DNA from: Deltaproteobacteria bacterium
GTDB lineage: Bacteria; JAGRBM01; JAHCIT01
Assembly (NCBI GenBank): GCA_026129095.1
Contig: JAHCIT010000007.1
Location: 1-64,000 of the forward strand
Length of the DNA: 64,000 nt
Direction: 5' to 3'
Position numbers and translations under genes: made by a program. This document shows, one piece after another, positions 1-64,000 of this stretch. Each line of letters begins with the position of its first letter. The stretch's first letter is position 1. Under the pieces are notes generated by a model. That model made no database searches and was not told the origin of the DNA. It saw only the letters and a program-made list of their open reading frames with translations.

Positions 1-1665
1 TCCCGCACGCGAAAGATCATCAAGGAGCCCTTCCTCTGCCTTGCTGGCCTTCCGGCTTCCGTCCTTCACATAGGCACCAAGTCCGTACCGGGGGAGTTCC
101 AGCTTATTGATGATGTCGACGATTTTTACCGAATAGAGCTGGGCGTACTGATCGTTGATCTCGAACTTCTGTGTTTTTGGCATCCGGTCCGGGAAATACG
201 ATCTCGTGCCGTCACCCATCTCCAGATACTTTCTGCCGTTCTTGGGATCGGTTTTGGCGTAATGCTCTTTCACGAACCCGCGAGTACGGCGAATCAGGAA
301 CAGCCGCATGAGGTTGCGCCAGTCTTCGGAATACTCGCTCTTGTCGAACGCCTTCAGCGTCGTCGGATGGCACGAGTGCCTGGCGACAAATGCCTTATCG
401 CCGCCGATCTGCCGGATCGCCCGCTCCGGCCGGATACCAAGATCATCCGTCTCGTTCATGAACAGACCGAGTTGGCTGGAAAGATCCCGGTATTCCTTGT
501 TGTATGGTGTCGCGGTCAGTAGAACGCAGCGGCTCCCGTTCTCATGGATATATTGCTGAAGCCTTTTGAATCTTTTGCCTTCTCGATTTCTCAGATTATG
601 GCTTTCGTCGATGATGACGAGATCGTAGACGTGGTTGATTTCGTCCAGTTGCGTCAGGATTTCGCTCTGGGAGAGCACGCGCGCGGCAATCTTGAAATGC
701 TCCGCGTACTCCTCCCACATTTTCTTCAGGTTTTTCGGGCAGACAATCAGAATTCTCGACCGCTGATCTTCCTGGAAGACCTTCGCAAGTGCCGACGCGA
801 CCATCGTTTTGCCGAGGCCGACCACATCCCCGATCATCACCCCGCCGTATTCGTTGACGTGATAGGCGGCTATCTGAACGGCTTTCTCCTGAAACGGCAG
901 CAGGACCCCGCGGAATTCCTGCGGCAATGAAAACGTCCGGACGCCCTCACGCGCCAGCTCCGACAGGTGGTAGGCCATTTTGAGGTAGATGAAGTAAGGG
1001 GGGACGATCTCTTCACTCGCCCAGCTATCCTCGATTGCCTGAATCAGCTCTTCCGAAACATCAAAGCATTTCGGATCATTCCATCGATCATTGAACCACT
1101 GAAGAAGTTCGGCGCATGCGCCGTTCTCTTCGACCGTAACGTTTAACTCGCCCTGTTTCTCAAGCCCGGACCGGGTGAGGTTGCTGCTGCCAACGACGGC
1201 ATGGAACGGCTTCACGGAGTGGTCATAATGGAAAAGGTAGAGCTTCGCGTGCAGCCGGTGAGGGTAAAGCTTTACCGAAACCTGCTTATTCTTGAGTTGC
1301 CGATAGAGCTGCCGAAGTCCCGCTTCGTCGACGTTGCTGAACGAACCGTAGGAAAGCTGCTCCCGTAAGCTCTTCGCCATCTCCCGACGGAGTTCTTTCA
1401 ACTCCTCCAGGCCGAGCAGACTTTTCTTCGACATGCCATCGCCAATGATCTCGTCGATTTCCGCAGCGGCGCTGACGTGCATCCCGATCAGCAACCGGCA
1501 TCGGTTTTCATCGGTGCCAGTCCATGCATCTAATGGTCCCGCGATCCCCCTCCATCCGCGCAGGTTAAAGTAACCCACACAAAAATCCGCTCGCTTTGCG
1601 GATTTCAGCCAATCGTTCAGGTTCGGGAGGAGCTTCTTGTCGATATTGTCGAGAATTGTCGGCAC
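1..1665 (-). CDS. PLD-nuclease/SF2 helicase fusion (NgoFVII-family-like), runs off the left edge of the window
   Basis: Not in the ORF track because there is no stop in the window. Manual translation from GTG 1665 (GGAGGG RBS upstream): MPTILDNIDK..DFCVGYFNLRGW, HKD-like LHAKLYL..VGSSNLT, Walker A ADVVGLGKT, IIDESHN, motif III LTATPYN. Confidence 0.9.
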   Translation of the reverse strand, partial: MPTILDNIDKKLLPNLNDWLKSAKRADFCVGYFNLRGWRGIAGPLDAWTGTDENRCRLLIGMHVSAAAEIDEIIGDGMSKKSLLGLEELKELRREMAKSLREQLSYGSFSNVDEAGLRQLYRQLKNKQVSVKLYPHRLHAKLYLFHYDHSVKPFHAVVGSSNLTRSGLEKQGELNVTVEENGACAELLQWFNDRWNDPKCFDVSEELIQAIEDSWASEEIVPPYFIYLKMAYHLSELAREGVRTFSLPQEFRGVLLPFQEKAVQIAAYHVNEYGGVMIGDVVGLGKTMVASALAKVFQEDQRSRILIVCPKNLKKMWEEYAEHFKIAARVLSQSEILTQLDEINHVYDLVIIDESHNLRNREGKRFKRLQQYIHENGSRCVLLTATPYNKEYRDLSSQLGLFMNETDDLGIRPERAIRQIGGDKAFVARHSCHPTTLKAFDKSEYSEDWRNLMRLFLIRRTRGFVKEHYAKTDPKNGRKYLEMGDGTRSYFPDRMPKTQKFEINDQYAQLYSVKIVDIINKLELPRYGLGAYVKDGSRKASKAEEGLLDDLSRAG

Positions 1666-2085
1666 AGGTCCCCTCCAACCGCCCATTAACCATTTATGCC
1701 AGATCAGATTTTATAACCGAGTAACGCAATGCCTTCAACGATTTCGAAAATTCTTTGGGCTATCCGTTTTTGATTGAGACGGCGGGAGCATCACTTCCGC
1801 CCGTGACAGGAGGTGTGTCGGTAAAGACGGGCTTCCGCAGAAAATGGCCTGACCCGTCCAAAGCAACCGGCCCTAGTCTATCAATTAGGACTCGGCTCTA
1901 ATGTTCGGTCCCAATAACCCGGAAGCGCGACAACCCATGCACCACCTCATGGCGGCTGCCGTGCCGTCTCATATGCCGCAGATAGGCCGGTGACGGGAGT
2001 CCGCCGCCACGGAGACGACCCGTCGCCGACAAAAAGCGGAACCGGAACCGGGCCGACGACGAATCCGAGAGGCAGCCTTCAATTT

Positions 2086-2349
2086 TATCAATCGGTTAAG
2101 GGCTAATCAGTGGTACCACCACCCACCACCGACGGAAGCGGCCAGATCCCAAGAAGCTTGGAACCCCTTGAAGCTGCAAGCCTTTCGGCGATCCTGGTTT
2201 TAGAGACTTCGGGGGAAAGCAATTTTACCGGCCAAAAGCCCCGACCTCAGCAACACCTGATACCCACCGTGCCCAAACCCAAGCCCCCACCCTCCAACCA
2301 TTTATTTCTATTGGGGAAAAACTGAAAAGTGGGGGTTAGGTGGGGGCTT
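2086..2349. mobile_element. Possible attachment-site/island-boundary remnant
   Basis: IHF-consensus match TATCAATCGGTTA (2086-2098); TGGTACCACCACCC (2111-2124) reads as a tRNA-like 3' end ..GGTGGTACCA on the minus strand; 11-bp inverted repeat AAGCCCCCACC (2281-2291)/GGTGGGGGCTT (2339-2349); no integrase present. Confidence 0.35.
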
Positions 2350-2616
2350 TGTGAGTTTTACATCCCTTGGACCCCGGAGTTCTATCGAAGCCGGAAGCCC
2401 CCGGACACAATTGTGCCCTTTTCAGGGACACTGATGTGCAAAGGGTCTGACGCTTGAGCGGCAGCTAACTTATGGAAATTACAAATCAGGCCGCTTCGTC
2501 AGCTGTCACAAGAAACTCTTTGATGAGTGCATCGGTTTCGTTGATTTCACCCTGATGATCCAGATACAGGGTTCGAAGGTCGTCACCGACGGCCCGCCAA
2601 AATTTCAGTATCGAAA

Positions 2617-3705
2617 TCAGAACCCGGCGATTTTCTCCTCGCCCTGTTTATCGCGGAAGCCGACAGGGGTGCCGTCCTCGTCGATCTGGTCGAGAAACTC
2701 GGATATTCCAAAACCCGACCGCTCCGCCGGAGCGGAAACACCCGGAGTCACCTCGCGGCACCGGTATTCGGTGAGTCCTTCGGTGATGCGGGTAAGGTAT
2801 TTCGTGCCGTCGGGTGCTGTCCGCCGGTGCCGCAGCGGGATGAGCGACAGCACCCTGCCTTCCATCTCGTATTCCCGGTCGTCATCGGTTCTTACCCAGA
2901 CCTTGAGCGAGGTCTGGTAGAAGCTGCTGTCCCATTCGGGCAGAACCCGGGCCTGCCCGATCCGCTGGTAGATCCCGTTTTCGAGAACCATTCCGGTGGC
3001 GACCTTGGGCCCCGCGCCGAGCTTCACGACCGACACCATGGCGCCGAAATCGCCGCCGAAATTCATCGGCAGCCAGCGGTACCAGTGGATATTGGACCAG
3101 TGGCGCGGTCCCCAGGAGTGGTCCCGGAGGCCGAAGCCCTCGATCTTCCAGGTGCTGCCGCCGATCCGGACCGTGCCGGAGCCGGACATGTGCTGCTCGG
3201 TGTGCCCCTTTGCAAATCCGGCGACGTCCGGCAGTGGCGAACCGTTCGCCAGGACGCGGATGCCGCCGTGCATCGGGGAGATGCCGGTGAAATCCAGGCT
3301 GATTCCGGCGTCCTCGACCGGATTGTTCTTGAACGCATGGGAGGGGTCCGCCATTTCATGGGGCCGCTCCATGACGTAGAGCTTTCCCTGATAGCCCAGC
3401 GTGAGCCTCCTGAACGGCTCGACTACCTGGAACCGCATGCCGCCCGCATTGAACGATTTGTTGTCCGCGATCTTCGGCTTGTCGTGCATGAAGGCCACCC
3501 GGCCATCGGGCAGGTAGACGCAGCAGGACATCTCCGCGTGTCCCTCGTTCACCCGGTTGCCGAGCCGGAACCACCCGCCGATCCGCTGCCGCGGATCGAT
3601 CAGGTTGAAATACATGCTTTCGTTGTAGTTGGGCTTGCCCTCGTCGGGGTGCATGAAATCGTCGTCGGGGTTGATGACGAACTTTGTGAAATGCTGCCGC
3701 GCCAT
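2617..3705 (-). CDS. Conserved hypothetical protein (AttH/tocopherol-cyclase-like beta fold)
   Basis: YNESMYF and GLRDHSWGPR motifs; directly downstream of the phosphotransferase gene. Confidence 0.75.
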   Translation of the reverse strand: MARQHFTKFVINPDDDFMHPDEGKPNYNESMYFNLIDPRQRIGGWFRLGNRVNEGHAEMSCCVYLPDGRVAFMHDKPKIADNKSFNAGGMRFQVVEPFRRLTLGYQGKLYVMERPHEMADPSHAFKNNPVEDAGISLDFTGISPMHGGIRVLANGSPLPDVAGFAKGHTEQHMSGSGTVRIGGSTWKIEGFGLRDHSWGPRHWSNIHWYRWLPMNFGGDFGAMVSVVKLGAGPKVATGMVLENGIYQRIGQARVLPEWDSSFYQTSLKVWVRTDDDREYEMEGRVLSLIPLRHRRTAPDGTKYLTRITEGLTEYRCREVTPGVSAPAERSGFGISEFLDQIDEDGTPVGFRDKQGEEKIAGF

Positions 3706-3714
3706 GCCTGACTC

Positions 3715-4809
3715 CTAGTTTCCGATCCGGTCCGCTACCTGGCGGTAGGCCAGATCGGCGAGCAACCGGACCGCCGGGCCGAACATGGCCGCCCGCGACG
3801 AACTGGCGTTGCCGTCCAGATGCCGCCTGACGATGCCCTGGATGATCGCCGCCCCGCGAAACATTCCGAAGGCCATGAAATACCTGTAGTCAGGGATCGC
3901 CTCGAGCCCCATCTCCCAGGCGTAGAGACCAATGTATTCGGCCTCGGTCGGGATGCCGAGTTCGGCAAACTTCACGCCCATCAGCCCCGACTGGCCGCCC
4001 ATCTTGCCGGCCATCGGGTTGTTCGGCACGTAGTAGAGCATGGTGTTTGCCGTGAGATCGACCAGCGGATGCCCCAGCGTGGAGAGTTCCCAGTCGAGCA
4101 CGGCGACGATCTTCGGTTCCACCGGGTGGAACACCACGTTATCGAGCCGGTAGTCGCCGTGCATGATCGTGGTCCAGTCGTCCTTGGGGAGGTGATCCGG
4201 GAACCACGCCATGAGCCTGTCCATCGATTCGATGTCGTGGGTCTTTGTGCGGGTGTACTGGTCCTTCCAGAGCGCCACCTGACGGCCCATGTAGTTGGCC
4301 GGCTTGCCGTAGTCGGCCAGCCCCGCCGCGTTCCAGTCGATCCGGTGGAGCCTCGCCAGAACCCGGACCATGTCGGAATACATCTCCCGGCGCTCCTCCG
4401 GTGCCGCAACCTCCGGCATCGCGGGGTTCCGGAATATCCGTCCCTGTACCGCTTCCATGACGAAGAACGGGGTTCCGATGACGGAATTGTCCTCACAGAG
4501 GGCAAAGGTTCTGGGAACCGGCACGCCGCTCGACTGGAGCGCCGTGATGATCCGGTATTCCCGCTCGACGGCATGGGCCGATTTTTCCAGCTTGCCTGGC
4601 GGCTTCTTGCGGATGACGTAGTTCCGTCCAGGCGTCAGGGCGGCGAAGGTGGGGTTCGACTGGCCGCCTTCGAACTGCTGCACTTTCAGCGGACCGTGGT
4701 AGCCATCGACGTGGGCGGCCATGTACCGGTCCAGCGAGTCCGCATCGAATCTCTGCGACTCCCGCACATCGACCAGTTCTCCGGGCAAGCGTCCCGCCGG
4801 TTCTGTCAT
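3715..4809 (-). CDS. Phosphotransferase family protein (ACAD10/11 N-terminal, LvaA-like kinase)
   Basis: GGQSNPT, SAHAVEREY, HGDYRLDN, VLDWELSTLGHP. Confidence 0.92.
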   Translation of the reverse strand: MTEPAGRLPGELVDVRESQRFDADSLDRYMAAHVDGYHGPLKVQQFEGGQSNPTFAALTPGRNYVIRKKPPGKLEKSAHAVEREYRIITALQSSGVPVPRTFALCEDNSVIGTPFFVMEAVQGRIFRNPAMPEVAAPEERREMYSDMVRVLARLHRIDWNAAGLADYGKPANYMGRQVALWKDQYTRTKTHDIESMDRLMAWFPDHLPKDDWTTIMHGDYRLDNVVFHPVEPKIVAVLDWELSTLGHPLVDLTANTMLYYVPNNPMAGKMGGQSGLMGVKFAELGIPTEAEYIGLYAWEMGLEAIPDYRYFMAFGMFRGAAIIQGIVRRHLDGNASSSRAAMFGPAVRLLADLAYRQVADRIGN

Positions 4810-4844
4810 AAGGTGCCGTCCTCCGTCGCCGGGGAACCTATCAT

Positions 4845-4866
4845 ATTGACTGACATGTCAGTCAAT
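4845..4866. promoter_or_regulatory. Perfect 22-bp palindrome, probable repressor operator
   Basis: ATTGACTGACATGTCAGTCAAT, about 35 bp upstream of the kinase start. Confidence 0.7.
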
Positions 4867-5071
4867 CACGGAGCCAGGAATACGAGGAAAATCAGGCTAG
4901 GGGAAAAGGGCTGAAAATGGGCCCGTTACCAATTTTACTGCGGGGAACTCGGTTCCCGTGTTCGCAGAGGCCGTCTACCATTGATTTCCCCGCCGCAATG
5001 CAGATACACGGAGTCCACAATAATCAGGCCTGCTTGTCCGCAACCGGACGAAAACCACGGGGAATCACGGC

Positions 5072-6100
5072 ATGACCGCACCTCTCGATCCTTCTCACAT
5101 ACTCCAGACCGGATTCGGATTCTGGCCCGCCCGGACGCTCTTGAGCGCCGTGGAACTGGAACTGTTCACGAAGCTGGGCGATGAGGCCCTGACGGCTCCG
5201 GAACTGGGCAAACGGCTGGGGCTTCACCCCAGGGGGTTCCACGATTTCTTCGATAGCCTCGTCGCCCTCGGCCTGCTGTCGCGGGATGGCGACGGGGAAA
5301 GCAGCCGCTATAAAAACACGCCCCAAACGGCGCATTTCCTCGACAAGAAGAAGGCCGAAAACTACGTCGGCGGAATCCTGGAAATGGCCGGGGCCCGTTT
5401 GTACCGATTCTGGGGCGATCTCACCGAGGCGCTCCGGACCGGCAAGCCCCAGAACGAGATCAAGCACACGGGCGCACCGATGTTCGAGGAACTGTACCGG
5501 TCGCCGGAACGGCTCGAACAGTTCATGTCCGCCATGGCGGGAATCTCCCGCGGGAACTTTCAGGCGCTCATGGAGAAGTTCGATTTCTCCCCCTACAAGA
5601 CCCTCTGCGACGTGGGCGGAGCCACCGGCCTCCTGTCCATCCTGGCCGCCAGACACCACCCGCATCTTGAGTGCCTCAGCTTCGACCTGCCGGTCGTTCA
5701 GCCCATCGCCACCCGGCATATCGAAAAGGCCGGAGTCGCCGGGCGCGTGAAAGCCGTAGCGGGGGATTTCTTCAAGGAAGGTCTCCCGAAAACTGACGTG
5801 ATCACGATGGGGATGATCCTGCATGACTGGAATCTCGAGGGTAAAATGCGGCTGATCCGGCTCGCCCATGACGCCCTGCCCGAAGGCGGTGCCTTCATCG
5901 CCATCGAAAACCTCATCGACGATGCCCGCCGTGAAAACGCATTCGGCCTGGGCATGTCGCTCAACATGCTGATCGAGTTTGGCGACGCCTTCGACTACAC
6001 CGGCGCCGATTTCTCCCGCTGGTGCAGGGAGGCCGGATTCCGCCGGACCGAAGTCCTGCACCTGAACGGTCCCTGCAGCGCGGCCATCGCCTACAAGTAG
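5072..6100 (+). CDS. O-methyltransferase (dimerisation + methyltransferase_2 domains)
   Basis: LCDVGGATG, AGDFF, ILHDW. Confidence 0.92.
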   Translation: MTAPLDPSHILQTGFGFWPARTLLSAVELELFTKLGDEALTAPELGKRLGLHPRGFHDFFDSLVALGLLSRDGDGESSRYKNTPQTAHFLDKKKAENYVGGILEMAGARLYRFWGDLTEALRTGKPQNEIKHTGAPMFEELYRSPERLEQFMSAMAGISRGNFQALMEKFDFSPYKTLCDVGGATGLLSILAARHHPHLECLSFDLPVVQPIATRHIEKAGVAGRVKAVAGDFFKEGLPKTDVITMGMILHDWNLEGKMRLIRLAHDALPEGGAFIAIENLIDDARRENAFGLGMSLNMLIEFGDAFDYTGADFSRWCREAGFRRTEVLHLNGPCSAAIAYK

Positions 6101-6143
6101 AAGGTTGCCACGGGGCCTGCCCCAAGGTACGACCCTGTTCCTG

Positions 6144-6452
6144 ATGACAGGCCAGCCACCTCCCGATACCCGCTCCTACTGGCGCGAGCATTTGAGACTG
6201 ATCGCCCTGCTGCTGGCGGTCTGGTTCACCGTGTCGTTCGGATTCGGCATCCTGCTGGCCGACTGGCTCGACCAGTTCCGCTTCTTCGGCTTCAGGCTCG
6301 GATTCTGGTTCGCCCAGCAGGGATCAATCTACCTGTTCGTCGGCCTGATCGCCTTCTATGCCGTACGGATGAACCGCCTGGACCGGAAGCACGGCGTGGA
6401 CAGGTTCGAAACGCCCGCCACACGGCCCCCTGACGGAGGCCCCGCCCACTGA
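6144..6452 (+). CDS. DUF4212 small membrane subunit of sodium:solute symporter
   Basis: YWREHLRL..GFWFAQQGSI; stop overlaps the symporter start; start codon approximate. Confidence 0.88.
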   Translation: MTGQPPPDTRSYWREHLRLIALLLAVWFTVSFGFGILLADWLDQFRFFGFRLGFWFAQQGSIYLFVGLIAFYAVRMNRLDRKHGVDRFETPATRPPDGGPAH

Positions 6453-8203
6453 TGAGCGTCCAGACGTGGACATACATCATCGTGGGCCTGTCGTTCGCCC
6501 TCTACATCGGCATCGCCATCTGGTCGAAAGTCGCCTCGACCCGCGAGTTCTACGTTGCCGGCCGTGGCGTCCATCCCGTCACCAACGGACTTGCCACCGC
6601 CGCCGACTGGATGTCGGCGGCATCGTTCATCTCGATGGCGGGCCTGATCGCCTTCGATGGCCGGGACGGCTCCAGGTATCTCATGGGGTGGACAGGTGGC
6701 TACGTGTTACTTGCCCTTCTGCTCGCCCCGTATCTTAGGAAATTCGGCAAGTTCACGGTGCCCGACTTCGTGGGCGACCGGTATTACTCCACTACCGCAA
6801 GGCTCGTGGCCGTGGTCTGCGTGCTGTTCGTCTCCTTCACCTATATCGCCGGCCAGATGCGCGGAGTGGGGATCGTCTTTTCCCGGTTCCTGAACGTCAG
6901 CATCGACAATGGCGTCATTGTCGGAATGATCATCGTTTTTTCCTACGCCGTGCTGGGCGGAATGAAGGGGATCACCTACACGCAGGTCGCGCAGTATTGC
7001 GTGCTGATCTTCGCGTTCATGGTCCCGGCCGTTTTCATTTCGCTACTACTGACGGGCCACCCGGTACCGCAGACCGGCTTTGGCGGGAGGCTGCTTGGGA
7101 GCGGGGAGTATCTCCTCGACCGGCTGGACGGCCTCACCACCGAACTGGGCTTTGGCGAATATACTGCCGGCAGGAAATCCACCATCGACGTCCTGTGCAT
7201 TACCGCCGCCCTGATGGTGGGGACCGCGGGCCTGCCTCATGTCATCATCCGGTTCTTCACGGTGCCGAGCGCCAGGGATGCCCGTGTCTCGGCCGGATGG
7301 ACACTGCTGTTCATCGCCATCCTCTATACCACGGCTCCGGCTGTGGCGGCTTTTGCCCGCGTGAACCTGATCGAGTCGGTCAGCAACACCGCCTACACGG
7401 AAACCCCGGACTGGTTCCGCCGCTGGGAGACGACCGGGCTGGTCGCCTGGATGGACAAGGACGCCGATGGCCGCATCGCCTATGTCGCCGGTGACCCGTT
7501 TGCCGGGAAACCGGTATTCACCGGTGAAACCGGCAGAAACGGAGAGCGGTTGCTGTCCAACACGGCCAGTCCGGGCCGCAACGAACTTTATATAGATCCT
7601 GACATCATGGTGCTGGCAAATCCCGAAATTGCCCACCTGCCGGCATGGGTCATCGCGCTGGTGGCGGCCGGCGGTCTTGCCGCCGCACTCTCGACGGCGG
7701 CAGGGCTTCTGCTCGTCATCTCGACGGCGATCTCCCACGACCTGCTGAAGAAGGCGCTCCTGCCCGAGATCACCGACGAGCGCGAACTGCTGTTCGCCCG
7801 TGTGGCGGCCGGTGCGGCAGTACTCGCCGCCGCCTGGTTCGGCATTCACCCCCCGGGCTTCGTGGCCCAGGTGGTTGCCTTCGCCTTCGGTCTGGCGGCG
7901 GCGACTTTTTTCCCGGTGCTGGTTCTGGGGGTTTTTTCGAAACGGGTGAACCGCGAGGGCGCCATCGCCGGCATGGTAATGGGCCTCGTATTCACCTTCG
8001 GCTATATCGTGAAGTTCAAGTTCGTGAGCCCGGAGCTGAACACCCCCGCCCACTGGTGGCTTGGCATTTCACCGGAAGGAATAGGCACCGTCGGCATGCT
8101 CATCAATACGGCAGTCATGATCGCCGTCAGCGCCCTGACGCCGCCGCCACCGGACGATGTTCAGAAGATGATCGAGGAAATCCGGCTGCCCGGAGAGCGT
8201 TAG
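6452..8203 (+). CDS. Sodium:solute symporter (ActP-like)
   Basis: ADWMSAASF, MVGTAGLPHVIIRFFTV, ALSTAAGLLL; many TM helices. Confidence 0.93.
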   Translation: MSVQTWTYIIVGLSFALYIGIAIWSKVASTREFYVAGRGVHPVTNGLATAADWMSAASFISMAGLIAFDGRDGSRYLMGWTGGYVLLALLLAPYLRKFGKFTVPDFVGDRYYSTTARLVAVVCVLFVSFTYIAGQMRGVGIVFSRFLNVSIDNGVIVGMIIVFSYAVLGGMKGITYTQVAQYCVLIFAFMVPAVFISLLLTGHPVPQTGFGGRLLGSGEYLLDRLDGLTTELGFGEYTAGRKSTIDVLCITAALMVGTAGLPHVIIRFFTVPSARDARVSAGWTLLFIAILYTTAPAVAAFARVNLIESVSNTAYTETPDWFRRWETTGLVAWMDKDADGRIAYVAGDPFAGKPVFTGETGRNGERLLSNTASPGRNELYIDPDIMVLANPEIAHLPAWVIALVAAGGLAAALSTAAGLLLVISTAISHDLLKKALLPEITDERELLFARVAAGAAVLAAAWFGIHPPGFVAQVVAFAFGLAAATFFPVLVLGVFSKRVNREGAIAGMVMGLVFTFGYIVKFKFVSPELNTPAHWWLGISPEGIGTVGMLINTAVMIAVSALTPPPPDDVQKMIEEIRLPGER

Positions 8204-8880
8204 GACTCCTGCCCCCGCTTCCACGTCCCGTATATCCAGTCGAACACCGGATAGGTAATGTTGAAATTCCACCGGTGCATGAGTGTGGGATCATGGTGAC
8301 GCGTGTGCATCTGGCGGAGCGTATTCATGAACGGAAGTTTTCTCAGCCATGAATCTTCCGGCAGATGATAGGCGAGGTGTAGCCACTCGTAGTTGAGGTA
8401 GTAAGCCGTGATAGTGAAGAGCAGCAACCAGCCGGCGTTCGAGGAAACAGTGAAGCCCGCCGCCAGCGCCAGTGGCACGCCGAAAACGACGATCACGACC
8501 ACAAGAAACCACCAGGGGAACAGGACCATGTGGTAGTCCTGCGTCGATTCGGCCGCCATCGCATCATGCCGGTAGAAATGATGGTGCCTGACTGTATGGC
8601 GCAGGAAACCCGCCTCAAGGCACTTCGTCTTGTGGTGCATGGGACCGCGATGAAAATGGTACTCGCCATAGTTTCCGATCAGGAATCCGGCCGGGACGAT
8701 CATCCATTCCCACCACCGGACATTTTCGAGCCGCGAGAGGCATAGGGCCATTGTCCCGAGCCCAATCGAATTGCTGATGATGAGATGCCGGATGCCCGAG
8801 TAGTTTTTCGGCAATACCTCGCGCCGGTATTCCTCGCGGAACCGGGCGACAGCTTCCGGGATGGCGGATAAACGCTCCAC
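8200..8880 (-). CDS. Fatty acid hydroxylase/sterol desaturase family membrane enzyme
   Basis: His boxes HFHRGPMHH, HTVRHHH, EWLH, HTRHH; NFNIT..FDWIYGT. Confidence 0.88.
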   Translation of the reverse strand: MERLSAIPEAVARFREEYRREVLPKNYSGIRHLIISNSIGLGTMALCLSRLENVRWWEWMIVPAGFLIGNYGEYHFHRGPMHHKTKCLEAGFLRHTVRHHHFYRHDAMAAESTQDYHMVLFPWWFLVVVIVVFGVPLALAAGFTVSSNAGWLLLFTITAYYLNYEWLHLAYHLPEDSWLRKLPFMNTLRQMHTRHHDPTLMHRWNFNITYPVFDWIYGTWKRGQES

Positions 8881-8943
8881 GGCTAGTATTCTATCAGCGC
8901 CCGCCGTCCCACTGGAAGCGGGAAAAGTGAACCGGTTTCAGGC

Positions 8944-9825
8944 TCAGCCCACCAGTATTTTCGTCACGACGTCCATCGCCTTCTGGAATTCGGCCGGCGG
9001 AGTATGGGAGTTGAGGCGTATCTCCAGTACGGCGCCCATGACGGCGATGAGCCGCACGGCGATCCAGCGTTTCCGCTCGGCATCGGAGAGTTCCTCCTCC
9101 GGTGCAGGCCGGCCCTGAAGCCGCTCGCGCTCGGCCAGCACCGGGGCCAGCATTTCCGTCACCTCGGACCGGAACTGTTCGTACAGAGGCGACAGTGGAC
9201 CGGATGGCCTCAACGCCTCACTCACCACGACAAGCGCCATCCGGTCGATCACGGCCATGCCGCCCACGAGGATCCGCGCAAACCGCTGGAGCTTTTCGTC
9301 CGGTGAGCCCTCGCGCTCCAGGTCGCGGCGCATCAGTTCGAACACCACGGTCAGGAACAGCTCGCTGTGTGCGGCCAGCACCTCGTTCTTGTTCCGGAAG
9401 AACTGGTAGAAAGTGCGTGGGGATACGTCCCCCGCCTTCAGGATGTCTTCTATCCGGGCGTTTTCGAACCCTTTGGCCACGAACACCCTCGCCGCCCCGC
9501 GCAGGCTCCGCGCATAGCCAGATGAACTCCCCACTCCCTCCGAGAGGCGCAGCAGAAGGTCGAGCACGTCCGTGGCGTCCGCTTCACCCTGTCCGGTGCC
9601 CTCCCGCAGCCGGGGCTGGAGTGCCATGAATTTGAAGATTGCTTCCGGCCCCAGCGGCAGCAGACTGCCGAACGCGACAAGTGCCTGGTGCTTGAGTTCC
9701 TCAAGGTGCCGGGCACCCTCGCCCGCCCTGGGGCGCCCTGCAGCCCCGCCTTTTGCATCACGGTCACGCACCAGTTTTTCGCCGCGACGGGCAATATCGA
9801 GCAGGGGTTTGGGAAGACGGGCCAT
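8944..9825 (-). CDS. TetR/AcrR family regulator with about 100-aa N-terminal extension
   Basis: Internal HTH AARVFVAKGFENARIEDILKAGDVSPRTFYQFFRNK. Confidence 0.85.
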   Translation of the reverse strand: MARLPKPLLDIARRGEKLVRDRDAKGGAAGRPRAGEGARHLEELKHQALVAFGSLLPLGPEAIFKFMALQPRLREGTGQGEADATDVLDLLLRLSEGVGSSSGYARSLRGAARVFVAKGFENARIEDILKAGDVSPRTFYQFFRNKNEVLAAHSELFLTVVFELMRRDLEREGSPDEKLQRFARILVGGMAVIDRMALVVVSEALRPSGPLSPLYEQFRSEVTEMLAPVLAERERLQGRPAPEEELSDAERKRWIAVRLIAVMGAVLEIRLNSHTPPAEFQKAMDVVTKILVG

Positions 9826-9931
9826 CGACCATACTTATAAGCCGATTTTACCTTCAGTTCCAGCCAGAAGGCATGTATAAAGTTAGATAACTAGCTGTAA
9901 ATAAAAGGACTAATTCCGTCATACGAATTAT

Positions 9932-9983
9932 TTGTCTATAAAGACAATATTGTCTTGACGCAAATTGGCATATTGGTAAAAAT
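9932..9983 (+). promoter_or_regulatory. Operator palindrome overlapping a sigma70-like promoter
   Basis: Perfect 16-bp palindrome AAGACAATATTGTCTT (9941-9956), a third half-site TTGTCT (9932-9937), overlapping -35 TTGACG (9955-9960), AT-rich -10 region near 9977-9983. Confidence 0.7.
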
Positions 9984-10055
9984 AGTTTTTACCTTAGGGT
10001 GCAGGAACTCCGCCGATTGCAGAGTCGTGACGCCCCGCTGGGAGGAGAAAGACCA

Positions 10056-10631
10056 ATGACCCCGAAACAACTGCTCGATGAAGTGATCCCGAAGAAGATC
10101 GCCGAACTGGCCGGCATCGAGGTGCCAAACCTGGACGCCGAGATGCAGGTAACGATTGAAGGCGATAGCGGCGGCACCTGGACGCTGAGCGCCAAGGGCG
10201 GAAAACCGCAGGTAAAGTCAGGTGCGCCCGCCCAGCCGATCGTCGTCGTCAAGACCAACCGCCAGGCCTTCGACCTGGGATTCCAGCGCGGTGGCCAGCA
10301 GGCCCTCGAAATGGACATCACCGGACCGGTGCAGATGGCCCTGAAGCTGCTGCCGGACGGCGACAAGATCAACATGATCCGCGAGCAGATGTCGGGCACC
10401 CTTCTTTTCAAGGTGACGACAACCGGCGGGGAAGCCCTCATCGGCCTCGGTTTCAACGGCGATGCCGATCTCGCCAACCCCCGCTGCTCCATCGAGACGT
10501 CGGAAGCCGAACTGCTTGAGATGCGCGATGCGAGGATGCCGCCACAGCAGGCGTTCATGGCCGGCAAGATCCGCCTGTCGGGCGACCTGTCCCTGGCAAT
10601 GACGGCCGGCATGCTGCTCGCCCCCATGTGA
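10056..10631 (+). CDS. SCP2 sterol/lipid-binding protein (probably two SCP2-like domains)
   Basis: GGAGGAG RBS; EGDSGGTWTL; PQQAFMAGKIRLSGDLSLAM. Confidence 0.85.
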   Translation: MTPKQLLDEVIPKKIAELAGIEVPNLDAEMQVTIEGDSGGTWTLSAKGGKPQVKSGAPAQPIVVVKTNRQAFDLGFQRGGQQALEMDITGPVQMALKLLPDGDKINMIREQMSGTLLFKVTTTGGEALIGLGFNGDADLANPRCSIETSEAELLEMRDARMPPQQAFMAGKIRLSGDLSLAMTAGMLLAPM

Positions 10632-10686
10632 CCTGGCCATCCCGTTTTCAGTCCCCGAGAGACACACGCTCCTTGGAGGAAGCCAT

Positions 10687-11568
10687 ATGAATACCCAGAC
10701 CATGCAGTCCCGCTCCCGTCCCAAACCCCCGCCATTCGCCGGCAGCCCGGTCCGTCAGGCCAGCCCCCTTCCTGACGGCGTAGACATCACGGTTCGCCAC
10801 CCGCGGTTCGATCTTGCCAGGGACCGCAAGCACTGGATGGACGGCGACCCGCTCATGAGCCGTGTCGTGGACGCGCTTTCCATGTTCTTTCCCGACGGCG
10901 AGAAGTTTTTCATCGACTCGGTTGTCCGGTTTCGCAATGAAATCACCGACCCGGAGCTGAAAAAGCAGATTTCCGCCTTCGCCGGACAGGAAGCCGCTCA
11001 CACAGCGGAACACCGCAAATACAACGTCCATGCCGCCGGGAACTTCGCGCCGAAGGCGGAATACGTAGCCGCGTTCCTGCTCGGTATTGCCCGCCGGTTC
11101 GGTTCGCGCAGACGCCAACTGGCTGTAACCGTCGCGCTCGAACACCTGACGGCTACGCTGGCAGACATTATCCTGAACGATCCGGAAACCGCTGCCCGGA
11201 TGGACGCCGAGCATCGGAAACTACTGCTCTGGCATGCCGCCGAGGAAACCGAGCACAAGTCGGTAGCATTCGATGTCTACAATGCCACTGGCGGCGGGTT
11301 CCTGCGCCGCACAGTGCTCATGATCGGGGCAACCGGATTTCTGGTTGCAGCCACCACCGGCGTCGCCGCCGTGCTCCTATGGCGGGATGGCGAACTGCTC
11401 AGGCTCCGCAATTTCAGCAGCCTTTATAACCTGTTTTTCGGTTCGCCAGGACTCATTCGCAAGGGAGCGAGAGAATATCTCCGCTACTTCCGCCGGGACT
11501 TCGAGCCATGGGGCCACGACAACTCGGCCCTGCTCGCCGCCTGGAAAAACCAGTACGCAAAAGCCTGA
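10687..11568 (+). CDS. Predicted metal-dependent hydrolase family (ferritin-like, ExxH), copy 1
   Basis: FPDGEKFFIDSV, QEAAHTAEH, ALEHLTA, WHAAEETEHKSVAFD. Confidence 0.9.
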   Translation: MNTQTMQSRSRPKPPPFAGSPVRQASPLPDGVDITVRHPRFDLARDRKHWMDGDPLMSRVVDALSMFFPDGEKFFIDSVVRFRNEITDPELKKQISAFAGQEAAHTAEHRKYNVHAAGNFAPKAEYVAAFLLGIARRFGSRRRQLAVTVALEHLTATLADIILNDPETAARMDAEHRKLLLWHAAEETEHKSVAFDVYNATGGGFLRRTVLMIGATGFLVAATTGVAAVLLWRDGELLRLRNFSSLYNLFFGSPGLIRKGAREYLRYFRRDFEPWGHDNSALLAAWKNQYAKA

Positions 11569-11597
11569 AATCCGGCAAAATCACCGGGGAGACCACC

Positions 11598-12449
11598 ATG
11601 ACTACAACTGCTGCCGCCACCATGCCCGCAAAACAGGCCACCCCGCTTCCGGAAGGCGTGGACATCAAGGTCCGCCACCTCAAGTTCCAGTTCCCCGAGA
11701 AGCGGTACTGGCTGGACAACGATCCGTTCGCCACACGGTTCATCGAATCCCTGTCGATGTTCTTTCCCGACGGCGAGACCTTCTTCGTCAAGTCGGTTCT
11801 CCACTACCGGGACCGGATTACCGACCCGGAGCTGAAGAAGCAGGTGGCCGCGTTCGCCGGGCAGGAACACATCCACTCGACCGAACACCAGAAGTACAAT
11901 GCCCGCGCTGCCGGCAGGCACCAGAAGCAGTACGAAAAGGTCGCCGGTTTCCTGCTGAACGGCCCGCACTCCCGGTTGGCCTCTCCACTGGACAAGCTGG
12001 CCGTCACGACCGCATTGGAGCATTTCACTGCGATCCTCGCCGATGAGTTCCTCAAGAACCCCGCCTATTCCAGCAAGATGGAACCCGCCCATGCCAAACT
12101 GTGGCTCTGGCATGCAGCCGAGGAAACCGAGCACAAGGCCGTCGCTTTCGATGTCTACAAGGCCGTCGGCGGCGGCTATTTCCGCCGGGCTTTCTTCATG
12201 CTGGCCGCGACGATGTTTATCCTGCTCGCCGCGATCGGCGTGACCTCGGTAATGCTCTGGCGCGACCGGATGCTGTTCCGCCTCAAGACCTTCACCAGCT
12301 TCCTCATGTGGGGCTTCATCCGGCCGGGGCTGTTTGTCCGGGTGCTGGGCAACTGGTTCGACTACTTCAAACCCGGTTTCCATCCCTGGCAGCACAACAA
12401 CGCCCACTTGCTCGCCGACTGGAAAAAGCAATACGCTGAAGCGGCGTAA
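11598..12449 (+). CDS. Predicted metal-dependent hydrolase family (ferritin-like, ExxH), copy 2
   Basis: FPDGETFFVKSV, QEHIHSTEH, ALEHFTA, WHAAEETEHKAVAFD, PGFHPW. Confidence 0.9.
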   Translation: MTTTAAATMPAKQATPLPEGVDIKVRHLKFQFPEKRYWLDNDPFATRFIESLSMFFPDGETFFVKSVLHYRDRITDPELKKQVAAFAGQEHIHSTEHQKYNARAAGRHQKQYEKVAGFLLNGPHSRLASPLDKLAVTTALEHFTAILADEFLKNPAYSSKMEPAHAKLWLWHAAEETEHKAVAFDVYKAVGGGYFRRAFFMLAATMFILLAAIGVTSVMLWRDRMLFRLKTFTSFLMWGFIRPGLFVRVLGNWFDYFKPGFHPWQHNNAHLLADWKKQYAEAA

Positions 12450-12548
12450 GTCGCAGGATTCCGGCCCGTCCCACAGTGGAAACGCCCGCTCCTTACGCTC
12501 CTTGCGGGGACTCCAGCAAACGGGAGCCCCGACTGAAAGGGCCCGTCC

Positions 12549-13619
12549 ATGAAGTTCTCCCTCTTTTTTGAAATGCAGATGTCGGACCCCACCCCGGAGT
12601 CGGAGGCACGGTGCTTCCACGACTGCGCCGACCAGGCAATTCTGGCCGACCAGATCGGGTACCATGGCATATGGGAAGTGGAGCACCACGGCCTGCGCGA
12701 ATACTCCCATTCGTCGGCACCTGAAGTATTTCTCGCCTACGTCGCCGCCAAAACCAAGAACATTCGGCTGGGGCACGGCATCACGCTCACGCCCAAGTGC
12801 TACAACCATCCGATGCGGATCGCCGAGCGGGTGGCGACGCTGGATATCCTTTCAAACGGCCGGGCCAACTGGGGGTCGGGCAAGAGCAACTCGCTAACCG
12901 AACAGAAGGCATTCGAAGGCGACATTCCCAGGCTCCACGACCAGTGGAAGGAAGCCCTCCAGATCATTCCGCGCATGTGGCAGGAGGAAGTGTTCGAGTT
13001 CAGGGGCGAATTCTGGAACATCCCGCCGACACAGGTAGTGCCGAAGCCGGTCCAGAAACCCCACCCGCCCCTGTTCGCCGCCTGTTCAAAACCGGATTCG
13101 GCCGTCGAGGTCGGCAGGCAGGGAATTGGCGCGCTCAATTTTGCCGTCGGTAACGATGAATACCTGACAAAAAAGGTGAAGGAGTACCGCAAGGCGGTGG
13201 AGGGTTCCAGCCCAAAGCACTATCAGAAAAACAACTGGTTCGCCTGCACGCCAGTGGCGCACTGCCAGGACAACGACCGCACCGCCTGCGAAATCGGGAT
13301 GCGCGGAGCGAGATTCTTCGCGCAGTCGCTCGGCATCTACTACACGCCGCTGAACCGGCCCATCGGAAGGCTTGCCGTTCAGAGAGGTGAGATACCTCCC
13401 GACGAACTCACCGAGGCGATGGAAGCGCGGCTCATGCCGGATGCCCCGGCCATGAACGTCGTGGGCGATCCCAGCCACTGCAAGGAGATCGTCTCCCGGT
13501 TCCGAGACGCGGGCATCGATGAGCTCATTCTCGTCATGCAGGCTGGGACAGTGCCTCACGAGGAAATCATGCGGTCTATCAAGACCTTCGGCGAAAAGGT
13601 CATGCCGCACTTCGCATGA
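12549..13619 (+). CDS. LLM-class (luciferase-like) flavin-dependent oxidoreductase
   Basis: WEVEHH, HPMRIAERVATLDILSNGR, VVPKPVQKPHPP. Confidence 0.93.
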   Translation: MKFSLFFEMQMSDPTPESEARCFHDCADQAILADQIGYHGIWEVEHHGLREYSHSSAPEVFLAYVAAKTKNIRLGHGITLTPKCYNHPMRIAERVATLDILSNGRANWGSGKSNSLTEQKAFEGDIPRLHDQWKEALQIIPRMWQEEVFEFRGEFWNIPPTQVVPKPVQKPHPPLFAACSKPDSAVEVGRQGIGALNFAVGNDEYLTKKVKEYRKAVEGSSPKHYQKNNWFACTPVAHCQDNDRTACEIGMRGARFFAQSLGIYYTPLNRPIGRLAVQRGEIPPDELTEAMEARLMPDAPAMNVVGDPSHCKEIVSRFRDAGIDELILVMQAGTVPHEEIMRSIKTFGEKVMPHFA

Positions 13620-13644
13620 CGGCAGGGCCCGGGAGCAAGAAATC

Positions 13645-15057
13645 ATGGCGGCAGCCGTACCGTTGAAAATCGCGATTACCGGAGCATCCGGAAGCCTCGG
13701 CGAGGCCATTCTCGACATTCTTCTTCCCGATGACGAAATCGGCGAAATCGTGGCGATCGACCTGGCCCCGCCCCGGCGGAATGCAAGCGCGGCGAAACTC
13801 CACCATGTCCGGATGGACGTGCGCGACGCGAAACTGGCGGAAACGTTCAAGGGCCTTGATGCCGTCATCCACCTGGCGTTCATCGTGGAGAAAACCGGCG
13901 GCAAGCCACCGGAAGAGGTGGAGTCGATCAACGTCGGCGGGACACAGAACGTGTTTCGCTGCGCTGCCAGCGCCGGGGTCCCTCATGTGGTGTACGCCTC
14001 GTCGGTAGCCTCATACGGCATTCATCCCCACAACCGGGGCAAGCTGCTCACCGAGGACACTCCCCGCGTAGCCAGCGAGAACTTCTACTACTCCCGGCAC
14101 AAGACGGCCGTGGAACTGTGGCTCGACGGGTTCGAGAAAGAGCACCCGGAGATAGCCATCTGCCGCCTGCGTCCGTCGATCTTTCTCAGCGAACGGTCCC
14201 ATACGCGCAAGGTCCAAACCCTGTTTGCCGCCCCCGTCCAGATCAAGATGACTGGCGTCGATGTGCGGATGCAGCTGACGCATGAAGACGACGTGGCACA
14301 GGCGTTTGTGCTGGCGCTGAAGAAGAAGGCGAAAGGTGCCTACAACGTCGCCGCCGAGGGGACAGTGCCGCTCGGTGATCTTGGTTCGGAACTGGGCCGC
14401 CCGTCGGTTCCCGTTCCGGGCAACCCGCTGAGACTCGCCAAGGTGGCGGCCAAGTCAGGCTATGCCCCCATGGATCCGGTCTGGTTCGACGTGATGGAAG
14501 ACGGCGAAGTTACGGTGTCCGGCGCGAAAATCCACAAGGAACTCCGCTGGCAACCGCGGTTTGAGACTTCCGGGGATGTGCTCCGGCAGGTCGCCGGCCG
14601 GCCGAATGCGAAAGCCTCCCATGCCCTCAAGTGGTACTGGGGTTCCATGGCCCGCCTCTCGTCCGCCGTTCGCAGGATTCCCATGCCAGCCGACATCGCG
14701 GGGCAGGCGCGGGGCTTCGAGGGCGACATCAACCTGGTATTCACTGGCGACCAGCCGGGTGCCTACCGGATCCACATCGGGACCGGCAGCTTTTCCATTC
14801 ATGAGGGAACGGTCCCGGATGCACGGGCGACAATTCTCATGAAGACGGAAACCTTCCACGACCTGCTGCTGGGGAAGTTCAACAGCCAGTCGGCCATGTT
14901 TACCGGAAAGATCCGTGTCCGGGGCGAGGGAGAAACCGTGCTGATCGCCATGGGCTCGATTGACACCTTCCGGCGGCTCCAGAGACTGAAAAGTCCGCTC
15001 GGCGCGGGCGCACGGATATACGGAAAATTCCTGCTCCGCGAACTGCCGGCATCCTAG
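13645..15057 (+). CDS. Extended SDR/NAD-dependent epimerase fused to a C-terminal SCP2 domain
   Basis: ITGASGSLG, YASS, YSRHK; C-terminal AMFTGKIRVRGE. Confidence 0.88.
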   Translation: MAAAVPLKIAITGASGSLGEAILDILLPDDEIGEIVAIDLAPPRRNASAAKLHHVRMDVRDAKLAETFKGLDAVIHLAFIVEKTGGKPPEEVESINVGGTQNVFRCAASAGVPHVVYASSVASYGIHPHNRGKLLTEDTPRVASENFYYSRHKTAVELWLDGFEKEHPEIAICRLRPSIFLSERSHTRKVQTLFAAPVQIKMTGVDVRMQLTHEDDVAQAFVLALKKKAKGAYNVAAEGTVPLGDLGSELGRPSVPVPGNPLRLAKVAAKSGYAPMDPVWFDVMEDGEVTVSGAKIHKELRWQPRFETSGDVLRQVAGRPNAKASHALKWYWGSMARLSSAVRRIPMPADIAGQARGFEGDINLVFTGDQPGAYRIHIGTGSFSIHEGTVPDARATILMKTETFHDLLLGKFNSQSAMFTGKIRVRGEGETVLIAMGSIDTFRRLQRLKSPLGAGARIYGKFLLRELPAS

Positions 15058-15893
15058 GGCCCAATTCGCGCTTCCAACAGCCGGTAGGGGCAATACTGGA
15101 GTGGCGGGTGTCTGCCGGTCGTGTTCAGCGACGCCAGTTCCAGAACCTCCACAGAGTCAAAGCCACAGGAGACGGCAAACCGGCGCGCTTCGTCAATCGT
15201 CTCGAACAGCCGGTCGTCGAACCTGGCGCCCACCAGAAGTCCCAGCGCGGATGTGAAGAACCTCGCCATCTGGCGATATGCCCCGTAGAGCTCCCTCGCG
15301 TGAACCTCGAACAGGTAGCGGCCGCCGCCGTGCGCCCTGAACAGGCTGGCGATGTTGCCCATCGCCTTCCGCTTTTCGTCCATGCTGAGGTAGTCAGTAA
15401 CCCCTTCGGTGATCGCGGCAATCTTCTGGCCAGCCCTGAAAACCGGCGGAAGCGTATCGAGAAACCGGCTTCCCAGCAGGTCTACGGTCCCCAGATGATA
15501 GTTCGGCGGCAACTCAACACCAGCCAGCGCACGCCGCTTGGCCGCCACCATGTGGGGCAGATCCCCTTCGATATAGATCAACCCGGGGTTCCGGCGGGTG
15601 AAGGAGAGGCCCCGTGGAGAGAGTCCGGCGCCGATCTCCACCACGACATCCGGCTGGAGTTGCCGAAGCCGCTCCTCGTATGCCGCGTGACGGATCCAGA
15701 GGTAGTCCAGATGATGCTGGACATGCGGCCCAAGTGCTCCCGCCATCGGTGTCAGCCGTTTTACCGCATTGAACATCACCCGGCCCTGGAATGTGTCGAA
15801 GTAGCCTGCATGCTCAAAGCCTGCCTGCACCCATGCCTGTGCAGTAAAATGGGCCGTCGGCGCGATGCGTGGATTTCCCTTGGGCTCCGCCAT
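15054..15893 (-). CDS. Class I SAM methyltransferase (leucine carboxyl methyltransferase-like)
   Basis: IAPTAHFTA, VVEIGAGLSPRG, EGDLP, TEGVTDYL; start chosen at MAEPKG. Confidence 0.85.
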   Translation of the reverse strand: MAEPKGNPRIAPTAHFTAQAWVQAGFEHAGYFDTFQGRVMFNAVKRLTPMAGALGPHVQHHLDYLWIRHAAYEERLRQLQPDVVVEIGAGLSPRGLSFTRRNPGLIYIEGDLPHMVAAKRRALAGVELPPNYHLGTVDLLGSRFLDTLPPVFRAGQKIAAITEGVTDYLSMDEKRKAMGNIASLFRAHGGGRYLFEVHARELYGAYRQMARFFTSALGLLVGARFDDRLFETIDEARRFAVSCGFDSVEVLELASLNTTGRHPPLQYCPYRLLEARIGP

Positions 15894-15990
15894 ACAGGGA
15901 GTATGCACGCCGGCAAAAGCGGCTCCAAGCGCGGCGTTCGCCAATTTCACGGGAGCAGTCGCCTCTGGCCAGTTTCCGGAGTTAGAGTAA

Positions 15991-18384
15991 ATGCCATCGA
16001 TGGCTGGCACCGCTTCCCCCACCCCTCCGGTCACTGCCGGCGAACGGCTAATCCTGCTCCTTGCCGGGTTTGCAGCCATCAACTGGATGGCGTTCGGCCG
16101 CATCTACCTCGGCGAAGACGCCCTGTATTTCCGGGACGCCCTCATCAACCACATTCCGTACAAATCATGGTTCCTTCAGCGGATACTGGCTGGCGAACTG
16201 CCGCTCTGGAGCGAGAACATCCGCAGCGGCATACCCTATCTCGCCGATCCGGTTCAGGGATTTTTCTATCCGGGGCAGATCCCGCTGCTGTTTTCCGGCG
16301 GACTGCACCCGGTTCACGCCTACGGAATTCTCGCGGGCTTCCAGTTTCTCATCGCCCACGCAGGGTATCATCACCTCACCCGGACCCTCGGCGCGGGCCA
16401 TTTCAGCGCTTTCACCGGCTCGGCGCTGCTTGCGTACGGACCGATTGCCCTTGAGCTCACCTCGGTAATCCAGTTCCTGTCGATGTTCGCGATCACCGGC
16501 TGGCTGTGTGCCGCCCTTGTGCGGCTGCTCCGGAATCCGGGGCGGCTGGCAACTATCAGGCTGGCCCTGTGGACCGCCATCGCCGTCACGACCGGCGACC
16601 TGCAGGGGGTTTACCTGTTTGGACTGGTCACCATTACCGCCGCCCGCCCCTGGCGGCGGGCCCAGTGGCGAACTATCGCCAGTGTTTCGGCCGCTCTGGC
16701 AGCCGGCATCTTCCTTTCCGCCTGTGCGATCCTTCCCGGCCTTGAACTGTCGGCCCACTCCTACCGGCGTTTTGAAAACACCGAAGACCTTGCCCTTCGC
16801 TGGTCATGGAATCCACGTCGCGTGATCGAGTGGGCTGCTCCCGGGCTGTTCGATCCTCCGGCCGAGATACCGGTTCCGTTTGGCAAGCTGGAAACCGGCC
16901 CCGGAAGCGGCCACCAGAAATACTGGTTCCCAAGGGGAAGCCCCGGCCTCCTGTTTACAGCACTGATCCCGCTCGCCCTCGCCGCTCTCCGGAGGCGAAA
17001 GGAAATTCTGCCACTTACAGGAATGACCCTGCTTTTTCTCATCGCTGCCGCGGGAACCCACACGGGGCTTTATCAACTGCTTCGTACGATACTTCCTGGA
17101 TGGGACCAGTTCCGCTTCCCCGAGCGGCTTCTTCTCCCGGCTTTCATCTCGCTTGCCGTTGCAGGAATCCTCGCGCTCGACCAGTTGATTGAGCGGCAGA
17201 AATCGGATGAACCGGATGGCGGCTGGATACCCCCGCAATGGGTTCTCGCCGGGCCGCTCTTGCTGACGGCCGCCGCCCTGTGGGGAGCGGTCAACACCCG
17301 CGGTGCTCTGGCGATGGTTACAGGCATCAATGCCAACGGCGTCTGGGCTGGCTGGGCCTCGGACTGTTTCCGGCTGGCCCTTGCTCCCGTCGTATTGTGC
17401 CTGGCCGGGCTCACCCTCTGGCGGAACGTAAGGTGGGCGCGGGGGCTCCTGGCCGGAGCCGTGGCGGTTGAACTGCTCGTCATCTCGCTCCCCGGCCTTA
17501 AAACCGTCCCGCTGTCCACTTTCCGCGCCGAACCGGAACTGGTCCGTGCCATCCGTGAAATCCATGCCGCTGGCGCAACTCCCAGCCTCGCGCCCCAGAT
17601 CCATGTCCAGCTTCCACCTCCGCCCGGCAATGGGGCATTCGAGGAAAACACGGCCCGTCACCAGTGGGAAACTCTTGCGCACAACATCGCCCTCGCCTTC
17701 GGCCTGAACAACCCGGAGGGCTACAACTCCTCCGCCCCCGCCGACCGGGAGATGGCAAACCGTCAGGTGCCCGCCCCGGTGATGGCCAGAATCCTCGCCC
17801 TTGATTTCGCTGTGCTCCCGCAGGCGGTTTCGCCGGGAAGCGGCTGGACCTGCGGGACTCTCCTTGCCCGTCTCGATGCCCATATCTGCCGCCCCAATGC
17901 CCCGCCGGGAGCCGTCCGAGCTCCGCCCCGCTGGGTATTCGAATCAGACCCGGACAAGCTCCGCGAGCGGATGCAGGAGCCCGGATGGAACCCTGCCTCG
18001 CTGGAGTTCATCGGCCGTTTTTCCGGGCCATGGAAAGACGCGCCGCCTGTTCCTTCGGGAGAAAGTGGCGAAACGGCTATCCGGGTCATTTCCTGGACAC
18101 CCGAACGGCGGGTGATCGAAGTCGAACGGGAAAAGGAAGGCCCCACTGTCTTCCGCGACAACTTCTTCCCCGGCTGGAAAGCATTTACCGGGGGGCGGGA
18201 AATATCCGTCATCCCGGCCAACGGATTCCAGATCGCTGTCTGGACGCCAGCCGGAAAAAACACCATCGAACTCGTGTACCAGCCCCGAAGTGTTGCCGCC
18301 GGCGCTGTCGTAAGTATCGTCACCGCCCTTGGACTTCTGGTCTGGGCAGCCGCCGGGCATCGGCGGAAGGAAATCACCGCCTGA
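15991..18384 (+). CDS. YfhO-family polytopic membrane protein (GT-C-like)
   Basis: GELPLWS..GIPYLADP..FFYP, QFRFPER, NFFPGWKA, IELVYQP. Confidence 0.8.
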   Translation: MPSMAGTASPTPPVTAGERLILLLAGFAAINWMAFGRIYLGEDALYFRDALINHIPYKSWFLQRILAGELPLWSENIRSGIPYLADPVQGFFYPGQIPLLFSGGLHPVHAYGILAGFQFLIAHAGYHHLTRTLGAGHFSAFTGSALLAYGPIALELTSVIQFLSMFAITGWLCAALVRLLRNPGRLATIRLALWTAIAVTTGDLQGVYLFGLVTITAARPWRRAQWRTIASVSAALAAGIFLSACAILPGLELSAHSYRRFENTEDLALRWSWNPRRVIEWAAPGLFDPPAEIPVPFGKLETGPGSGHQKYWFPRGSPGLLFTALIPLALAALRRRKEILPLTGMTLLFLIAAAGTHTGLYQLLRTILPGWDQFRFPERLLLPAFISLAVAGILALDQLIERQKSDEPDGGWIPPQWVLAGPLLLTAAALWGAVNTRGALAMVTGINANGVWAGWASDCFRLALAPVVLCLAGLTLWRNVRWARGLLAGAVAVELLVISLPGLKTVPLSTFRAEPELVRAIREIHAAGATPSLAPQIHVQLPPPPGNGAFEENTARHQWETLAHNIALAFGLNNPEGYNSSAPADREMANRQVPAPVMARILALDFAVLPQAVSPGSGWTCGTLLARLDAHICRPNAPPGAVRAPPRWVFESDPDKLRERMQEPGWNPASLEFIGRFSGPWKDAPPVPSGESGETAIRVISWTPERRVIEVEREKEGPTVFRDNFFPGWKAFTGGREISVIPANGFQIAVWTPAGKNTIELVYQPRSVAAGAVVSIVTALGLLVWAAAGHRRKEITA

Positions 18385-18629
18385 CCGAAGGTTGTGCAGG
18401 CTCCGATCGAGACGAAGGCGGCAAACTACAATGACCAAGGTGGAAACCTCCAGCTGCATGCGCCACAATATCCAGAAACCGGATACTACCAGCGAGAGAT
18501 GAAAATTCGCCGACGTTTCAGGGTTACTTCGTCTCTGGATACTCGCTGCGCTATATCACATCTTGTGTTATTCACTCCACGACGTGAAGAGGACATTGGT
18601 TTGACGATAATCCCACTGGAGGCAGAGGT

Positions 18630-19574
18630 ATGAGTGAGGATAGAAATGAGCGGATAACCCATCAAAAACCAGATCCCCGAGCTGGCCTCCGGTCGCTACT
18701 CATTGCAATCGATTTCACGGCCGCATCTGATCGAATTATTGGTAGGCTTACGCGGCTACCTCTCGCAGAGGATGCGACCATTACGCTGGCACATGTCGTT
18801 CCGGTGGGCTTGCATCCGGGTGAACAGCACAATGCCGAACTTGACGCAAGGAAAGCCCTATCGGATGAGGTACGACACATCGCCGAGTTACTACCGAAGT
18901 CCATTCGAATCCGGTCAGTCATAAAAACCGGCAATGCAGCATACGAAATCACGCAGATCGCGAAGCGGCAGGCAGCCGACCTGATTGTCATGGGGCGCAG
19001 TAGCGGACGTGTCCTTAGAGACACGTTCTTAGGATCGACGGCGGAACGGGTTATCAGAACAGGAAAACTCCCGGTGCTGACGGTACGGTTGGCCCCCCGT
19101 ACGGCTTACCGGAGACCAGCAATTGCAGTCGATCTCGACGAGACTTTACCCGGTATTTTTACGTGGCTACTGCGAATCCTGCCACCGCCACGCCCACCGG
19201 TCGAAGTCATTCATGCCCTTAATTCTCCGTACGAAAGCCTGGCGTACTCCCGCCTTCCCGACGAAGCAGTCACTGCACGCCGTATCCAGCTGCGACAGAG
19301 TGCCCTGCGCAAACTTGAAAGCACATTAGCTACCGCCATTACCAAGAAAGGGATTCCGGCGAAAGATGTACCGTGGCGGTTCCATGTCCAGTATGGTTCT
19401 CCAAGGACCGTAGTCACGAAGGCTATCAAGCACTGCAACACGGATATCCTCGTACTGGGTACGCACGGCTATTCAGGTCTCGCACATCTATTCATCGGTT
19501 CCATCGCCGGCAACCTTCTGCGGGAAGCAGGTTGCGATGTGCTGGTCGTACCACCTGGTTCCGAGTCAGCCTGA
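18630..19574 (+). CDS. Universal stress protein (tandem USP domains)
   Basis: ADLIVMG..FLGSTAERVIR; DILVLGTHG..FIGSIA..CDVLVV. Confidence 0.92.
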   Translation: MSEDRNERITHQKPDPRAGLRSLLIAIDFTAASDRIIGRLTRLPLAEDATITLAHVVPVGLHPGEQHNAELDARKALSDEVRHIAELLPKSIRIRSVIKTGNAAYEITQIAKRQAADLIVMGRSSGRVLRDTFLGSTAERVIRTGKLPVLTVRLAPRTAYRRPAIAVDLDETLPGIFTWLLRILPPPRPPVEVIHALNSPYESLAYSRLPDEAVTARRIQLRQSALRKLESTLATAITKKGIPAKDVPWRFHVQYGSPRTVVTKAIKHCNTDILVLGTHGYSGLAHLFIGSIAGNLLREAGCDVLVVPPGSESA

Positions 19575-21241
19575 TGGAGTACGGCGGACTTATCGTTCAT
19601 CTTGTCACTGCCCTCGGCGCAGCGCTTCTTGGTGCGGCACTGGCATTGCGCCTTCGCCAGCCGCTCATCCTCGGCTACATTGTAGCAGGGATCGCAATCG
19701 GCCCTTTCACTCCGGGCTTTATTATGAAGACCGAAGCGATCGCCGAACTTGCCGAGATTGGCATTGTCTTCCTGATGTTCGTCATTGGCGTGCAGCTCTC
19801 CCTGCGTGAGCTAGTCCAGGCCAGCAGGATTGCCGTCATTGGCGGTCTTGCTCAGGTCATCACCATGATCGGACTTGGGTATCTGGTGGGGCTGGCTCTG
19901 GGCTGGAGCGATATCCAGGCGTATGCCTTTGGTGCAGTCATATCGAATTCTTCCAGTACCGTGCTCGGAAAGATTCTTTCCGATAGGGGTGAAATCGAAA
20001 GTCGCCATGCCCGTCTCGGGCTGGCATGGTCGTCCGTACAGGACATCTCCAGCGTTCTCCTCGTGGCGGTCCTTGCCTTCGCGTCTCCCAGTGCCCAGAA
20101 AATGGGGTTTCTGCTTGGCAAGACAGCCGTTTTCTTTTTTGTCGTTGTGCCACTGTCCTTCTGGGTACTGCCATGGATATTGCGCCGTGCGTCTGCATCC
20201 CGTAGCCGCGAATTCTTTGCACTCGCCGTCATTACGCTGGCACTCGCGATGGCGGGTGGAGCCGCACTTCTCGGAGTCTCACTCGCCCTCGGAGCATTTC
20301 TTACGGGTGTGGTTGTCGGTGAATCAGATCTCGCCCATCGTATCCTGGGTGACGCGACACCAATTCGGGATGTTTTTTCCGGAATCTTTTTCGTTTCGAT
20401 CGGGATGCTGCTTGATCCCCATTTCCTGATCGATTCGCTGGCTCTTGTTCTTCTTACCGTCATAATGATCGTCGTCGTCAAGGGTGGTGTAACCGTTCTG
20501 ATTGCACGGTGGATGGGATGTTCCCTGCGGCTGTCGGTACTAGTCGGTGCCAGTCTCGCGCAGTCGGCAGAATTTTCTTTTCTGCTTGCGCGCATCGGGC
20601 TGGAAGAAGGCGCACTTACCACACCCATCTTCAACCTACTCCTGAGTGCAACCGTGATCACCATCCTGCTGTCACCGCTCGTCAATAGTGCGGCGCCAGC
20701 ACTGTTGAGACACATCCTGGCCAGACGGCCGGCGAGCGCGGACGATCAGCCTGTTCCACCCTTGGCTCCTTATGTAAATCACGCGATCGTTTGCGGGTAC
20801 GGCCGTGTTGGCAGCATTGTCTGCTCGCTTCTCGAGAGGCACAAGAAGCCATTCGTGGTCATCGAAGAGGACTTGAGGATTGTCGAGTCCTTACGAGCAC
20901 GGGGTACCAATGTGTTGTTAGGGGATGCTGGACTACCTGCGGTGCTTGATCACGCATATCTCCGTTCGGCCAGACTCCTTGTTCTCTGTATGCCGGAGAG
21001 AATGGCTGCCCGCCGGGCCCTTGAGCACGCACGCGTGACGAGTGAGGCCATCGTCGTGCTTGCGCGATCCCATAGCTACGAGGACCGCCGTTATCTTCAG
21101 GAAAAGGGGGCCAAGGAAGCCGTTATCGGAGAGCTTGAGCTGGCGTTTGAGCTTGGCCGTGCAGCTCTTGAACATTTCGAAATAGCTGGCGAAGCAATCG
21201 AAAACAGCATTGACGATGCCCGCCGCAGCGTGGACTCGTAA
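19574..21241 (+). CDS. CPA2 cation:proton antiporter with TrkA-N domain (YbaL/Kef-like)
   Basis: GYIVAGIAIGPFTPG, LAEIGIVFLMF, FFVSIGML, IVCGYGRVG; ATG overlaps the USP stop. Confidence 0.92.
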   Translation: MEYGGLIVHLVTALGAALLGAALALRLRQPLILGYIVAGIAIGPFTPGFIMKTEAIAELAEIGIVFLMFVIGVQLSLRELVQASRIAVIGGLAQVITMIGLGYLVGLALGWSDIQAYAFGAVISNSSSTVLGKILSDRGEIESRHARLGLAWSSVQDISSVLLVAVLAFASPSAQKMGFLLGKTAVFFFVVVPLSFWVLPWILRRASASRSREFFALAVITLALAMAGGAALLGVSLALGAFLTGVVVGESDLAHRILGDATPIRDVFSGIFFVSIGMLLDPHFLIDSLALVLLTVIMIVVVKGGVTVLIARWMGCSLRLSVLVGASLAQSAEFSFLLARIGLEEGALTTPIFNLLLSATVITILLSPLVNSAAPALLRHILARRPASADDQPVPPLAPYVNHAIVCGYGRVGSIVCSLLERHKKPFVVIEEDLRIVESLRARGTNVLLGDAGLPAVLDHAYLRSARLLVLCMPERMAARRALEHARVTSEAIVVLARSHSYEDRRYLQEKGAKEAVIGELELAFELGRAALEHFEIAGEAIENSIDDARRSVDS

Positions 21242-21309
21242 ACAATTAGGCGTCTGGACAATTGAAGGGTTCTTTTCTGGACCTGGAAGAAGACGCCGGA
21301 CGCAGCGAC

Positions 21310-21975
21310 CTAGCCCTTCAGCATCTTGTAGAGGAAATAGAGTGCGACCATCGCCGCGCCGCCGCCCCAGACGATCCGGTTGAAGTGGCGGTCCATGATC
21401 GTCTGGACCTTTTCGCCGAACCAGTAGGTGATCCCGCCCAAGATGAAATACCGCGCCCCGCGGGAGGCCAGTGAGGCGAGGAAAAACACCGGCAGGTTCA
21501 TCTGGACCACGCCGGAAGCGATCGTGAATACCTTGTACGGGATCGGCGTGAACCCGGCGAGCAACACGATCACCGCCCCGTTTTCGTTGTACATTCCGCT
21601 CACCCGCTCGAACAGCTCCGGCGTGAACCCCGGTATACGGAAGAAGTAGCCGCTCAGGGCGTCCCAGAACCAGTAACCAAGGAAGTAGCCAAACACGCCG
21701 CCGAGCGCGCTCATCACCGTGCTCACCCCCGCATAGTAGAAAGACCGCTTCGGCTGCGCCGTGCCCATCGCCAGAATGAGCAGATCCGGCGGCACGAGGA
21801 AAAAACTCGACTCGGTGAACGCGGTCGCAGCCAGAACCGGCACCGCGTATTTCGTTCGCGACTGGGCGAGCGTCCAGTCGTACATCCGGCGGACAATGTT
21901 GGGCCGCTCGCCACCCCGCGTGGCGACATGCGCGGGACTGGAGCCGGACTCTGCCGGGATTTCGGGTAGCGTCAT
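21310..21975 (-). CDS. DedA/YqaA family membrane protein
   Basis: AFTESSFFLVPPD, AGFTPIPYKVFTIASG. Confidence 0.9.
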   Translation of the reverse strand: MTLPEIPAESGSSPAHVATRGGERPNIVRRMYDWTLAQSRTKYAVPVLAATAFTESSFFLVPPDLLILAMGTAQPKRSFYYAGVSTVMSALGGVFGYFLGYWFWDALSGYFFRIPGFTPELFERVSGMYNENGAVIVLLAGFTPIPYKVFTIASGVVQMNLPVFFLASLASRGARYFILGGITYWFGEKVQTIMDRHFNRIVWGGGAAMVALYFLYKMLKG

Positions 21976-22060
21976 GGGACCGGTGGTATAGCCGGTGGGC
22001 AGGTAACGGGGGAAGAGGCGCTTCCCCCTTCGCTTCCTCACCGGCTAGGATCGGCGCGCC

Positions 22061-23005
22061 ATGAACGCACCGCGCGATCCCGATGCCATTTCAACCACCA
22101 GCGGCGAGGCCCACTATCTTTTCGAAGACCTGACCGAGCACGGCGCGGTCAAGCTGGACTCGCTGCTCCGTATCTGTGCGCCCGTGCACTGGCCGCTGTT
22201 CCAGAAGTCCCTGTTCAGCGCCGACTACCGTGCCCGGACCGGCATGGCGGGGATTATCTATTTCATGGAGCTGGAGGCGAGCGACCGGCGGGCCGCCATG
22301 CCGCGCTCGGCGCCGGCCACGGTGGATGTCACGATGACTCTCGGCCGCTCGGCGGGCGACGACCCGCGCATCATCAGCCGGGGCGAGATGGTGCTCACCT
22401 GCGCGGGCGCCACCGGACGGTTCGATCCGCGCCCAGATATCCGGAATCCCGTCACCGCCGGCCGCATGCGGCTCGACCATGTGCTGACGCGCATTACCGC
22501 CCCTCCCGACCAGCGGCGGGTAAGGGAACTGCCTCCAGACCTTGGATTCACCAGGAATCTTCCCGATCGCATCCTGCCGTTCCATACGGCCGAGGAGATT
22601 CTCCGCCCACCGGAGCCGTTCTCGTTGAAAGGCAGCGAATACCGGGATCTCCGGGCGAAGTTCTGGGCCTACAACCGCACCGATCCGAACGAGCATGTGC
22701 ATGCGATGGATTACATCCGTGCCGCCGAAGACCTCGCCACAGACGCGCTGGCCCTGGAAGGCGAGCCGCCGGAAAAATGGTTCTTCAGCCGGGCCTCAGT
22801 TCTCTACAAGCGGCCCATGTTTACCGGGAATGCCCATATCCGCGTGGCGCAGGTCTGGCGGACACCGGCAAAAGAACCGGGCGTCTCGGCCGTGACGCTC
22901 GCGTTTTTCCCGCTGAAAGCCGCCCGCGATCTCGCGTCCCACGATCCCGGCAAGCCGTCCGTCTGTGTCCGGCTCGTCACCATGCCGAAGCAACCGGCGG
23001 CCTGA
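22061..23005 (+). CDS. Hypothetical double-hotdog, acyl-ACP thioesterase-like protein
   Basis: TDPNEHVHAMDY resembles the DxNxHVxNxxY motif. Confidence 0.55.
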   Translation: MNAPRDPDAISTTSGEAHYLFEDLTEHGAVKLDSLLRICAPVHWPLFQKSLFSADYRARTGMAGIIYFMELEASDRRAAMPRSAPATVDVTMTLGRSAGDDPRIISRGEMVLTCAGATGRFDPRPDIRNPVTAGRMRLDHVLTRITAPPDQRRVRELPPDLGFTRNLPDRILPFHTAEEILRPPEPFSLKGSEYRDLRAKFWAYNRTDPNEHVHAMDYIRAAEDLATDALALEGEPPEKWFFSRASVLYKRPMFTGNAHIRVAQVWRTPAKEPGVSAVTLAFFPLKAARDLASHDPGKPSVCVRLVTMPKQPAA

Positions 23006-23008
23006 CCG

Positions 23009-23377
23009 CTATTTCATCGCCAGGACGTGTTTGAAAGCGACGACAAAGCCATCGAGCGTGGATGGCTTCTGGAGGAACACCGCACAGGGGATCCGCGAGA
23101 TATCCCGCTTGAGATCAAGTGCGCTGTAGAACAGCACTGGCGTCCGCTTGCCCCAGTCGCTCTTGCGGATTTCCTCAAGATAACGCCATCCGTCCAGCTT
23201 GGGCATCATGTGATCGAGCACAACTGCATCGGGGCGCCACTCGGCCGCCTTTGTCCGCGCATCTACTCCGTCGATGGCCGTATGCACTTCGGCGTCCGGA
23301 ACGGCACGCTTGACCGCCATCTCCGCGAACCGCCGGGCCGAACTGTCATCATCCACCACCAGTACTTTCAGAGCCAT
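23009..23377 (-). CDS. Single-domain response regulator
   Basis: VLVVDDD, LDHMMPKLDG, LQKP. Confidence 0.92.
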   Translation of the reverse strand: MALKVLVVDDDSSARRFAEMAVKRAVPDAEVHTAIDGVDARTKAAEWRPDAVVLDHMMPKLDGWRYLEEIRKSDWGKRTPVLFYSALDLKRDISRIPCAVFLQKPSTLDGFVVAFKHVLAMK

Positions 23378-23470
23378 GCCGGAAGTCTAGTCATCATCCG
23401 TGTCACGAACAGGGGAACCGCCCGGAAAAAACCGTGTGCCGGTTTGAAACGGCCTGCCTCCAGCCCCGCG

Positions 23471-24532
23471 TCAGGATGCCGCCACAGGTTCCCTGTGTAC
23501 AAAAAGGGTCTGGGTCGGGAAGGCGAAGTCGATCCCCATCTCGCCGAACTTGCGGTAGAGCGCGAGATTGATCTGCTCCTGGATGTCGAGATAGATCTTC
23601 ATGTCCCGGTCGAGCACGTAGTAGACGGCCTCGAAGTCGAGCGAGAAGTTTCCGAACGCCTTGAAGTGGGCCCGGTCGAACCGCGTCCGGGGGATCGACT
23701 CGACGATCTGCTGGATCACCTTCGGGATCTCCGCGAGCTTGTCTGCCGGGGTCGAGTAGACCACGCGGACGCCAAACACGGCGCGCCGCTCCTGCATCCG
23801 CCGGTAGTTGTTGATACGGCTCCCCACAAGATCGGCGTTCGACATCACCACTTCCTGGCCCTGCAGGCTTTTGATGCGGGTCGTCTTGATACCGACCTGC
23901 ATGACCTCACCAGCAACATCGCCCACGACGATGAAATCGCCCACCTCGAACGGCTTGTCGAGCAGGATCGTGATCGAGCAGAAGATGTCACCCAGGATGT
24001 TCTGAAGGGCGAGTGCGACGGCGACACCGCCCACACCAAGACCCGCCACCAGCGCCGTGATATTGATGCCGAGGTTGTCGAGCGTCAGCAACAGGACGAT
24101 CGACCACAGAACGATCCGGCCGATAACGCCAAGCACGCGGAATCCCGTGGCGCTCGTCCCGCCTGCCAGCGGCCGCCGGGACTTGGCGACCACCCAGTGC
24201 CGGATCACCATGCTGCCCCACAATCCGACCTGCAGGAACATGAGCAGCGTGGCCGCCGTCGTGACGATCTGCCCCACACGGTCCGGAACTGCTGTCGTCC
24301 GGATTGCCACGAAGGCGGAAAAGACCAGCAGGAACCAGTGCCGGGTGTCCAGCACGAGGTCGGCGACAAGATCGTCCCACTCGGTGTCGGTGTTCTGGGC
24401 CAGCCCCTTCAGGCGGCTGCCCACCATCTTGCGGGCGAACTCCAGAACGCTGAACAGAACCACCCATACCGGGACGGTCACCGCGAGGTAGTCGTGCTGG
24501 GTGCCGGGAAGCAGGTCTTTCAGGAAATCCAT
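23471..24532 (-). CDS. MscS family mechanosensitive channel
   Basis: ALVAGLGVGGVAVALALQ, DKPFEVGDFI. Confidence 0.93.
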   Translation of the reverse strand: MDFLKDLLPGTQHDYLAVTVPVWVVLFSVLEFARKMVGSRLKGLAQNTDTEWDDLVADLVLDTRHWFLLVFSAFVAIRTTAVPDRVGQIVTTAATLLMFLQVGLWGSMVIRHWVVAKSRRPLAGGTSATGFRVLGVIGRIVLWSIVLLLTLDNLGINITALVAGLGVGGVAVALALQNILGDIFCSITILLDKPFEVGDFIVVGDVAGEVMQVGIKTTRIKSLQGQEVVMSNADLVGSRINNYRRMQERRAVFGVRVVYSTPADKLAEIPKVIQQIVESIPRTRFDRAHFKAFGNFSLDFEAVYYVLDRDMKIYLDIQEQINLALYRKFGEMGIDFAFPTQTLFVHREPVAAS

Positions 24533-24681
24533 CGGTTATCCTCCAAGAATGCCGGGTGAATTGACCCTTACCCAAACAAGAGGCAACGGGCCCTGTCATG
24601 GACGTCCATTCTTATAGACAATACCTGTGAAGATGTCCGCAGTTTAAGGCCAGGCTCTCCCGGTATTAAGGAAACATCACG

Positions 24682-25620
<939 letters not shown>

Positions 25621-25622
25621 AC

Positions 25623-26216
25623 GTGTCCGCCCCTTCTCCCGCGTTCCAGAACCGGCTCCGCTGGTTTATTCATGCTGGCTCGCTTGCCCCACTCATATGG
25701 ACCGCCGCCGGCGCATTTGCCGGTTCGCTCGGCGCGAACCCCATTGAAACCATCACCCACCGGACCGGACAGTGCGCGCTCATTTGGCTCCTCCTGTCGC
25801 TGGCCGTGACACCAGCACGCCGGTTCCTCGACTTGCCGTGGCTGATGCGACTCAGGAAGTCTATCGGGCTGTGGGCCTTCGCATACGCTGCCCTGCACTT
25901 TTCCACCTACGTGGTGCTTGATCACTTCTTCGACATGGACCGGATAGTGAAGGATATCGTGAAGCGTCCATTTGTTACCGCAGGCACGGCAGCTCTTGTG
26001 CTGTTGGTACCGCTCGCCGTCACCTCAACCGCCAAGTGGATGCAACGCCTGGGGAAACAGTGGTCCCGGCTGCACCGGCTCACCTACCCGGCCGCGCTGC
26101 TCGGGGTCGTGCACTACTGGTGGCTGGTGAAGGCGGATATCCGCGGGCCGCTTGTCTATGCAGCGGCTCTGGCCCTGCTGCTCGGCCTCCGCATGCTGCC
26201 GCACAAGAACGCCTGA
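25623..26216 (+). CDS. msrQ: Sulfoxide reductase heme-binding membrane subunit
   Basis: GANPIE, LSLAVTP, YAALHF, WSRLHRLTY; follows msrP. Confidence 0.93.
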   Translation: MSAPSPAFQNRLRWFIHAGSLAPLIWTAAGAFAGSLGANPIETITHRTGQCALIWLLLSLAVTPARRFLDLPWLMRLRKSIGLWAFAYAALHFSTYVVLDHFFDMDRIVKDIVKRPFVTAGTAALVLLVPLAVTSTAKWMQRLGKQWSRLHRLTYPAALLGVVHYWWLVKADIRGPLVYAAALALLLGLRMLPHKNA

Positions 26217-26219
26217 CGG

Positions 26220-27419
26220 CTATTGCTGGCCTTCCCGCTTGAGGGCACTTTCCAGCACAGCGCCCCCCATCTGCGGCATCCGGAGGTCGGCCAGCAGGTT
26301 CGTCCCGACGCCGCCATTCAGGATCAGCGCGGCGGCGAGTTTCCGTTTCGGATGGGCAAACGCGCCCGATCCGCCAAATCCATAATGCCCGAACGCCCCG
26401 CGAGGAATCCCCTTGGTCGTTCCGGCCATGTGGTATCCAAGCCGCCACTGCATGTCGAGCGGCACCACCTTGTCGGTCCCGCGAACCTGAATCTGCGAAA
26501 TCTTGCTGATGGTGTCCTCCGAGAGCAGGCGCACACCATCGAACTCCCCGCCGTTGGCGAGCGTGGCGTACAGTTTTGCCAGCGACCGGGCGGTGAACAC
26601 GCCGTTCGCGCCGGGGATCGACGCCTTTACCGCCTCGGGCGAAGAGAAGTCGAACTTGCCGACGCCCCTTGGAGCCAGCGCCTGCGCCATCCGGACGACC
26701 TGTGGTATCCGGCCCAGTATCTGGCGCCGCAGATCGGGGCCTTTTTTCTTTCCGCGCTTCCCCTTGGGCTTCGGCGTGGCGGATTTCATGGCCGACACGA
26801 GCCGGGACACTCGCAGCAACTCTTCTTCCGGCACGCCGATATAGAGTCCATCGAGCTTGAGCGGATCGGCGATCTCGGATTTCAGGAACTCCGGCATCGT
26901 CTTGCCCGAAACGCGCCTGACCAGTTCCCCTACCAGCCATCCATAGGTGAGCGCATGGTAGGCGCTGCCCCGCCCCGGCTTCATCTGGGTTTCGGCGGCA
27001 GCGAGTTTCTCGACCATATGCTCCCAGTCGAGCATGTTTTCGGCCCGGTCGATAAGCCGCCGGATGCCGAACAGGCCGGCCTGGTGTGTAAGCACATGAC
27101 GGACCGTAATGTCCTGCTTCCCTTTCTGCGAGAACTCCGGCCAGTACCTTGAAACCGGCGTGTCGTAGTCGATCAGCCCCCGGTCCGCACAGATGTGCAG
27201 CGCGGTCGAGGCGACTCCCTTGGTCGTCGAGAACGAGACCGCCATCGTATCGGCGTGCCAGGGAGTCCCCTTGTCGTCCATGACGCCACCCCAGATGTCC
27301 ACGACCTTTTCCTTGCCGTGATAGACACAGACAGCCGCGCCGCCCGGAAAATCCTTCAGCATCTTCTCAAGCGTCTGTCCGACGCGCCAGAAGTCCGGAT
27401 GCAGGTGTCCGTGAATCAT
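26220..27419 (-). CDS. Serine hydrolase (class C beta-lactamase-like family VIII esterase), copy 2
   Basis: SxxK FSTTKG, AYHALTYGW, FGHYGFGGS. Confidence 0.9.
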   Translation of the reverse strand: MIHGHLHPDFWRVGQTLEKMLKDFPGGAAVCVYHGKEKVVDIWGGVMDDKGTPWHADTMAVSFSTTKGVASTALHICADRGLIDYDTPVSRYWPEFSQKGKQDITVRHVLTHQAGLFGIRRLIDRAENMLDWEHMVEKLAAAETQMKPGRGSAYHALTYGWLVGELVRRVSGKTMPEFLKSEIADPLKLDGLYIGVPEEELLRVSRLVSAMKSATPKPKGKRGKKKGPDLRRQILGRIPQVVRMAQALAPRGVGKFDFSSPEAVKASIPGANGVFTARSLAKLYATLANGGEFDGVRLLSEDTISKISQIQVRGTDKVVPLDMQWRLGYHMAGTTKGIPRGAFGHYGFGGSGAFAHPKRKLAAALILNGGVGTNLLADLRMPQMGGAVLESALKREGQQ

Positions 27420-27452
27420 GATTGTCTCCTCATTCCCATTGCCCGGTGGATT

Positions 27453-28703
27453 TCAGGCGGACTGCCTCAAGGCGCCCAGCCGGTCCTGATTCTCGCGCAC
27501 GGACTGGCCGCGTGCCTTCACGCTCTCTACTGCCGCGCCGCCAATCCGGCCGATCCGCAGGTCGCCCAGCAGGTTCGACCCCACGCCGCCGTTTACGACC
27601 ATGCCGACCGACAGCCGGCGCCGCGGGCACATGAATCCGCCCGACCCCCCGAAACCAAAGTGGCCAAAACCGTCGCTCAGGGTGCCCTTCGTCGTGAAAG
27701 CCGCGTGGTATCCGAGCCGCCACTGCATGTCGAGCGGGATCACCCGGTCCCTGCCGCGAAGCTGGATACGGCTGATCTTGCCGATTGTCTGGTCCGACAG
27801 GATCCGGCCGCCTTCCAGATGTCCCCCATTGGCCATCGCCGCATAAAGACGGGCCAGCGACCGGGCGGTGAACACGCCGTTCGCCGCCGGGATCTGGGCG
27901 CGGACGATCTCGGGTGCGGAAAAGTCGTAGTGGGCAACCCCCCGGGCAGCCAGCGCATGAAGTATCCGCCTGAACACCGGCACGCTTTCGATCAGCCGGT
28001 GCTGGATCGGTGGGCCGCCATCGCGCTTCACGCCGGGCCGGGTGTCGGGCACCACCTTCTTCATGGTGCCCATCGTATCCACCAGCCGGGCAACCCGCGG
28101 CAGTTCTTTCTCGGGGACTCCGATATAAAGGCCGTCGAGCTTCAGGGGTCCGGCCACCTCTGACTGGAGAAATTCGCCGATCGTCTTCCCCGATACCCGG
28201 CGCACCAGTTCGCCGATGATCCACCCGTAAGTGAGTGCGTGATAGGCGCTCCCCGCACCCGGCTTGATCTGGGTACCGGCGGTCGCCAGCTTATCGACCA
28301 TGTGGTCCCAATCGAGCATGTGGTCCGCATGCTCAATCAAACGACGGATGCCGAACAGCCCTGCCTGATGGGTCAGCGCGTGGCGGACGGTGATTTCATG
28401 CTTTCCGTTCTGGGCGAACTCGGGCCAGTATTTCGCTATGGGAGCATCGTAGTCGATGAGCCCCCGGTCGGCGCAGACGTGGAGCGCCGTCGAGGCAATC
28501 CCCTTCGTCGTGGAGAACGACACGGACATCGTGTCCTCCCGCCAGGGCGTTCCCTGCACGTCCATCGTTCCGCCCCAGATGTCGGCAACTTTCTCGCCTT
28601 CATGGTAAACACAGACGGCCGCACCGCCCGGAAACTGCTTCAGAATCTTGCCAAGGGTTTCACCCACCCGCCAGAAGTCCGGGTGCAACTGTCCCTGAAT
28701 CAT
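27453..28703 (-). CDS. Serine hydrolase (class C beta-lactamase-like family VIII esterase), copy 1
   Basis: FSTTKG, AYHALTYGW, FGHFGFGGS; start placed by alignment with the paralog. Confidence 0.9.
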   Translation of the reverse strand: MIQGQLHPDFWRVGETLGKILKQFPGGAAVCVYHEGEKVADIWGGTMDVQGTPWREDTMSVSFSTTKGIASTALHVCADRGLIDYDAPIAKYWPEFAQNGKHEITVRHALTHQAGLFGIRRLIEHADHMLDWDHMVDKLATAGTQIKPGAGSAYHALTYGWIIGELVRRVSGKTIGEFLQSEVAGPLKLDGLYIGVPEKELPRVARLVDTMGTMKKVVPDTRPGVKRDGGPPIQHRLIESVPVFRRILHALAARGVAHYDFSAPEIVRAQIPAANGVFTARSLARLYAAMANGGHLEGGRILSDQTIGKISRIQLRGRDRVIPLDMQWRLGYHAAFTTKGTLSDGFGHFGFGGSGGFMCPRRRLSVGMVVNGGVGSNLLGDLRIGRIGGAAVESVKARGQSVRENQDRLGALRQSA

Positions 28704-28884
28704 GTTCGCCAACTCCCCGCTCCATACATGCCAGCCGGTCACCGTAACATCACCGCTGCATCAGCCCGCCTGTCGTGCTATTGTTAACCTGTATTGACGC
28801 GTCTCGGCAATCCAGAATTTTACGCCGTTTTACCAAGCAAAACGATTACTGGCTGGAGTCTGAAAGGCAGGAGCTACCCATAAA

Positions 28885-29166
28885 ATGAGCAGTTCCGCAA
28901 AAGATTACTTCGTCTCACGGGTAAACACGCTGGCACTGGAACGGACCCGGGAAATCGAACGCAGGCACAACTCCTGCGTGAGCGCCGATGCCGGAGTGAA
29001 GGCTCTCGCCAGCCTGTTCCGCCCCGAGCGACTGCCCGCCTCAACCGGAGATCTGGACCGGCTGGCAAAGTCCCTCGTTGACTGGTCGCTTCCACTCGAC
29101 CGCGATGCTCCGCCCATACAGCGCCCCTACCGCGATGAAGATATCGAAGGCGACTGGAACCAGTGA
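28885..29166 (+). CDS. Small hypothetical protein
   Basis: AGGAG upstream; fills the intergenic gap; no family recognised. Confidence 0.6.
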   Translation: MSSSAKDYFVSRVNTLALERTREIERRHNSCVSADAGVKALASLFRPERLPASTGDLDRLAKSLVDWSLPLDRDAPPIQRPYRDEDIEGDWNQ

Positions 29167-29222
29167 ACTGTTTTTCATTTTGAAACGGCCTTTCCGGCAG
29201 TCACAATCCGAACACAACGACG

Positions 29223-30011
29223 ATGCAACAGGCTCATACGATCTCCCCATGGCGGCTTTTCCCTTTTGCGCTAACGGCGCTCCTCATCCTGTCCGCCTGT
29301 GGTTCCAAGCCGGCTTCCAAGGCTCATGCCGTGCCAACGATTTCTACGCAGAAGCCCACCGATCTGAAAGGCGAGGAAACGCTCTCCATCGACGTGGAAG
29401 CGCCGCCAGTGACGGCTCCCCACGGCGGGTTTCTGTTCCATGCGGGTGGAGCCATGCTGGAACTGGTCCTCGCACCGGATATCCAGCGGCTCTATCTTCT
29501 CGACAAGACGGGCCAGCCGGTAAAGCCGCCCGATGACTGCATCCGGTTCTCCCTGATGATGGAATCGGGCGACGTGGCGGATTTCCGGCGCAAGGAGGGC
29601 ACCTTCGAAACCAGGGAACTGGGGGCCGCAGCCTCCGACGGACTCAAGGGACGGCTGTTTTTTGCCCAGTGCCCCATCGAAGGCGTGAGTTCCGTTCCGG
29701 TCGAGATCAATCCGGATGTGCAACGGTTCGCCGCTCACGGCGGACGTATCTTTTACCTTTCAAACATCATCGTCGAGGTTGCTAGTGAGCCAGGCACGCT
29801 CAAGCTGTGGGTTTCCAGCCGTGAAACACCCCAGGGACCGGCCGTGCAGATCCGGAGCGTTTCCCTCACGGATGCAGGGGGCACCGACATCCCACTCAAA
29901 CCGGCGGGCAAGGCGGCATTCACCGCCGTTCGCCCCGAATCCGGTACCGATGGCGTAATCACCGTGGGCACTGCCAGGGAGTCCGTGTCCATCGAAGTCG
30001 GCTGGGAATAG
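29223..30011 (+). CDS. Hypothetical lipoprotein with two HGG repeats
   Basis: Lipobox LSAC; APHGGFLF and AAHGGRIF. Confidence 0.7.
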   Translation: MQQAHTISPWRLFPFALTALLILSACGSKPASKAHAVPTISTQKPTDLKGEETLSIDVEAPPVTAPHGGFLFHAGGAMLELVLAPDIQRLYLLDKTGQPVKPPDDCIRFSLMMESGDVADFRRKEGTFETRELGAAASDGLKGRLFFAQCPIEGVSSVPVEINPDVQRFAAHGGRIFYLSNIIVEVASEPGTLKLWVSSRETPQGPAVQIRSVSLTDAGGTDIPLKPAGKAAFTAVRPESGTDGVITVGTARESVSIEVGWE

Positions 30012-30012
30012 C

Positions 30013-30405
30013 GTGATGAGAAGCCGCACCCTCGCATTGTTATTCGGGCTCATTCTGGCCACTGCCTGTGATCGCGGCCAGGCAAAACCCCCTGAAACCT
30101 GCCCGGAACTGTCCCGGGCTCTCGCCAGTGAACTTGCCCGGCTCCAGTCCTGCACAGCGGACAGCGAGTGTGGCAAGCCGGTCCCGACCTTCGGGAGCTG
30201 CGGATGCACCTATGATCATGTGGTCCGGAAGGATGCCGACACCGCCACCTATGAGAAGCTCTATGGCGAAATGCAGGCAAAGGAGTGCGCCGAGTCCGGC
30301 CTCATGGGCATCTGCGACTGCAAGCCATCGAGCGGTTTTGGCTGCAGCGCCGGCAAGTGCGCCTGGAAGATGAGCGGCACTGCCGGGGGCCTGATCGCCA
30401 ACTAG
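30013..30405 (+). CDS. Cysteine-rich lipoprotein
   Basis: Signal peptide + ATAC lipobox; 10 further cysteines. Confidence 0.72.
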   Translation: MMRSRTLALLFGLILATACDRGQAKPPETCPELSRALASELARLQSCTADSECGKPVPTFGSCGCTYDHVVRKDADTATYEKLYGEMQAKECAESGLMGICDCKPSSGFGCSAGKCAWKMSGTAGGLIAN

Positions 30406-30409
30406 CAGC

Positions 30410-31246
30410 TCATCCGCCCGCGACTTTCTGCCTGAGCACCGAGATACCGTCAGATGGTCCGGCCCTGCCGCCTCCGGTAAGCATCGCCTCTATGTCGCGG
30501 TGATCCTGACGGACACCATCGTAAACCACGACGATCGATTCATCTCCCGGCACAAGGAAGTTCGTCTCGCCGAACTCCGTGTAACGGGTCGCCCCCGCCG
30601 AAATCACCGCCCACCGGGGCCATTGGGCGAGTGCCAGCAGATCGCCGATGCACTCCAGCGGACCTTCGTCCTGCTGGCTGTTCAGTTTTTCCACAAGCCA
30701 CCGCTGGAGGCCTTCGTAGAAATAGCCGTAACCCAGGACCGGGCTGTCGATGCCATAGGTATGCAGCCTACCGTCCCGGTACAGGTACGAAGCGATCCGG
30801 TAGCTGTCCATCACGCCGCCACGCGCAAAGCGGTCTATGTCGATCCAGTCGCGGCTCAGGCCCTTGGTCGAAATACCCCAGTTCTTCTTCTCGCTGATCT
30901 TGCGTGCCCCCGGGCGGCGGATCGAACAGTCGTTGTAGGCGGCAAACCGGCGTGGCACGACCGCCGAAACCTTCTTACCCTCGTAAACGAGATCACAGAT
31001 AAGCGCGACTTCCGGCTCGATCTGGACATTTCCGCCCCCTTCAGGAAGCACGATCCGGTCATGCGACACAGGGAACTGCCCCAGCCGGTGCCCCGGTGCC
31101 CCCGGCAGGTAAAAGGGGAAAACCCCTTTGGGGGAGTTTTCATCCGTTATCCTGAGGTGTGCAAAATCGGCCGCCTCACCCGCCTGCTTGAGGTGACCCG
31201 CAAAGTTCCCGGCCACACCCAGCCCGATCGCCTTTTCCAGTTCCAT
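30410..31246 (-). CDS. DUF5718-family protein
   Basis: GLGVAGNFAGHLKQAGE, QIEPE, NDCSIR..KISEKKNWG. Confidence 0.8.
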   Translation of the reverse strand: MELEKAIGLGVAGNFAGHLKQAGEAADFAHLRITDENSPKGVFPFYLPGAPGHRLGQFPVSHDRIVLPEGGGNVQIEPEVALICDLVYEGKKVSAVVPRRFAAYNDCSIRRPGARKISEKKNWGISTKGLSRDWIDIDRFARGGVMDSYRIASYLYRDGRLHTYGIDSPVLGYGYFYEGLQRWLVEKLNSQQDEGPLECIGDLLALAQWPRWAVISAGATRYTEFGETNFLVPGDESIVVVYDGVRQDHRDIEAMLTGGGRAGPSDGISVLRQKVAGG

Positions 31247-31322
31247 GTGAAAATGCTCCGCGCCTGTTATAGAGAGTCCTGCATGGGCCGTCCAACGGCC
31301 GCCAGTACAGGGAGCCCTGCCA

Positions 31323-32174
31323 ATGCCCAATACGATCCAGACCGACCTGTCGGAACGCATTTTCACGATCACGCTTCACCGCCCCGAACGGATGAATGCC
31401 TTTACGCTTGAGATGGCCGATGAACTGATCGCCGCCTTCGACGAGGCAGATGCCAACGATGACGTTCGCGCCGTGATCGTCACCGGCAGCGGCAAGGCAT
31501 TTTGCGCGGGGGCCGATCTCGGGATGGGCGGAAACTCCTTCAATTCCGCAGGCCGGGACACGCTGGAGACGCATCGTGACTCGGGAGGGCGAGTTACCTT
31601 GAGGATTTTCGAATCGAGAAAGCCCGTCATCGGCGCCATCAACGGTGCGGCGGTGGGCGTCGGCGCAACCATGACACTCCCGATGGACGTCCGGCTCGCC
31701 AGCCGCGACGCCAGATTCGGCTTTGTCTTTGCCCGCCGCGGCCTAGTGCCCGAGGCGTGCAGTTCATGGTTTCTCCCCCGCATCGCGGGCATCGCGCAGG
31801 CCATGGAGTGGGTAGCCACCGGGCGCGTATTCCCTGCACAGGAAGCGCTCGATGGAAAGCTCGTGTCGCGCCTTTATGACGCTCCCGACCTCATCCCGGC
31901 CGCAAGGATGCTGGCCAGGGAGTGCGCCGACAATACCAGTGCCGTTTCCATCGCCGTTTCCCGCCAGCTCCTGTGGCGGATGATGGGTGCCAGTCACCCG
32001 ATGGAAGCGCACCGGATCGATTCGAAGTGTATTTTCCATATGGGCCAGACCGCCGATGTCGCCGAAGGCGTCACCAGTTTCCTCCAGAAACGCCCGCCGA
32101 ACTTCCCCCTCAAGGTGTCCAGGGATATGCCGCCCTTTTACCCGTGGTGGAAGGATGAGCCATTCCGGCCATAA
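31323..32174 (+). CDS. Enoyl-CoA hydratase/isomerase (crotonase)
   Basis: AFCAGADL, AINGAAVGVG, GLVPEA. Confidence 0.94.
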   Translation: MPNTIQTDLSERIFTITLHRPERMNAFTLEMADELIAAFDEADANDDVRAVIVTGSGKAFCAGADLGMGGNSFNSAGRDTLETHRDSGGRVTLRIFESRKPVIGAINGAAVGVGATMTLPMDVRLASRDARFGFVFARRGLVPEACSSWFLPRIAGIAQAMEWVATGRVFPAQEALDGKLVSRLYDAPDLIPAARMLARECADNTSAVSIAVSRQLLWRMMGASHPMEAHRIDSKCIFHMGQTADVAEGVTSFLQKRPPNFPLKVSRDMPPFYPWWKDEPFRP

Positions 32175-32187
32175 TGCCCCTGGACCC

Positions 32188-33270
32188 ATGACTGCCGGAA
32201 AATCACAACTCGAACCACTCGGATGGGGGCCGTTTTTCGCAAACGCGGTTCCACCCGCAGGTGTCCGCTTCGACCGGCCCGCCCGGATCACCGGTGTCGA
32301 AAAAGGCTACTGGTTCGCCGATTCCGGCGAAGGCGAGCCACACCTTGCCACACTGACTGGAAAATTCCGCGAAACTGCCGTGACTCAAGATGCCCTTCCC
32401 GCCGTCGGCGACTGGATCGGCATGGACATTCATCCCGGTGGCGCGAACATTGTCTGGCTTTTCCCGCGACGCACCATGCTCATCCGGAAAGCAGCCGGCA
32501 GGGATTCAGCTCCCCAGCTTCTCGCCGCCAACGTGGACACGGCCCTTGTCGTCACCTCGATGGATGATGATTTCAGCCCGGCGCGTCTGGAGCGCTATCT
32601 CGCCGTCATCCGTGAAGGCGGTGTCCGGCCGGTCATTCTCCTGAGCAAGGCAGATCGGTGCGATGACCCTGCACCTTTTGAAAAGGCTGCGAAGGAAGCT
32701 GCCAGGAACGTGCCGGTACATCTCATCAGTGCGAAAACCGGCTCAGGCCTGGATGACGTGGCAGTGTATCTCACACCCGCCAGCACTACCGTGCTGATTG
32801 GTTCGTCCGGTGTCGGCAAATCGACGCTGATGAACAGACTGGCTGGCTCATACATTGCAGCCACCCGCGAAGTGCGCGAGAGCGACCACAAGGGCCGTCA
32901 CACCACCACCTCACGCAATCTGTACAAACTTCCTTCGGGTGCGCTCATCATCGATACACCCGGCATGCGTGAGCTTGCATTGTGGGAATCAGCCAGCGGG
33001 TTGAAGGAAACCTTCGAGGATATCGAACGGCTCGCCTCCGGATGCCGTTTCACTGACTGCACCCATGATACCGAGCCCGGCTGCGCCGTGAAGGCCGCCA
33101 TCGAGAGCGGGGCACTGGACCGGCGGCGCCTCGAAAGCTGGCACAAGCTCCGGCGCGAGGCCGCCCGTTCCGGTCCGGACGCGAAACAGAAGGCGAAGCA
33201 ACGTGAAAAGCAGATATCGAAACGGATCAGGCAATTCTACAGGGACCGGGACCAGCGTGACGAGGAGTAG
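32188..33270 (+). CDS. rsgA: Small ribosomal subunit-dependent GTPase A
   Basis: AVGDW, SKAD, GSSGVGKS, GRHTTT, DTPG, CRFTDCTH..EPGC. Confidence 0.95.
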   Translation: MTAGKSQLEPLGWGPFFANAVPPAGVRFDRPARITGVEKGYWFADSGEGEPHLATLTGKFRETAVTQDALPAVGDWIGMDIHPGGANIVWLFPRRTMLIRKAAGRDSAPQLLAANVDTALVVTSMDDDFSPARLERYLAVIREGGVRPVILLSKADRCDDPAPFEKAAKEAARNVPVHLISAKTGSGLDDVAVYLTPASTTVLIGSSGVGKSTLMNRLAGSYIAATREVRESDHKGRHTTTSRNLYKLPSGALIIDTPGMRELALWESASGLKETFEDIERLASGCRFTDCTHDTEPGCAVKAAIESGALDRRRLESWHKLRREAARSGPDAKQKAKQREKQISKRIRQFYRDRDQRDEE

Positions 33271-33356
33271 CAGCACCCCTTCCTATCCGTTATCACGAAA
33301 GGATAGGTAACGGGTTTCGTTGTTCCTCCCGACCTCCAATCGGTTAGTCTCTTCCC

Positions 33357-33788
33357 ATGACGCTCCACCTCGGCACCATTCCGGTCCGCGAGATGCGCAC
33401 GCATGCGGAACAGGCCTATCCCCATGAGTGCTGCGGCGCACTCGTCGGGAAACGGAATGAAACAGTGGCAACGATCATACGCGCCGTTCCAATGCAGAAC
33501 CTGGATACCGAGCGCGCCCACGACCGGTTCACGCTTGACCCCAGGGAACTGATGCAGGTCGAGCGGGCCGCCGACCGGGACGGCCTCGAATTGATCGGTT
33601 TCTACCACTCCCACCCGGACCACCCCGCCCGCCCCAGCCAGACCGATCTCGCTTTCGCCGGGCCCTGGCCGGGGTTAAGCTGGATCATCATGAGCGTCCA
33701 GAAGGGCACGATGGCCGATATCCGAAGCTGGGTAGTGACTCCCGGCGGAGACCGTTTTGAGGAAGAACCGGTGGAGGCCCCGAAGTGA
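33357..33788 (+). CDS. JAB/Mov34 (M67, Mec+-like) metallopeptidase
   Basis: YPHECCG, GFYHSHPDHPARPSQTD. Confidence 0.92.
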   Translation: MTLHLGTIPVREMRTHAEQAYPHECCGALVGKRNETVATIIRAVPMQNLDTERAHDRFTLDPRELMQVERAADRDGLELIGFYHSHPDHPARPSQTDLAFAGPWPGLSWIIMSVQKGTMADIRSWVVTPGGDRFEEEPVEAPK

Positions 33789-34906
33789 GAGTGATCCAGC
33801 CGGTCCGGTGGAGATATATCGTCGAGGAACGCCCCTCGGCGAGCTGGTCATCGGCTGCCAGCGCCTGGCTTCTGGAACGGATGAACGAGGGGTCGCAGCC
33901 GGTGGTCCGCCTGTACGATTTCGCATCGCCCGTGTGCCTGCTCGGCCGTTACCAGCCGGCGGATGTCGAGGTGGACCTGGCCATCTGCCAGCGGAACGGC
34001 GTCGAGATCGGGCGCCGGCTTTCGGGCGGGAAGCTCCTGCGTCTTGGCCCGCAGGCAGTGGGCATGGCGATCCTCGTTCCACCGAAAAAGAAGGGTGGCC
34101 GGGGCCGGACGCCCCGTGAATGGGCCGAACGGGTATCTACCGAGGTCATCGGCGTCATGAATGGCGCGGGTCTGCCAGTAACGGCGGGTGAGCGGGGGCA
34201 AGCGGTGTTCGTCACAAAAGAAGGTGGCCGCGATATCCGCTATCCAGTGGCATCATTCGGCATCCTGGGGACATTGCCGGGCGGCCTTCTCATAGAGACA
34301 TTCATCATCACGCGAACGGCGACCCCATCGCTATCGCCCAACCGCCGTGCCGAGATGGAGTCAATCGGTGATTTCTGGGGCGACCCGGCGGCGATGCCGC
34401 CCGCACTCCAGAGCCGTCTTGATACGCTGGACCGGCCGGCATTTCTCTCGAACCTCGCCCGCGCACTGGAACGTATTCTCGAAGGACCGCCGGACGCCCG
34501 CCCCTGGACCGGTTCCGAGCGCGAAGCAGTGCAGCAGATGGAACGGGAGCAGTTCGACTGCGACAACTGGCGGATCGGCCGCAGTGCCCCGGCAAGCGTG
34601 AACGGCGTCGTCACGGCGCTCACCCGGTCCGGAGCGCTCCGAGCAGCCGTCGAAATCCGCGAGGGCCGCATCTGGGATATCGTCGTGTCAGGTGAGTTTC
34701 GCCTGCCCGAGGGAACTATCGAGAATCTTCACCGGGCACTACGGGGAGAAGCGGCACAGCGGGACCGTGTTGGCCGTATCGTCCATCGCGTTCTCGATCC
34801 TGTACCCGATGGCTACAGCGATCTTGAGCCCAACGAAGCGATTGACGTCATCACTCTCGCCTGCGAACGGGCGCGTCCCGTCCCCGTGCCACGGGGAAGA
34901 GAATAA
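33785..34906 (+). CDS. Divergent lipoate-protein ligase A-like protein with C-terminal LplB-like domain
   Basis: LLGRYQ..EVD..GRRLSGG; C-terminal GRIWDIVVSGEF; overlaps the JAB stop. Confidence 0.7.
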   Translation: MRVIQPVRWRYIVEERPSASWSSAASAWLLERMNEGSQPVVRLYDFASPVCLLGRYQPADVEVDLAICQRNGVEIGRRLSGGKLLRLGPQAVGMAILVPPKKKGGRGRTPREWAERVSTEVIGVMNGAGLPVTAGERGQAVFVTKEGGRDIRYPVASFGILGTLPGGLLIETFIITRTATPSLSPNRRAEMESIGDFWGDPAAMPPALQSRLDTLDRPAFLSNLARALERILEGPPDARPWTGSEREAVQQMEREQFDCDNWRIGRSAPASVNGVVTALTRSGALRAAVEIREGRIWDIVVSGEFRLPEGTIENLHRALRGEAAQRDRVGRIVHRVLDPVPDGYSDLEPNEAIDVITLACERARPVPVPRGRE

Positions 34907-34955
34907 CCCACTCTTTTCGGCCAGCCCGGGACGGTGTGCTACGCTCCCCTCCGGT

Positions 34956-35768
34956 ATGTTGCCGCGTCCCCTCCACGATACCGCTGAAACGGCCCTGCCG
35001 CTGGCCGGTCTCGAAAAGCGGCTCGCGGAGAAGTCGGTTTTGCTGGTCGGCGCGGGTGGCCTCGGGAGCCCGGCTGCGATGCTGCTCGCCGCTTCCGGTG
35101 TGGGCCGCCTCGGCATCGTGGACAGCGATGTGGTGGACCGCTCAAACCTTCAGCGGCAGATACTCCATAAGGACTGGCTGGTAGGACGGCCCAAGGTGGA
35201 GTCGGCCCGGCAGATGCTCACCCGGCTCCGCCCTGACCTCACGGTGGACACCCACAACCTCTGGCTCAACGCCTCGAACATCGGCGGGATTATCAATGCC
35301 TACGATGTGGTCATCGAGGGGTCGGACAACTTCGCCACCAAGTTTCTCGTGAACGACGCCTGTGTCATCGCGGAAAAGCCGTTCGTCATCGCCGGTATCC
35401 TGCGCTTTCACGGCCAGCTCATGACCGTCCTGCCGCACCGGTCGGGGTGCTACCGCTGCCTGTTCGAGGCACCGCCACCTCCCGGCGAAGTGCCCGGCTG
35501 CTCGGAGGCCGGAGTCTTGGGCGTCGTGGCTGGCCTGATGGGCGCACTGCAGGCGACCGAGGCGGTGAAGCTGCTGCTCGGCATGGGTCAGCCGCTCGCC
35601 GGAAGGCTCCTTACCTGGGATGCCCTCCGGGCGAGCTTCCGCGAGGTCCCGGTTCCACGCAACCCAAACTGCGCCGTCTGCGGCGAGAGCCCCACGATCA
35701 GGGAACCCCGCGATTCCGAACTTCACTGCGAAGTCCTGGCGGCGCGGATGGGAGAAACAGCGACGTGA
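34956..35768 (+). CDS. moeB: ThiF/MoeB family E1-like adenylyltransferase (no rhodanese domain)
   Basis: VGAGGLGSP, SNLQRQ, CYRC, CSEAG, CAVC. Confidence 0.88.
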   Translation: MLPRPLHDTAETALPLAGLEKRLAEKSVLLVGAGGLGSPAAMLLAASGVGRLGIVDSDVVDRSNLQRQILHKDWLVGRPKVESARQMLTRLRPDLTVDTHNLWLNASNIGGIINAYDVVIEGSDNFATKFLVNDACVIAEKPFVIAGILRFHGQLMTVLPHRSGCYRCLFEAPPPPGEVPGCSEAGVLGVVAGLMGALQATEAVKLLLGMGQPLAGRLLTWDALRASFREVPVPRNPNCAVCGESPTIREPRDSELHCEVLAARMGETAT

Positions 35769-36757
35769 ACAGAACTCCGAAAGCCCGTGTCCGTACCGGT
35801 ACCCTTGCGAGCCTCCTCGTCTTTTTTCTGTCTGTAGCGCTTTTTTCCGCCGCCGCGGCAAGTCTGAGCGAGCCGAGCGGACAGGGCTCGATCGACTGGA
35901 CGGGCGGCTTCATTCACGCGGGCGGCATGGCATTTCCGCCAGAAACCGCCGCCAATGCGGCACAAGCGCGGCTCATGGCCATCCGCGCAGCCAAAAACGA
36001 TGCACAGCGGAACCTTCTCGAAGTAACGCAAGGGGTGCGCGTCTCCTCCGGCTCCACGGTGAGGGAGTTCATGGCCGAGAGCGACAAGGTAACAGTGACA
36101 GTCAATGGCGTCGTGAAGGGCGCGATCGTCCTGGAGGAAACTGTCACTGATGACGGTGCTGCCGTCGTCCGCCTCAAGGCCCCCATCTGGGGGAACATGG
36201 CCGAAGCCCTTTACGATCACCTTTCGGGCCGCAAGTCCCGCCGATATCCGCTACGCGACGAAAAAACGGAACCGGGCGAGTGGCCACTGCTGCGCGATCT
36301 CGTACGCCACGCGCTCCTGCGGCTGGTTGGCCCCGCAACGGCGCGGGCCGACGTGCCCCCACCCGGCGGTACGCCAGTTCGCCCGGAGCCACTTCCGGGC
36401 ACCAAGACCGGGATCGTGCTCGACCTTTCCGACATCATGGTGAAACCGGAGCTTTATCCCGAGATCAGCGACCAGTCAGGGCAGCCGATCGTTTCCCCAC
36501 GGCTCCTTGACAGGCAGGTGGCGGTGAGCCGGGGCGGCGTGTCGTATATCCACAACATCGGGGATGCGGCGAATCTGGGGCGCTCCGGGGACGACCCGCT
36601 GGTCATGAAAGCCGTTAATTTTGCCGCCGGCACTGAGGCCGGGATCAAGGTTCAGCTTGCCGATGGCATGGGGATGGAAACAGCCCGCAAGGCCCTCAAG
36701 GATCCTACCCAAGTGCTGAAAAGCGGGATCACGGTAGCCTACCGCGTGACGTGGTAG
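35765..36757 (+). CDS. Exported hypothetical protein (LPP20-like)
   Basis: Signal peptide; IDWT..ARLMAIRAAKNDAQRNLLE..V. Confidence 0.7.
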   Translation: MNRTPKARVRTGTLASLLVFFLSVALFSAAAASLSEPSGQGSIDWTGGFIHAGGMAFPPETAANAAQARLMAIRAAKNDAQRNLLEVTQGVRVSSGSTVREFMAESDKVTVTVNGVVKGAIVLEETVTDDGAAVVRLKAPIWGNMAEALYDHLSGRKSRRYPLRDEKTEPGEWPLLRDLVRHALLRLVGPATARADVPPPGGTPVRPEPLPGTKTGIVLDLSDIMVKPELYPEISDQSGQPIVSPRLLDRQVAVSRGGVSYIHNIGDAANLGRSGDDPLVMKAVNFAAGTEAGIKVQLADGMGMETARKALKDPTQVLKSGITVAYRVTW

Positions 36758-36760
36758 CCG

Positions 36761-36800
36761 CCACGGCTGAACACGCTTCACCACGGCTCACCACGCCTCA
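36761..36800. repeat. Four imperfect tandem 10-bp repeats
   Basis: CCACGGCTGA ACACGCTTCA CCACGGCTCA CCACGCCTCA. Confidence 0.8.
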
Positions 36801-36970
36801 AAACACTCCGCAACGCAAGGCCCACCTCAACGCACCGCATTATAAAGCGCCCGCCACCAAGGGCTGGCCGAACCTATTAATTCTTTCTAATATACTGATA
36901 TTATTAAACTTTACTCACCGCGTCGAATCTTTATTGACGCAGTTGACGCGACGTGTTAGTGATTCATTAC

Positions 36971-37240
36971 ATGAGGTCACCGGATACAGAGACATCACTG
37001 GCCGAAACGGCCGATGACTCCGTGCCGGAGCCGATCACACCCCCCGGTTCCGCCATCTTCAACACCAAGCAGTTGATGGAGAAGCTGGACCTGGAAGTGA
37101 CTCCCGACTTCGTGACCGAACTGGCCCGTGACCACCGTATCCCGGCCTTCAAGGCAGGGGCCCGCTGGCGGTTCCGGAGCGAGGATATCGGCAGGATCCG
37201 TCAGGAAATCCGCAAATACCTGGAACGCCAGGGCGGCTGA
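36971..37240 (+). CDS. Small excisionase/BldC-like (HTH_17) DNA-binding protein
   Basis: FNTKQL..FVTELARDHRIPAFKAGARWRF. Confidence 0.8.
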   Translation: MRSPDTETSLAETADDSVPEPITPPGSAIFNTKQLMEKLDLEVTPDFVTELARDHRIPAFKAGARWRFRSEDIGRIRQEIRKYLERQGG

Positions 37241-37562
37241 CGGGACCGGCAAGAGGACTGATATAGCGGCAACCCGGACTTGTCCGGACCGGCCGCGAAC
37301 ACAAGTTAAGCCTGTGCGGGGTGAATGGCCCGAAATCCCCACTACCCAGCCGGGGGCCAAAACCCCCGGTCCCACATCAAACCCCGCACAGGGCCGGCTG
37401 CCGCAAGGCGCGCCGGACCCGCCATAAAACCGCAGGACCCCTCACAGGGGATCTGCCGGATCAAAAACCAAGCACACCTGTAAAACTGTCTCCGGGCCAT
37501 CTCATGTCTGGCGGATGCGGTGGATATCTACGAAGATGTCTCCCCGCTAAGGAGCACAACTC

Positions 37563-37883
37563 ATGGCCTGGACCTATCTGTTTGTCGCCGGAATACTCGA
37601 AATAGCGTGGGCCGTCGGCCTCAAATATTCGGACGGCTTTACCCGCCTGAACGTGACCATTCCCACTGTGACCGCCATGGCAGCCAGTTTCTATTTCCTC
37701 GCACAGGCGATCCGCGTGCTCCCGATCGGCACCGCCTATGCCATCTGGACCGGCATCGGCGCCGCCGGGACGGCGGTGGCGGGCATGATCCTCTGGCAGG
37801 AGTCCCGTGAAGTGGCGCGCCTTCTGTGCCTGCTGCTCATCATTACCGGGATCATCGGACTGAAACTGACGGCGAAGGGATAA
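37563..37883 (+). CDS. sugE: SMR transporter, Gdx/SugE (guanidinium exporter) type
   Basis: MAW..AGILEIAWAVGLK, PIGTAYAIWTGIG; AAGGAG RBS. Confidence 0.9.
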   Translation: MAWTYLFVAGILEIAWAVGLKYSDGFTRLNVTIPTVTAMAASFYFLAQAIRVLPIGTAYAIWTGIGAAGTAVAGMILWQESREVARLLCLLLIITGIIGLKLTAKG

Positions 37884-37887
37884 GACA

Positions 37888-37925
37888 GAAAACCCTCCGG
37901 GCCGTTTCCGGCGCGGAGGGTTTTC
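37888..37925. terminator. Bidirectional intrinsic terminator between convergent genes
   Basis: GAAAACCCTCCG...CGGAGGGTTTTC. Confidence 0.8.
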
Positions 37926-37944
37926 CTTGAAAGAGCAGCGGTGC

Positions 37945-38832
37945 TTACGCGAAGAGCTGCACGCGGGCGTTCGAGACGACGACAAGCTCGCCGCCGTCGG
38001 GGCCCTTGCGCTCCTTGATCTTCGCCTGGCAGATGATCTCGGTGGGCGATTCCTTCCACATTTCGACCTTGATCGTCTCGCCGGGGTAAACGGGCGAGGC
38101 AAAGCGCACCTTGATCGACTTGAACTTCTCCGGGTTGTTGTCGGCGCAGGCCTCGATCACGGCTCGGCCCACGTTACCGAAGGTGCACAGGCCGTGGAGG
38201 ATCGGCTTGTCGAACTTGCCCATCTTCGCCATCATCGGGTCGATGTGCAGCGGGTTCTTGTCCCCTGACAGCCGGTAGAGGATCGCCTGGTGCCCCATCG
38301 TCGGGTATTCGATCACGGCATCGGGAGCACGGTTTGGCGCCTCATTGCCGGGCTCCGGGCCCTTCTCGCCGCCAAAACCGCCTTCGCCGCGGATGAATGC
38401 CGAGAAGGTGTTTTTGAGGATTTCCGTCCCGCTCTCGTCCTTGGTGATCGCGTCAAGGACGAGCAGCGCGCCCTTGCCCTTGTCATAGACGCCGGTGACC
38501 GTGCCGATCGTGGTCGTCTTGGCCTTGACGGGAAGCGGGGCCTTGAGGATTTCAGTGTACTGCTCGCCGTGGAGCAGCATCATCGGGTTGAACGACAGGC
38601 CGGGCATGCCCATGAGGCCGCCCATCGCAGGGAAGGCCGGGACGACGCCGTAGGTCGGCAGCACCTTGAGGCCGTTCTCGTAGGTGTACTGGAGAACCTT
38701 CTTCTTGTCGACCGGGTCCTGCTGGTAGCCTACCCCCACACCGAGGGCGTAAAGGATGATCTGGTCCTGACCCCACGAAAACTCGACGGGCTTCGTCTGG
38801 GCGCCTTTCACTTTGGCTGCATCAATCGGCAT
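37945..38832 (-). CDS. MaoC double-hotdog (R)-specific enoyl-CoA hydratase 2
   Basis: LLHGEQ, YRLSGDKNPLHIDP..ILHGLCT. Confidence 0.93.
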   Translation of the reverse strand: MPIDAAKVKGAQTKPVEFSWGQDQIILYALGVGVGYQQDPVDKKKVLQYTYENGLKVLPTYGVVPAFPAMGGLMGMPGLSFNPMMLLHGEQYTEILKAPLPVKAKTTTIGTVTGVYDKGKGALLVLDAITKDESGTEILKNTFSAFIRGEGGFGGEKGPEPGNEAPNRAPDAVIEYPTMGHQAILYRLSGDKNPLHIDPMMAKMGKFDKPILHGLCTFGNVGRAVIEACADNNPEKFKSIKVRFASPVYPGETIKVEMWKESPTEIICQAKIKERKGPDGGELVVVSNARVQLFA

Positions 38833-38882
38833 GAGCGGTTCCTCCAGGAATGTTTTTTGGTGCCTGATTGCTGCCGGTCGAT

Positions 38883-38900
38883 ATTGACTGGCGAGTCAAT
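38883..38900. promoter_or_regulatory. Palindromic operator between divergent hydratase and acyl-CoA synthetase genes
   Basis: ATTGACT-GGCG-AGTCAAT; arms identical to those of the 4845-4866 site. Confidence 0.65.
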
Positions 38901-38972
38901 CGGCGGGCATGGTCATACCCCGTGACGGGGAGATTGTAAAGCAGTTTCCCCGCCCGGTCTGGAGGAGCCCCC

Positions 38973-40622
38973 ATGTCCCAGTTCAACTTCGCCAACACCT
39001 GTGAAGCCGTCGCCGATGCCTTCCCGGAGCGGGATTTCATCCATTTCCGCGACCGGGTGGTCACTTATGGGGAGTTCCGCAGCCGCTCGCGGAAACTGGC
39101 CAACTATCTGCGTTCCAGGGGTCTCGGGAAGGTCCGCGAGCGCAAGGAACTCCAGCTCTGGGAGTCCGGGCAGGATCATGTCGGGCTCTATCTCTATAAC
39201 GGCAACGAATATCTCGAAGGAATGGTTGGTTCCTATATGGCCCGGTGTGCGCCATTCAACGTGAACTACCGTTATGTCGCGGACGAACTGGAATACCTGC
39301 TCAATGATTCACGGGCAAAGGCGCTCGTCTATCATGCCCGGTTTGCCCCGGTGCTCTCGCAGGTACTGCCGAAACTGCCAGACCTGAAGGTCCTTCTTCA
39401 GGTTCCTGATGACAGTGGCAACAAGCTCCTGTCGGGAGCCGTTGATTACGAAGAAGCGCTCGCCCTTGCACCGGACACAAAACCGGACTGCACTCCATCG
39501 CCGGATGACCTGTACATCCTCTACACGGGCGGCACGACCGGCATGCCCAAGGGCGTCATGTGGCGGCAGGAGGATATCTTCTTTGCCGCGATGGGTGGCA
39601 CGCTTCCCACCGGTCAGAGAATCGAGTCGATCGCCCAGATGGTCCAGCTTGCCAAGGGACTGGGCCCGATGCTCCGGGCCCTGCCAGCACCACCGTTCAT
39701 GCACGGCGCTTCCCACTGGGTCGCCTTCACGACCCTGCATGGCGGCGGGACCGTGGTCATTCAGGATAGCCCGGAGCGTTACGACCCAGACGAGATCCTT
39801 ACCCTGATCGAGCGGGAAAAGGTGACTGTGACGCTCATCATCGGCGATGCCTTTGCCGTGCCACTGGTCGAACAGATGGACAGGAAAGCCTACAACCTGA
39901 AAAGTCTCAAGATCATCGGCTCCGGCGGGGCTATTCTTTCGCCGAAGTGGAAGGCGGAACTGAAAGCCCGCTTCCCCGGCACCATGATCCGCGATGCAGT
40001 GGGATCTTCCGAAAGCGGAGCCCAGGGCATCGTGGTCGAATCGAAAAACCCCGAGGACGGAAACCGCTTCCAGCTCGATCCCCTGTCGGGCATCGCCAGC
40101 GAGGATCTGAGTCGCATCCTGACCCCCGCTGACCGGGAAACAGGCTGGATGGTACGCAGGGGTCTCATTCCGCTCGGCTATCTCAACGACGAAGCCAAGA
40201 CGAAAAAGACCTTCGTCACCATCAACAATGTCCGCTGGTCGGTGCCTGGCGACCATGCTGCCTATGAGCCGGATGGCACGGTACGCCTGTTCGGCCGCGG
40301 ATCCCAGTCGATCAATTCGGGCGGTGAAAAGATCTATCCCGAAGAGGTCGAAAAGGCCCTGAAATCCCATCCCGCTGTCTACGATGCCGTGGTGGTTGGA
40401 ACTCCACACCCCAAGTGGGTCGAGCAGGTGACCGCCGTTATTCAGCCTCGTGGCGACGGGCGCCCCTCTGTGGATGAGCTCAATACCCACTGCGCCAGCC
40501 AGCTTGCCAAATACAAGCTGCCCAAGGCCGTTGTTTACGTGAACGAAATGGTGAGAAGCCCCGCAGGGAAAGCTGACTACCGCTGGGCGAAAAAAACCGC
40601 CCTGGAAAAACTCGAGACCTGA
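38973..40622 (+). CDS. Acyl-CoA synthetase (FadD19-like)
   Basis: YTGGTTGMPKG, GSSESG, INSGGEKIYPEEVE, RSPAGK. Confidence 0.93.
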   Translation: MSQFNFANTCEAVADAFPERDFIHFRDRVVTYGEFRSRSRKLANYLRSRGLGKVRERKELQLWESGQDHVGLYLYNGNEYLEGMVGSYMARCAPFNVNYRYVADELEYLLNDSRAKALVYHARFAPVLSQVLPKLPDLKVLLQVPDDSGNKLLSGAVDYEEALALAPDTKPDCTPSPDDLYILYTGGTTGMPKGVMWRQEDIFFAAMGGTLPTGQRIESIAQMVQLAKGLGPMLRALPAPPFMHGASHWVAFTTLHGGGTVVIQDSPERYDPDEILTLIEREKVTVTLIIGDAFAVPLVEQMDRKAYNLKSLKIIGSGGAILSPKWKAELKARFPGTMIRDAVGSSESGAQGIVVESKNPEDGNRFQLDPLSGIASEDLSRILTPADRETGWMVRRGLIPLGYLNDEAKTKKTFVTINNVRWSVPGDHAAYEPDGTVRLFGRGSQSINSGGEKIYPEEVEKALKSHPAVYDAVVVGTPHPKWVEQVTAVIQPRGDGRPSVDELNTHCASQLAKYKLPKAVVYVNEMVRSPAGKADYRWAKKTALEKLET

Positions 40623-40631
40623 CTGGGCGGC

Positions 40632-43571
40632 CTACAGCTGGTCCATGTCGCCGGGAAGAGCACTTTCCGTCCGCACACCCGCCGGACGTACAAGGCCGGG
40701 GCCGAGTGCCTCGCCACCCTGCCCCCCGCTGTCCTCCAGCACGAACTTGAGCTGGTTCATGATCTTCGTGATCCGTTTCTGATCCCGTATCTTGTGTCCA
40801 AAGATGTCGGTGACATAGAAAGCGTCATCCACCCGCTCTTTCTTGGTGGTGATCTTGGCAAGGTGGATGGACAGCCCCAGATCGGTCATGGCCTGGGCAA
40901 CGGCATGCAGCAGCCCCAGCCGGTCGCCTGCCGTAATGTCGATGATCGTATGCTCACGGGATGAGTCATTGTCTATTTTTATCTTCACCGGAATCTGGAA
41001 CGGTATCGGGCTTGATCTCATCCCCTGCTGGCTCTGCGAAAGCATGCTGGCCACGCGCCTGCGGCCGGTGATGGCCTCATCTAGCATCGTTTCCAGCCTG
41101 TCCCAGCGTTTTGGATCACCCGCGTATTTTCCATACGGATCGCGCACCCAGAATACGTCGAATACGGTGCCATCCCGGCGGGTATTGATGTTTGCCGTGA
41201 GAATCGACAGCCCCGCTGCCGAGAACACGCCCGTCACTTTGGCAAACAATCCCTTGGCATCCAGCGTAAAGATGGCGACCTCAGTATATGGCGTGCCAGC
41301 GATCTCCTTGCGGTATAGCCAGAAACTCCGTTCGCGGAATGGCGCACCGGGATTTTCATCTCCGCGGGCACTTGCCCTTGTCTTGGCATCCAGCACGAAC
41401 TGGACATGCTCGGCGATCTGCTCGGTCCCGGTGGCAAAAAAATACCGGGTCGGAAAGAGCCCCAGTTCCGTTTCAACCTCCGGACCCGAAAACTGCTCAT
41501 GCAGAAGGTTGAGCACGGCGGATGACGTGCGGGCTATCTCGCGCTGCACGTCCGATTCGTCATACCGGCCCTTGTCGATGGCAACCGCCGTAATGTCGTG
41601 GAGACGTTTGGTGAGCTGGTGCTTCCACTCGGTCCACAGGTCTGGCCCGGTACCCCGGATATCACAAACCGTCAGCACATAGAGCATGTCGAGCATCTCG
41701 CGCCGCCCGCACATGGCGGCAAAAAGCGAAATCTGGTGCGGATCGTTGATATCCCGCTTGAGTGCCACATGCGGGTAATCCAGATGCTTGAGAACAAGCC
41801 ACTCGATATCATCCACGTCCTGAGGCGGCAGGCCCATGCGACTGCATGCCGCGCGGGCTTTCGCCGCCCCCTTCACGGCATGGTTTCCACCCATATTCTT
41901 GCCAATGTCGTGGAAAAACAGGCCCAGCGACAGGACATGAGGCCGCTCACAGGACTGGGCCAGTTCACACAGCTCAGGATAATCCTGCCGGTAATGACCA
42001 AGCGTGAAGTGGCGCAGATCCTTCATGCAGAACAGCGTGTGCACATCGGTCGTGTAGACATGATAGGCGTCATGCTGGACGTGACAGGCGATAGTTCGCC
42101 ACTCGGGCAACACGCGGCTTAGCAGCCGCAACATGTGCATGTCCTTCAGGATGCCGTGAAGCCGGGTTTGTCCGGTAAACAGGTCGCGGAAGGCATACTG
42201 CGCCGCCTGGTTCATCGAAAGGTCCGCTCCGCCGGTCAGCGAGTTGAGATAGATCATCTCTTTCGCCACTCGGGAAACGTCCTTGTTCAGCAGCTGCGAG
42301 TGCCGGAAAATCTCGATCATTGCCTCCGGCCTGCGTTCGAGCACATCACGGCTGGTAAAGGATAGCTCTCCGTTCACCAGATGGATGCCATCAGCAATAT
42401 CCTTTGGCCGGCTCAGCTTGGCCTTGAGACGGGAGCGTATGGTGGGGGTACGGCCATATTCGGCAATCCGTTCCACCGTTCGACTGACAACGTCGTTCAC
42501 CGTGTTTGCCATGAGGTAGAAGCGGCGCATGAACCGTTCCACCCCCCGCCGTCCGTCCTTGTCCGAAAAACCGAAATACCGGGCGACGCCTTCCTGGAGT
42601 TCAAAACCGAGACGGTCGGATTTCCCGGAACCACTTAGGTAGTGAAGTTCGTTACGTGTCCGGAGCATGAAATCATAGGCACGCTGAAGCTGGACCAGTT
42701 CTGTCTGGTTGAGAAAACCGCGCCCGGCCAGTTCTTTCAGGGTATGGGTTCCAAACTTCACAAAGCTGAGCCACGAAAGCACCTGAATGTCCCGCAGCCC
42801 GCCCCGGCCCTCCTTCACATTGGGCTCCAGCAGGAATACCGAATCTCCGAACTTCTCATGCCGCTGCCGCATCAGATCAATCTGGCGCTCCACGAACTTG
42901 TCAGGTGCCTCACGAAGGACTTTCTGCAGGATTCTGCTTTCATACTGCCGGTAACAATTCGGATCGCCTTCCAGAAACCGCGACGCACACAATGCCGTCC
43001 GCACTGTCTCATCGGATCGGACCATCTCTTCGCACTCGGTAATCCGCCGGACCGAGTAACCGACCTCGAACTTCAGATCCCACAGCCAGAAGACGATCTT
43101 TTCGACCAGTTTTGCCAGGGGGCCGCTATCCTTGTCGGTACCGACAAACTGGATATCAATATCGGAAAGCGGGCTCCGTTCGTTGCGGCCATAACCACCA
43201 ATCGCCATCAGGCACCATGACAGGGGGGGCTCCGTAACGGTTTTTCTCGCCTCGGTCACCAGAAAACCCAGCAACTGGTCGATGGTTTCCGCGTGGAGAC
43301 GGGTGACAAAGCGGCCCGAGGCACCTTCATCATGTGCCTTGCGAATCAGCATCCGGCTTTCCTGCAGAAACCGGCTCACGACCGGAACCGGTCCGCCGCC
43401 ATTCAGCTCACCCGTCTCGATGGAAGGCAATGCGACCTGCGGATCAGAGGCCGACCGCTCGGGATCATCCTGATCGAGATCCCGCCAATCGATCGGAAGG
43501 CCAACTGCGGTATCTACCGGCAGATCGGCCTGCACCGCTCCGGAACCACTGATTTCTGTTTTTTCTTTCAT
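40632..43571 (-). CDS. glnD: [Protein-PII] uridylyltransferase/uridylyl-removing enzyme
   Basis: AIGGYGR..SDID, EPNVKEGRGGLRD, YHVYTTDVH..HDIGK, two ACT domains; start approximate. Confidence 0.93.
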   Translation of the reverse strand: MKEKTEISGSGAVQADLPVDTAVGLPIDWRDLDQDDPERSASDPQVALPSIETGELNGGGPVPVVSRFLQESRMLIRKAHDEGASGRFVTRLHAETIDQLLGFLVTEARKTVTEPPLSWCLMAIGGYGRNERSPLSDIDIQFVGTDKDSGPLAKLVEKIVFWLWDLKFEVGYSVRRITECEEMVRSDETVRTALCASRFLEGDPNCYRQYESRILQKVLREAPDKFVERQIDLMRQRHEKFGDSVFLLEPNVKEGRGGLRDIQVLSWLSFVKFGTHTLKELAGRGFLNQTELVQLQRAYDFMLRTRNELHYLSGSGKSDRLGFELQEGVARYFGFSDKDGRRGVERFMRRFYLMANTVNDVVSRTVERIAEYGRTPTIRSRLKAKLSRPKDIADGIHLVNGELSFTSRDVLERRPEAMIEIFRHSQLLNKDVSRVAKEMIYLNSLTGGADLSMNQAAQYAFRDLFTGQTRLHGILKDMHMLRLLSRVLPEWRTIACHVQHDAYHVYTTDVHTLFCMKDLRHFTLGHYRQDYPELCELAQSCERPHVLSLGLFFHDIGKNMGGNHAVKGAAKARAACSRMGLPPQDVDDIEWLVLKHLDYPHVALKRDINDPHQISLFAAMCGRREMLDMLYVLTVCDIRGTGPDLWTEWKHQLTKRLHDITAVAIDKGRYDESDVQREIARTSSAVLNLLHEQFSGPEVETELGLFPTRYFFATGTEQIAEHVQFVLDAKTRASARGDENPGAPFRERSFWLYRKEIAGTPYTEVAIFTLDAKGLFAKVTGVFSAAGLSILTANINTRRDGTVFDVFWVRDPYGKYAGDPKRWDRLETMLDEAITGRRRVASMLSQSQQGMRSSPIPFQIPVKIKIDNDSSREHTIIDITAGDRLGLLHAVAQAMTDLGLSIHLAKITTKKERVDDAFYVTDIFGHKIRDQKRITKIMNQLKFVLEDSGGQGGEALGPGLVRPAGVRTESALPGDMDQL

Positions 43572-43687
43572 TTCCTTAATGCTGGTGACCCATCTGGTCG
43601 AACCCAGTGTGGTACCGGCAAGGCTCGGCTGTCCATGAGCCGGAAAACCCTGTCCTGACCATTCAAACATTCTACACTGTTCATTCA

Positions 43688-44980
43688 ATGGCATCGGACC
43701 GGCGACAAATCCTGAAGCTGCTGGGGTTCTCCAGCGCGGCATTTGCCTTCCGGAATGGACTCTGGACACCACAGGTCCATGCCCAAACACCCTCGGCAAC
43801 CGGGAAATCTGGCGGCCCACCCCGCCCAGTTTCGGTGGAAAAGCTGACCTATACCCAGTCGGCCGGGTATTCACGAATCGTCATCGAGTGCAGTGGCGAG
43901 GCGGAGCTTGCCATGCAGGAACTCCCCGCCGACCCTGAACACCAGAAGTCCGACCGTGTGCTCGTGGATATCAAGCCCGCCAGACGCGGGAAGGCCCTTC
44001 CCGCCGAATTCAAGATCGAAAATGGCATCCTGCTGGGAGTCCGGACCGGTCAGTTCGACCGTGATACCGTCAGGGTTGTGCTCGACTTCCGGACACTGAA
44101 CAGGGTCGGCATGACCAGGATGTTTGATCCGTTCCGCGTGGTGCTCGATATCGACGGCCGCAACATGGAGGATTTGCTCGCTGGCCCCGCCAGTCACGAA
44201 CCACCGGCCGACATGGACGGCGAGGGCCTCTCGGCCCTTCTGGGTGGAAGCGGAAAGGCCATCTCTCCCGCAGCAACCGGGAGCGCCCGCCCTCCCCGGA
44301 TCATCCTGGATCCCGGTCACGGAGGGAAGGATCCCGGTGCAGTCGGGCCCGCAGGACTCCAGGAAAAGGAAGTCGCTTTGCGTGTGGCTGACGAGACGGG
44401 CGAGCTGCTCACCCGTGCCGGGTACCGCATCAACCTGACACGCGAGAATGACCGGTTCCTGGAACTCACCGAGCGCACCGCATTCGCCAACAAGCAGGGT
44501 GGGGACCTGTTCGTTTCCATTCACTGCAATGCCGCCAAGAACCGCGAGGCCCGGGGTATCGAGACCTACTACCTGAATCCCAAGGTGGACAAGTCCCGGG
44601 CGCTTCTCATCGCCAAGGAAAACTTCACCAGCCTTGATGCCGTGCAACGGACCGGGAACAGTTTCGCCGATGCCATTCTCTCCGACCTCGCCTTCAGCAT
44701 GAAGGAAGGTGAGTCCAGGTCGCTATCGGAGCAACTGCTCGAAACGCTATGGGACAAGGCATCAGGGTTCCCCGGGACACAGAACCGCGGTCTTGGACAC
44801 GGGCCGCTATATGTTCTGATCGGCGCACGGATGCCGTCATCACTTGTGGAGCTGTCGTTTATCTCGAACCCGGCCGAGGAAAAACTGCTCCGCAGCACGA
44901 CTTACCAGAAGGCACTCGCCGAAGGGCTCGCCAGCGGGATCAGAGGATATATGGATGCAAACCCGGTAAAGGGCGGCTGA
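43688..44980 (+). CDS. N-acetylmuramoyl-L-alanine amidase (AMIN + Amidase_3, Tat signal)
   Basis: DRRQIL, LDPGHGGKDPG, EK, FVSIHCNA, LVELSFISN. Confidence 0.93.
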   Translation: MASDRRQILKLLGFSSAAFAFRNGLWTPQVHAQTPSATGKSGGPPRPVSVEKLTYTQSAGYSRIVIECSGEAELAMQELPADPEHQKSDRVLVDIKPARRGKALPAEFKIENGILLGVRTGQFDRDTVRVVLDFRTLNRVGMTRMFDPFRVVLDIDGRNMEDLLAGPASHEPPADMDGEGLSALLGGSGKAISPAATGSARPPRIILDPGHGGKDPGAVGPAGLQEKEVALRVADETGELLTRAGYRINLTRENDRFLELTERTAFANKQGGDLFVSIHCNAAKNREARGIETYYLNPKVDKSRALLIAKENFTSLDAVQRTGNSFADAILSDLAFSMKEGESRSLSEQLLETLWDKASGFPGTQNRGLGHGPLYVLIGARMPSSLVELSFISNPAEEKLLRSTTYQKALAEGLASGIRGYMDANPVKGG

Positions 44981-44983
44981 AAC

Positions 44984-45547
44984 CTACGCCCGGTCCAGGT
45001 ATGTCCCCTCGCGGGAGTCCACGGTAATCACGTCATCCACATTGATGAACTGCGGCACCTGGACAACGAGGCCGGTTTCCAGCTTGGCCGGCTTCTTGGA
45101 TGCCGAGACAGTGGCGCCTTTCAGCGGCGGGTCAGTTTCGATCACCTTGAGGTTCACCTTGTTGGGGGCACTGACCTGGATCGCCTTGCCCTCGTGAAGG
45201 GCCACCTGGACCTTGATGCCCGGAAGGAGGTAGTTCACCACATCACCCAGGGTTTCCTTGTCGAAGGAGAACTGCTCGTAGTTCTCCGAGTTCATGAAGT
45301 GGTATTCGCCCTGATCTTCGTAAAGGAACTCCGCTTCGATACGGTCAAGAAAAACCTGCTCCATCCGCTCATCGGGACGGAACCGCTGTTCAAAGGAGTT
45401 GCCATTCACGACGTTGCGAAGGCGGGTCTGGATCATCCCGCGCAGGTTGCCGGGAGTGTGGTGGTGGGTCTTCATCACCAGGCACAGGTTCCCCTCAACC
45501 GTGACCAGCATTCCGGGTCTCAGATCGATCGCTGCGATTACCGACAT
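44984..45547 (-). CDS. efp: Elongation factor P (PGN loop variant)
   Basis: DLRPGM, HTPGNLRG, KPAKLETGLVVQVPQFI, YLDR. Confidence 0.93.
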   Translation of the reverse strand: MSVIAAIDLRPGMLVTVEGNLCLVMKTHHHTPGNLRGMIQTRLRNVVNGNSFEQRFRPDERMEQVFLDRIEAEFLYEDQGEYHFMNSENYEQFSFDKETLGDVVNYLLPGIKVQVALHEGKAIQVSAPNKVNLKVIETDPPLKGATVSASKKPAKLETGLVVQVPQFINVDDVITVDSREGTYLDRA

Positions 45548-45656
45548 TGCTCTTTTCTCTCCGCTCCGGATAATTATCCGGCCTGGTAAAACCGGCGGTG
45601 CCCTTAGCCCCCGGCGGCGGGGGGCGTCAACCCCCGCTGGAAGGAGCCGTACGCGC

Positions 45657-47189
45657 ATGCTTCTCAGCGAACTTCCCAGGCGCAGTGCCAGGCTGGAGCC
45701 CAACATCGCAGCCGGGCTGGACCGGGGCCGGCAGATCACGAACCGTCAGTGGCGGGAACGGATGCTCGTCCAGGCCGCATGGCTGCGGGCGCATGGGTCA
45801 GGGCCGGGGAAGCGGGTCGCGGTTCTCTCCTACAACCGTATCGAGATGCTGGATCTCTACTTTTCGATCCCGGCCATCGGCGCAGTTATCGTTCCAGTGA
45901 ACTACCGGCTCAAGGCGTATGAACTGGAATACCAGTTCTCCGATGCCGAAGTGGACATCCTGTTCGTCGAGAAAGCACTGTGGCCCGAGGCAAAGACCGC
46001 TCTATTAAAGATCCCGCGCAAGGTGACTGTGATTGGACTCGATTTCAGCGGAGATGGCGTGCTGCCATATGAGAATACGGTTTCCGGACCACCGCTCACC
46101 GATCTGCCCGTATTCAGCGAGCATGAGACAGCACTCCAGGCATATACCTCCGGGACTACCGGGAGGCCCAAAGGTGTGTTGCTTACCCACCGGAACATGC
46201 TGGCCAACTCATGGACCGGATGCATCGAAAAACGCATCTATCCCGGCGAAAAACTCCTGCACTCGGCGCCACTCTTTCATCTGGCCGCCATTTCGTCATT
46301 CTATTCGACTGCACTTATCGGCGGAACCCATGTCTTTCTGCCTGCGTTCGATCCCAAAGCCGTCGTTGACACCATCGAGAAAGAGCGCATCACCTTCTGC
46401 CTGTTTGTTCCAACAATGATCAACATGCTCCTGGAAATGCCGGGCATCGAGAAGCGCGATTTTTCGAGCCTCAAGATCATCAGCTACGGAGGATCCAGCA
46501 TCCCGGTGGACAGGCTCCGCAAGGCGATCGAGGTGTTTGGTTGCGGCTTCGTGCAGGGCTACGGGCAAACCGAGGCTGCCCCGATCCTGACCACGCTCCG
46601 CCCCGAGGAGCATGTTCTGGATGGCCCGCTGTCGAAACGGCTGGCTTCTGCCGGCCGCGAGGCGGTGGGCTGCGAGGTCCGTGTGGTGCGGCCCGACGGA
46701 TCAGATGTCACTCCCGGTGGTGAAGTGGGCGAAGTCGTCGGCCGCGGCGACAACATCATGAAAGGATACTGGAAGCAGCCGGAGGCGACTGCCGAAACGC
46801 TCCGTGGCGGCTGGCTCCACACGGGCGATCTCGGCTGGATCGACGAGGACGGATACATTTACATCGTTGACCGCCTGAAGGACATGATCATCTCGGGGGG
46901 AGAAAATATCTACCCTCGGGAGATCGAGGAACTGCTCTACACTCATCCGAAGATACTGGAAGCCGCGGTCTATGGAATCCCCGACCCCAAGTGGGGCGAA
47001 AAAGTCATCGCTGCCGTTGTCCCGCGAGCGGGACAGTCCCTGACACCGGAAGAAGTCGGCAGTTTTTGCAAGGACAACCTCGCCAGCTACAAGAAACCCC
47101 GCGAGGTGCTGATCACTGATATCCTGCCACGCAATGCCGCTGGCAAAGTGCTCAAGACGGAACTTCGGGCCCGGCATGGCGGTGGCTGA
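45657..47189 (+). CDS. Long-chain fatty acid-CoA ligase
   Basis: YTSGTTGRPKG, GYGQTE, WLHTGD, PRNAAGK. Confidence 0.93.
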   Translation: MLLSELPRRSARLEPNIAAGLDRGRQITNRQWRERMLVQAAWLRAHGSGPGKRVAVLSYNRIEMLDLYFSIPAIGAVIVPVNYRLKAYELEYQFSDAEVDILFVEKALWPEAKTALLKIPRKVTVIGLDFSGDGVLPYENTVSGPPLTDLPVFSEHETALQAYTSGTTGRPKGVLLTHRNMLANSWTGCIEKRIYPGEKLLHSAPLFHLAAISSFYSTALIGGTHVFLPAFDPKAVVDTIEKERITFCLFVPTMINMLLEMPGIEKRDFSSLKIISYGGSSIPVDRLRKAIEVFGCGFVQGYGQTEAAPILTTLRPEEHVLDGPLSKRLASAGREAVGCEVRVVRPDGSDVTPGGEVGEVVGRGDNIMKGYWKQPEATAETLRGGWLHTGDLGWIDEDGYIYIVDRLKDMIISGGENIYPREIEELLYTHPKILEAAVYGIPDPKWGEKVIAAVVPRAGQSLTPEEVGSFCKDNLASYKKPREVLITDILPRNAAGKVLKTELRARHGGG

Positions 47190-47308
47190 CGGCGGGTTGC
47201 CGGTATTCCCTTGCCCCGGCCATCCGGTCCCGATAGTGTACGCCCTCAAGCTATCACTGCCTGCCGCCGTACCAGACGACTGGCAGGAGGCTGAAAGGAA
47301 ATCACCCC

Positions 47309-47590
47309 ATGGCGCGCTTTGACGATCTCCTCAACGGTTTCATGGGACAGGGTGCGGACACCGGAGCCCCCGGCACTGACGCAGGAACGCTTGGAGACCT
47401 GTGGGAACGGATCCGGAGACTGACTCCGGCCAAGGCCATGCTGGCCGCCCCTCTTTTGTTTGCGACTGCCGGCATTGCCGTCCTGGGCCTGCTCGCTGCG
47501 GCGATTTTCGGTGCAGCCGCACTTGTTCTCCTGGAAACGCTGCTTGGGAACAGCCCGGCTCCGGGCCCGGCAGCCCAAACCGTTCACTAA
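47309..47590 (+). CDS. Small membrane protein
   Basis: AAGGA RBS; long hydrophobic segment. Confidence 0.6.
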   Translation: MARFDDLLNGFMGQGADTGAPGTDAGTLGDLWERIRRLTPAKAMLAAPLLFATAGIAVLGLLAAAIFGAAALVLLETLLGNSPAPGPAAQTVH

Positions 47591-47613
47591 GCTTCTGAAA
47601 TAACAGTCAGCCA

Positions 47614-48276
47614 TTGACCTTTGCCTCCCCTTATCCCGGCCTCCAGCCGGACCTGATTGCCCGGCATATCCCGTTTGCCGGGAACGAGCCTGTGCTTGTG
47701 CTGGAGCTGTGCAATACCACGCCGCTCTGGGCGCCAATGATTTCCACGCTTCAACCAGAAGCACGGTTCGTGATTTTCACCCGGCAACCGGAAGCAGAAA
47801 CCTCGGCTCGCGCATCCGCAGACAGTATTGCCGGGAAAACCCGGTTCCTTCGTGCTGACTGGTACACCGGAAGCTGGGAAACGCGGCTCCCGCCGGAATC
47901 TTTTCACGCCATCTGGGTTCCATTCGTGACAACCGGTGCGGCCGTCGCAGCACAGGAGCGTCTGATTGGCCGCCTTGCGTCCAAACTGCGGCCCGGTGGT
48001 GTTCTGCTCTGGGGTGCAGAACTCCGTGCCGCCACACCGGAGCTGGAGAGCGATTACGAGCGGCGGCTGCATGAGTGGCGGCAGGTGCATATGAATATGC
48101 CGGCGGATCACGATCCAGCCGCCAAGGGAACTGGCGAACATCTGGCCGGGAGCGAGGTCTTCCGTCCCCGCTGGGAGCAACTCCGCCATTGGATCGAGCA
48201 GACAGGACTCTCGAATGTCGAACTGCTCTGGAAACAGGAACTGGCTGCCGTCGTCACGGGCATGAAAAGGGTATAA
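47614..48276 (+). CDS. Hypothetical protein, degenerate class I methyltransferase-like fold
   Basis: VLELC, LRPGGVL, GLSNVELLWK; Gly-rich SAM motif missing; start uncertain. Confidence 0.5.
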   Translation: MTFASPYPGLQPDLIARHIPFAGNEPVLVLELCNTTPLWAPMISTLQPEARFVIFTRQPEAETSARASADSIAGKTRFLRADWYTGSWETRLPPESFHAIWVPFVTTGAAVAAQERLIGRLASKLRPGGVLLWGAELRAATPELESDYERRLHEWRQVHMNMPADHDPAAKGTGEHLAGSEVFRPRWEQLRHWIEQTGLSNVELLWKQELAAVVTGMKRV

Positions 48277-48286
48277 GGCCAAGGGC

Positions 48287-49447
48287 ATGACACGGATCGA
48301 GCGGTTGTATGCGGCGGTTGGACTCGCCTGGCTTCTGGTAGCAGCGCTGCTGGGCTTTGCCATTGCACTGTTCGGTCCTGAACTGATCCCTTATCCCGTT
48401 CTCAAGTTCCATATTCATGCAGCCGTGCTCGGCGGAATCCTTCACCTCTGGTTTGCGCTCCTGTCCGAACGGATGGGGGGGCTGTTTCCGGGCCATGGAG
48501 CCGGCTTTACGCTGCTGGTGCTGACACATGGGGCGATTGGCGCATTCACAGCGGGCCTTGTGTGGAAAACGGCCCTCCTTGCACTGGCGGCCATCCTGAT
48601 AATGGCTGCACTCCTTGCTGTTCTTCTGCTCTCATGGCGGGCTTTCCTGAAGCACGGCGGATTCCGGCCTGAAAACGGTGGTCTGCGTCCCCATGCCGGA
48701 GCCCTGCTGCTCGCCACCGGTGCGATTGCCGCATTTTCGGGCGCCGCCTGGATGGGCTGGCGCATGTCGCAGGAAGGTTTCCTGTTTCCGCTCAAAACCG
48801 CCCATACGATGCTCGGGGTATTCGGTGGCCTTGTCATGGCCGCCCTCTCTATTGACCATCTCCCCTCTCCCGGCGATCCGCCCCATGTATGGGGATGGCA
48901 ACCGGTGACAGAACTGGTAATGACCGGTCTTGCCGCCGCCAGTGCCGCCGTGCTTGGCCTCTACGGACAGGCTGGCCGGATGGATATTCCGTTCCTGATG
49001 CTCGGCGGGGTGGCAGTGCTTCATTTCGTATCGCTGCTTCCGCGCAAATCGAGCGAACAGATCACCGCCTGGGCGATCAGCATACTTCTGCTGACCGGAG
49101 TCATCCTGCTCCACCGCTTCCACGACGGCGGCGGCGAGGATGTCCGCCGCGCAGCCCACCATGCGATCGTGACCGGCTTTGTGCTTCCACTGCTTCTGGG
49201 ACACGCTTTTGGCGCTGCAGGAGCATTCGGCCCATCAGCCGTGGCATCCATCCGGCTTGTCACGGGCGGTGCGGGACTCCTCGTCATCGGATTTATTGTG
49301 CGTTCCGCCGGTCTGGCTGGAGCCGAGACCCTGCTCATGGCAGCCGGTTTTGTCACCGCCGCTTCGGTTGCCTTTGGCGCCAAGGTATTTTTCGAGGCCC
49401 CCGGAGATTCCGCGGAGCATGATCTTCCGGCCAGCCGGGGAGCCTGA
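48287..49447 (+). CDS. Polytopic membrane protein of unknown function
   Basis: Roughly 11-12 hydrophobic segments, several intramembrane His (HIH, AHT, AHH). Confidence 0.65.
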   Translation: MTRIERLYAAVGLAWLLVAALLGFAIALFGPELIPYPVLKFHIHAAVLGGILHLWFALLSERMGGLFPGHGAGFTLLVLTHGAIGAFTAGLVWKTALLALAAILIMAALLAVLLLSWRAFLKHGGFRPENGGLRPHAGALLLATGAIAAFSGAAWMGWRMSQEGFLFPLKTAHTMLGVFGGLVMAALSIDHLPSPGDPPHVWGWQPVTELVMTGLAAASAAVLGLYGQAGRMDIPFLMLGGVAVLHFVSLLPRKSSEQITAWAISILLLTGVILLHRFHDGGGEDVRRAAHHAIVTGFVLPLLLGHAFGAAGAFGPSAVASIRLVTGGAGLLVIGFIVRSAGLAGAETLLMAAGFVTAASVAFGAKVFFEAPGDSAEHDLPASRGA

Positions 49448-49504
49448 TATGGCTGGTTCCGGCACCTGCGGACCGCTAGACTTTGCCGGCGGAAAGGTTC
49501 GCCC

Positions 49505-50395
49505 ATGAATGACGACGATCCAGTGCGCGACGCCTTGGGACGCCTGAAAGAAATGGCTGGCAAGTGGCTGTCGCCGGAAGTTCCGGTGGATGACAAGCTG
49601 CGCGAGTTCAGCGAAATCCTCGGCGCTCCACTGAATGAGGCAGACGATTCCCGGACCGATCTTATTGACCCCGACTTTGTGAAAGAACAGTACGGCCGTC
49701 TTGAAACCTGGGGGCGTATCTGGTTCCGGCAGGAGCTTTCCGGAACGGAACACATCCCCCCGGCTGGTCAGGGTGCTGTACTGGTATCAAACCACGCAAT
49801 TCTCGCACTTGATTCGCTGTTTCTGTTCGAGCGCATTTACCACGAAACCGGCCGTATCGTCCGGCCCACGGTAGACAAGAACAGCATCCGGGTGCCCTAT
49901 TTCCGCCAGTGGATGCAGAAGCTGGGCGCGGTTTATGGATCCCGCGAGAACGCGGTCCACCTGTGCAAGTCCGGCGAACTGACCCTCTCCTACCCCGGAG
50001 GCGCCCGCGAGGCACTCAAACCCACACGGGACCGCTATGCCCTTTATTGGGAAAAATCACTTGGATTCGTCAAGGTGGCTGTTGAAGCAGGGGTGCCGAT
50101 CATCCCTGTGGCGAGCATTGGCGGTGACGATGCATATGTGAGCCTGCTCGAAGACAATGTGCTGGTGCAGCGGCTGCTCGGCACCGACAAATACAAAATG
50201 CCGCTTTATCTGGGACTGGGCCTCCTGCCGTTACCTGTTAAACTCCGTTTCGTCGTCGGCGAACCTGTCTATCTCAATCTCCCGCCGTGGAAGGCTGACG
50301 ACGACGATGCCCTGTGGGAAATCCAGAACTCCATCAAGGAGAAGCTGGAACTGATGATTGAGGAAGAACTGGTCAGAAGGGGCAGGGGCATCTAG
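49505..50395 (+). CDS. Lysophospholipid/DGAT-like acyltransferase
   Basis: NHAILALD (HX4D-like), YPGGARE, VPIIPV. Confidence 0.88.
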   Translation: MNDDDPVRDALGRLKEMAGKWLSPEVPVDDKLREFSEILGAPLNEADDSRTDLIDPDFVKEQYGRLETWGRIWFRQELSGTEHIPPAGQGAVLVSNHAILALDSLFLFERIYHETGRIVRPTVDKNSIRVPYFRQWMQKLGAVYGSRENAVHLCKSGELTLSYPGGAREALKPTRDRYALYWEKSLGFVKVAVEAGVPIIPVASIGGDDAYVSLLEDNVLVQRLLGTDKYKMPLYLGLGLLPLPVKLRFVVGEPVYLNLPPWKADDDDALWEIQNSIKEKLELMIEEELVRRGRGI

Positions 50396-50406
50396 CCTTC
50401 TGATAT

Positions 50407-51012
50407 ATGACTACCAAAACCCGTAAACCGGCTTCCAGGCGGCCCCACAAGGGTCAGGTGGTCCACACAACGGCACTAACTGTTGAGAACGAGCCACTAC
50501 CACGACCTGCGGCCGAGGAAACCGGAGCTGTGGCGGCTGGCGGAGACTTCTATCAGAAATGGCGGGCGAATTTGCGCCAGTGGGTTGCGAAGCGAAATAC
50601 ACCACCACGCCTCGCTGATGTCATTCTCGTTCTGCCCGATTTTGTTCATCTTCTGGTGAGACTGATGGCCGACGAGCGGATGCCCCTGAGGGAAAAGCTC
50701 ATTATCGGCTCGGCACTGGCTTATTTCGCCCTGCCGATTGATCTGGCTGCCGAGATCGTGCTGGGACCAATCGGCTACCTGGATGACATCCTGCTTGCCC
50801 TATTCATCCTCGACCGCATGGTGAACAAGATTGATGCCAGTATCCTGCGCGAGCACTGGGCTGGCGATGGCGACGTTCTGCTGGCGATCCGCTCGGCTAC
50901 CGGAAATGTACAGGAAATCATCGGCCCCGGTTTCCGGGGGAGATTCGCACGGATATTTTCCTGGATCAGTTCCTCTGAAAGGAACAATGGCAGCCGAAAG
51001 GAGCCCGCGTGA
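50407..51012 (+). CDS. YkvA/DUF1232 family protein
   Basis: LAYFALPIDL..GPIGYLDD. Confidence 0.85.
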   Translation: MTTKTRKPASRRPHKGQVVHTTALTVENEPLPRPAAEETGAVAAGGDFYQKWRANLRQWVAKRNTPPRLADVILVLPDFVHLLVRLMADERMPLREKLIIGSALAYFALPIDLAAEIVLGPIGYLDDILLALFILDRMVNKIDASILREHWAGDGDVLLAIRSATGNVQEIIGPGFRGRFARIFSWISSSERNNGSRKEPA

Positions 51013-52331
51013 GCCGGCATGCATTTTCCGGGGTCGTGGTTTTTCCCATTCTTCTCCTCGCCTCCGGCTGCATTCTGGGGTCGGCACGGCCACCACTCGG
51101 TGTCTGGGTTCCGGCCGAGGGGGAAAGCCGCCCCCTCAACTCGGCCGATGAAACGGCACTGCTCGCCGAACGGGCCCGCGAGTCGGGGATTACTGACCTT
51201 TTCGTCCAGGTGTTCCGGGGCGGCCGGGCATGGTGGCCATCCGACCAGTTTGAACGTGGACCATACGCCGGCCTTGATCCGGTCGCCGATCTCATCCAGC
51301 GAACCCGGCCCCACGGAATCCGGGTACACGCATGGATCAATGTCTACAGCCTGAGTACCCGGCCATCGGCAAAAGCCCTGAAACGCTTACCTGAATCCGC
51401 CTGGACCCGCGACAACCTTGGCCGGAGCGTCGTCGCCTACAGCGGCGAATCGCGGGAGTCGCTGGAGGCCGATATCGATTCACCCGGCCTCTGGCTGGAC
51501 CCCGCCTCACCTGACGCACAGGCATTTATTCTGGCCGCTGTGGACGAATTGACAGCACGCTATCCGCAGCTCGCCGGTATTCACCTTGATTTCGTGCGCT
51601 ATCCCTATGCCCTCCCCATGAAGCCAGCCGCGAATCTTGCGCGTGGCATCGAATTCGGATTTGGTGATGCCGCCATCGAGAGATTTGAGAAAGAGACTGG
51701 AATGGAGGTTCCATTCCAGGGAGTAACCGGCGAATCCGCCCGGAAGTTTGCCGACTGGCGACGCGAACAGATCACTCAGCTGGTTCATGAAATCCGCAAG
51801 CGTACAAAAAAGAAGATGCGGCTGTCGGCTGCCGTACTTGCGTGGCAGGACCGGGCATATCTGTCGTCATTCCAGGACTGGCGCCGGTGGCTGGAGGAAG
51901 GTGCAATCGATTTTGCCGTGCCGATGGCCTACTCCCGCGACGACCGGTTCTTCCGGTACCTTGCCACATCCTCCATGGCGACCCGTCCGCCGGGGGAGCC
52001 CCCGCATGCACGGGTCTGGGTGGGGCTCGGCGCATGGGATATCGGTGCTGACCCGGACGCCTTCCACACGCAACTTGATATTGCGGCTGCGGTGCAGCCC
52101 GACGGTGTGGTGCTGTTCTCTTATGACAACATTGCGAAGAGCCCGGCGCTGATCGAAATACTCAGGCGATGGAACCGGGGCGAATCTGCCCCTCCCCCAC
52201 CCGGCACCCCAGAGGAACCCAAGTCCCTCATTGACTACATTGATTGGGACCAGCGGCAATACCGCAAGCAGCAGGAAGCAGAACGGGTAAAATCGGGCAG
52301 CCCGCCATCCAGCCACGAGACACGGCCCTAA
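51009..52331 (+). CDS. Family 10-like glycosyl hydrolase (GHL10/DUF187), probable lipoprotein
   Basis: LASGC, LFVQV, RVHAWIN, WLDPASP, GIHLDFVRYP, QDWRRW. Confidence 0.85.
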   Translation: MSRHAFSGVVVFPILLLASGCILGSARPPLGVWVPAEGESRPLNSADETALLAERARESGITDLFVQVFRGGRAWWPSDQFERGPYAGLDPVADLIQRTRPHGIRVHAWINVYSLSTRPSAKALKRLPESAWTRDNLGRSVVAYSGESRESLEADIDSPGLWLDPASPDAQAFILAAVDELTARYPQLAGIHLDFVRYPYALPMKPAANLARGIEFGFGDAAIERFEKETGMEVPFQGVTGESARKFADWRREQITQLVHEIRKRTKKKMRLSAAVLAWQDRAYLSSFQDWRRWLEEGAIDFAVPMAYSRDDRFFRYLATSSMATRPPGEPPHARVWVGLGAWDIGADPDAFHTQLDIAAAVQPDGVVLFSYDNIAKSPALIEILRRWNRGESAPPPPGTPEEPKSLIDYIDWDQRQYRKQQEAERVKSGSPPSSHETRP

Positions 52332-52337
52332 CCGCCC

Positions 52338-53816
52338 ATGTACCCTGAAGAAACCAGCACTCCGGCGGCCAATGCGTCACTCCGGGTGCTGGTGTGCATG
52401 GGAGCCGGAATGTCCGTGTGGCTGCTGGCAGCCACTGCACTTGAGCCATCGGCTGCAAAAATGGCTGGGATCCTCGCTGCGGTCATTCTCCTGTGGATTA
52501 CGGAATCGGTTCCGCTGGCCATCCCGGGAATCGTGGGAACCGCCTTCGCCGCCAGCATTGGCATCGTCCCGGTCCGCGATGCCTTTGGCCCTCTAGCCGA
52601 CCGCAATCTCCTGCTTTTCATAGGCAGTTTTCTGTTGGCACATGCCGTCGAAAAGCACGGCCTTTCACAGCGCATCGCTTACGGAGCCCTCTCCCTGAAC
52701 ATTGTCGGCGGATCGCCACGCCGGGTGTTCTGGACGATTTCGGCAGTCAGTTTCCTGCTGTCAGCCTGGGTGTCGAATACCGCCACCTGCGCCATGATGC
52801 TGCCCATAGCGGTCGGGATCATCACCCGCATCCGGGCCGGCAAGGGAACCCCCGCCGCACGGGACTTCGCCTTCGCACTTGCATTTACCTGTACCTTCTC
52901 GGCCAGCATCGGCGGCCTCATGACCCCCGTCGGCACACCGCCAAACCTCATCGGGCTCGCCCAGCTCGAACGGGTCGCGGGGATCACTGTCACCTTTCCG
53001 CACTGGTTCGCCACGGTTTCGCCGCCCGCAATTGCCATCTGGATGCTCGGTATGCTTGTACTCGAACGGTCATTCCTGAAAAGCCCGGAAAAGCTGGAGT
53101 TGCACCCTGCGTATGCAAGGGAAAAGTTCAACGAACTGGGCCCGATGGGTTCCGGCGAGCGGTGGACGCTTGCCATGCTGCTCTGCACCGTCTCGGCTTG
53201 GGTGATTCCACCCGGGATTGTGGCCACAGGCATCGGCGGCAAGGAGTTCGGGGAGTCGCTTACGCGACTCCTGCCCGAGGCATTTGTCCCGCTTCTTTTC
53301 ACATTTCCGCTGTTCGCAGCCGGCAGCCGGCGAGACAGCCTGGGTTCCAGGCGGCCGGTCCTCGACGCCCGGGATTTCGGCTCGCTCGACTGGAATACCA
53401 TCTTCCTCTATGGCGGCGGCTTGTGTATCGGTGCGCTGATCGACAAAAGCGGACTCGCCAGTGTCATCAGCACCGGGTTTACCCGGCTGCCCATTTCGTC
53501 GCCCCTGCTCATTCTTCTCGCCGGAGTGACTCTCGCGGCCGTTATGAGCGAGTTCGCCTCAAATACCGCATCAGCCAATATCATCGCGCCGATACTTGCC
53601 GTTGCTGCTGGCGCGTTCGATATCCCGGCAGATCACCTGATGCTGGCCGCCACTGCCGCCTGCACCCTCGGTTTTCTGCTGCCGGTATCCACCCCGCTTA
53701 ACGCAATGATCTATGCGACGGGGGAAGTCCCCTTGAGACGGATGATCAGGTACGGTCTCGTCATGGATATTATCGGCATCGTGGTACTGACCGCCTGGTT
53801 CCGGCTGATGATGTAA
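52338..53816 (+). CDS. SLC13/DASS sodium-coupled anion symporter
   Basis: SNTAT, TPVGTPPN, SNTAS, LPVSTPLNA. Confidence 0.92.
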   Translation: MYPEETSTPAANASLRVLVCMGAGMSVWLLAATALEPSAAKMAGILAAVILLWITESVPLAIPGIVGTAFAASIGIVPVRDAFGPLADRNLLLFIGSFLLAHAVEKHGLSQRIAYGALSLNIVGGSPRRVFWTISAVSFLLSAWVSNTATCAMMLPIAVGIITRIRAGKGTPAARDFAFALAFTCTFSASIGGLMTPVGTPPNLIGLAQLERVAGITVTFPHWFATVSPPAIAIWMLGMLVLERSFLKSPEKLELHPAYAREKFNELGPMGSGERWTLAMLLCTVSAWVIPPGIVATGIGGKEFGESLTRLLPEAFVPLLFTFPLFAAGSRRDSLGSRRPVLDARDFGSLDWNTIFLYGGGLCIGALIDKSGLASVISTGFTRLPISSPLLILLAGVTLAAVMSEFASNTASANIIAPILAVAAGAFDIPADHLMLAATAACTLGFLLPVSTPLNAMIYATGEVPLRRMIRYGLVMDIIGIVVLTAWFRLMM

Positions 53817-53867
53817 CGGTCTGAATGATCTTCAGCCTCGCCAGAGTTCCCGCTTGCCTTGCTCCGG

Positions 53868-53887
53868 CTGAATAGTCATTCATTCAG
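53868..53887. promoter_or_regulatory. FadR(TetR)-box-like operator
   Basis: CTGAATAGTCATTCATTCAG, about 36 bp upstream of the acyl-CoA dehydrogenase. Confidence 0.55.
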
Positions 53888-53923
53888 GGGCATAACCGGC
53901 CCGTCCAAGGAGTTTTCAAGAAG

Positions 53924-55078
53924 ATGCACCACCCCCTGCTGACCCCCGACCATGAAACCTTCCGCCAGACAGCACGGCGATTCATCGAGAAGGAAATCAC
54001 CCCCTTCGCCGAGGAGTGGGATGAGGCGGGCTGGTTCCCTTCTGAGATATTCCAGAAACTCGGTTCACAGGGGTTTCTCGGTGCCCATTATCCGGAAAAA
54101 TTCGGCGGCTCTGGACTCGACTTCAGCTACTCCCTCGTGCTGGGAGAAGAGCTAGGAAAGGCAGGACTTGCAGGGCTCTCGATGGCTGTCGCTGTCCATG
54201 TCGGCATGGCAAGCCCACCGATCTACAAGTTCGGCTCCGACTATCTGAAAGAGAGATACCTTCCTCATGTTTGTGCCGGGACCAAGATAGCATGTCTGGG
54301 GATATCCGAACCGGACGCCGGTTCCGACGTGAATGGTATCCGGACCTTCGCCAGGAAGGACGGCGATGATTACGTCATCAACGGCACAAAAATGTGGATC
54401 ACCAACGGAGTCCGGTCGGACTTTGTGCTGCTGGTAGCCCGTACCGAGCAGACGGACAGCCACAAGGGACTGACCCTGTTTGTCGTGGACAAGGACTCAC
54501 CGGGGTTTACCGTATCAAAGCAGATCAAGAAGGTCGGGATGAAATGCTCCGACACGGCGGAACTGGTGTTCGATAACGTGCGCGTTCCCAAGACCCATGT
54601 CGTTGGCGAGGTCGGTAAGGGATTTTACCAGATCATGTGGGAACTCCAGTCCGAACGGATCATTGCCGCCGCGACATCGGTGGGCCGAATGGAAAAATGC
54701 TTTGAATACGCGATCCGGTACGTGAAAGAGCGGAAAGCCTTCGGCAGGCAAGTCATTGACTACCAGGTGACACGCCACAAGCTCGCCGACATGGCGACGA
54801 AGATCGAAACGCTGAAGAACTTCACCTACAACGTTGCACAGGCATGGATAAAGGGAGAATATCCCGTCAAGGAGATATCCATGATCAAGCTGCTGTGCGG
54901 GACGTGGGGCTTCGAAGTCGCCGACATGGCCCTGCAGATGCATGGGGGAAATGGTTATACGATGGAATACCCAATCCAGCGTTACTGGCGGGATTCACGC
55001 CTCACGCGAATCGGCGGCGGTACCGACGAGATCATGCACGAGATCATTTCCCGGGAAATCCTGAAGGAATGGGAGTAA
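53924..55078 (+). CDS. Acyl-CoA dehydrogenase (LCAD-like)
   Basis: SEPDAGSD, GTKMWITNG, QMHGGNGY, IGGGTDEIM. Confidence 0.95.
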   Translation: MHHPLLTPDHETFRQTARRFIEKEITPFAEEWDEAGWFPSEIFQKLGSQGFLGAHYPEKFGGSGLDFSYSLVLGEELGKAGLAGLSMAVAVHVGMASPPIYKFGSDYLKERYLPHVCAGTKIACLGISEPDAGSDVNGIRTFARKDGDDYVINGTKMWITNGVRSDFVLLVARTEQTDSHKGLTLFVVDKDSPGFTVSKQIKKVGMKCSDTAELVFDNVRVPKTHVVGEVGKGFYQIMWELQSERIIAAATSVGRMEKCFEYAIRYVKERKAFGRQVIDYQVTRHKLADMATKIETLKNFTYNVAQAWIKGEYPVKEISMIKLLCGTWGFEVADMALQMHGGNGYTMEYPIQRYWRDSRLTRIGGGTDEIMHEIISREILKEWE

Positions 55079-55125
55079 CCGCCGCTCCCTTCCTTTCCCT
55101 TCTGCCGCCTATACTGGTCACCGGG

Positions 55126-55737
55126 ATGAAGAAACCGATGCTTCTTCTGCTCTGCCTCATTGCAATCCGGCCCGTTGCCGCAGCCGACGGGACATTGCTG
55201 CAGGGGAATGGGGTAGACCTTACGCTCCGTCAATCCGAAGCGCCGCTGACCGACCCTCAGCCGCCGGGCGCACAGGCCCCGAACCTGAGCTTGCGCATGC
55301 AGACGACGGACCGTTTTACCCTTGGGCTCCGTGCGGAACTGGAACGGCTTAACTTCATCGCCCCTGCCACTACCGAGAATCTGGGCTCCAGTTTCACGTT
55401 CATCGAATATCGCCCGCAGTGGACTGAACACAGGCTGTGGGAACATTCCGTGACGCTGCTGGCCGGGAGCCATATCCGGAGCAGTTCACTCTCACTTGCC
55501 CCAGCGCTGAGAGCTGAAACTGGGCTCAACTACCTGGTGTCCGAGAACTGGCGGATCAAAACCAGGCTGGATTGGGATATGGCAGGGGGAAGCCGCTACA
55601 ACGGCCTTTTCGCAACCGACCGGATCACGTTCCGGATCGGGGTCGGTTACCAGTTCTCGCAGCCACCGCCAACGACTCCCCTGCCCGTTACCGGCAGCGG
55701 GCCGCCAGCAGATAACGGCGGTCCTACAATACCTTGA
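55126..55737 (+). CDS. Exported hypothetical protein, probable small beta-barrel
   Basis: Signal peptide; alternating beta strands ending FRIGVGYQF, then a Pro-rich tail. Confidence 0.6.
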   Translation: MKKPMLLLLCLIAIRPVAAADGTLLQGNGVDLTLRQSEAPLTDPQPPGAQAPNLSLRMQTTDRFTLGLRAELERLNFIAPATTENLGSSFTFIEYRPQWTEHRLWEHSVTLLAGSHIRSSSLSLAPALRAETGLNYLVSENWRIKTRLDWDMAGGSRYNGLFATDRITFRIGVGYQFSQPPPTTPLPVTGSGPPADNGGPTIP

Positions 55738-56080
55738 GCGCGTCTTCCGGCTTCGGCCGTCCCAGCGCCGCCTTCTTCCCGTTCACGACGATCGGCCGCT
55801 GGATGAGGCGCGGGTGCCTTACCATCGCGGCGATGAGTTCCTTGCGGGTTTTCTTCGGATCGGCAAGCCGGAGTTTCGTGTACTCATCCTCCTTGGTCCG
55901 AATGGCCTCGCGCGGCTCCATGCCAAGGAGTTTCAAAAGGCTATCCAGTTCGGTTTCGGTCAGCGGCTCCTTCAGGTAGTCACGGATAACGGGGGCAGCC
56001 CCTTTCGACCGGAGCAGGTCCAGCGTTTTCCGTGACGTGGAGCATTTGGGGTTGTGGTAGATCGTGACCGGCATGATCAC
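55724..56080 (-). CDS. arsC: Arsenate reductase (glutaredoxin type)/ArsC family
   Basis: IYHNPKCSTSR, LIQRPIV, GRP. Confidence 0.88.
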   Translation of the reverse strand: MIMPVTIYHNPKCSTSRKTLDLLRSKGAAPVIRDYLKEPLTETELDSLLKLLGMEPREAIRTKEDEYTKLRLADPKKTRKELIAAMVRHPRLIQRPIVVNGKKAALGRPKPEDALKVL

Positions 56081-56084
56081 TCCT

Positions 56085-56960
56085 TTATGCTGCTGGCTTT
56101 CTTGCGTGTTGCGCCCTTGCCTCGATCATCAGCACAACCGGCCCGTATTGCTTGCGTTCACCGGGGACAAGCCCAGACGCCCGGAACATGCCGTCCAGTT
56201 CGCTCTCGTCAAAGAACCGGAGGCCGGAGAACCTGCTGGATAGCCGTTCAGCGGCACGGATCCACGGTGTTCTGGAAGTCCGGGTAGTAAGCAGACAGAA
56301 GGCGCCGCCTTTCTTCAGCAAACCACCCACAGCCTGCGTAACGGCCGTTGGATCAGGGAAAAGATGGAATGCCGCCATACAGGTCGCATGACTGAACTGG
56401 GCCCGCTTCCGGAACGGCAGGTTCTGGACGTCGGCACGAATGTAGATGACGTTTCCAATACCATCGGCCGCTGCCAGCTTGACGGCTTCCTTCAGCATGG
56501 GACCGGAAATGTCCACACCTATTACGTCACCTGTAGCGCCCTTGGCGCCGTCCCCGGCCACCAGTTTGGCCAGCGGGCGGGTATACAGTCCCGGCCCGCA
56601 GGCAAGATCCAGCAGACGATCCCCCGGCTCCAGCCTGAGCCAGCGGGTGACAGTGCGAAGCTCTTCGTCGAACGTGAGCCCTGGCGATACAGCCCGGACC
56701 AGTTGCGGACGCCACTGTTCTTCATAAATCCGGGTAATAGGTGCCATCTCCATCAGCCGCTGCGACGGTGATGGACGACGTCTGCCATTCATGACGAAAT
56801 CAGGCACCCCATCCCGTACCGGATAGGCCCGGCTGCAACTGGAGCAGCGAAGCTCTCCGTCAATGAGGCGGCCGTTCCGGGGGAGAGGCGACGGACCCGC
56901 AGCCAGTTCCTGATGCCCACAAGCGGGACAGGCGAATATATCCAGTAGAGAGAGTTTCAT
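56085..56960 (-). CDS. Trm112-like zinc ribbon fused to class I methyltransferase
   Basis: CPAC..CSSC..YPVRDGVP; LLDLACGPG. Confidence 0.85.
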   Translation of the reverse strand: MKLSLLDIFACPACGHQELAAGPSPLPRNGRLIDGELRCSSCSRAYPVRDGVPDFVMNGRRRPSPSQRLMEMAPITRIYEEQWRPQLVRAVSPGLTFDEELRTVTRWLRLEPGDRLLDLACGPGLYTRPLAKLVAGDGAKGATGDVIGVDISGPMLKEAVKLAAADGIGNVIYIRADVQNLPFRKRAQFSHATCMAAFHLFPDPTAVTQAVGGLLKKGGAFCLLTTRTSRTPWIRAAERLSSRFSGLRFFDESELDGMFRASGLVPGERKQYGPVVLMIEARAQHARKPAA

Positions 56961-57055
56961 GGCGCTAAAAGTGTGACCCCGCTTACAACCGGCCTCCCTG
57001 CAACTGTTTCATTCCTGTCATGCAAAAGAAAAGCGCCTGGCACGGGTTTTACCGG

Positions 57056-57278
57056 CCCTTTACGCAGCCCCCGTAAAGGGACGTAACCTTGCACTGCCTG
57101 TAAGTTGGCTCACAGGGTATCCGGAATGGCCGCGCTAGACTGTAAGCAAGTCCGGGCACGAGTGCGGAAGGAAGTCCGCCCACGCAGATACCCCAAGGCA
57201 CTCCGGTCCGGATGGTACCCAAACCCTTCTTCCCTCTACCCGAGCGGTCGTGTTGAGCCACACGGCCGCTCACCTTTT
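57056..57278 (+). ncRNA. Candidate structured small RNA (family not recognised)
   Basis: Several hairpins, a CU-rich stretch and a + strand terminator, all between two minus-strand genes. Confidence 0.45.
57242..57278 (+). terminator. Intrinsic terminator
   Basis: 12-bp stem GAGCGGTCGTGT/ACACGGCCGCTC followed by ACCTTTT. Confidence 0.7.
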
Positions 57279-57285
57279 CGGCTGA

Positions 57286-57615
57286 TCAGTACCGGGGCAT
57301 ATCGGGATCAATTTCCCGGGCCCATCGTTCCACACCGCCAGCGAGAGACCATACTTCCTTCATGCCCAGTTGCTGCTTCAGGAAAGCGGCCGCATTCAGC
57401 GACCTCACCCCATGATGGCATATGGTAACAACCGGCAGGCCGGGCGGGATATCCGGCGCGACATCTTCAAACCGGGAAAGCGGGAACAGGCTGGATCCAG
57501 GTATCCGGCAGATATCGAACTCATGCACTTCGCGCACGTCGCAAAGGAATAGTGGCCGCTTTTCCTCAAGCCACGCCTTAAGCTCGGCTGGCGTGATTTC
57601 CCATCCTGAGGCCAT
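57286..57615 (-). CDS. Stand-alone rhodanese (MoeZ C-terminal type)
   Basis: DVRE..E, CHHGVRS, SLAGGVERWAREIDPDMPRY. Confidence 0.9.
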   Translation of the reverse strand: MASGWEITPAELKAWLEEKRPLFLCDVREVHEFDICRIPGSSLFPLSRFEDVAPDIPPGLPVVTICHHGVRSLNAAAFLKQQLGMKEVWSLAGGVERWAREIDPDMPRY

Positions 57616-57617
57616 AT

Positions 57618-60137
57618 CTATTTCGACTTCGCCACGTAGGCGCCGTCCCAGTTCTCGGGCGGCGGGGAAACGAGATATTCCTTCGTACGCTTCAGGAAAA
57701 CGCCAGCAGGCCCATCCTTGGGGTTCATGGAGAGAATCTTCTCAAACAACTCGATCGCGCCGGGGAAATCACGCCCCATGTGCCGCTTCATCGCCTCATC
57801 CCAGATTGGCATTATGTCAGCCAGGACTCCGGTTGTCGTTCCCTTTTTCCCAAACAGCTCGTAAACCTTCACCGGCTTGGTCTTCCCCTTGACGACAAGA
57901 AGATCGAGGAACCTGCAATCAATAGCGTCCTTGGCCTGATTATAGGTCTCCTCGCCAATCATCAGATAAATCCCGTACGCCTTGCACTGGGATTCAAGAC
58001 GTGCGGCGAGGTTCACCGTGTCGCCCATCATCGTGTAGTTAAACCGCGACTGGCTGCCCATGTTACCGATGACCATCGGACCGGTATTGAGCCCGATCCG
58101 CATCCGGACCTGAGGGAGCCCCTGCTTGACCCATTCTTCGCGGAGTTCCGCCAGCTTGACCTGCATGTCGATGGCGGAATGGCAGGCGCGGACGGCGTGA
58201 TCCTCGAACGGGATCGGGGCGCCGTAGAACGACACGATGGCATCGCCGATATACTTGTCCACGGTCGCGTCATACTGGTAGGCGATATTGGTCATTTCAG
58301 TCAGAAAGACGTTCAGGAAACTGACCAGCTCTTCTGGCTGCATTTTCTCGGAAAAAGTGGAGAACCCCTCGATGTCCGAGAAGAACGCTGTCAATATCTT
58401 CTTTTCCCCGCCGAGCTTCAGCGCACCGGGATCGTCGGCGAGCTTGGTCACCATCGCCGGGTGCAGGTAGTAGCCAAAGGCGCTCTTGATCTGGCGTTTC
58501 TCCTTCTCCTCCGTGGCATAGCGGTAAATCGTAATGGCCGAGTAGCTCGCCACCACCGAGAACAGCGGGAAAATCAGGTTGAGCCACACGCCGCGCTGGA
58601 AGACATAGAAATTGAGCCAAATGACCCCCGCCATGACGAACACCGTGATCAGGGCGCCCGAAACCGCCGACAGGCGCGGGACAATCACCGCCATCAGGAT
58701 CGCGATCACCAGCATGATGAACAGGTCCTGGACGTAGGTGACCGGATTCGGAGCGAACTTGAAATCCTGGTTCAGCAGGTTGTTGATCACCGCCGCATGG
58801 ATCTCGACACCTGGGAGCGCCTTCTCGAATGGCGTTGTCCTAAGATCGTACACGCCGATAGATGTCGCCCCGAACAGGACGATCTTGTCCTTGAAGGTTC
58901 CTGGCGGGTAGTTCCCCGATACGGCGTCGGCGAAGCTGATGTGCGGATATGTCCCTTTGCCGCCGTAGTAGTTGATCAGAAGCCGGCCGCGATCATCGGT
59001 TGGGATCAGGATATACCGGTCATCCTGATCGGGACCGATCCCTACCTGCGAGATCAGGTTCCCGTAGTTGTCATATTCAAACGCGATCGCCGCCTCCGGA
59101 CTATATCGTTTCAGATAGGTCAGGGTCGTCTCTACAGCCAGCGATGTGAACACATCCTCGTCGTGCCGGAGGAATACCTCATGACGGCGAATGATTCCGT
59201 CCTCATCCTGTTCGGCATTGAAATACCCGAAATGGGCACCCTTGCGTGACAATATTTCCAGGTTCGGAAGCACACCGATGGCGGACGGTATGGCGATATA
59301 GGGGTCGTTCGCGGTGCGTTCCCCCCGTTCGATCGCATTCATCACCCGGCTGGGGTACTGGAGCTCAAATCCCTTGACGATCTGCTCCATCGGCAGATCG
59401 CCGATTTCGGCCTTGTCCTTGAACATGACATAGCCGAGCACAATCCGGTCACGGTATTTCTCAATGATCTGGGCGAATGCCTCGTCCGATCCAAAATTGG
59501 CTGCTTCCTCGATTTCCTTCTGGAGCCGTATCCGGGATTGTTCTACCAGCCCCTGCTGGCGCCTGAGGTCTGCCATCAGCGCCTCGAACTGGCTGCGCGG
59601 CGTCTCATCGGGGAGTTGCTCCAGCAGCCGGTTCATCCGGGCATCCAGGTCGGACGGGAGCAGGATCTTGTCCCTGAAGTAGGTTTTTTCCAGCCGTGTC
59701 ACCAGCTCATGGAATACCGACTTGACCGTCTGGTCATTGGGATCAGGTTCGGCGAATACGGCGTCGAACCCCAGCACGGCCGCGCCATCCTCCATGATGT
59801 TCTCGATGCCCCGGCCGATCACCCGGCGCTGCCAGGGCCACCGTCCCAGTTCCTTGTTGGCCTTCTCGTCGATCGTCACGATCACGATACGCGGATCGGC
59901 CGGACGGGTACCGGTCATGAGGAACCGGTAGTCGTATGCCTTGCTCTCAATCTGGTTGATGAATGAAAGCCCCTGCGTCTGGAACAGATAGTGAAGCGTG
60001 TTGACGGGGTGCATCACCTTGAGCACATAGACCGCCGCCAGAACCAAGAAGACAAAAAATGAGAGTTTGGCGGGAGACAGTCCCAGCCACTTGCGCAACA
60101 CACTCCGGCCGCTGCTGCCGCTACCCTTGTCTGCCAT
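57618..60137 (-). CDS. CHASE2-domain class III adenylate/guanylate cyclase
   Basis: IDE..LGRWPW, PGVEIHA, 3 TMs, FSDIEGFS, KYIGDAI, GDTVNLAARLE. Confidence 0.94.
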   Translation of the reverse strand: MADKGSGSSGRSVLRKWLGLSPAKLSFFVFLVLAAVYVLKVMHPVNTLHYLFQTQGLSFINQIESKAYDYRFLMTGTRPADPRIVIVTIDEKANKELGRWPWQRRVIGRGIENIMEDGAAVLGFDAVFAEPDPNDQTVKSVFHELVTRLEKTYFRDKILLPSDLDARMNRLLEQLPDETPRSQFEALMADLRRQQGLVEQSRIRLQKEIEEAANFGSDEAFAQIIEKYRDRIVLGYVMFKDKAEIGDLPMEQIVKGFELQYPSRVMNAIERGERTANDPYIAIPSAIGVLPNLEILSRKGAHFGYFNAEQDEDGIIRRHEVFLRHDEDVFTSLAVETTLTYLKRYSPEAAIAFEYDNYGNLISQVGIGPDQDDRYILIPTDDRGRLLINYYGGKGTYPHISFADAVSGNYPPGTFKDKIVLFGATSIGVYDLRTTPFEKALPGVEIHAAVINNLLNQDFKFAPNPVTYVQDLFIMLVIAILMAVIVPRLSAVSGALITVFVMAGVIWLNFYVFQRGVWLNLIFPLFSVVASYSAITIYRYATEEKEKRQIKSAFGYYLHPAMVTKLADDPGALKLGGEKKILTAFFSDIEGFSTFSEKMQPEELVSFLNVFLTEMTNIAYQYDATVDKYIGDAIVSFYGAPIPFEDHAVRACHSAIDMQVKLAELREEWVKQGLPQVRMRIGLNTGPMVIGNMGSQSRFNYTMMGDTVNLAARLESQCKAYGIYLMIGEETYNQAKDAIDCRFLDLLVVKGKTKPVKVYELFGKKGTTTGVLADIMPIWDEAMKRHMGRDFPGAIELFEKILSMNPKDGPAGVFLKRTKEYLVSPPPENWDGAYVAKSK

Positions 60138-60161
60138 TTCCCCGTATCCCCTTGCCGGTGC

Positions 60162-60938
60162 CTATTGTGGCGCCTTGAGCCCCAGTTCCCGCATGACTGC
60201 CTTCAGATCCTCCCACGCGAACTTCTTCTGGTTCGGATCCCTGAGCAGGTAGGCGGGATGAAATGTGGGCATCACTTTAATACCCCCGTCGAACTTGTGC
60301 CACCGGCCCCGGATCTTGGTAATACCTTCTGCTGTATTGAGCACGAACCGGGTGGACGGCGCCCCCAGGGTGACAATCACCTCGGGACCGATGGCCCGTA
60401 TCTGCCTCAAGAGGAAGGGGGAACAGGCCGCCGTTTCATCGGGCTCTGGGGGCCGGTCCTTCTGGAACCTGAGATCGACCGTCGGACGGCATTTGACGAT
60501 ATTGGCAATATAGACATCTTCGCGTTTTAACCCCATCGCCTCGATCATTTTGGTCAGGAGCTGACCCGCCTTGCCAACAAAGGGGCGCCCTTGCAGGTCT
60601 TCGTCCTTGCCCGGACCTTCACCGATGAACATGAGCCGGGCGCGAGGGTTGCCCTCGCCGAATGCTATCTTTGTCCGTGTCCCGGCAAGCTTGCACCGCT
60701 GGCAATCACCCAGGTCAGTCTGGATATCCTCCAGGGTTTCTCCTCTGGTAGTTGCTCCCGATTCAGTAGATGTCTCCGGCTCGCGCAACTTGTCCATCGT
60801 TTCTGGCTGCCCACGCCCGTCAGATACGGCTAGCCCTGATCCGGACCCGGCTGCCAGCGGAGCCACATGAAGCCAGTCGATGCCGATCGACTGATAGTAT
60901 TCAGCCGTTGCGAGAAGACGCTTTCGGTCAGCGGTCAC
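60162..60938 (-). CDS. Uracil-DNA glycosylase family 4 (Fe-S)
   Basis: [35 protein letters not shown] start with AGGAG RBS. Confidence 0.92.
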
Positions 60939-60945
60939 CGGTCCG

Positions 60946-62286
<1,341 letters not shown>

Positions 62287-62296
62287 CGGGCCCCGG

Positions 62297-62773
62297 CTAG
62301 CTCTTCACCCGTTCGGCGATGGAGTCGAAATAGCTTTGCACATGGTCGGTGCTTTTCTGTTCCAGCGCACGGCGTATCTGTGACACCGGAAAGATGAAGC
62401 CCTCCTGGGGATGGGCAATACAGAGTTCCTTGAAACCCTCGTTATACCGCCAATCACCGCCGAAGGTCCGCCTGATCACTTCGCCCAGGTAGAAACCCAT
62501 TTCCTCAATTGTCGGATCTGAAAGGGTATTCTTGGCATAGTTGCGTTCCAGCACGGTGTCGATCGCTTTCAGGGTCGCCCGGCCGAAGTCGAGTTTTTCA
62601 CCTGTCGCCTTTTCGTGATCCCGGGCGTAGGCATCGGCTTTCTCTTTCGCATGGGTGGCAAGCCGTTCCGGGCTGGCGGAGGCGAGATCATGCGACTTGC
62701 GGCTGAACATGACTGCCAAAACAGCCACTACCGCTACAATTCCAACCAGGACCAACAGGGTCGTCATGTCCAT
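62297..62773 (-). CDS. Membrane-anchored hypothetical protein (DUF3806-like)
   Basis: N-terminal TM; LDF..TLKAID, GFYLGEVIRR..GGDW. Confidence 0.65.
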   Translation of the reverse strand: MDMTTLLVLVGIVAVVAVLAVMFSRKSHDLASASPERLATHAKEKADAYARDHEKATGEKLDFGRATLKAIDTVLERNYAKNTLSDPTIEEMGFYLGEVIRRTFGGDWRYNEGFKELCIAHPQEGFIFPVSQIRRALEQKSTDHVQSYFDSIAERVKS

Positions 62774-62904
62774 AACGGCGAGTTACTCTCCCTCAACTCC
62801 TTGTATCACTGGCCATTTTCACGGGCAATGGGCGTTGGCTACCATGGGCGGGCACCAAAACCGGCCTACCCGCAACTCGGCATGGGAGGCCAGGAGATAC
62901 AACC

Positions 62905-63726
62905 ATGCCTGAATCCATACCGTTTGCATCCACAGTGGTTCTCCTGAGACCGGGAATGGATGTGTTCCTGATGAAGCGGCACGGCAAAAGCGGCTTCATG
63001 GGCGGGGTGCATGTATTTCCGGGCGGCAAGGTGGATGAGGATGACCGCGCTGCGGACTGGACTGAAGTCATCGGGGCGGCAGCCGTCAGCCCGCTCACCA
63101 CAAAAGTTCCCGGCCTCACTGAAACCGACGCACGGGCACTCATTGTCGCCTCCATACGGGAAACCCTGGAGGAAGCGGGAGTGATTCTGGGCGGACCGGC
63201 TCCGACGGGACTGGAGGCAGTCCAGCAGAAACTGAACGCCAGCGAAATGCGGTTCCTGGACTGGGTACGCGAGACAAATGTCCGCCTCGACACTGATCGA
63301 CTGGCCTTTTTCGACCACTGGATCACACCACCCATTGAAAAAAAACGGTTCGATACATTCTTCTTCGCCGCTGCCATCCCTGAAGGCCAGACGGCGACAT
63401 CGGTCAGCCGGGAAACCACCGAAGGAGTCTGGATGCAGCCAGCCGAGGCCGTGGACCGCTATCGCGCCGGAGAGATCACGCTGGCACCCCCCACCTGCAC
63501 GACACTGCTGAGACTCTCCAGGTTCCGTGACCCCGGCGAGGCCATTGAAAGCCTCCGCCGCCGCCCCGTCGCCACCATGCTCCCCAAGGTATCGCAGGAA
63601 AATGGCCAGATGATTCTCATGCTGCCGGGCCACCCCGGCTATGGCCCACATGAAGGCGAACTGGATCCCGAAGGGCCATCCTGCGTCCGCATGAACGGCG
63701 GGAAGTGGTTCCCGGAAACCCGATGA
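62905..63726 (+). CDS. NUDIX hydrolase (NUDT19-like)
   Basis: ASTVVLLR, VFPGGKVD, RETLEEAG, HWITP..KRFDTFFF. Confidence 0.9.
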   Translation: MPESIPFASTVVLLRPGMDVFLMKRHGKSGFMGGVHVFPGGKVDEDDRAADWTEVIGAAAVSPLTTKVPGLTETDARALIVASIRETLEEAGVILGGPAPTGLEAVQQKLNASEMRFLDWVRETNVRLDTDRLAFFDHWITPPIEKKRFDTFFFAAAIPEGQTATSVSRETTEGVWMQPAEAVDRYRAGEITLAPPTCTTLLRLSRFRDPGEAIESLRRRPVATMLPKVSQENGQMILMLPGHPGYGPHEGELDPEGPSCVRMNGGKWFPETR

Positions 63727-64000
63727 AGCTCCAAAAACTCCGGGTGGCACGGAAACCCCATCCGCTCACAAGGCCCGGTTCCTTTTTCACCGTGGAAGGC
63801 TACCGCCTCGTGAACGACTACGGCGGCGGCAAGCGGTCGAAAAGTTATAATTGCGAAAGCGTCCACCGGCGGGGGACCGACGGTGTCGCGATTCTTATCT
63901 ATCGCCGGGGCCGCCGTGGTCAGACCGAAATTCTCCTCAAGGAATGCATCCGGCCGCCAATACTGCTTCGCGCCCCGCGCGTTAGGAAGAACCGACCCAA
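63723..64000 (+). CDS. Probable NUDIX hydrolase, N-terminal part (runs off the right edge)
   Basis: Manual translation MKLQK..RLVNDYGGGKRSKSYNCESVHRRGTDGVAILIY..IRPP; ATGA overlap with the upstream gene; Nudix box not inside the window. Confidence 0.55.
   Translation, partial: MKLQKLRVARKPHPLTRPGSFFTVEGYRLVNDYGGGKRSKSYNCESVHRRGTDGVAILIYRRGRRGQTEILLKECIRPPILLRAPRVRKNRP

Follow-up and report, generated by a model that had tools for sequence, protein, structure and literature searches.

A stand-alone SCP2-domain protein, two paralogs of the PF10118 (Metal_hydrol) family, here called MH1 and MH2, a luciferase-like monooxygenase (LLM), and an SDR–SCP2 fusion are encoded in that order by five co-oriented genes, divergent from a TetR-family regulator, in the 64,000-nucleotide stretch of DNA analyzed here (the window). 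The five genes and the regulator are a conserved unit across two distant lineages. Tentatively, we propose that they form a TetR-repressed, inducible operon in which SCP2 carries a long-chain aliphatic substrate that is oxidized through oxygenation by di-iron enzymes, dehydrogenation by the SDR, and oxygenation by a flavoenzyme. An initial annotation of this DNA had described the same gene arrangement, with SCP2 domains in two of the genes, and Pfam bears out both statements, placing one domain in the stand-alone protein and the other at the C-terminal end of the SDR fusion. Its suggestion that the combination represents an undescribed pathway also holds, in that a literature search found no paper on such a combination. 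The host lineage of the operon is a little-sampled bacterial phylum. Domains were called at the Pfam gathering score, and NCBIfam was scanned too, for nine called genes at 8200–16103; the features are as follows.

8200..8880, minus strand: His-box membrane protein, downstream of TetR, with FA_hydroxylase/sterol desaturase relatives in the ESM Atlas
8944..9825, minus strand: TetR-family regulator, 293 aa (Pfam TetR_N, E 1.8e-9, residues 108–152)
9955..9983, plus strand: predicted sigma-70-like promoter (TTGACG, 17 nt, AAAAAT; 9/12 matches in a consensus scan)
9976..9992, no strand: 17-bp palindrome covering the -10 hexamer, candidate TetR operator
10056..10631 (ORF 9999–10631), plus strand: stand-alone SCP2-domain protein, 191 aa (Pfam SCP2, E 5.3e-15, residues 114–188; E 7.7e-15 for the long ORF)
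10687..11568, plus strand: MH1, PF10118 Metal_hydrol paralog, 293 aa (Pfam E 4.3e-76)
11598..12449 (ORF 11508–12449), plus strand: MH2, PF10118 Metal_hydrol paralog, 283 aa (Pfam E 1.8e-79 for the long ORF, 1.4e-79 on rescan)
12549..13619, plus strand: LLM (luciferase-like monooxygenase/oxidoreductase), 356 aa (Pfam Bac_luciferase, E 9.8e-45)
13645..15057 (ORF 13519–15057), plus strand: SDR–SCP2 fusion, 470 aa (Pfam Epimerase 1.7e-26, 3Beta_HSD 3.3e-19, C-terminal SCP2 5.1e-6)
15054..15893 (ORF 15054–16103), minus strand: LCM-family SAM methyltransferase (Pfam LCM, E 1.2e-7, 32.3 bits versus a cut-off of 22.3)

Four starts were refined: that of SCP2 to the ATG at 10056, conserved across 3 genomes; that of MH2 to 11598, giving the 283-aa database form P0001; that of SDR–SCP2 to 13645, giving the 470-aa database form P0121; and that of the methyltransferase to 15893, which is also where the initial annotation ended the cluster, ortholog tblastn alignments starting at residues 63–73 of the long ORF. 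Intergenic gaps within the five-gene run measure 55, 29, 99, and 25 nt, and the stop codons of SDR–SCP2 and the convergent methyltransferase overlap by 4 nt.

The grouping recurs outside the window, as the cluster comparison proposed in the initial annotation now reveals. The core, TetR divergent from PF10118–LLM–SDR–SCP2, is found in 4 other complete loci (L007, L009, L099, and L014), at protein identities of 54–91%, and in part at L100, which is cut within LLM. Three of the complete loci lie in the small phylum of the window, and the other, L014, lies in a MAG titled “delta proteobacterium” that corresponds to none of the 6 genomes found in a search of the phylum. We refer to the window, L007, L009, and L099 as clade A and to L014 and L100 as clade B. 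Of the cluster genes, LLM is conserved best, at 90–91% identity in clade A and 76–84% in clade B; orthologs of the stand-alone SCP2 are 73–75% identical in L007, L009, and L099 and were not found in the clade-B loci. PF10118 of the MH1 type is the sole copy in G002 and L099. The pairing of PF10118 with an SDR is seen again in G000 (C19), G001 (C22, C28, C29, and C30), and G002 (C65), and six further metagenome contigs appear to combine PF10118 and SDR–SCP2 genes, as judged only by contigs of identical length in two separate match lists. In a quick tree, the cluster-linked PF10118 proteins all fall in one 52-row clade (SH-aLRT 98), apart from the Marinobacter/Alcanivorax group, and MH2 joins clade-B copies such as that of L014. 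It is extremely improbable that these are chance neighbors and PF10118 a hydrolase, as annotated. The database name does say hydrolase, and PF10118 stands alone, with no LLM or SDR–SCP2 homolog beside it at E 1e-6, in 77/80 genome loci; but order and orientation are kept in the 4 other complete loci from two lineages, the spacers are short, and both the fold and the invariant E/H pattern match di-metal carboxylate proteins.

The PF10118 proteins look like members of a ferritin-like di-iron oxygenase-type fold with invariant ligands, not like hydrolases. The AF2 model of MH2 (pLDDT 92.6, pTM 0.90) aligns in VIA-align with CmlI (Z 12.9), RNR-R2 (12.4), AurF (11.8), MMOH (11.6), and R2lox (10.8) and, at a lower Z of 9–10, with ADO, desaturases (9.2–9.5), and COQ7 (9.1), although Z values under ~13 are common for helical models and likeness of helical-bundle folds is weak evidence. 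In Foldseek, which the initial annotation suggested for a comparison with AurF and desaturase folds, RNR-R2, R2lox, and acyl-ACP desaturase are the top rows, with a few methane monooxygenase rows lower (prob 0.66–1.0), but all E values are at least 0.06; the match to AurF comes from VIA-align. In an alignment of 150 diverse representatives plus MH1 and MH2, residues E60, E90, H93, H97, E141, H142, H172, E175, E176, and H179 are invariant (152/152), sit on four helices of the model, and include the ligand pattern E60, E90xxH93, E141, H172xxxE176xxH179; MH1 has all of these ligands. The ExxH pairs first noticed in both proteins are therefore real and invariant, and the reading of this “metal-dependent hydrolase” as a ferritin-like di-iron type agrees with the structural matches to CmlI, AurF, RNR-R2, and R2lox (Z 10.8–12.9). 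Sub-threshold Pfam matches of the PF10118 paralogs are all to the ferritin clan (COQ7, Rubrerythrin, and AurF); the AurF and COQ7 cut-offs are missed, at best 15.6 bits versus 29.6 in one paralog only and 15.5 versus 23.5, respectively. A hydrophobic helix at about residues 198–220 has KD19 of at least 1.6 in 14/19 sequences (1.95 in MH1). MH1 and MH2 are thus putative membrane-associated di-iron oxygenases, which would bind metal and activate oxygen; a literature search found no paper assigning PF10118 a function, activity, metal content, or substrate.

The nearest structural analogs differ from PF10118. The arylamine N-oxygenases AurF and CmlI share with it a four-helix ligand layout of E, ExxH, E, and HxxxExxH, and about 230 residues of the model align with them, but homology is not detectable by sequence (the Pfam AurF match being sub-threshold), PF10118 has the extra invariant H97, H142, and E175 and the hydrophobic C-terminal helix, and its genomic context is lipid- and alkane-related, in contrast to the arylamine natural products of AurF and CmlI. 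R2lox and the acyl-ACP desaturases, which act on or bind long acyl chains, share the ferritin-like di-metal fold with PF10118 but belong to different sequence families; operon partners like these are not known for R2lox, and the desaturases need ACP-bound substrates.

Homologs link PF10118 to alkanes. Its named genome matches are mostly from Marinobacter, Alcanivorax, Alloalcanivorax, Ketobacter, Zavarzinia, and Moraxellaceae. In a P. aeruginosa record, a PF10118 gene lies divergent from oruR, and, taking pta to be PA0835, we presume this gene to be PA0830. oruR is reported as PA0831 (PMC8151288), and PA0830 as the second most induced gene of PAO1, 16.9-fold after 1 h at a hexadecane–water interface, alongside the flavin monooxygenase PA1538, the SDRs PA3427 and PA3277, an acyl-CoA dehydrogenase, and alkB2 (PMC5736630). 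This co-induced set resembles the logic of the operon. In A. venetianus RAG-1, two ORFs annotated “metal-dependent hydrolase,” 1533 and 1534, are induced 143.5- and 28-fold, respectively, by dodecane relative to dodecanol (PMC5074533), although these may belong to another family of that name. On a plasmid of Acinetobacter haemolyticus from crude-oil soil, two copies of a Tn3-like transposase enclose a PF10118–TetR–BtrH_N–2xPaaI set and, 0.65 kb from it, an operon of AraC, ferredoxin, P450, and FAD-reductase genes. The induction of PA0830 could instead be a solvent or membrane stress response. In that case PF10118 would be a solvent-stress-induced, di-metal peroxidase- or oxidase-like protein that protects the membrane, and the operon would detoxify oxidized lipids (hydroperoxides and aldehydes) instead of attacking alkanes. 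This seems unlikely, even though a sub-threshold Rubrerythrin match occurs in 2/4 PF10118 paralogs scanned, lipid aldehydes could be reduced or oxidized by SDR and LLM, PF10118 is followed by a DJ-1/PfpI gene in Marinobacter mangrovi, PA0830 rose after just 1 h in which cells were confined at the interface in saline, which is a stress condition (PMC5736630), and a ThiJ/PfpI gene is among those co-induced in RAG-1 (PMC5074533). Against it stand the specificity of the RAG-1 induction for dodecane over dodecanol, the proximity of PF10118 to the P450 operon within the transposon, and the nature of the best structural neighbors, which are substrate oxygenases.

The LLM, whose cofactor is probably FMN, is of the same class as the LadA-type alkane monooxygenases but reaches no NCBIfam subfamily cut-off; CofE was not found and the CofH match was below its cut-off. 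SDR–SCP2 is, by its Pfam matches, an extended SDR of the 3beta-HSD/epimerase type, and its translation contains TGxxGxxG and YxxxK. The fusion architecture is common to many metagenomic proteins of 440–490 aa. Eukaryotic HSDL2 and multifunctional enzyme 2 likewise join a dehydrogenase to a C-terminal SCP2 lipid-binding domain, but the SDR here is of the extended rather than the classical type. A separate MFE-2-like SDR–hydratase–SCP2 protein is encoded in a Moraxellaceae MAG (L041), 2.3 kb upstream of PF10118, past a thiolase and an AraC gene. The SDR might also point to degradation of a polycyclic lipid (sterol or hopanoid), in which SDR–SCP2 would oxidize a ring hydroxyl while the di-iron and flavin enzymes attacked a side chain or methyl group, by analogy to sterol C4-demethylation, where an oxygenase acts with a 3beta-HSD-type decarboxylase. 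Such a role would accord with the 3Beta_HSD match, which is above its cut-off, with the sterol-carrier fold of SCP2, and with NCBIfam matches to HpnA and SdmB. We nevertheless consider it very unlikely: those two matches are far under their cut-offs (61.2 bits versus 367.65 and 31.5 versus 600), no Rieske or steroid-ring degradation genes are among the window genes scanned, the cyclase of this genome is hopene-type rather than sterol-type, and the alkane data are better fit by oxidation of an aliphatic chain.

The regulation of the operon, with its divergent TetR and conserved promoter and palindrome, fits an inducible function. TetR carries an N-terminal extension of ~100 residues ahead of the HTH that is alignable in G001 and G002; in the alignment, the start codon in G001 coincides with the TetR ATG at 9825, and the orthologous ORFs encode 284 and 300 aa. 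A TetR homolog is divergent at the equivalent position in all core loci (L007, L009, L014, L099, and L100). The -35 and -10 regions are alignable among G000, G001, and G002. The pattern GTAWAWA-N(1-5)-TWTWTAC occurs once in the 3.67-Mb genome, at the operon, a uniqueness that is partly circular because the pattern was derived from these sequences, and the palindrome lies at the equivalent site in 4/4 clade-A and 0/2 clade-B loci. We propose that TetR would repress the operon. Elsewhere, PF10118 faces an AraC regulator, not TetR, in 6/10 loci whose neighbors were scanned. Each of the five operon genes is represented, in pieces, among contigs of two metatranscriptome libraries from different studies (X6 and X10), with at least 99% identity for 10/10 X10 and 8/13 X6 contigs (the other 5 X6 contigs at 95–99%), and one X6 contig bridges the SCP2/MH1 junction; contigs from RNA libraries may include DNA and do not prove a single transcript.

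The genes flanking the unit are less constant. The His-box protein has three histidine boxes in its translation and no Pfam or NCBIfam match even at E 10, and its ESM Atlas placement is among FA_hydroxylase/sterol-desaturase clusters, with a feature score of 0.97 and a structure TM of 0.95. At thresholds of E 1e-5 to 1e-8, tblastn found no homolog at the 6 related loci; the initial annotation had counted this hydroxylase as part of the cluster, but it is present at the window locus only. The methyltransferase is convergent, as first described, but is a variable neighbor rather than a member, adjoining in L007 and L008 and absent from L009, L014, and L099 (2/5 loci with enough flank). In G003, two PF10118 genes abut the methyltransferase without LLM or SDR between them, and the enzymes are therefore separable.

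A somewhat unlikely alternative is that the operon makes or remodels an endogenous membrane lipid (a hopanoid, prenylquinone, or other isoprenoid), which the di-iron enzymes, flavoenzyme, and SDR would tailor, with SCP2 in a UbiJ/COQ9-like role. In ubiquinone biosynthesis, a membrane-interfacial di-iron hydroxylase works with a lipid-presenting protein, and an SCP2 domain carries the hydrophobic intermediate. COQ7 is a structural neighbor of PF10118 (Z 9.1) and a sub-threshold Pfam match. Moreover, at C19, the site of another PF10118–SDR pair in this genome, there are also genes for two ABC1/UbiB-type kinases, a homolog of Coq4, a patatin lipase, and two more ferritin-like proteins, and G001 shares most of this set; such Coq4-like and ABC1-kinase genes beside PF10118 paralogs in the same phylum hint at endogenous isoprenoid-lipid metabolism. 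A squalene-hopene cyclase, bearing a DCDDTA motif, is also encoded in the genome, and the LCM methyltransferase adjoins some loci, as above. But the operon differs from the Ubi metabolon in that the COQ7 match is below its cut-off and prenyltransferase and UbiE/UbiG-type genes are missing. The patchy distribution also argues against an endogenous lipid: SDR–SCP2 has no ortholog in the order-level relatives G004 and G005 (best match 31–32% identity), LLM and SDR are missing from the G003 locus, and the core appears at 54–76% identity in a MAG outside the 6 phylum-search genomes. Finally, control by a divergently encoded repressor of its own is what one would sooner expect of an inducible catabolic operon, and PF10118 homologs respond to exogenous alkanes.

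Lipid modification, the label given in the initial annotation, seems less probable than an inducible pathway that oxidizes or catabolizes a long-chain aliphatic compound of exogenous origin, which we favor because of the proposed TetR control, the patchy distribution, the alkane-induced homologs, and the PF10118 gene near a P450 operon in a transposon. The operon shares the oxygenase, dehydrogenase, and flavin monooxygenase logic of subterminal alkane oxidation (hydroxylase, secondary-alcohol dehydrogenase, Baeyer-Villiger monooxygenase, and esterase) but has a putative PF10118 oxygenase in place of AlkB or P450, and no esterase. To our knowledge, SCP2 carriers are no part of described alkane oxidation pathways. 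As first reported, neither a flavin reductase nor a ferredoxin is among the nine genes at 8200–16103 (Pfam and NCBIfam); the operon also has no esterase or acyl-CoA ligase, and the proposed pathway is thus locally incomplete. In the proposed oxidation of an aliphatic chain, the free SCP2 and the SDR-fused SCP2 domain would take up the water-insoluble substrate and hand it between enzymes. MH1 and MH2, associated with the membrane, would activate O2 to hydroxylate the chain or oxygenate it in some other way; the NAD(P)-dependent SDR would oxidize the alcohol so formed, giving a ketone or aldehyde; and the FMN-dependent LLM would introduce a second oxygen, through either Baeyer-Villiger ester formation or aldehyde-to-acid oxidation. 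The substrate would most likely be an alkane, or else a comparable hydrocarbon or lipid chain.

Apart from the His-box gene, each gene family that the initial annotation had listed at this locus was confirmed by Pfam, and the starts of the SCP2, MH2, SDR–SCP2 and methyltransferase genes were refined against orthologs and database forms. The source genome comprises 3.67 Mb in 23 contigs and is 96.65% complete; the window covers the opening 64 kb of its contig C21, with a G+C content of 56–65% over the examined stretch from 4 to 20 kb. The genes are arranged as follows.

8200–8880 (−), His-box gene 3′ of the TetR gene, recognised by three histidine boxes in its translation
8944–9825 (−), TetR regulator (Pfam)
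refined start 10056 (+), stand-alone SCP2 protein (Pfam; orthologs and database forms)
10687–11568 (+), MH1, first of two PF10118 paralogs (Pfam)
refined start 11598 (+), MH2, second PF10118 paralog (Pfam)
between MH2 and SDR–SCP2 (+), LLM, a luciferase-like monooxygenase (Pfam)
refined start 13645 (+), SDR–SCP2, an extended SDR of the Epimerase/3Beta_HSD type fused at its C terminus to an SCP2 domain (Pfam)
refined start 15893 (−, convergent), LCM-family methyltransferase (Pfam)

The gaps within the co-oriented set of five measure 55, 29, 99 and 25 nt, and MH1 and MH2 are 53% identical. The earlier remark that no flavin reductase or ferredoxin is encoded locally also held, as Pfam and NCBIfam found neither family in the nine genes called at 8200–16103. 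One FMN_red gene occurs in the genome outside the locus, and PF01613 has no match elsewhere in it. Pfam likewise found no Rieske partner among the nine genes and no AlkB- or P450-family gene among the cluster genes. On the left flank, a DUF7064/DUF7065 protein adjoining an APH-type phosphotransferase (2617–4809, −) is followed by a Methyltransf_2 O-methyltransferase (5072–6100, +) and by a DUF4212 plus VC_2705-type sodium/solute symporter pair (6105–8203, +). On the right lies a 797-residue multi-pass membrane protein (15991–18384, +), whose sole match is a faint one to YfhO (E 0.0048) and which has no homolog beside the cluster in related loci.

MH1 and MH2 score 256.3 and 267.4 bits against PF10118 (cut-off 33.2). 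In an alignment of 19 diverse members, E60, Q89-E90-x-x-H93-x-x-x-H97, E141-H142 and H172-x-x-E175-E176-x-E178-H179 are invariant (MH2 numbering). The ten candidate ligands among these (E60, E90, H93, H97, E141, H142, H172, E175, E176 and H179) are invariant in all 152 sequences of a wider set, made up of 150 representatives of 50%-identity clusters together with MH1 and MH2, in which E178 is kept in 148. The di-iron ligand set E ... ExxH ... E ... ExxH is thereby present as E60, E90xxH93, E141 and E176xxH179 in 19 of 19 and 152 of 152 sequences. The spacings E60–E90 (30 residues) and E141–E176 (35 residues) presumably match those that di-iron carboxylate proteins have in their two ExxH-type half-sites.

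An AlphaFold model of MH2 (pLDDT 92.6, pTM 0.90) places the ten candidate ligands on four long helices. The top Foldseek rows for this model were ribonucleotide-reductase R2, R2-like ligand-binding oxidase (R2lox) and acyl-ACP desaturases (prob 0.66–1.0, E at least 0.06), with a few methane-monooxygenase rows lower in the list. VIA-align, which compared the model with 48,161 chains, gave Z scores of 12.9 for CmlI, 12.4 for R2, 11.8 for AurF, 11.6 for MMOH, 10.8 for R2lox and 9–10 for aldehyde-deformylating oxygenases (ADO), desaturases and COQ7, scores of a size that helical models frequently reach; the matches to ferritin-like di-iron members span 190–240 residues. Because Foldseek returned no match in its 'pdb' set at E ≤ 0.001, VIA-align and the ligand pattern carry most of the weight in the fold assignment. 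A PDB sequence search with the PF10118 profile gave chance matches only (response regulators, E ~0.6). The secondary Pfam matches of the PF10118 paralogs were to COQ7, Rubrerythrin and AurF only, all of them below threshold: COQ7 (PF03232) matches MH1 at 15.5 versus 23.5 bits, and the AurF/CmlI family (PF11583) matches only a paralog on contig C19, at 15.6 versus 29.6 bits, and neither MH1 nor MH2. PF10118 resembles AurF and CmlI in its fold match and in its HxxxExxH arrangement, which we take to be theirs, whereas it does not reach the Pfam AurF model. With the ferritin-like match of the predicted fold and the invariant ligands, the initial guess that these ExxH proteins are di-iron proteins appears sound. 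PF10118 is annotated everywhere as 'metal-dependent hydrolase', a name that finds no support in the fold and ligand evidence, and we regard as barely credible the reading in which PF10118 is a true hydrolase among chance neighbours. A hydrophobic helix at approximately residues 198–220 (KD19 at least 1.6 in 14 of 19 sequences) suggests that the family is membrane-associated; to a membrane-protective or lipid-peroxide role for the operon we give little credence.

The window proteins were compared with fetched loci by tblastn; the search limited to the phylum of the window returned six genomes (two families, four genera). The related loci are listed below, with identities to the window proteins.

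L007 (genome G001): TetR (−), SCP2, MH1, MH2, LLM (91%), SDR–SCP2 (75%), methyltransferase (−)
L009, the same as L015 (genome G002): TetR (−), SCP2, MH1, LLM, SDR–SCP2
L099 (metagenome contig): TetR (−), SCP2, MH1, LLM, SDR–SCP2
L008, the same as L013 (genome G003, 4.3-kb contig C298): MH1 and MH2, directly followed by the methyltransferase
L014 (MAG titled 'uncultured delta proteobacterium'): TetR (−), PF10118 protein (54%), LLM (76%), SDR–SCP2 (58%)
L100 (metagenome contig ending inside LLM): TetR (−), PF10118 protein (54%), LLM (84%)

By this comparison, the conserved core consists of a TetR gene divergent from PF10118, LLM and SDR–SCP2, to which a separate SCP2 gene and another PF10118 copy are lineage-specific additions. 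The cluster of the initial annotation therefore stands as regards its core operon, which was found again in related loci; it does not stand for the His-box gene, which has a homolog in none of the six, or for the methyltransferase, a variable neighbour that recurs in two of the five loci with enough flank. In L008, MH2 and the LCM methyltransferase lie 59 nt apart, LLM and SDR–SCP2 are absent at the locus, and no SDR–SCP2 ortholog was found in that genome, which is 83% complete. Six more metagenome contigs probably carry both PF10118 (50–56%) and SDR–SCP2 (54–58%), the pairing being judged only from equal-sized contigs in two match lists.

The PF10118 contexts covered were 80 genome loci (one genome per species), three metagenome loci and five plasmid regions; another cluster gene was present at E 1e-6 in three of the 80 (L013, L014 and L015) and in none of the remaining 77. 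An LLM-seeded metagenome scan found only three loci, too few for a broad statistic. In 35 genomes belonging to other families, the MH2 protein had no match. In a quick maximum-likelihood tree of 77 proteins, MH1, MH2, the L014 protein and the six contig-sharing proteins fall in one clade of 52 rows (SH-aLRT 98), separate from a Marinobacter/Alcanivorax group; MH2 groups with the proteins of L014 and L100 (clade B), and MH1 with the G002 copy. Our literature searches found no paper on the combination of SCP2, LLM and hydrolase or of ferritin-like, diiron and SCP2, in keeping with the initial remark that this combination was not recognised as a described pathway.

SCP2 (PF02036) is matched at 55.5 bits by the stand-alone protein and at 27.2 bits by the fusion (cut-off 21.3). 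LLM scores 153.7 bits against PF00296 (cut-off 27.9) and reaches no NCBIfam subfamily cut-off, the best being TIGR03858 at 113 versus 462 bits. In the source genome, which has four LLMs and whose 96.65% completeness leaves absence unproven, CofE (PF01996) has no match and CofH a best match of 35.5 bits versus a cut-off of 374; with F420 biosynthesis thus not found, FMN is the likelier cofactor of LLM. The best PDB relative of LLM, 7bip, is cited in a paper on the rishirilide polyketide pathway, which says nothing about the substrate in this operon. The SDR is of the extended type (Epimerase 93.6 bits, 3Beta_HSD 69.4 bits), and its translation shows both the TGxxGxxG and the YxxxK motif. Against the sterol C4-demethylase SdmA/SdmB, SDR–SCP2 scores 31.5 bits versus an SdmB cut-off of 600, and the sterol idea is further weakened because the squalene cyclase of the genome carries the hopene-type DCDDTA motif; polycyclic-lipid catabolism as the function of the operon seems to us very improbable. 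The methyltransferase is above the Pfam LCM cut-off (32.3 versus 22.3 bits) and below that of TIGR00027 (28.6 versus 93.55). The His-box protein has no Pfam match even at E 10 and no NCBIfam match; in the ESM Atlas it falls with FA_hydroxylase/sterol-desaturase clusters (score 0.97; TM 0.95), ~70% of whose members carry PF04116. Outside the cluster, the genome encodes five FA_desaturase/AlkB-family proteins and one P450.

The spacer between TetR and SCP2 measures 230 nt and contains a promoter-like TTGACG-17-AAAAAT at 9955–9983, aligned among three genomes, whose −10 box is overlain by a 17-bp palindrome at 9976–9992. The pattern GTAWAWA-N(1-5)-TWTWTAC, which was itself drawn up after the fact from the sequences compared here, has a single occurrence in the entire genome; it is at the equivalent place in all four clade-A loci (the window, L007, L009 and L099) and in neither of the two clade-B loci. 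Operon DNA is present in activated-sludge and soil metagenome runs. Contigs from two metatranscriptomes of different studies, X6 and X10, match parts of each of the five operon genes, at an identity of at least 99% in ten of ten X10 and eight of 13 X6 contigs (95–99% in the other five), and one X6 contig (10427–10787) spans the SCP2/MH1 junction. These contigs are compatible with expression of the operon and do not thereby prove a single transcript. No pieces were listed from either run over 8000–9987 or 15100–16500, save a partial X6 piece at ~8852–9135; because the runs were picked with the query 9800–15100, these flank gaps are uninformative on expression of the TetR, His-box and methyltransferase genes. 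Contigs of a third RNA run, X11, are 95–99% identical and cover the flanks too; this run may represent a related strain or DNA.

Beyond this lineage, PF10118 is a large family: when sequences were clustered at 50% identity, a profile search gave 4,683 clusters under a limit of E ≤ 0.001, and 3,333 under one of E ≤ 1e-10. It is common in hydrocarbon-degrading genera, in P. aeruginosa and on replicons of Acinetobacter, Ralstonia and Burkholderia. Literature searches with the family name and identifiers (PF10118, COG3687, IPR016516/UCP07580/PIRSF007580) found no paper assigning a function, and among the papers listed for alkanes and Marinobacter none contained the phrase 'predicted metal-dependent hydrolase'. 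The 'metal-dependent hydrolase' beside prmABCD in Rhodococcus (PMC4428276) was set aside as a false lead that probably belongs to another family. PF10118 is divergent from an AraC regulator (Arabinose_bd plus HTH_18) in six of ten loci with scanned neighbours; among gammaproteobacteria this pairing is seen in L087, L027, L041, L044, L057, L016 and L104. Zavarzinia and a Polyangiaceae MAG each have a TetR gene that is within ~2 kb of PF10118 but not next to it. A Ketobacter MAG (L062) has PF10118 downstream of and divergent from a pair formed by MbnP and a di-haem MauG/CCP gene, with a flavin monooxygenase-like gene 2 kb downstream, and the neighbours of one A. baumannii locus were uninformative.

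Two transcriptomes suggest a link to alkanes. In P. aeruginosa the AraC partner of PF10118 is OruR, which has been described as an activator of ornithine utilisation. We take pta to be PA0835, which would make the PF10118 gene PA0830; this gene may be an overlooked OruR target. OruR itself is PA0831 (PMC8151288). PA0830 was the second most induced gene of PAO1 (16.9-fold) after 1 h at a hexadecane–water interface, and rising with it were PA1538 (flavin monooxygenase, 16.1-fold), PA3427 (SDR, 15.6-fold), PA2550 (acyl-CoA dehydrogenase) and alkB2 (11.3-fold; PMC5736630). The genes induced together here echo the enzyme classes that the window operon combines. In A. venetianus RAG-1, the adjacent ORFs 1533 and 1534, candidate PF10118 members, rose 143.5- and 28-fold on dodecane relative to dodecanol; the authors call them 'Metal-dependent hydrolase' and name A. 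baumannii, PAO1 and A. borkumensis as species or strains with homologs (PMC5074533). From the fold, the ten invariant Glu/His residues and these two alkane-response transcriptomes together, we hypothesize that PF10118 proteins serve alkane or lipid metabolism as di-iron enzymes that activate O2.

The family is also carried on plasmids, with tblastn finding it in 217 plasmid-collection records. On A. haemolyticus plasmid NZ_CP139049.1 (L102, 109832–124620), from crude-oil soil, a PF10118–TetR–BtrH_N–2xPaaI thioesterase set lies 0.65 kb from an operon of AraC, 2Fe-2S ferredoxin, P450 and FAD-reductase, both sets being bracketed by two copies of the same Tn3-like transposase. Twelve more Acinetobacter plasmid rows (H14–H25) show the same identity and E-value, so this module may be widely mobile.

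Within the phylum of the window PF10118 is expanded, with four genes in the source genome and 11 matches in G001. The order PF10118 then 3beta-HSD-like SDR occurs again on contig C19 of the source genome, on C22, C28, C29 and C30 of G001 and on C65 of G002. The C19 locus (C19:1–14000, L005) joins this second pair to an Ald_deCOase-like ferritin protein, a 739-residue ABC1 kinase, a Coq4 homolog and a 295-residue protein with weak Rubrerythrin and desaturase matches; further on come genes for a patatin lipase, another ABC1 kinase, an MBL-fold protein and an aldehyde dehydrogenase. Two additional ferritin-like proteins are counted at the locus in all. G001 keeps the majority of this set at 64–91% (L094 and L098), and the locus resembles a metabolic island of lipid or quinone type. 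The Coq4 and ABC1 genes beside PF10118 paralogs speak for a reading in which the operon tailors an endogenous isoprenoid lipid, which we consider unlikely, if worth keeping in mind. The fourth paralog (C12:309000–326000, L006, at 8080–9006) follows a 222-residue protein without an assigned family and a 725-residue RoxA-like cytochrome c protein (E 8.7e-21), with a TetR gene 5.7 kb upstream. RoxA is a rubber (polyisoprene) oxygenase, so this neighbour would be another hydrocarbon link.

The reading that we favour, tentatively and at slightly less than even confidence, is that the operon encodes an inducible pathway for the oxidation of a long aliphatic chain. First, the SCP2 proteins and domains would handle the substrate. 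Second, PF10118 would oxygenate the chain as a predicted di-iron enzyme. Third, the SDR would dehydrogenate the product and, finally, LLM would perform a second, flavin-dependent oxygenation. As read from its genes, the operon is an oxygenase, dehydrogenase and flavoenzyme set built on the predicted di-iron family PF10118 and SCP2 carriers.

A wider proposal, which we offer as speculation and think doubtful, is that the large PF10118 family is misnamed and comprises di-iron oxygenases associated with the membrane, a further and hitherto unrecognised alkane or long-chain class beside AlkB, CYP153, LadA and AlmA. Here it would be part of a self-contained module together with SCP2 carriers, the SDR–SCP2 dehydrogenase and a flavin monooxygenase. 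If the hypothesis of an O2-activating enzyme of alkane or lipid metabolism holds, the annotation of thousands of genes would change, and the family could explain alkane-induced 'hypothetical' genes that published studies list without pursuing them. The operon offers a natural minimal partner set for co-expression of PF10118, and the finding makes the role of this large, misannotated family open to test.
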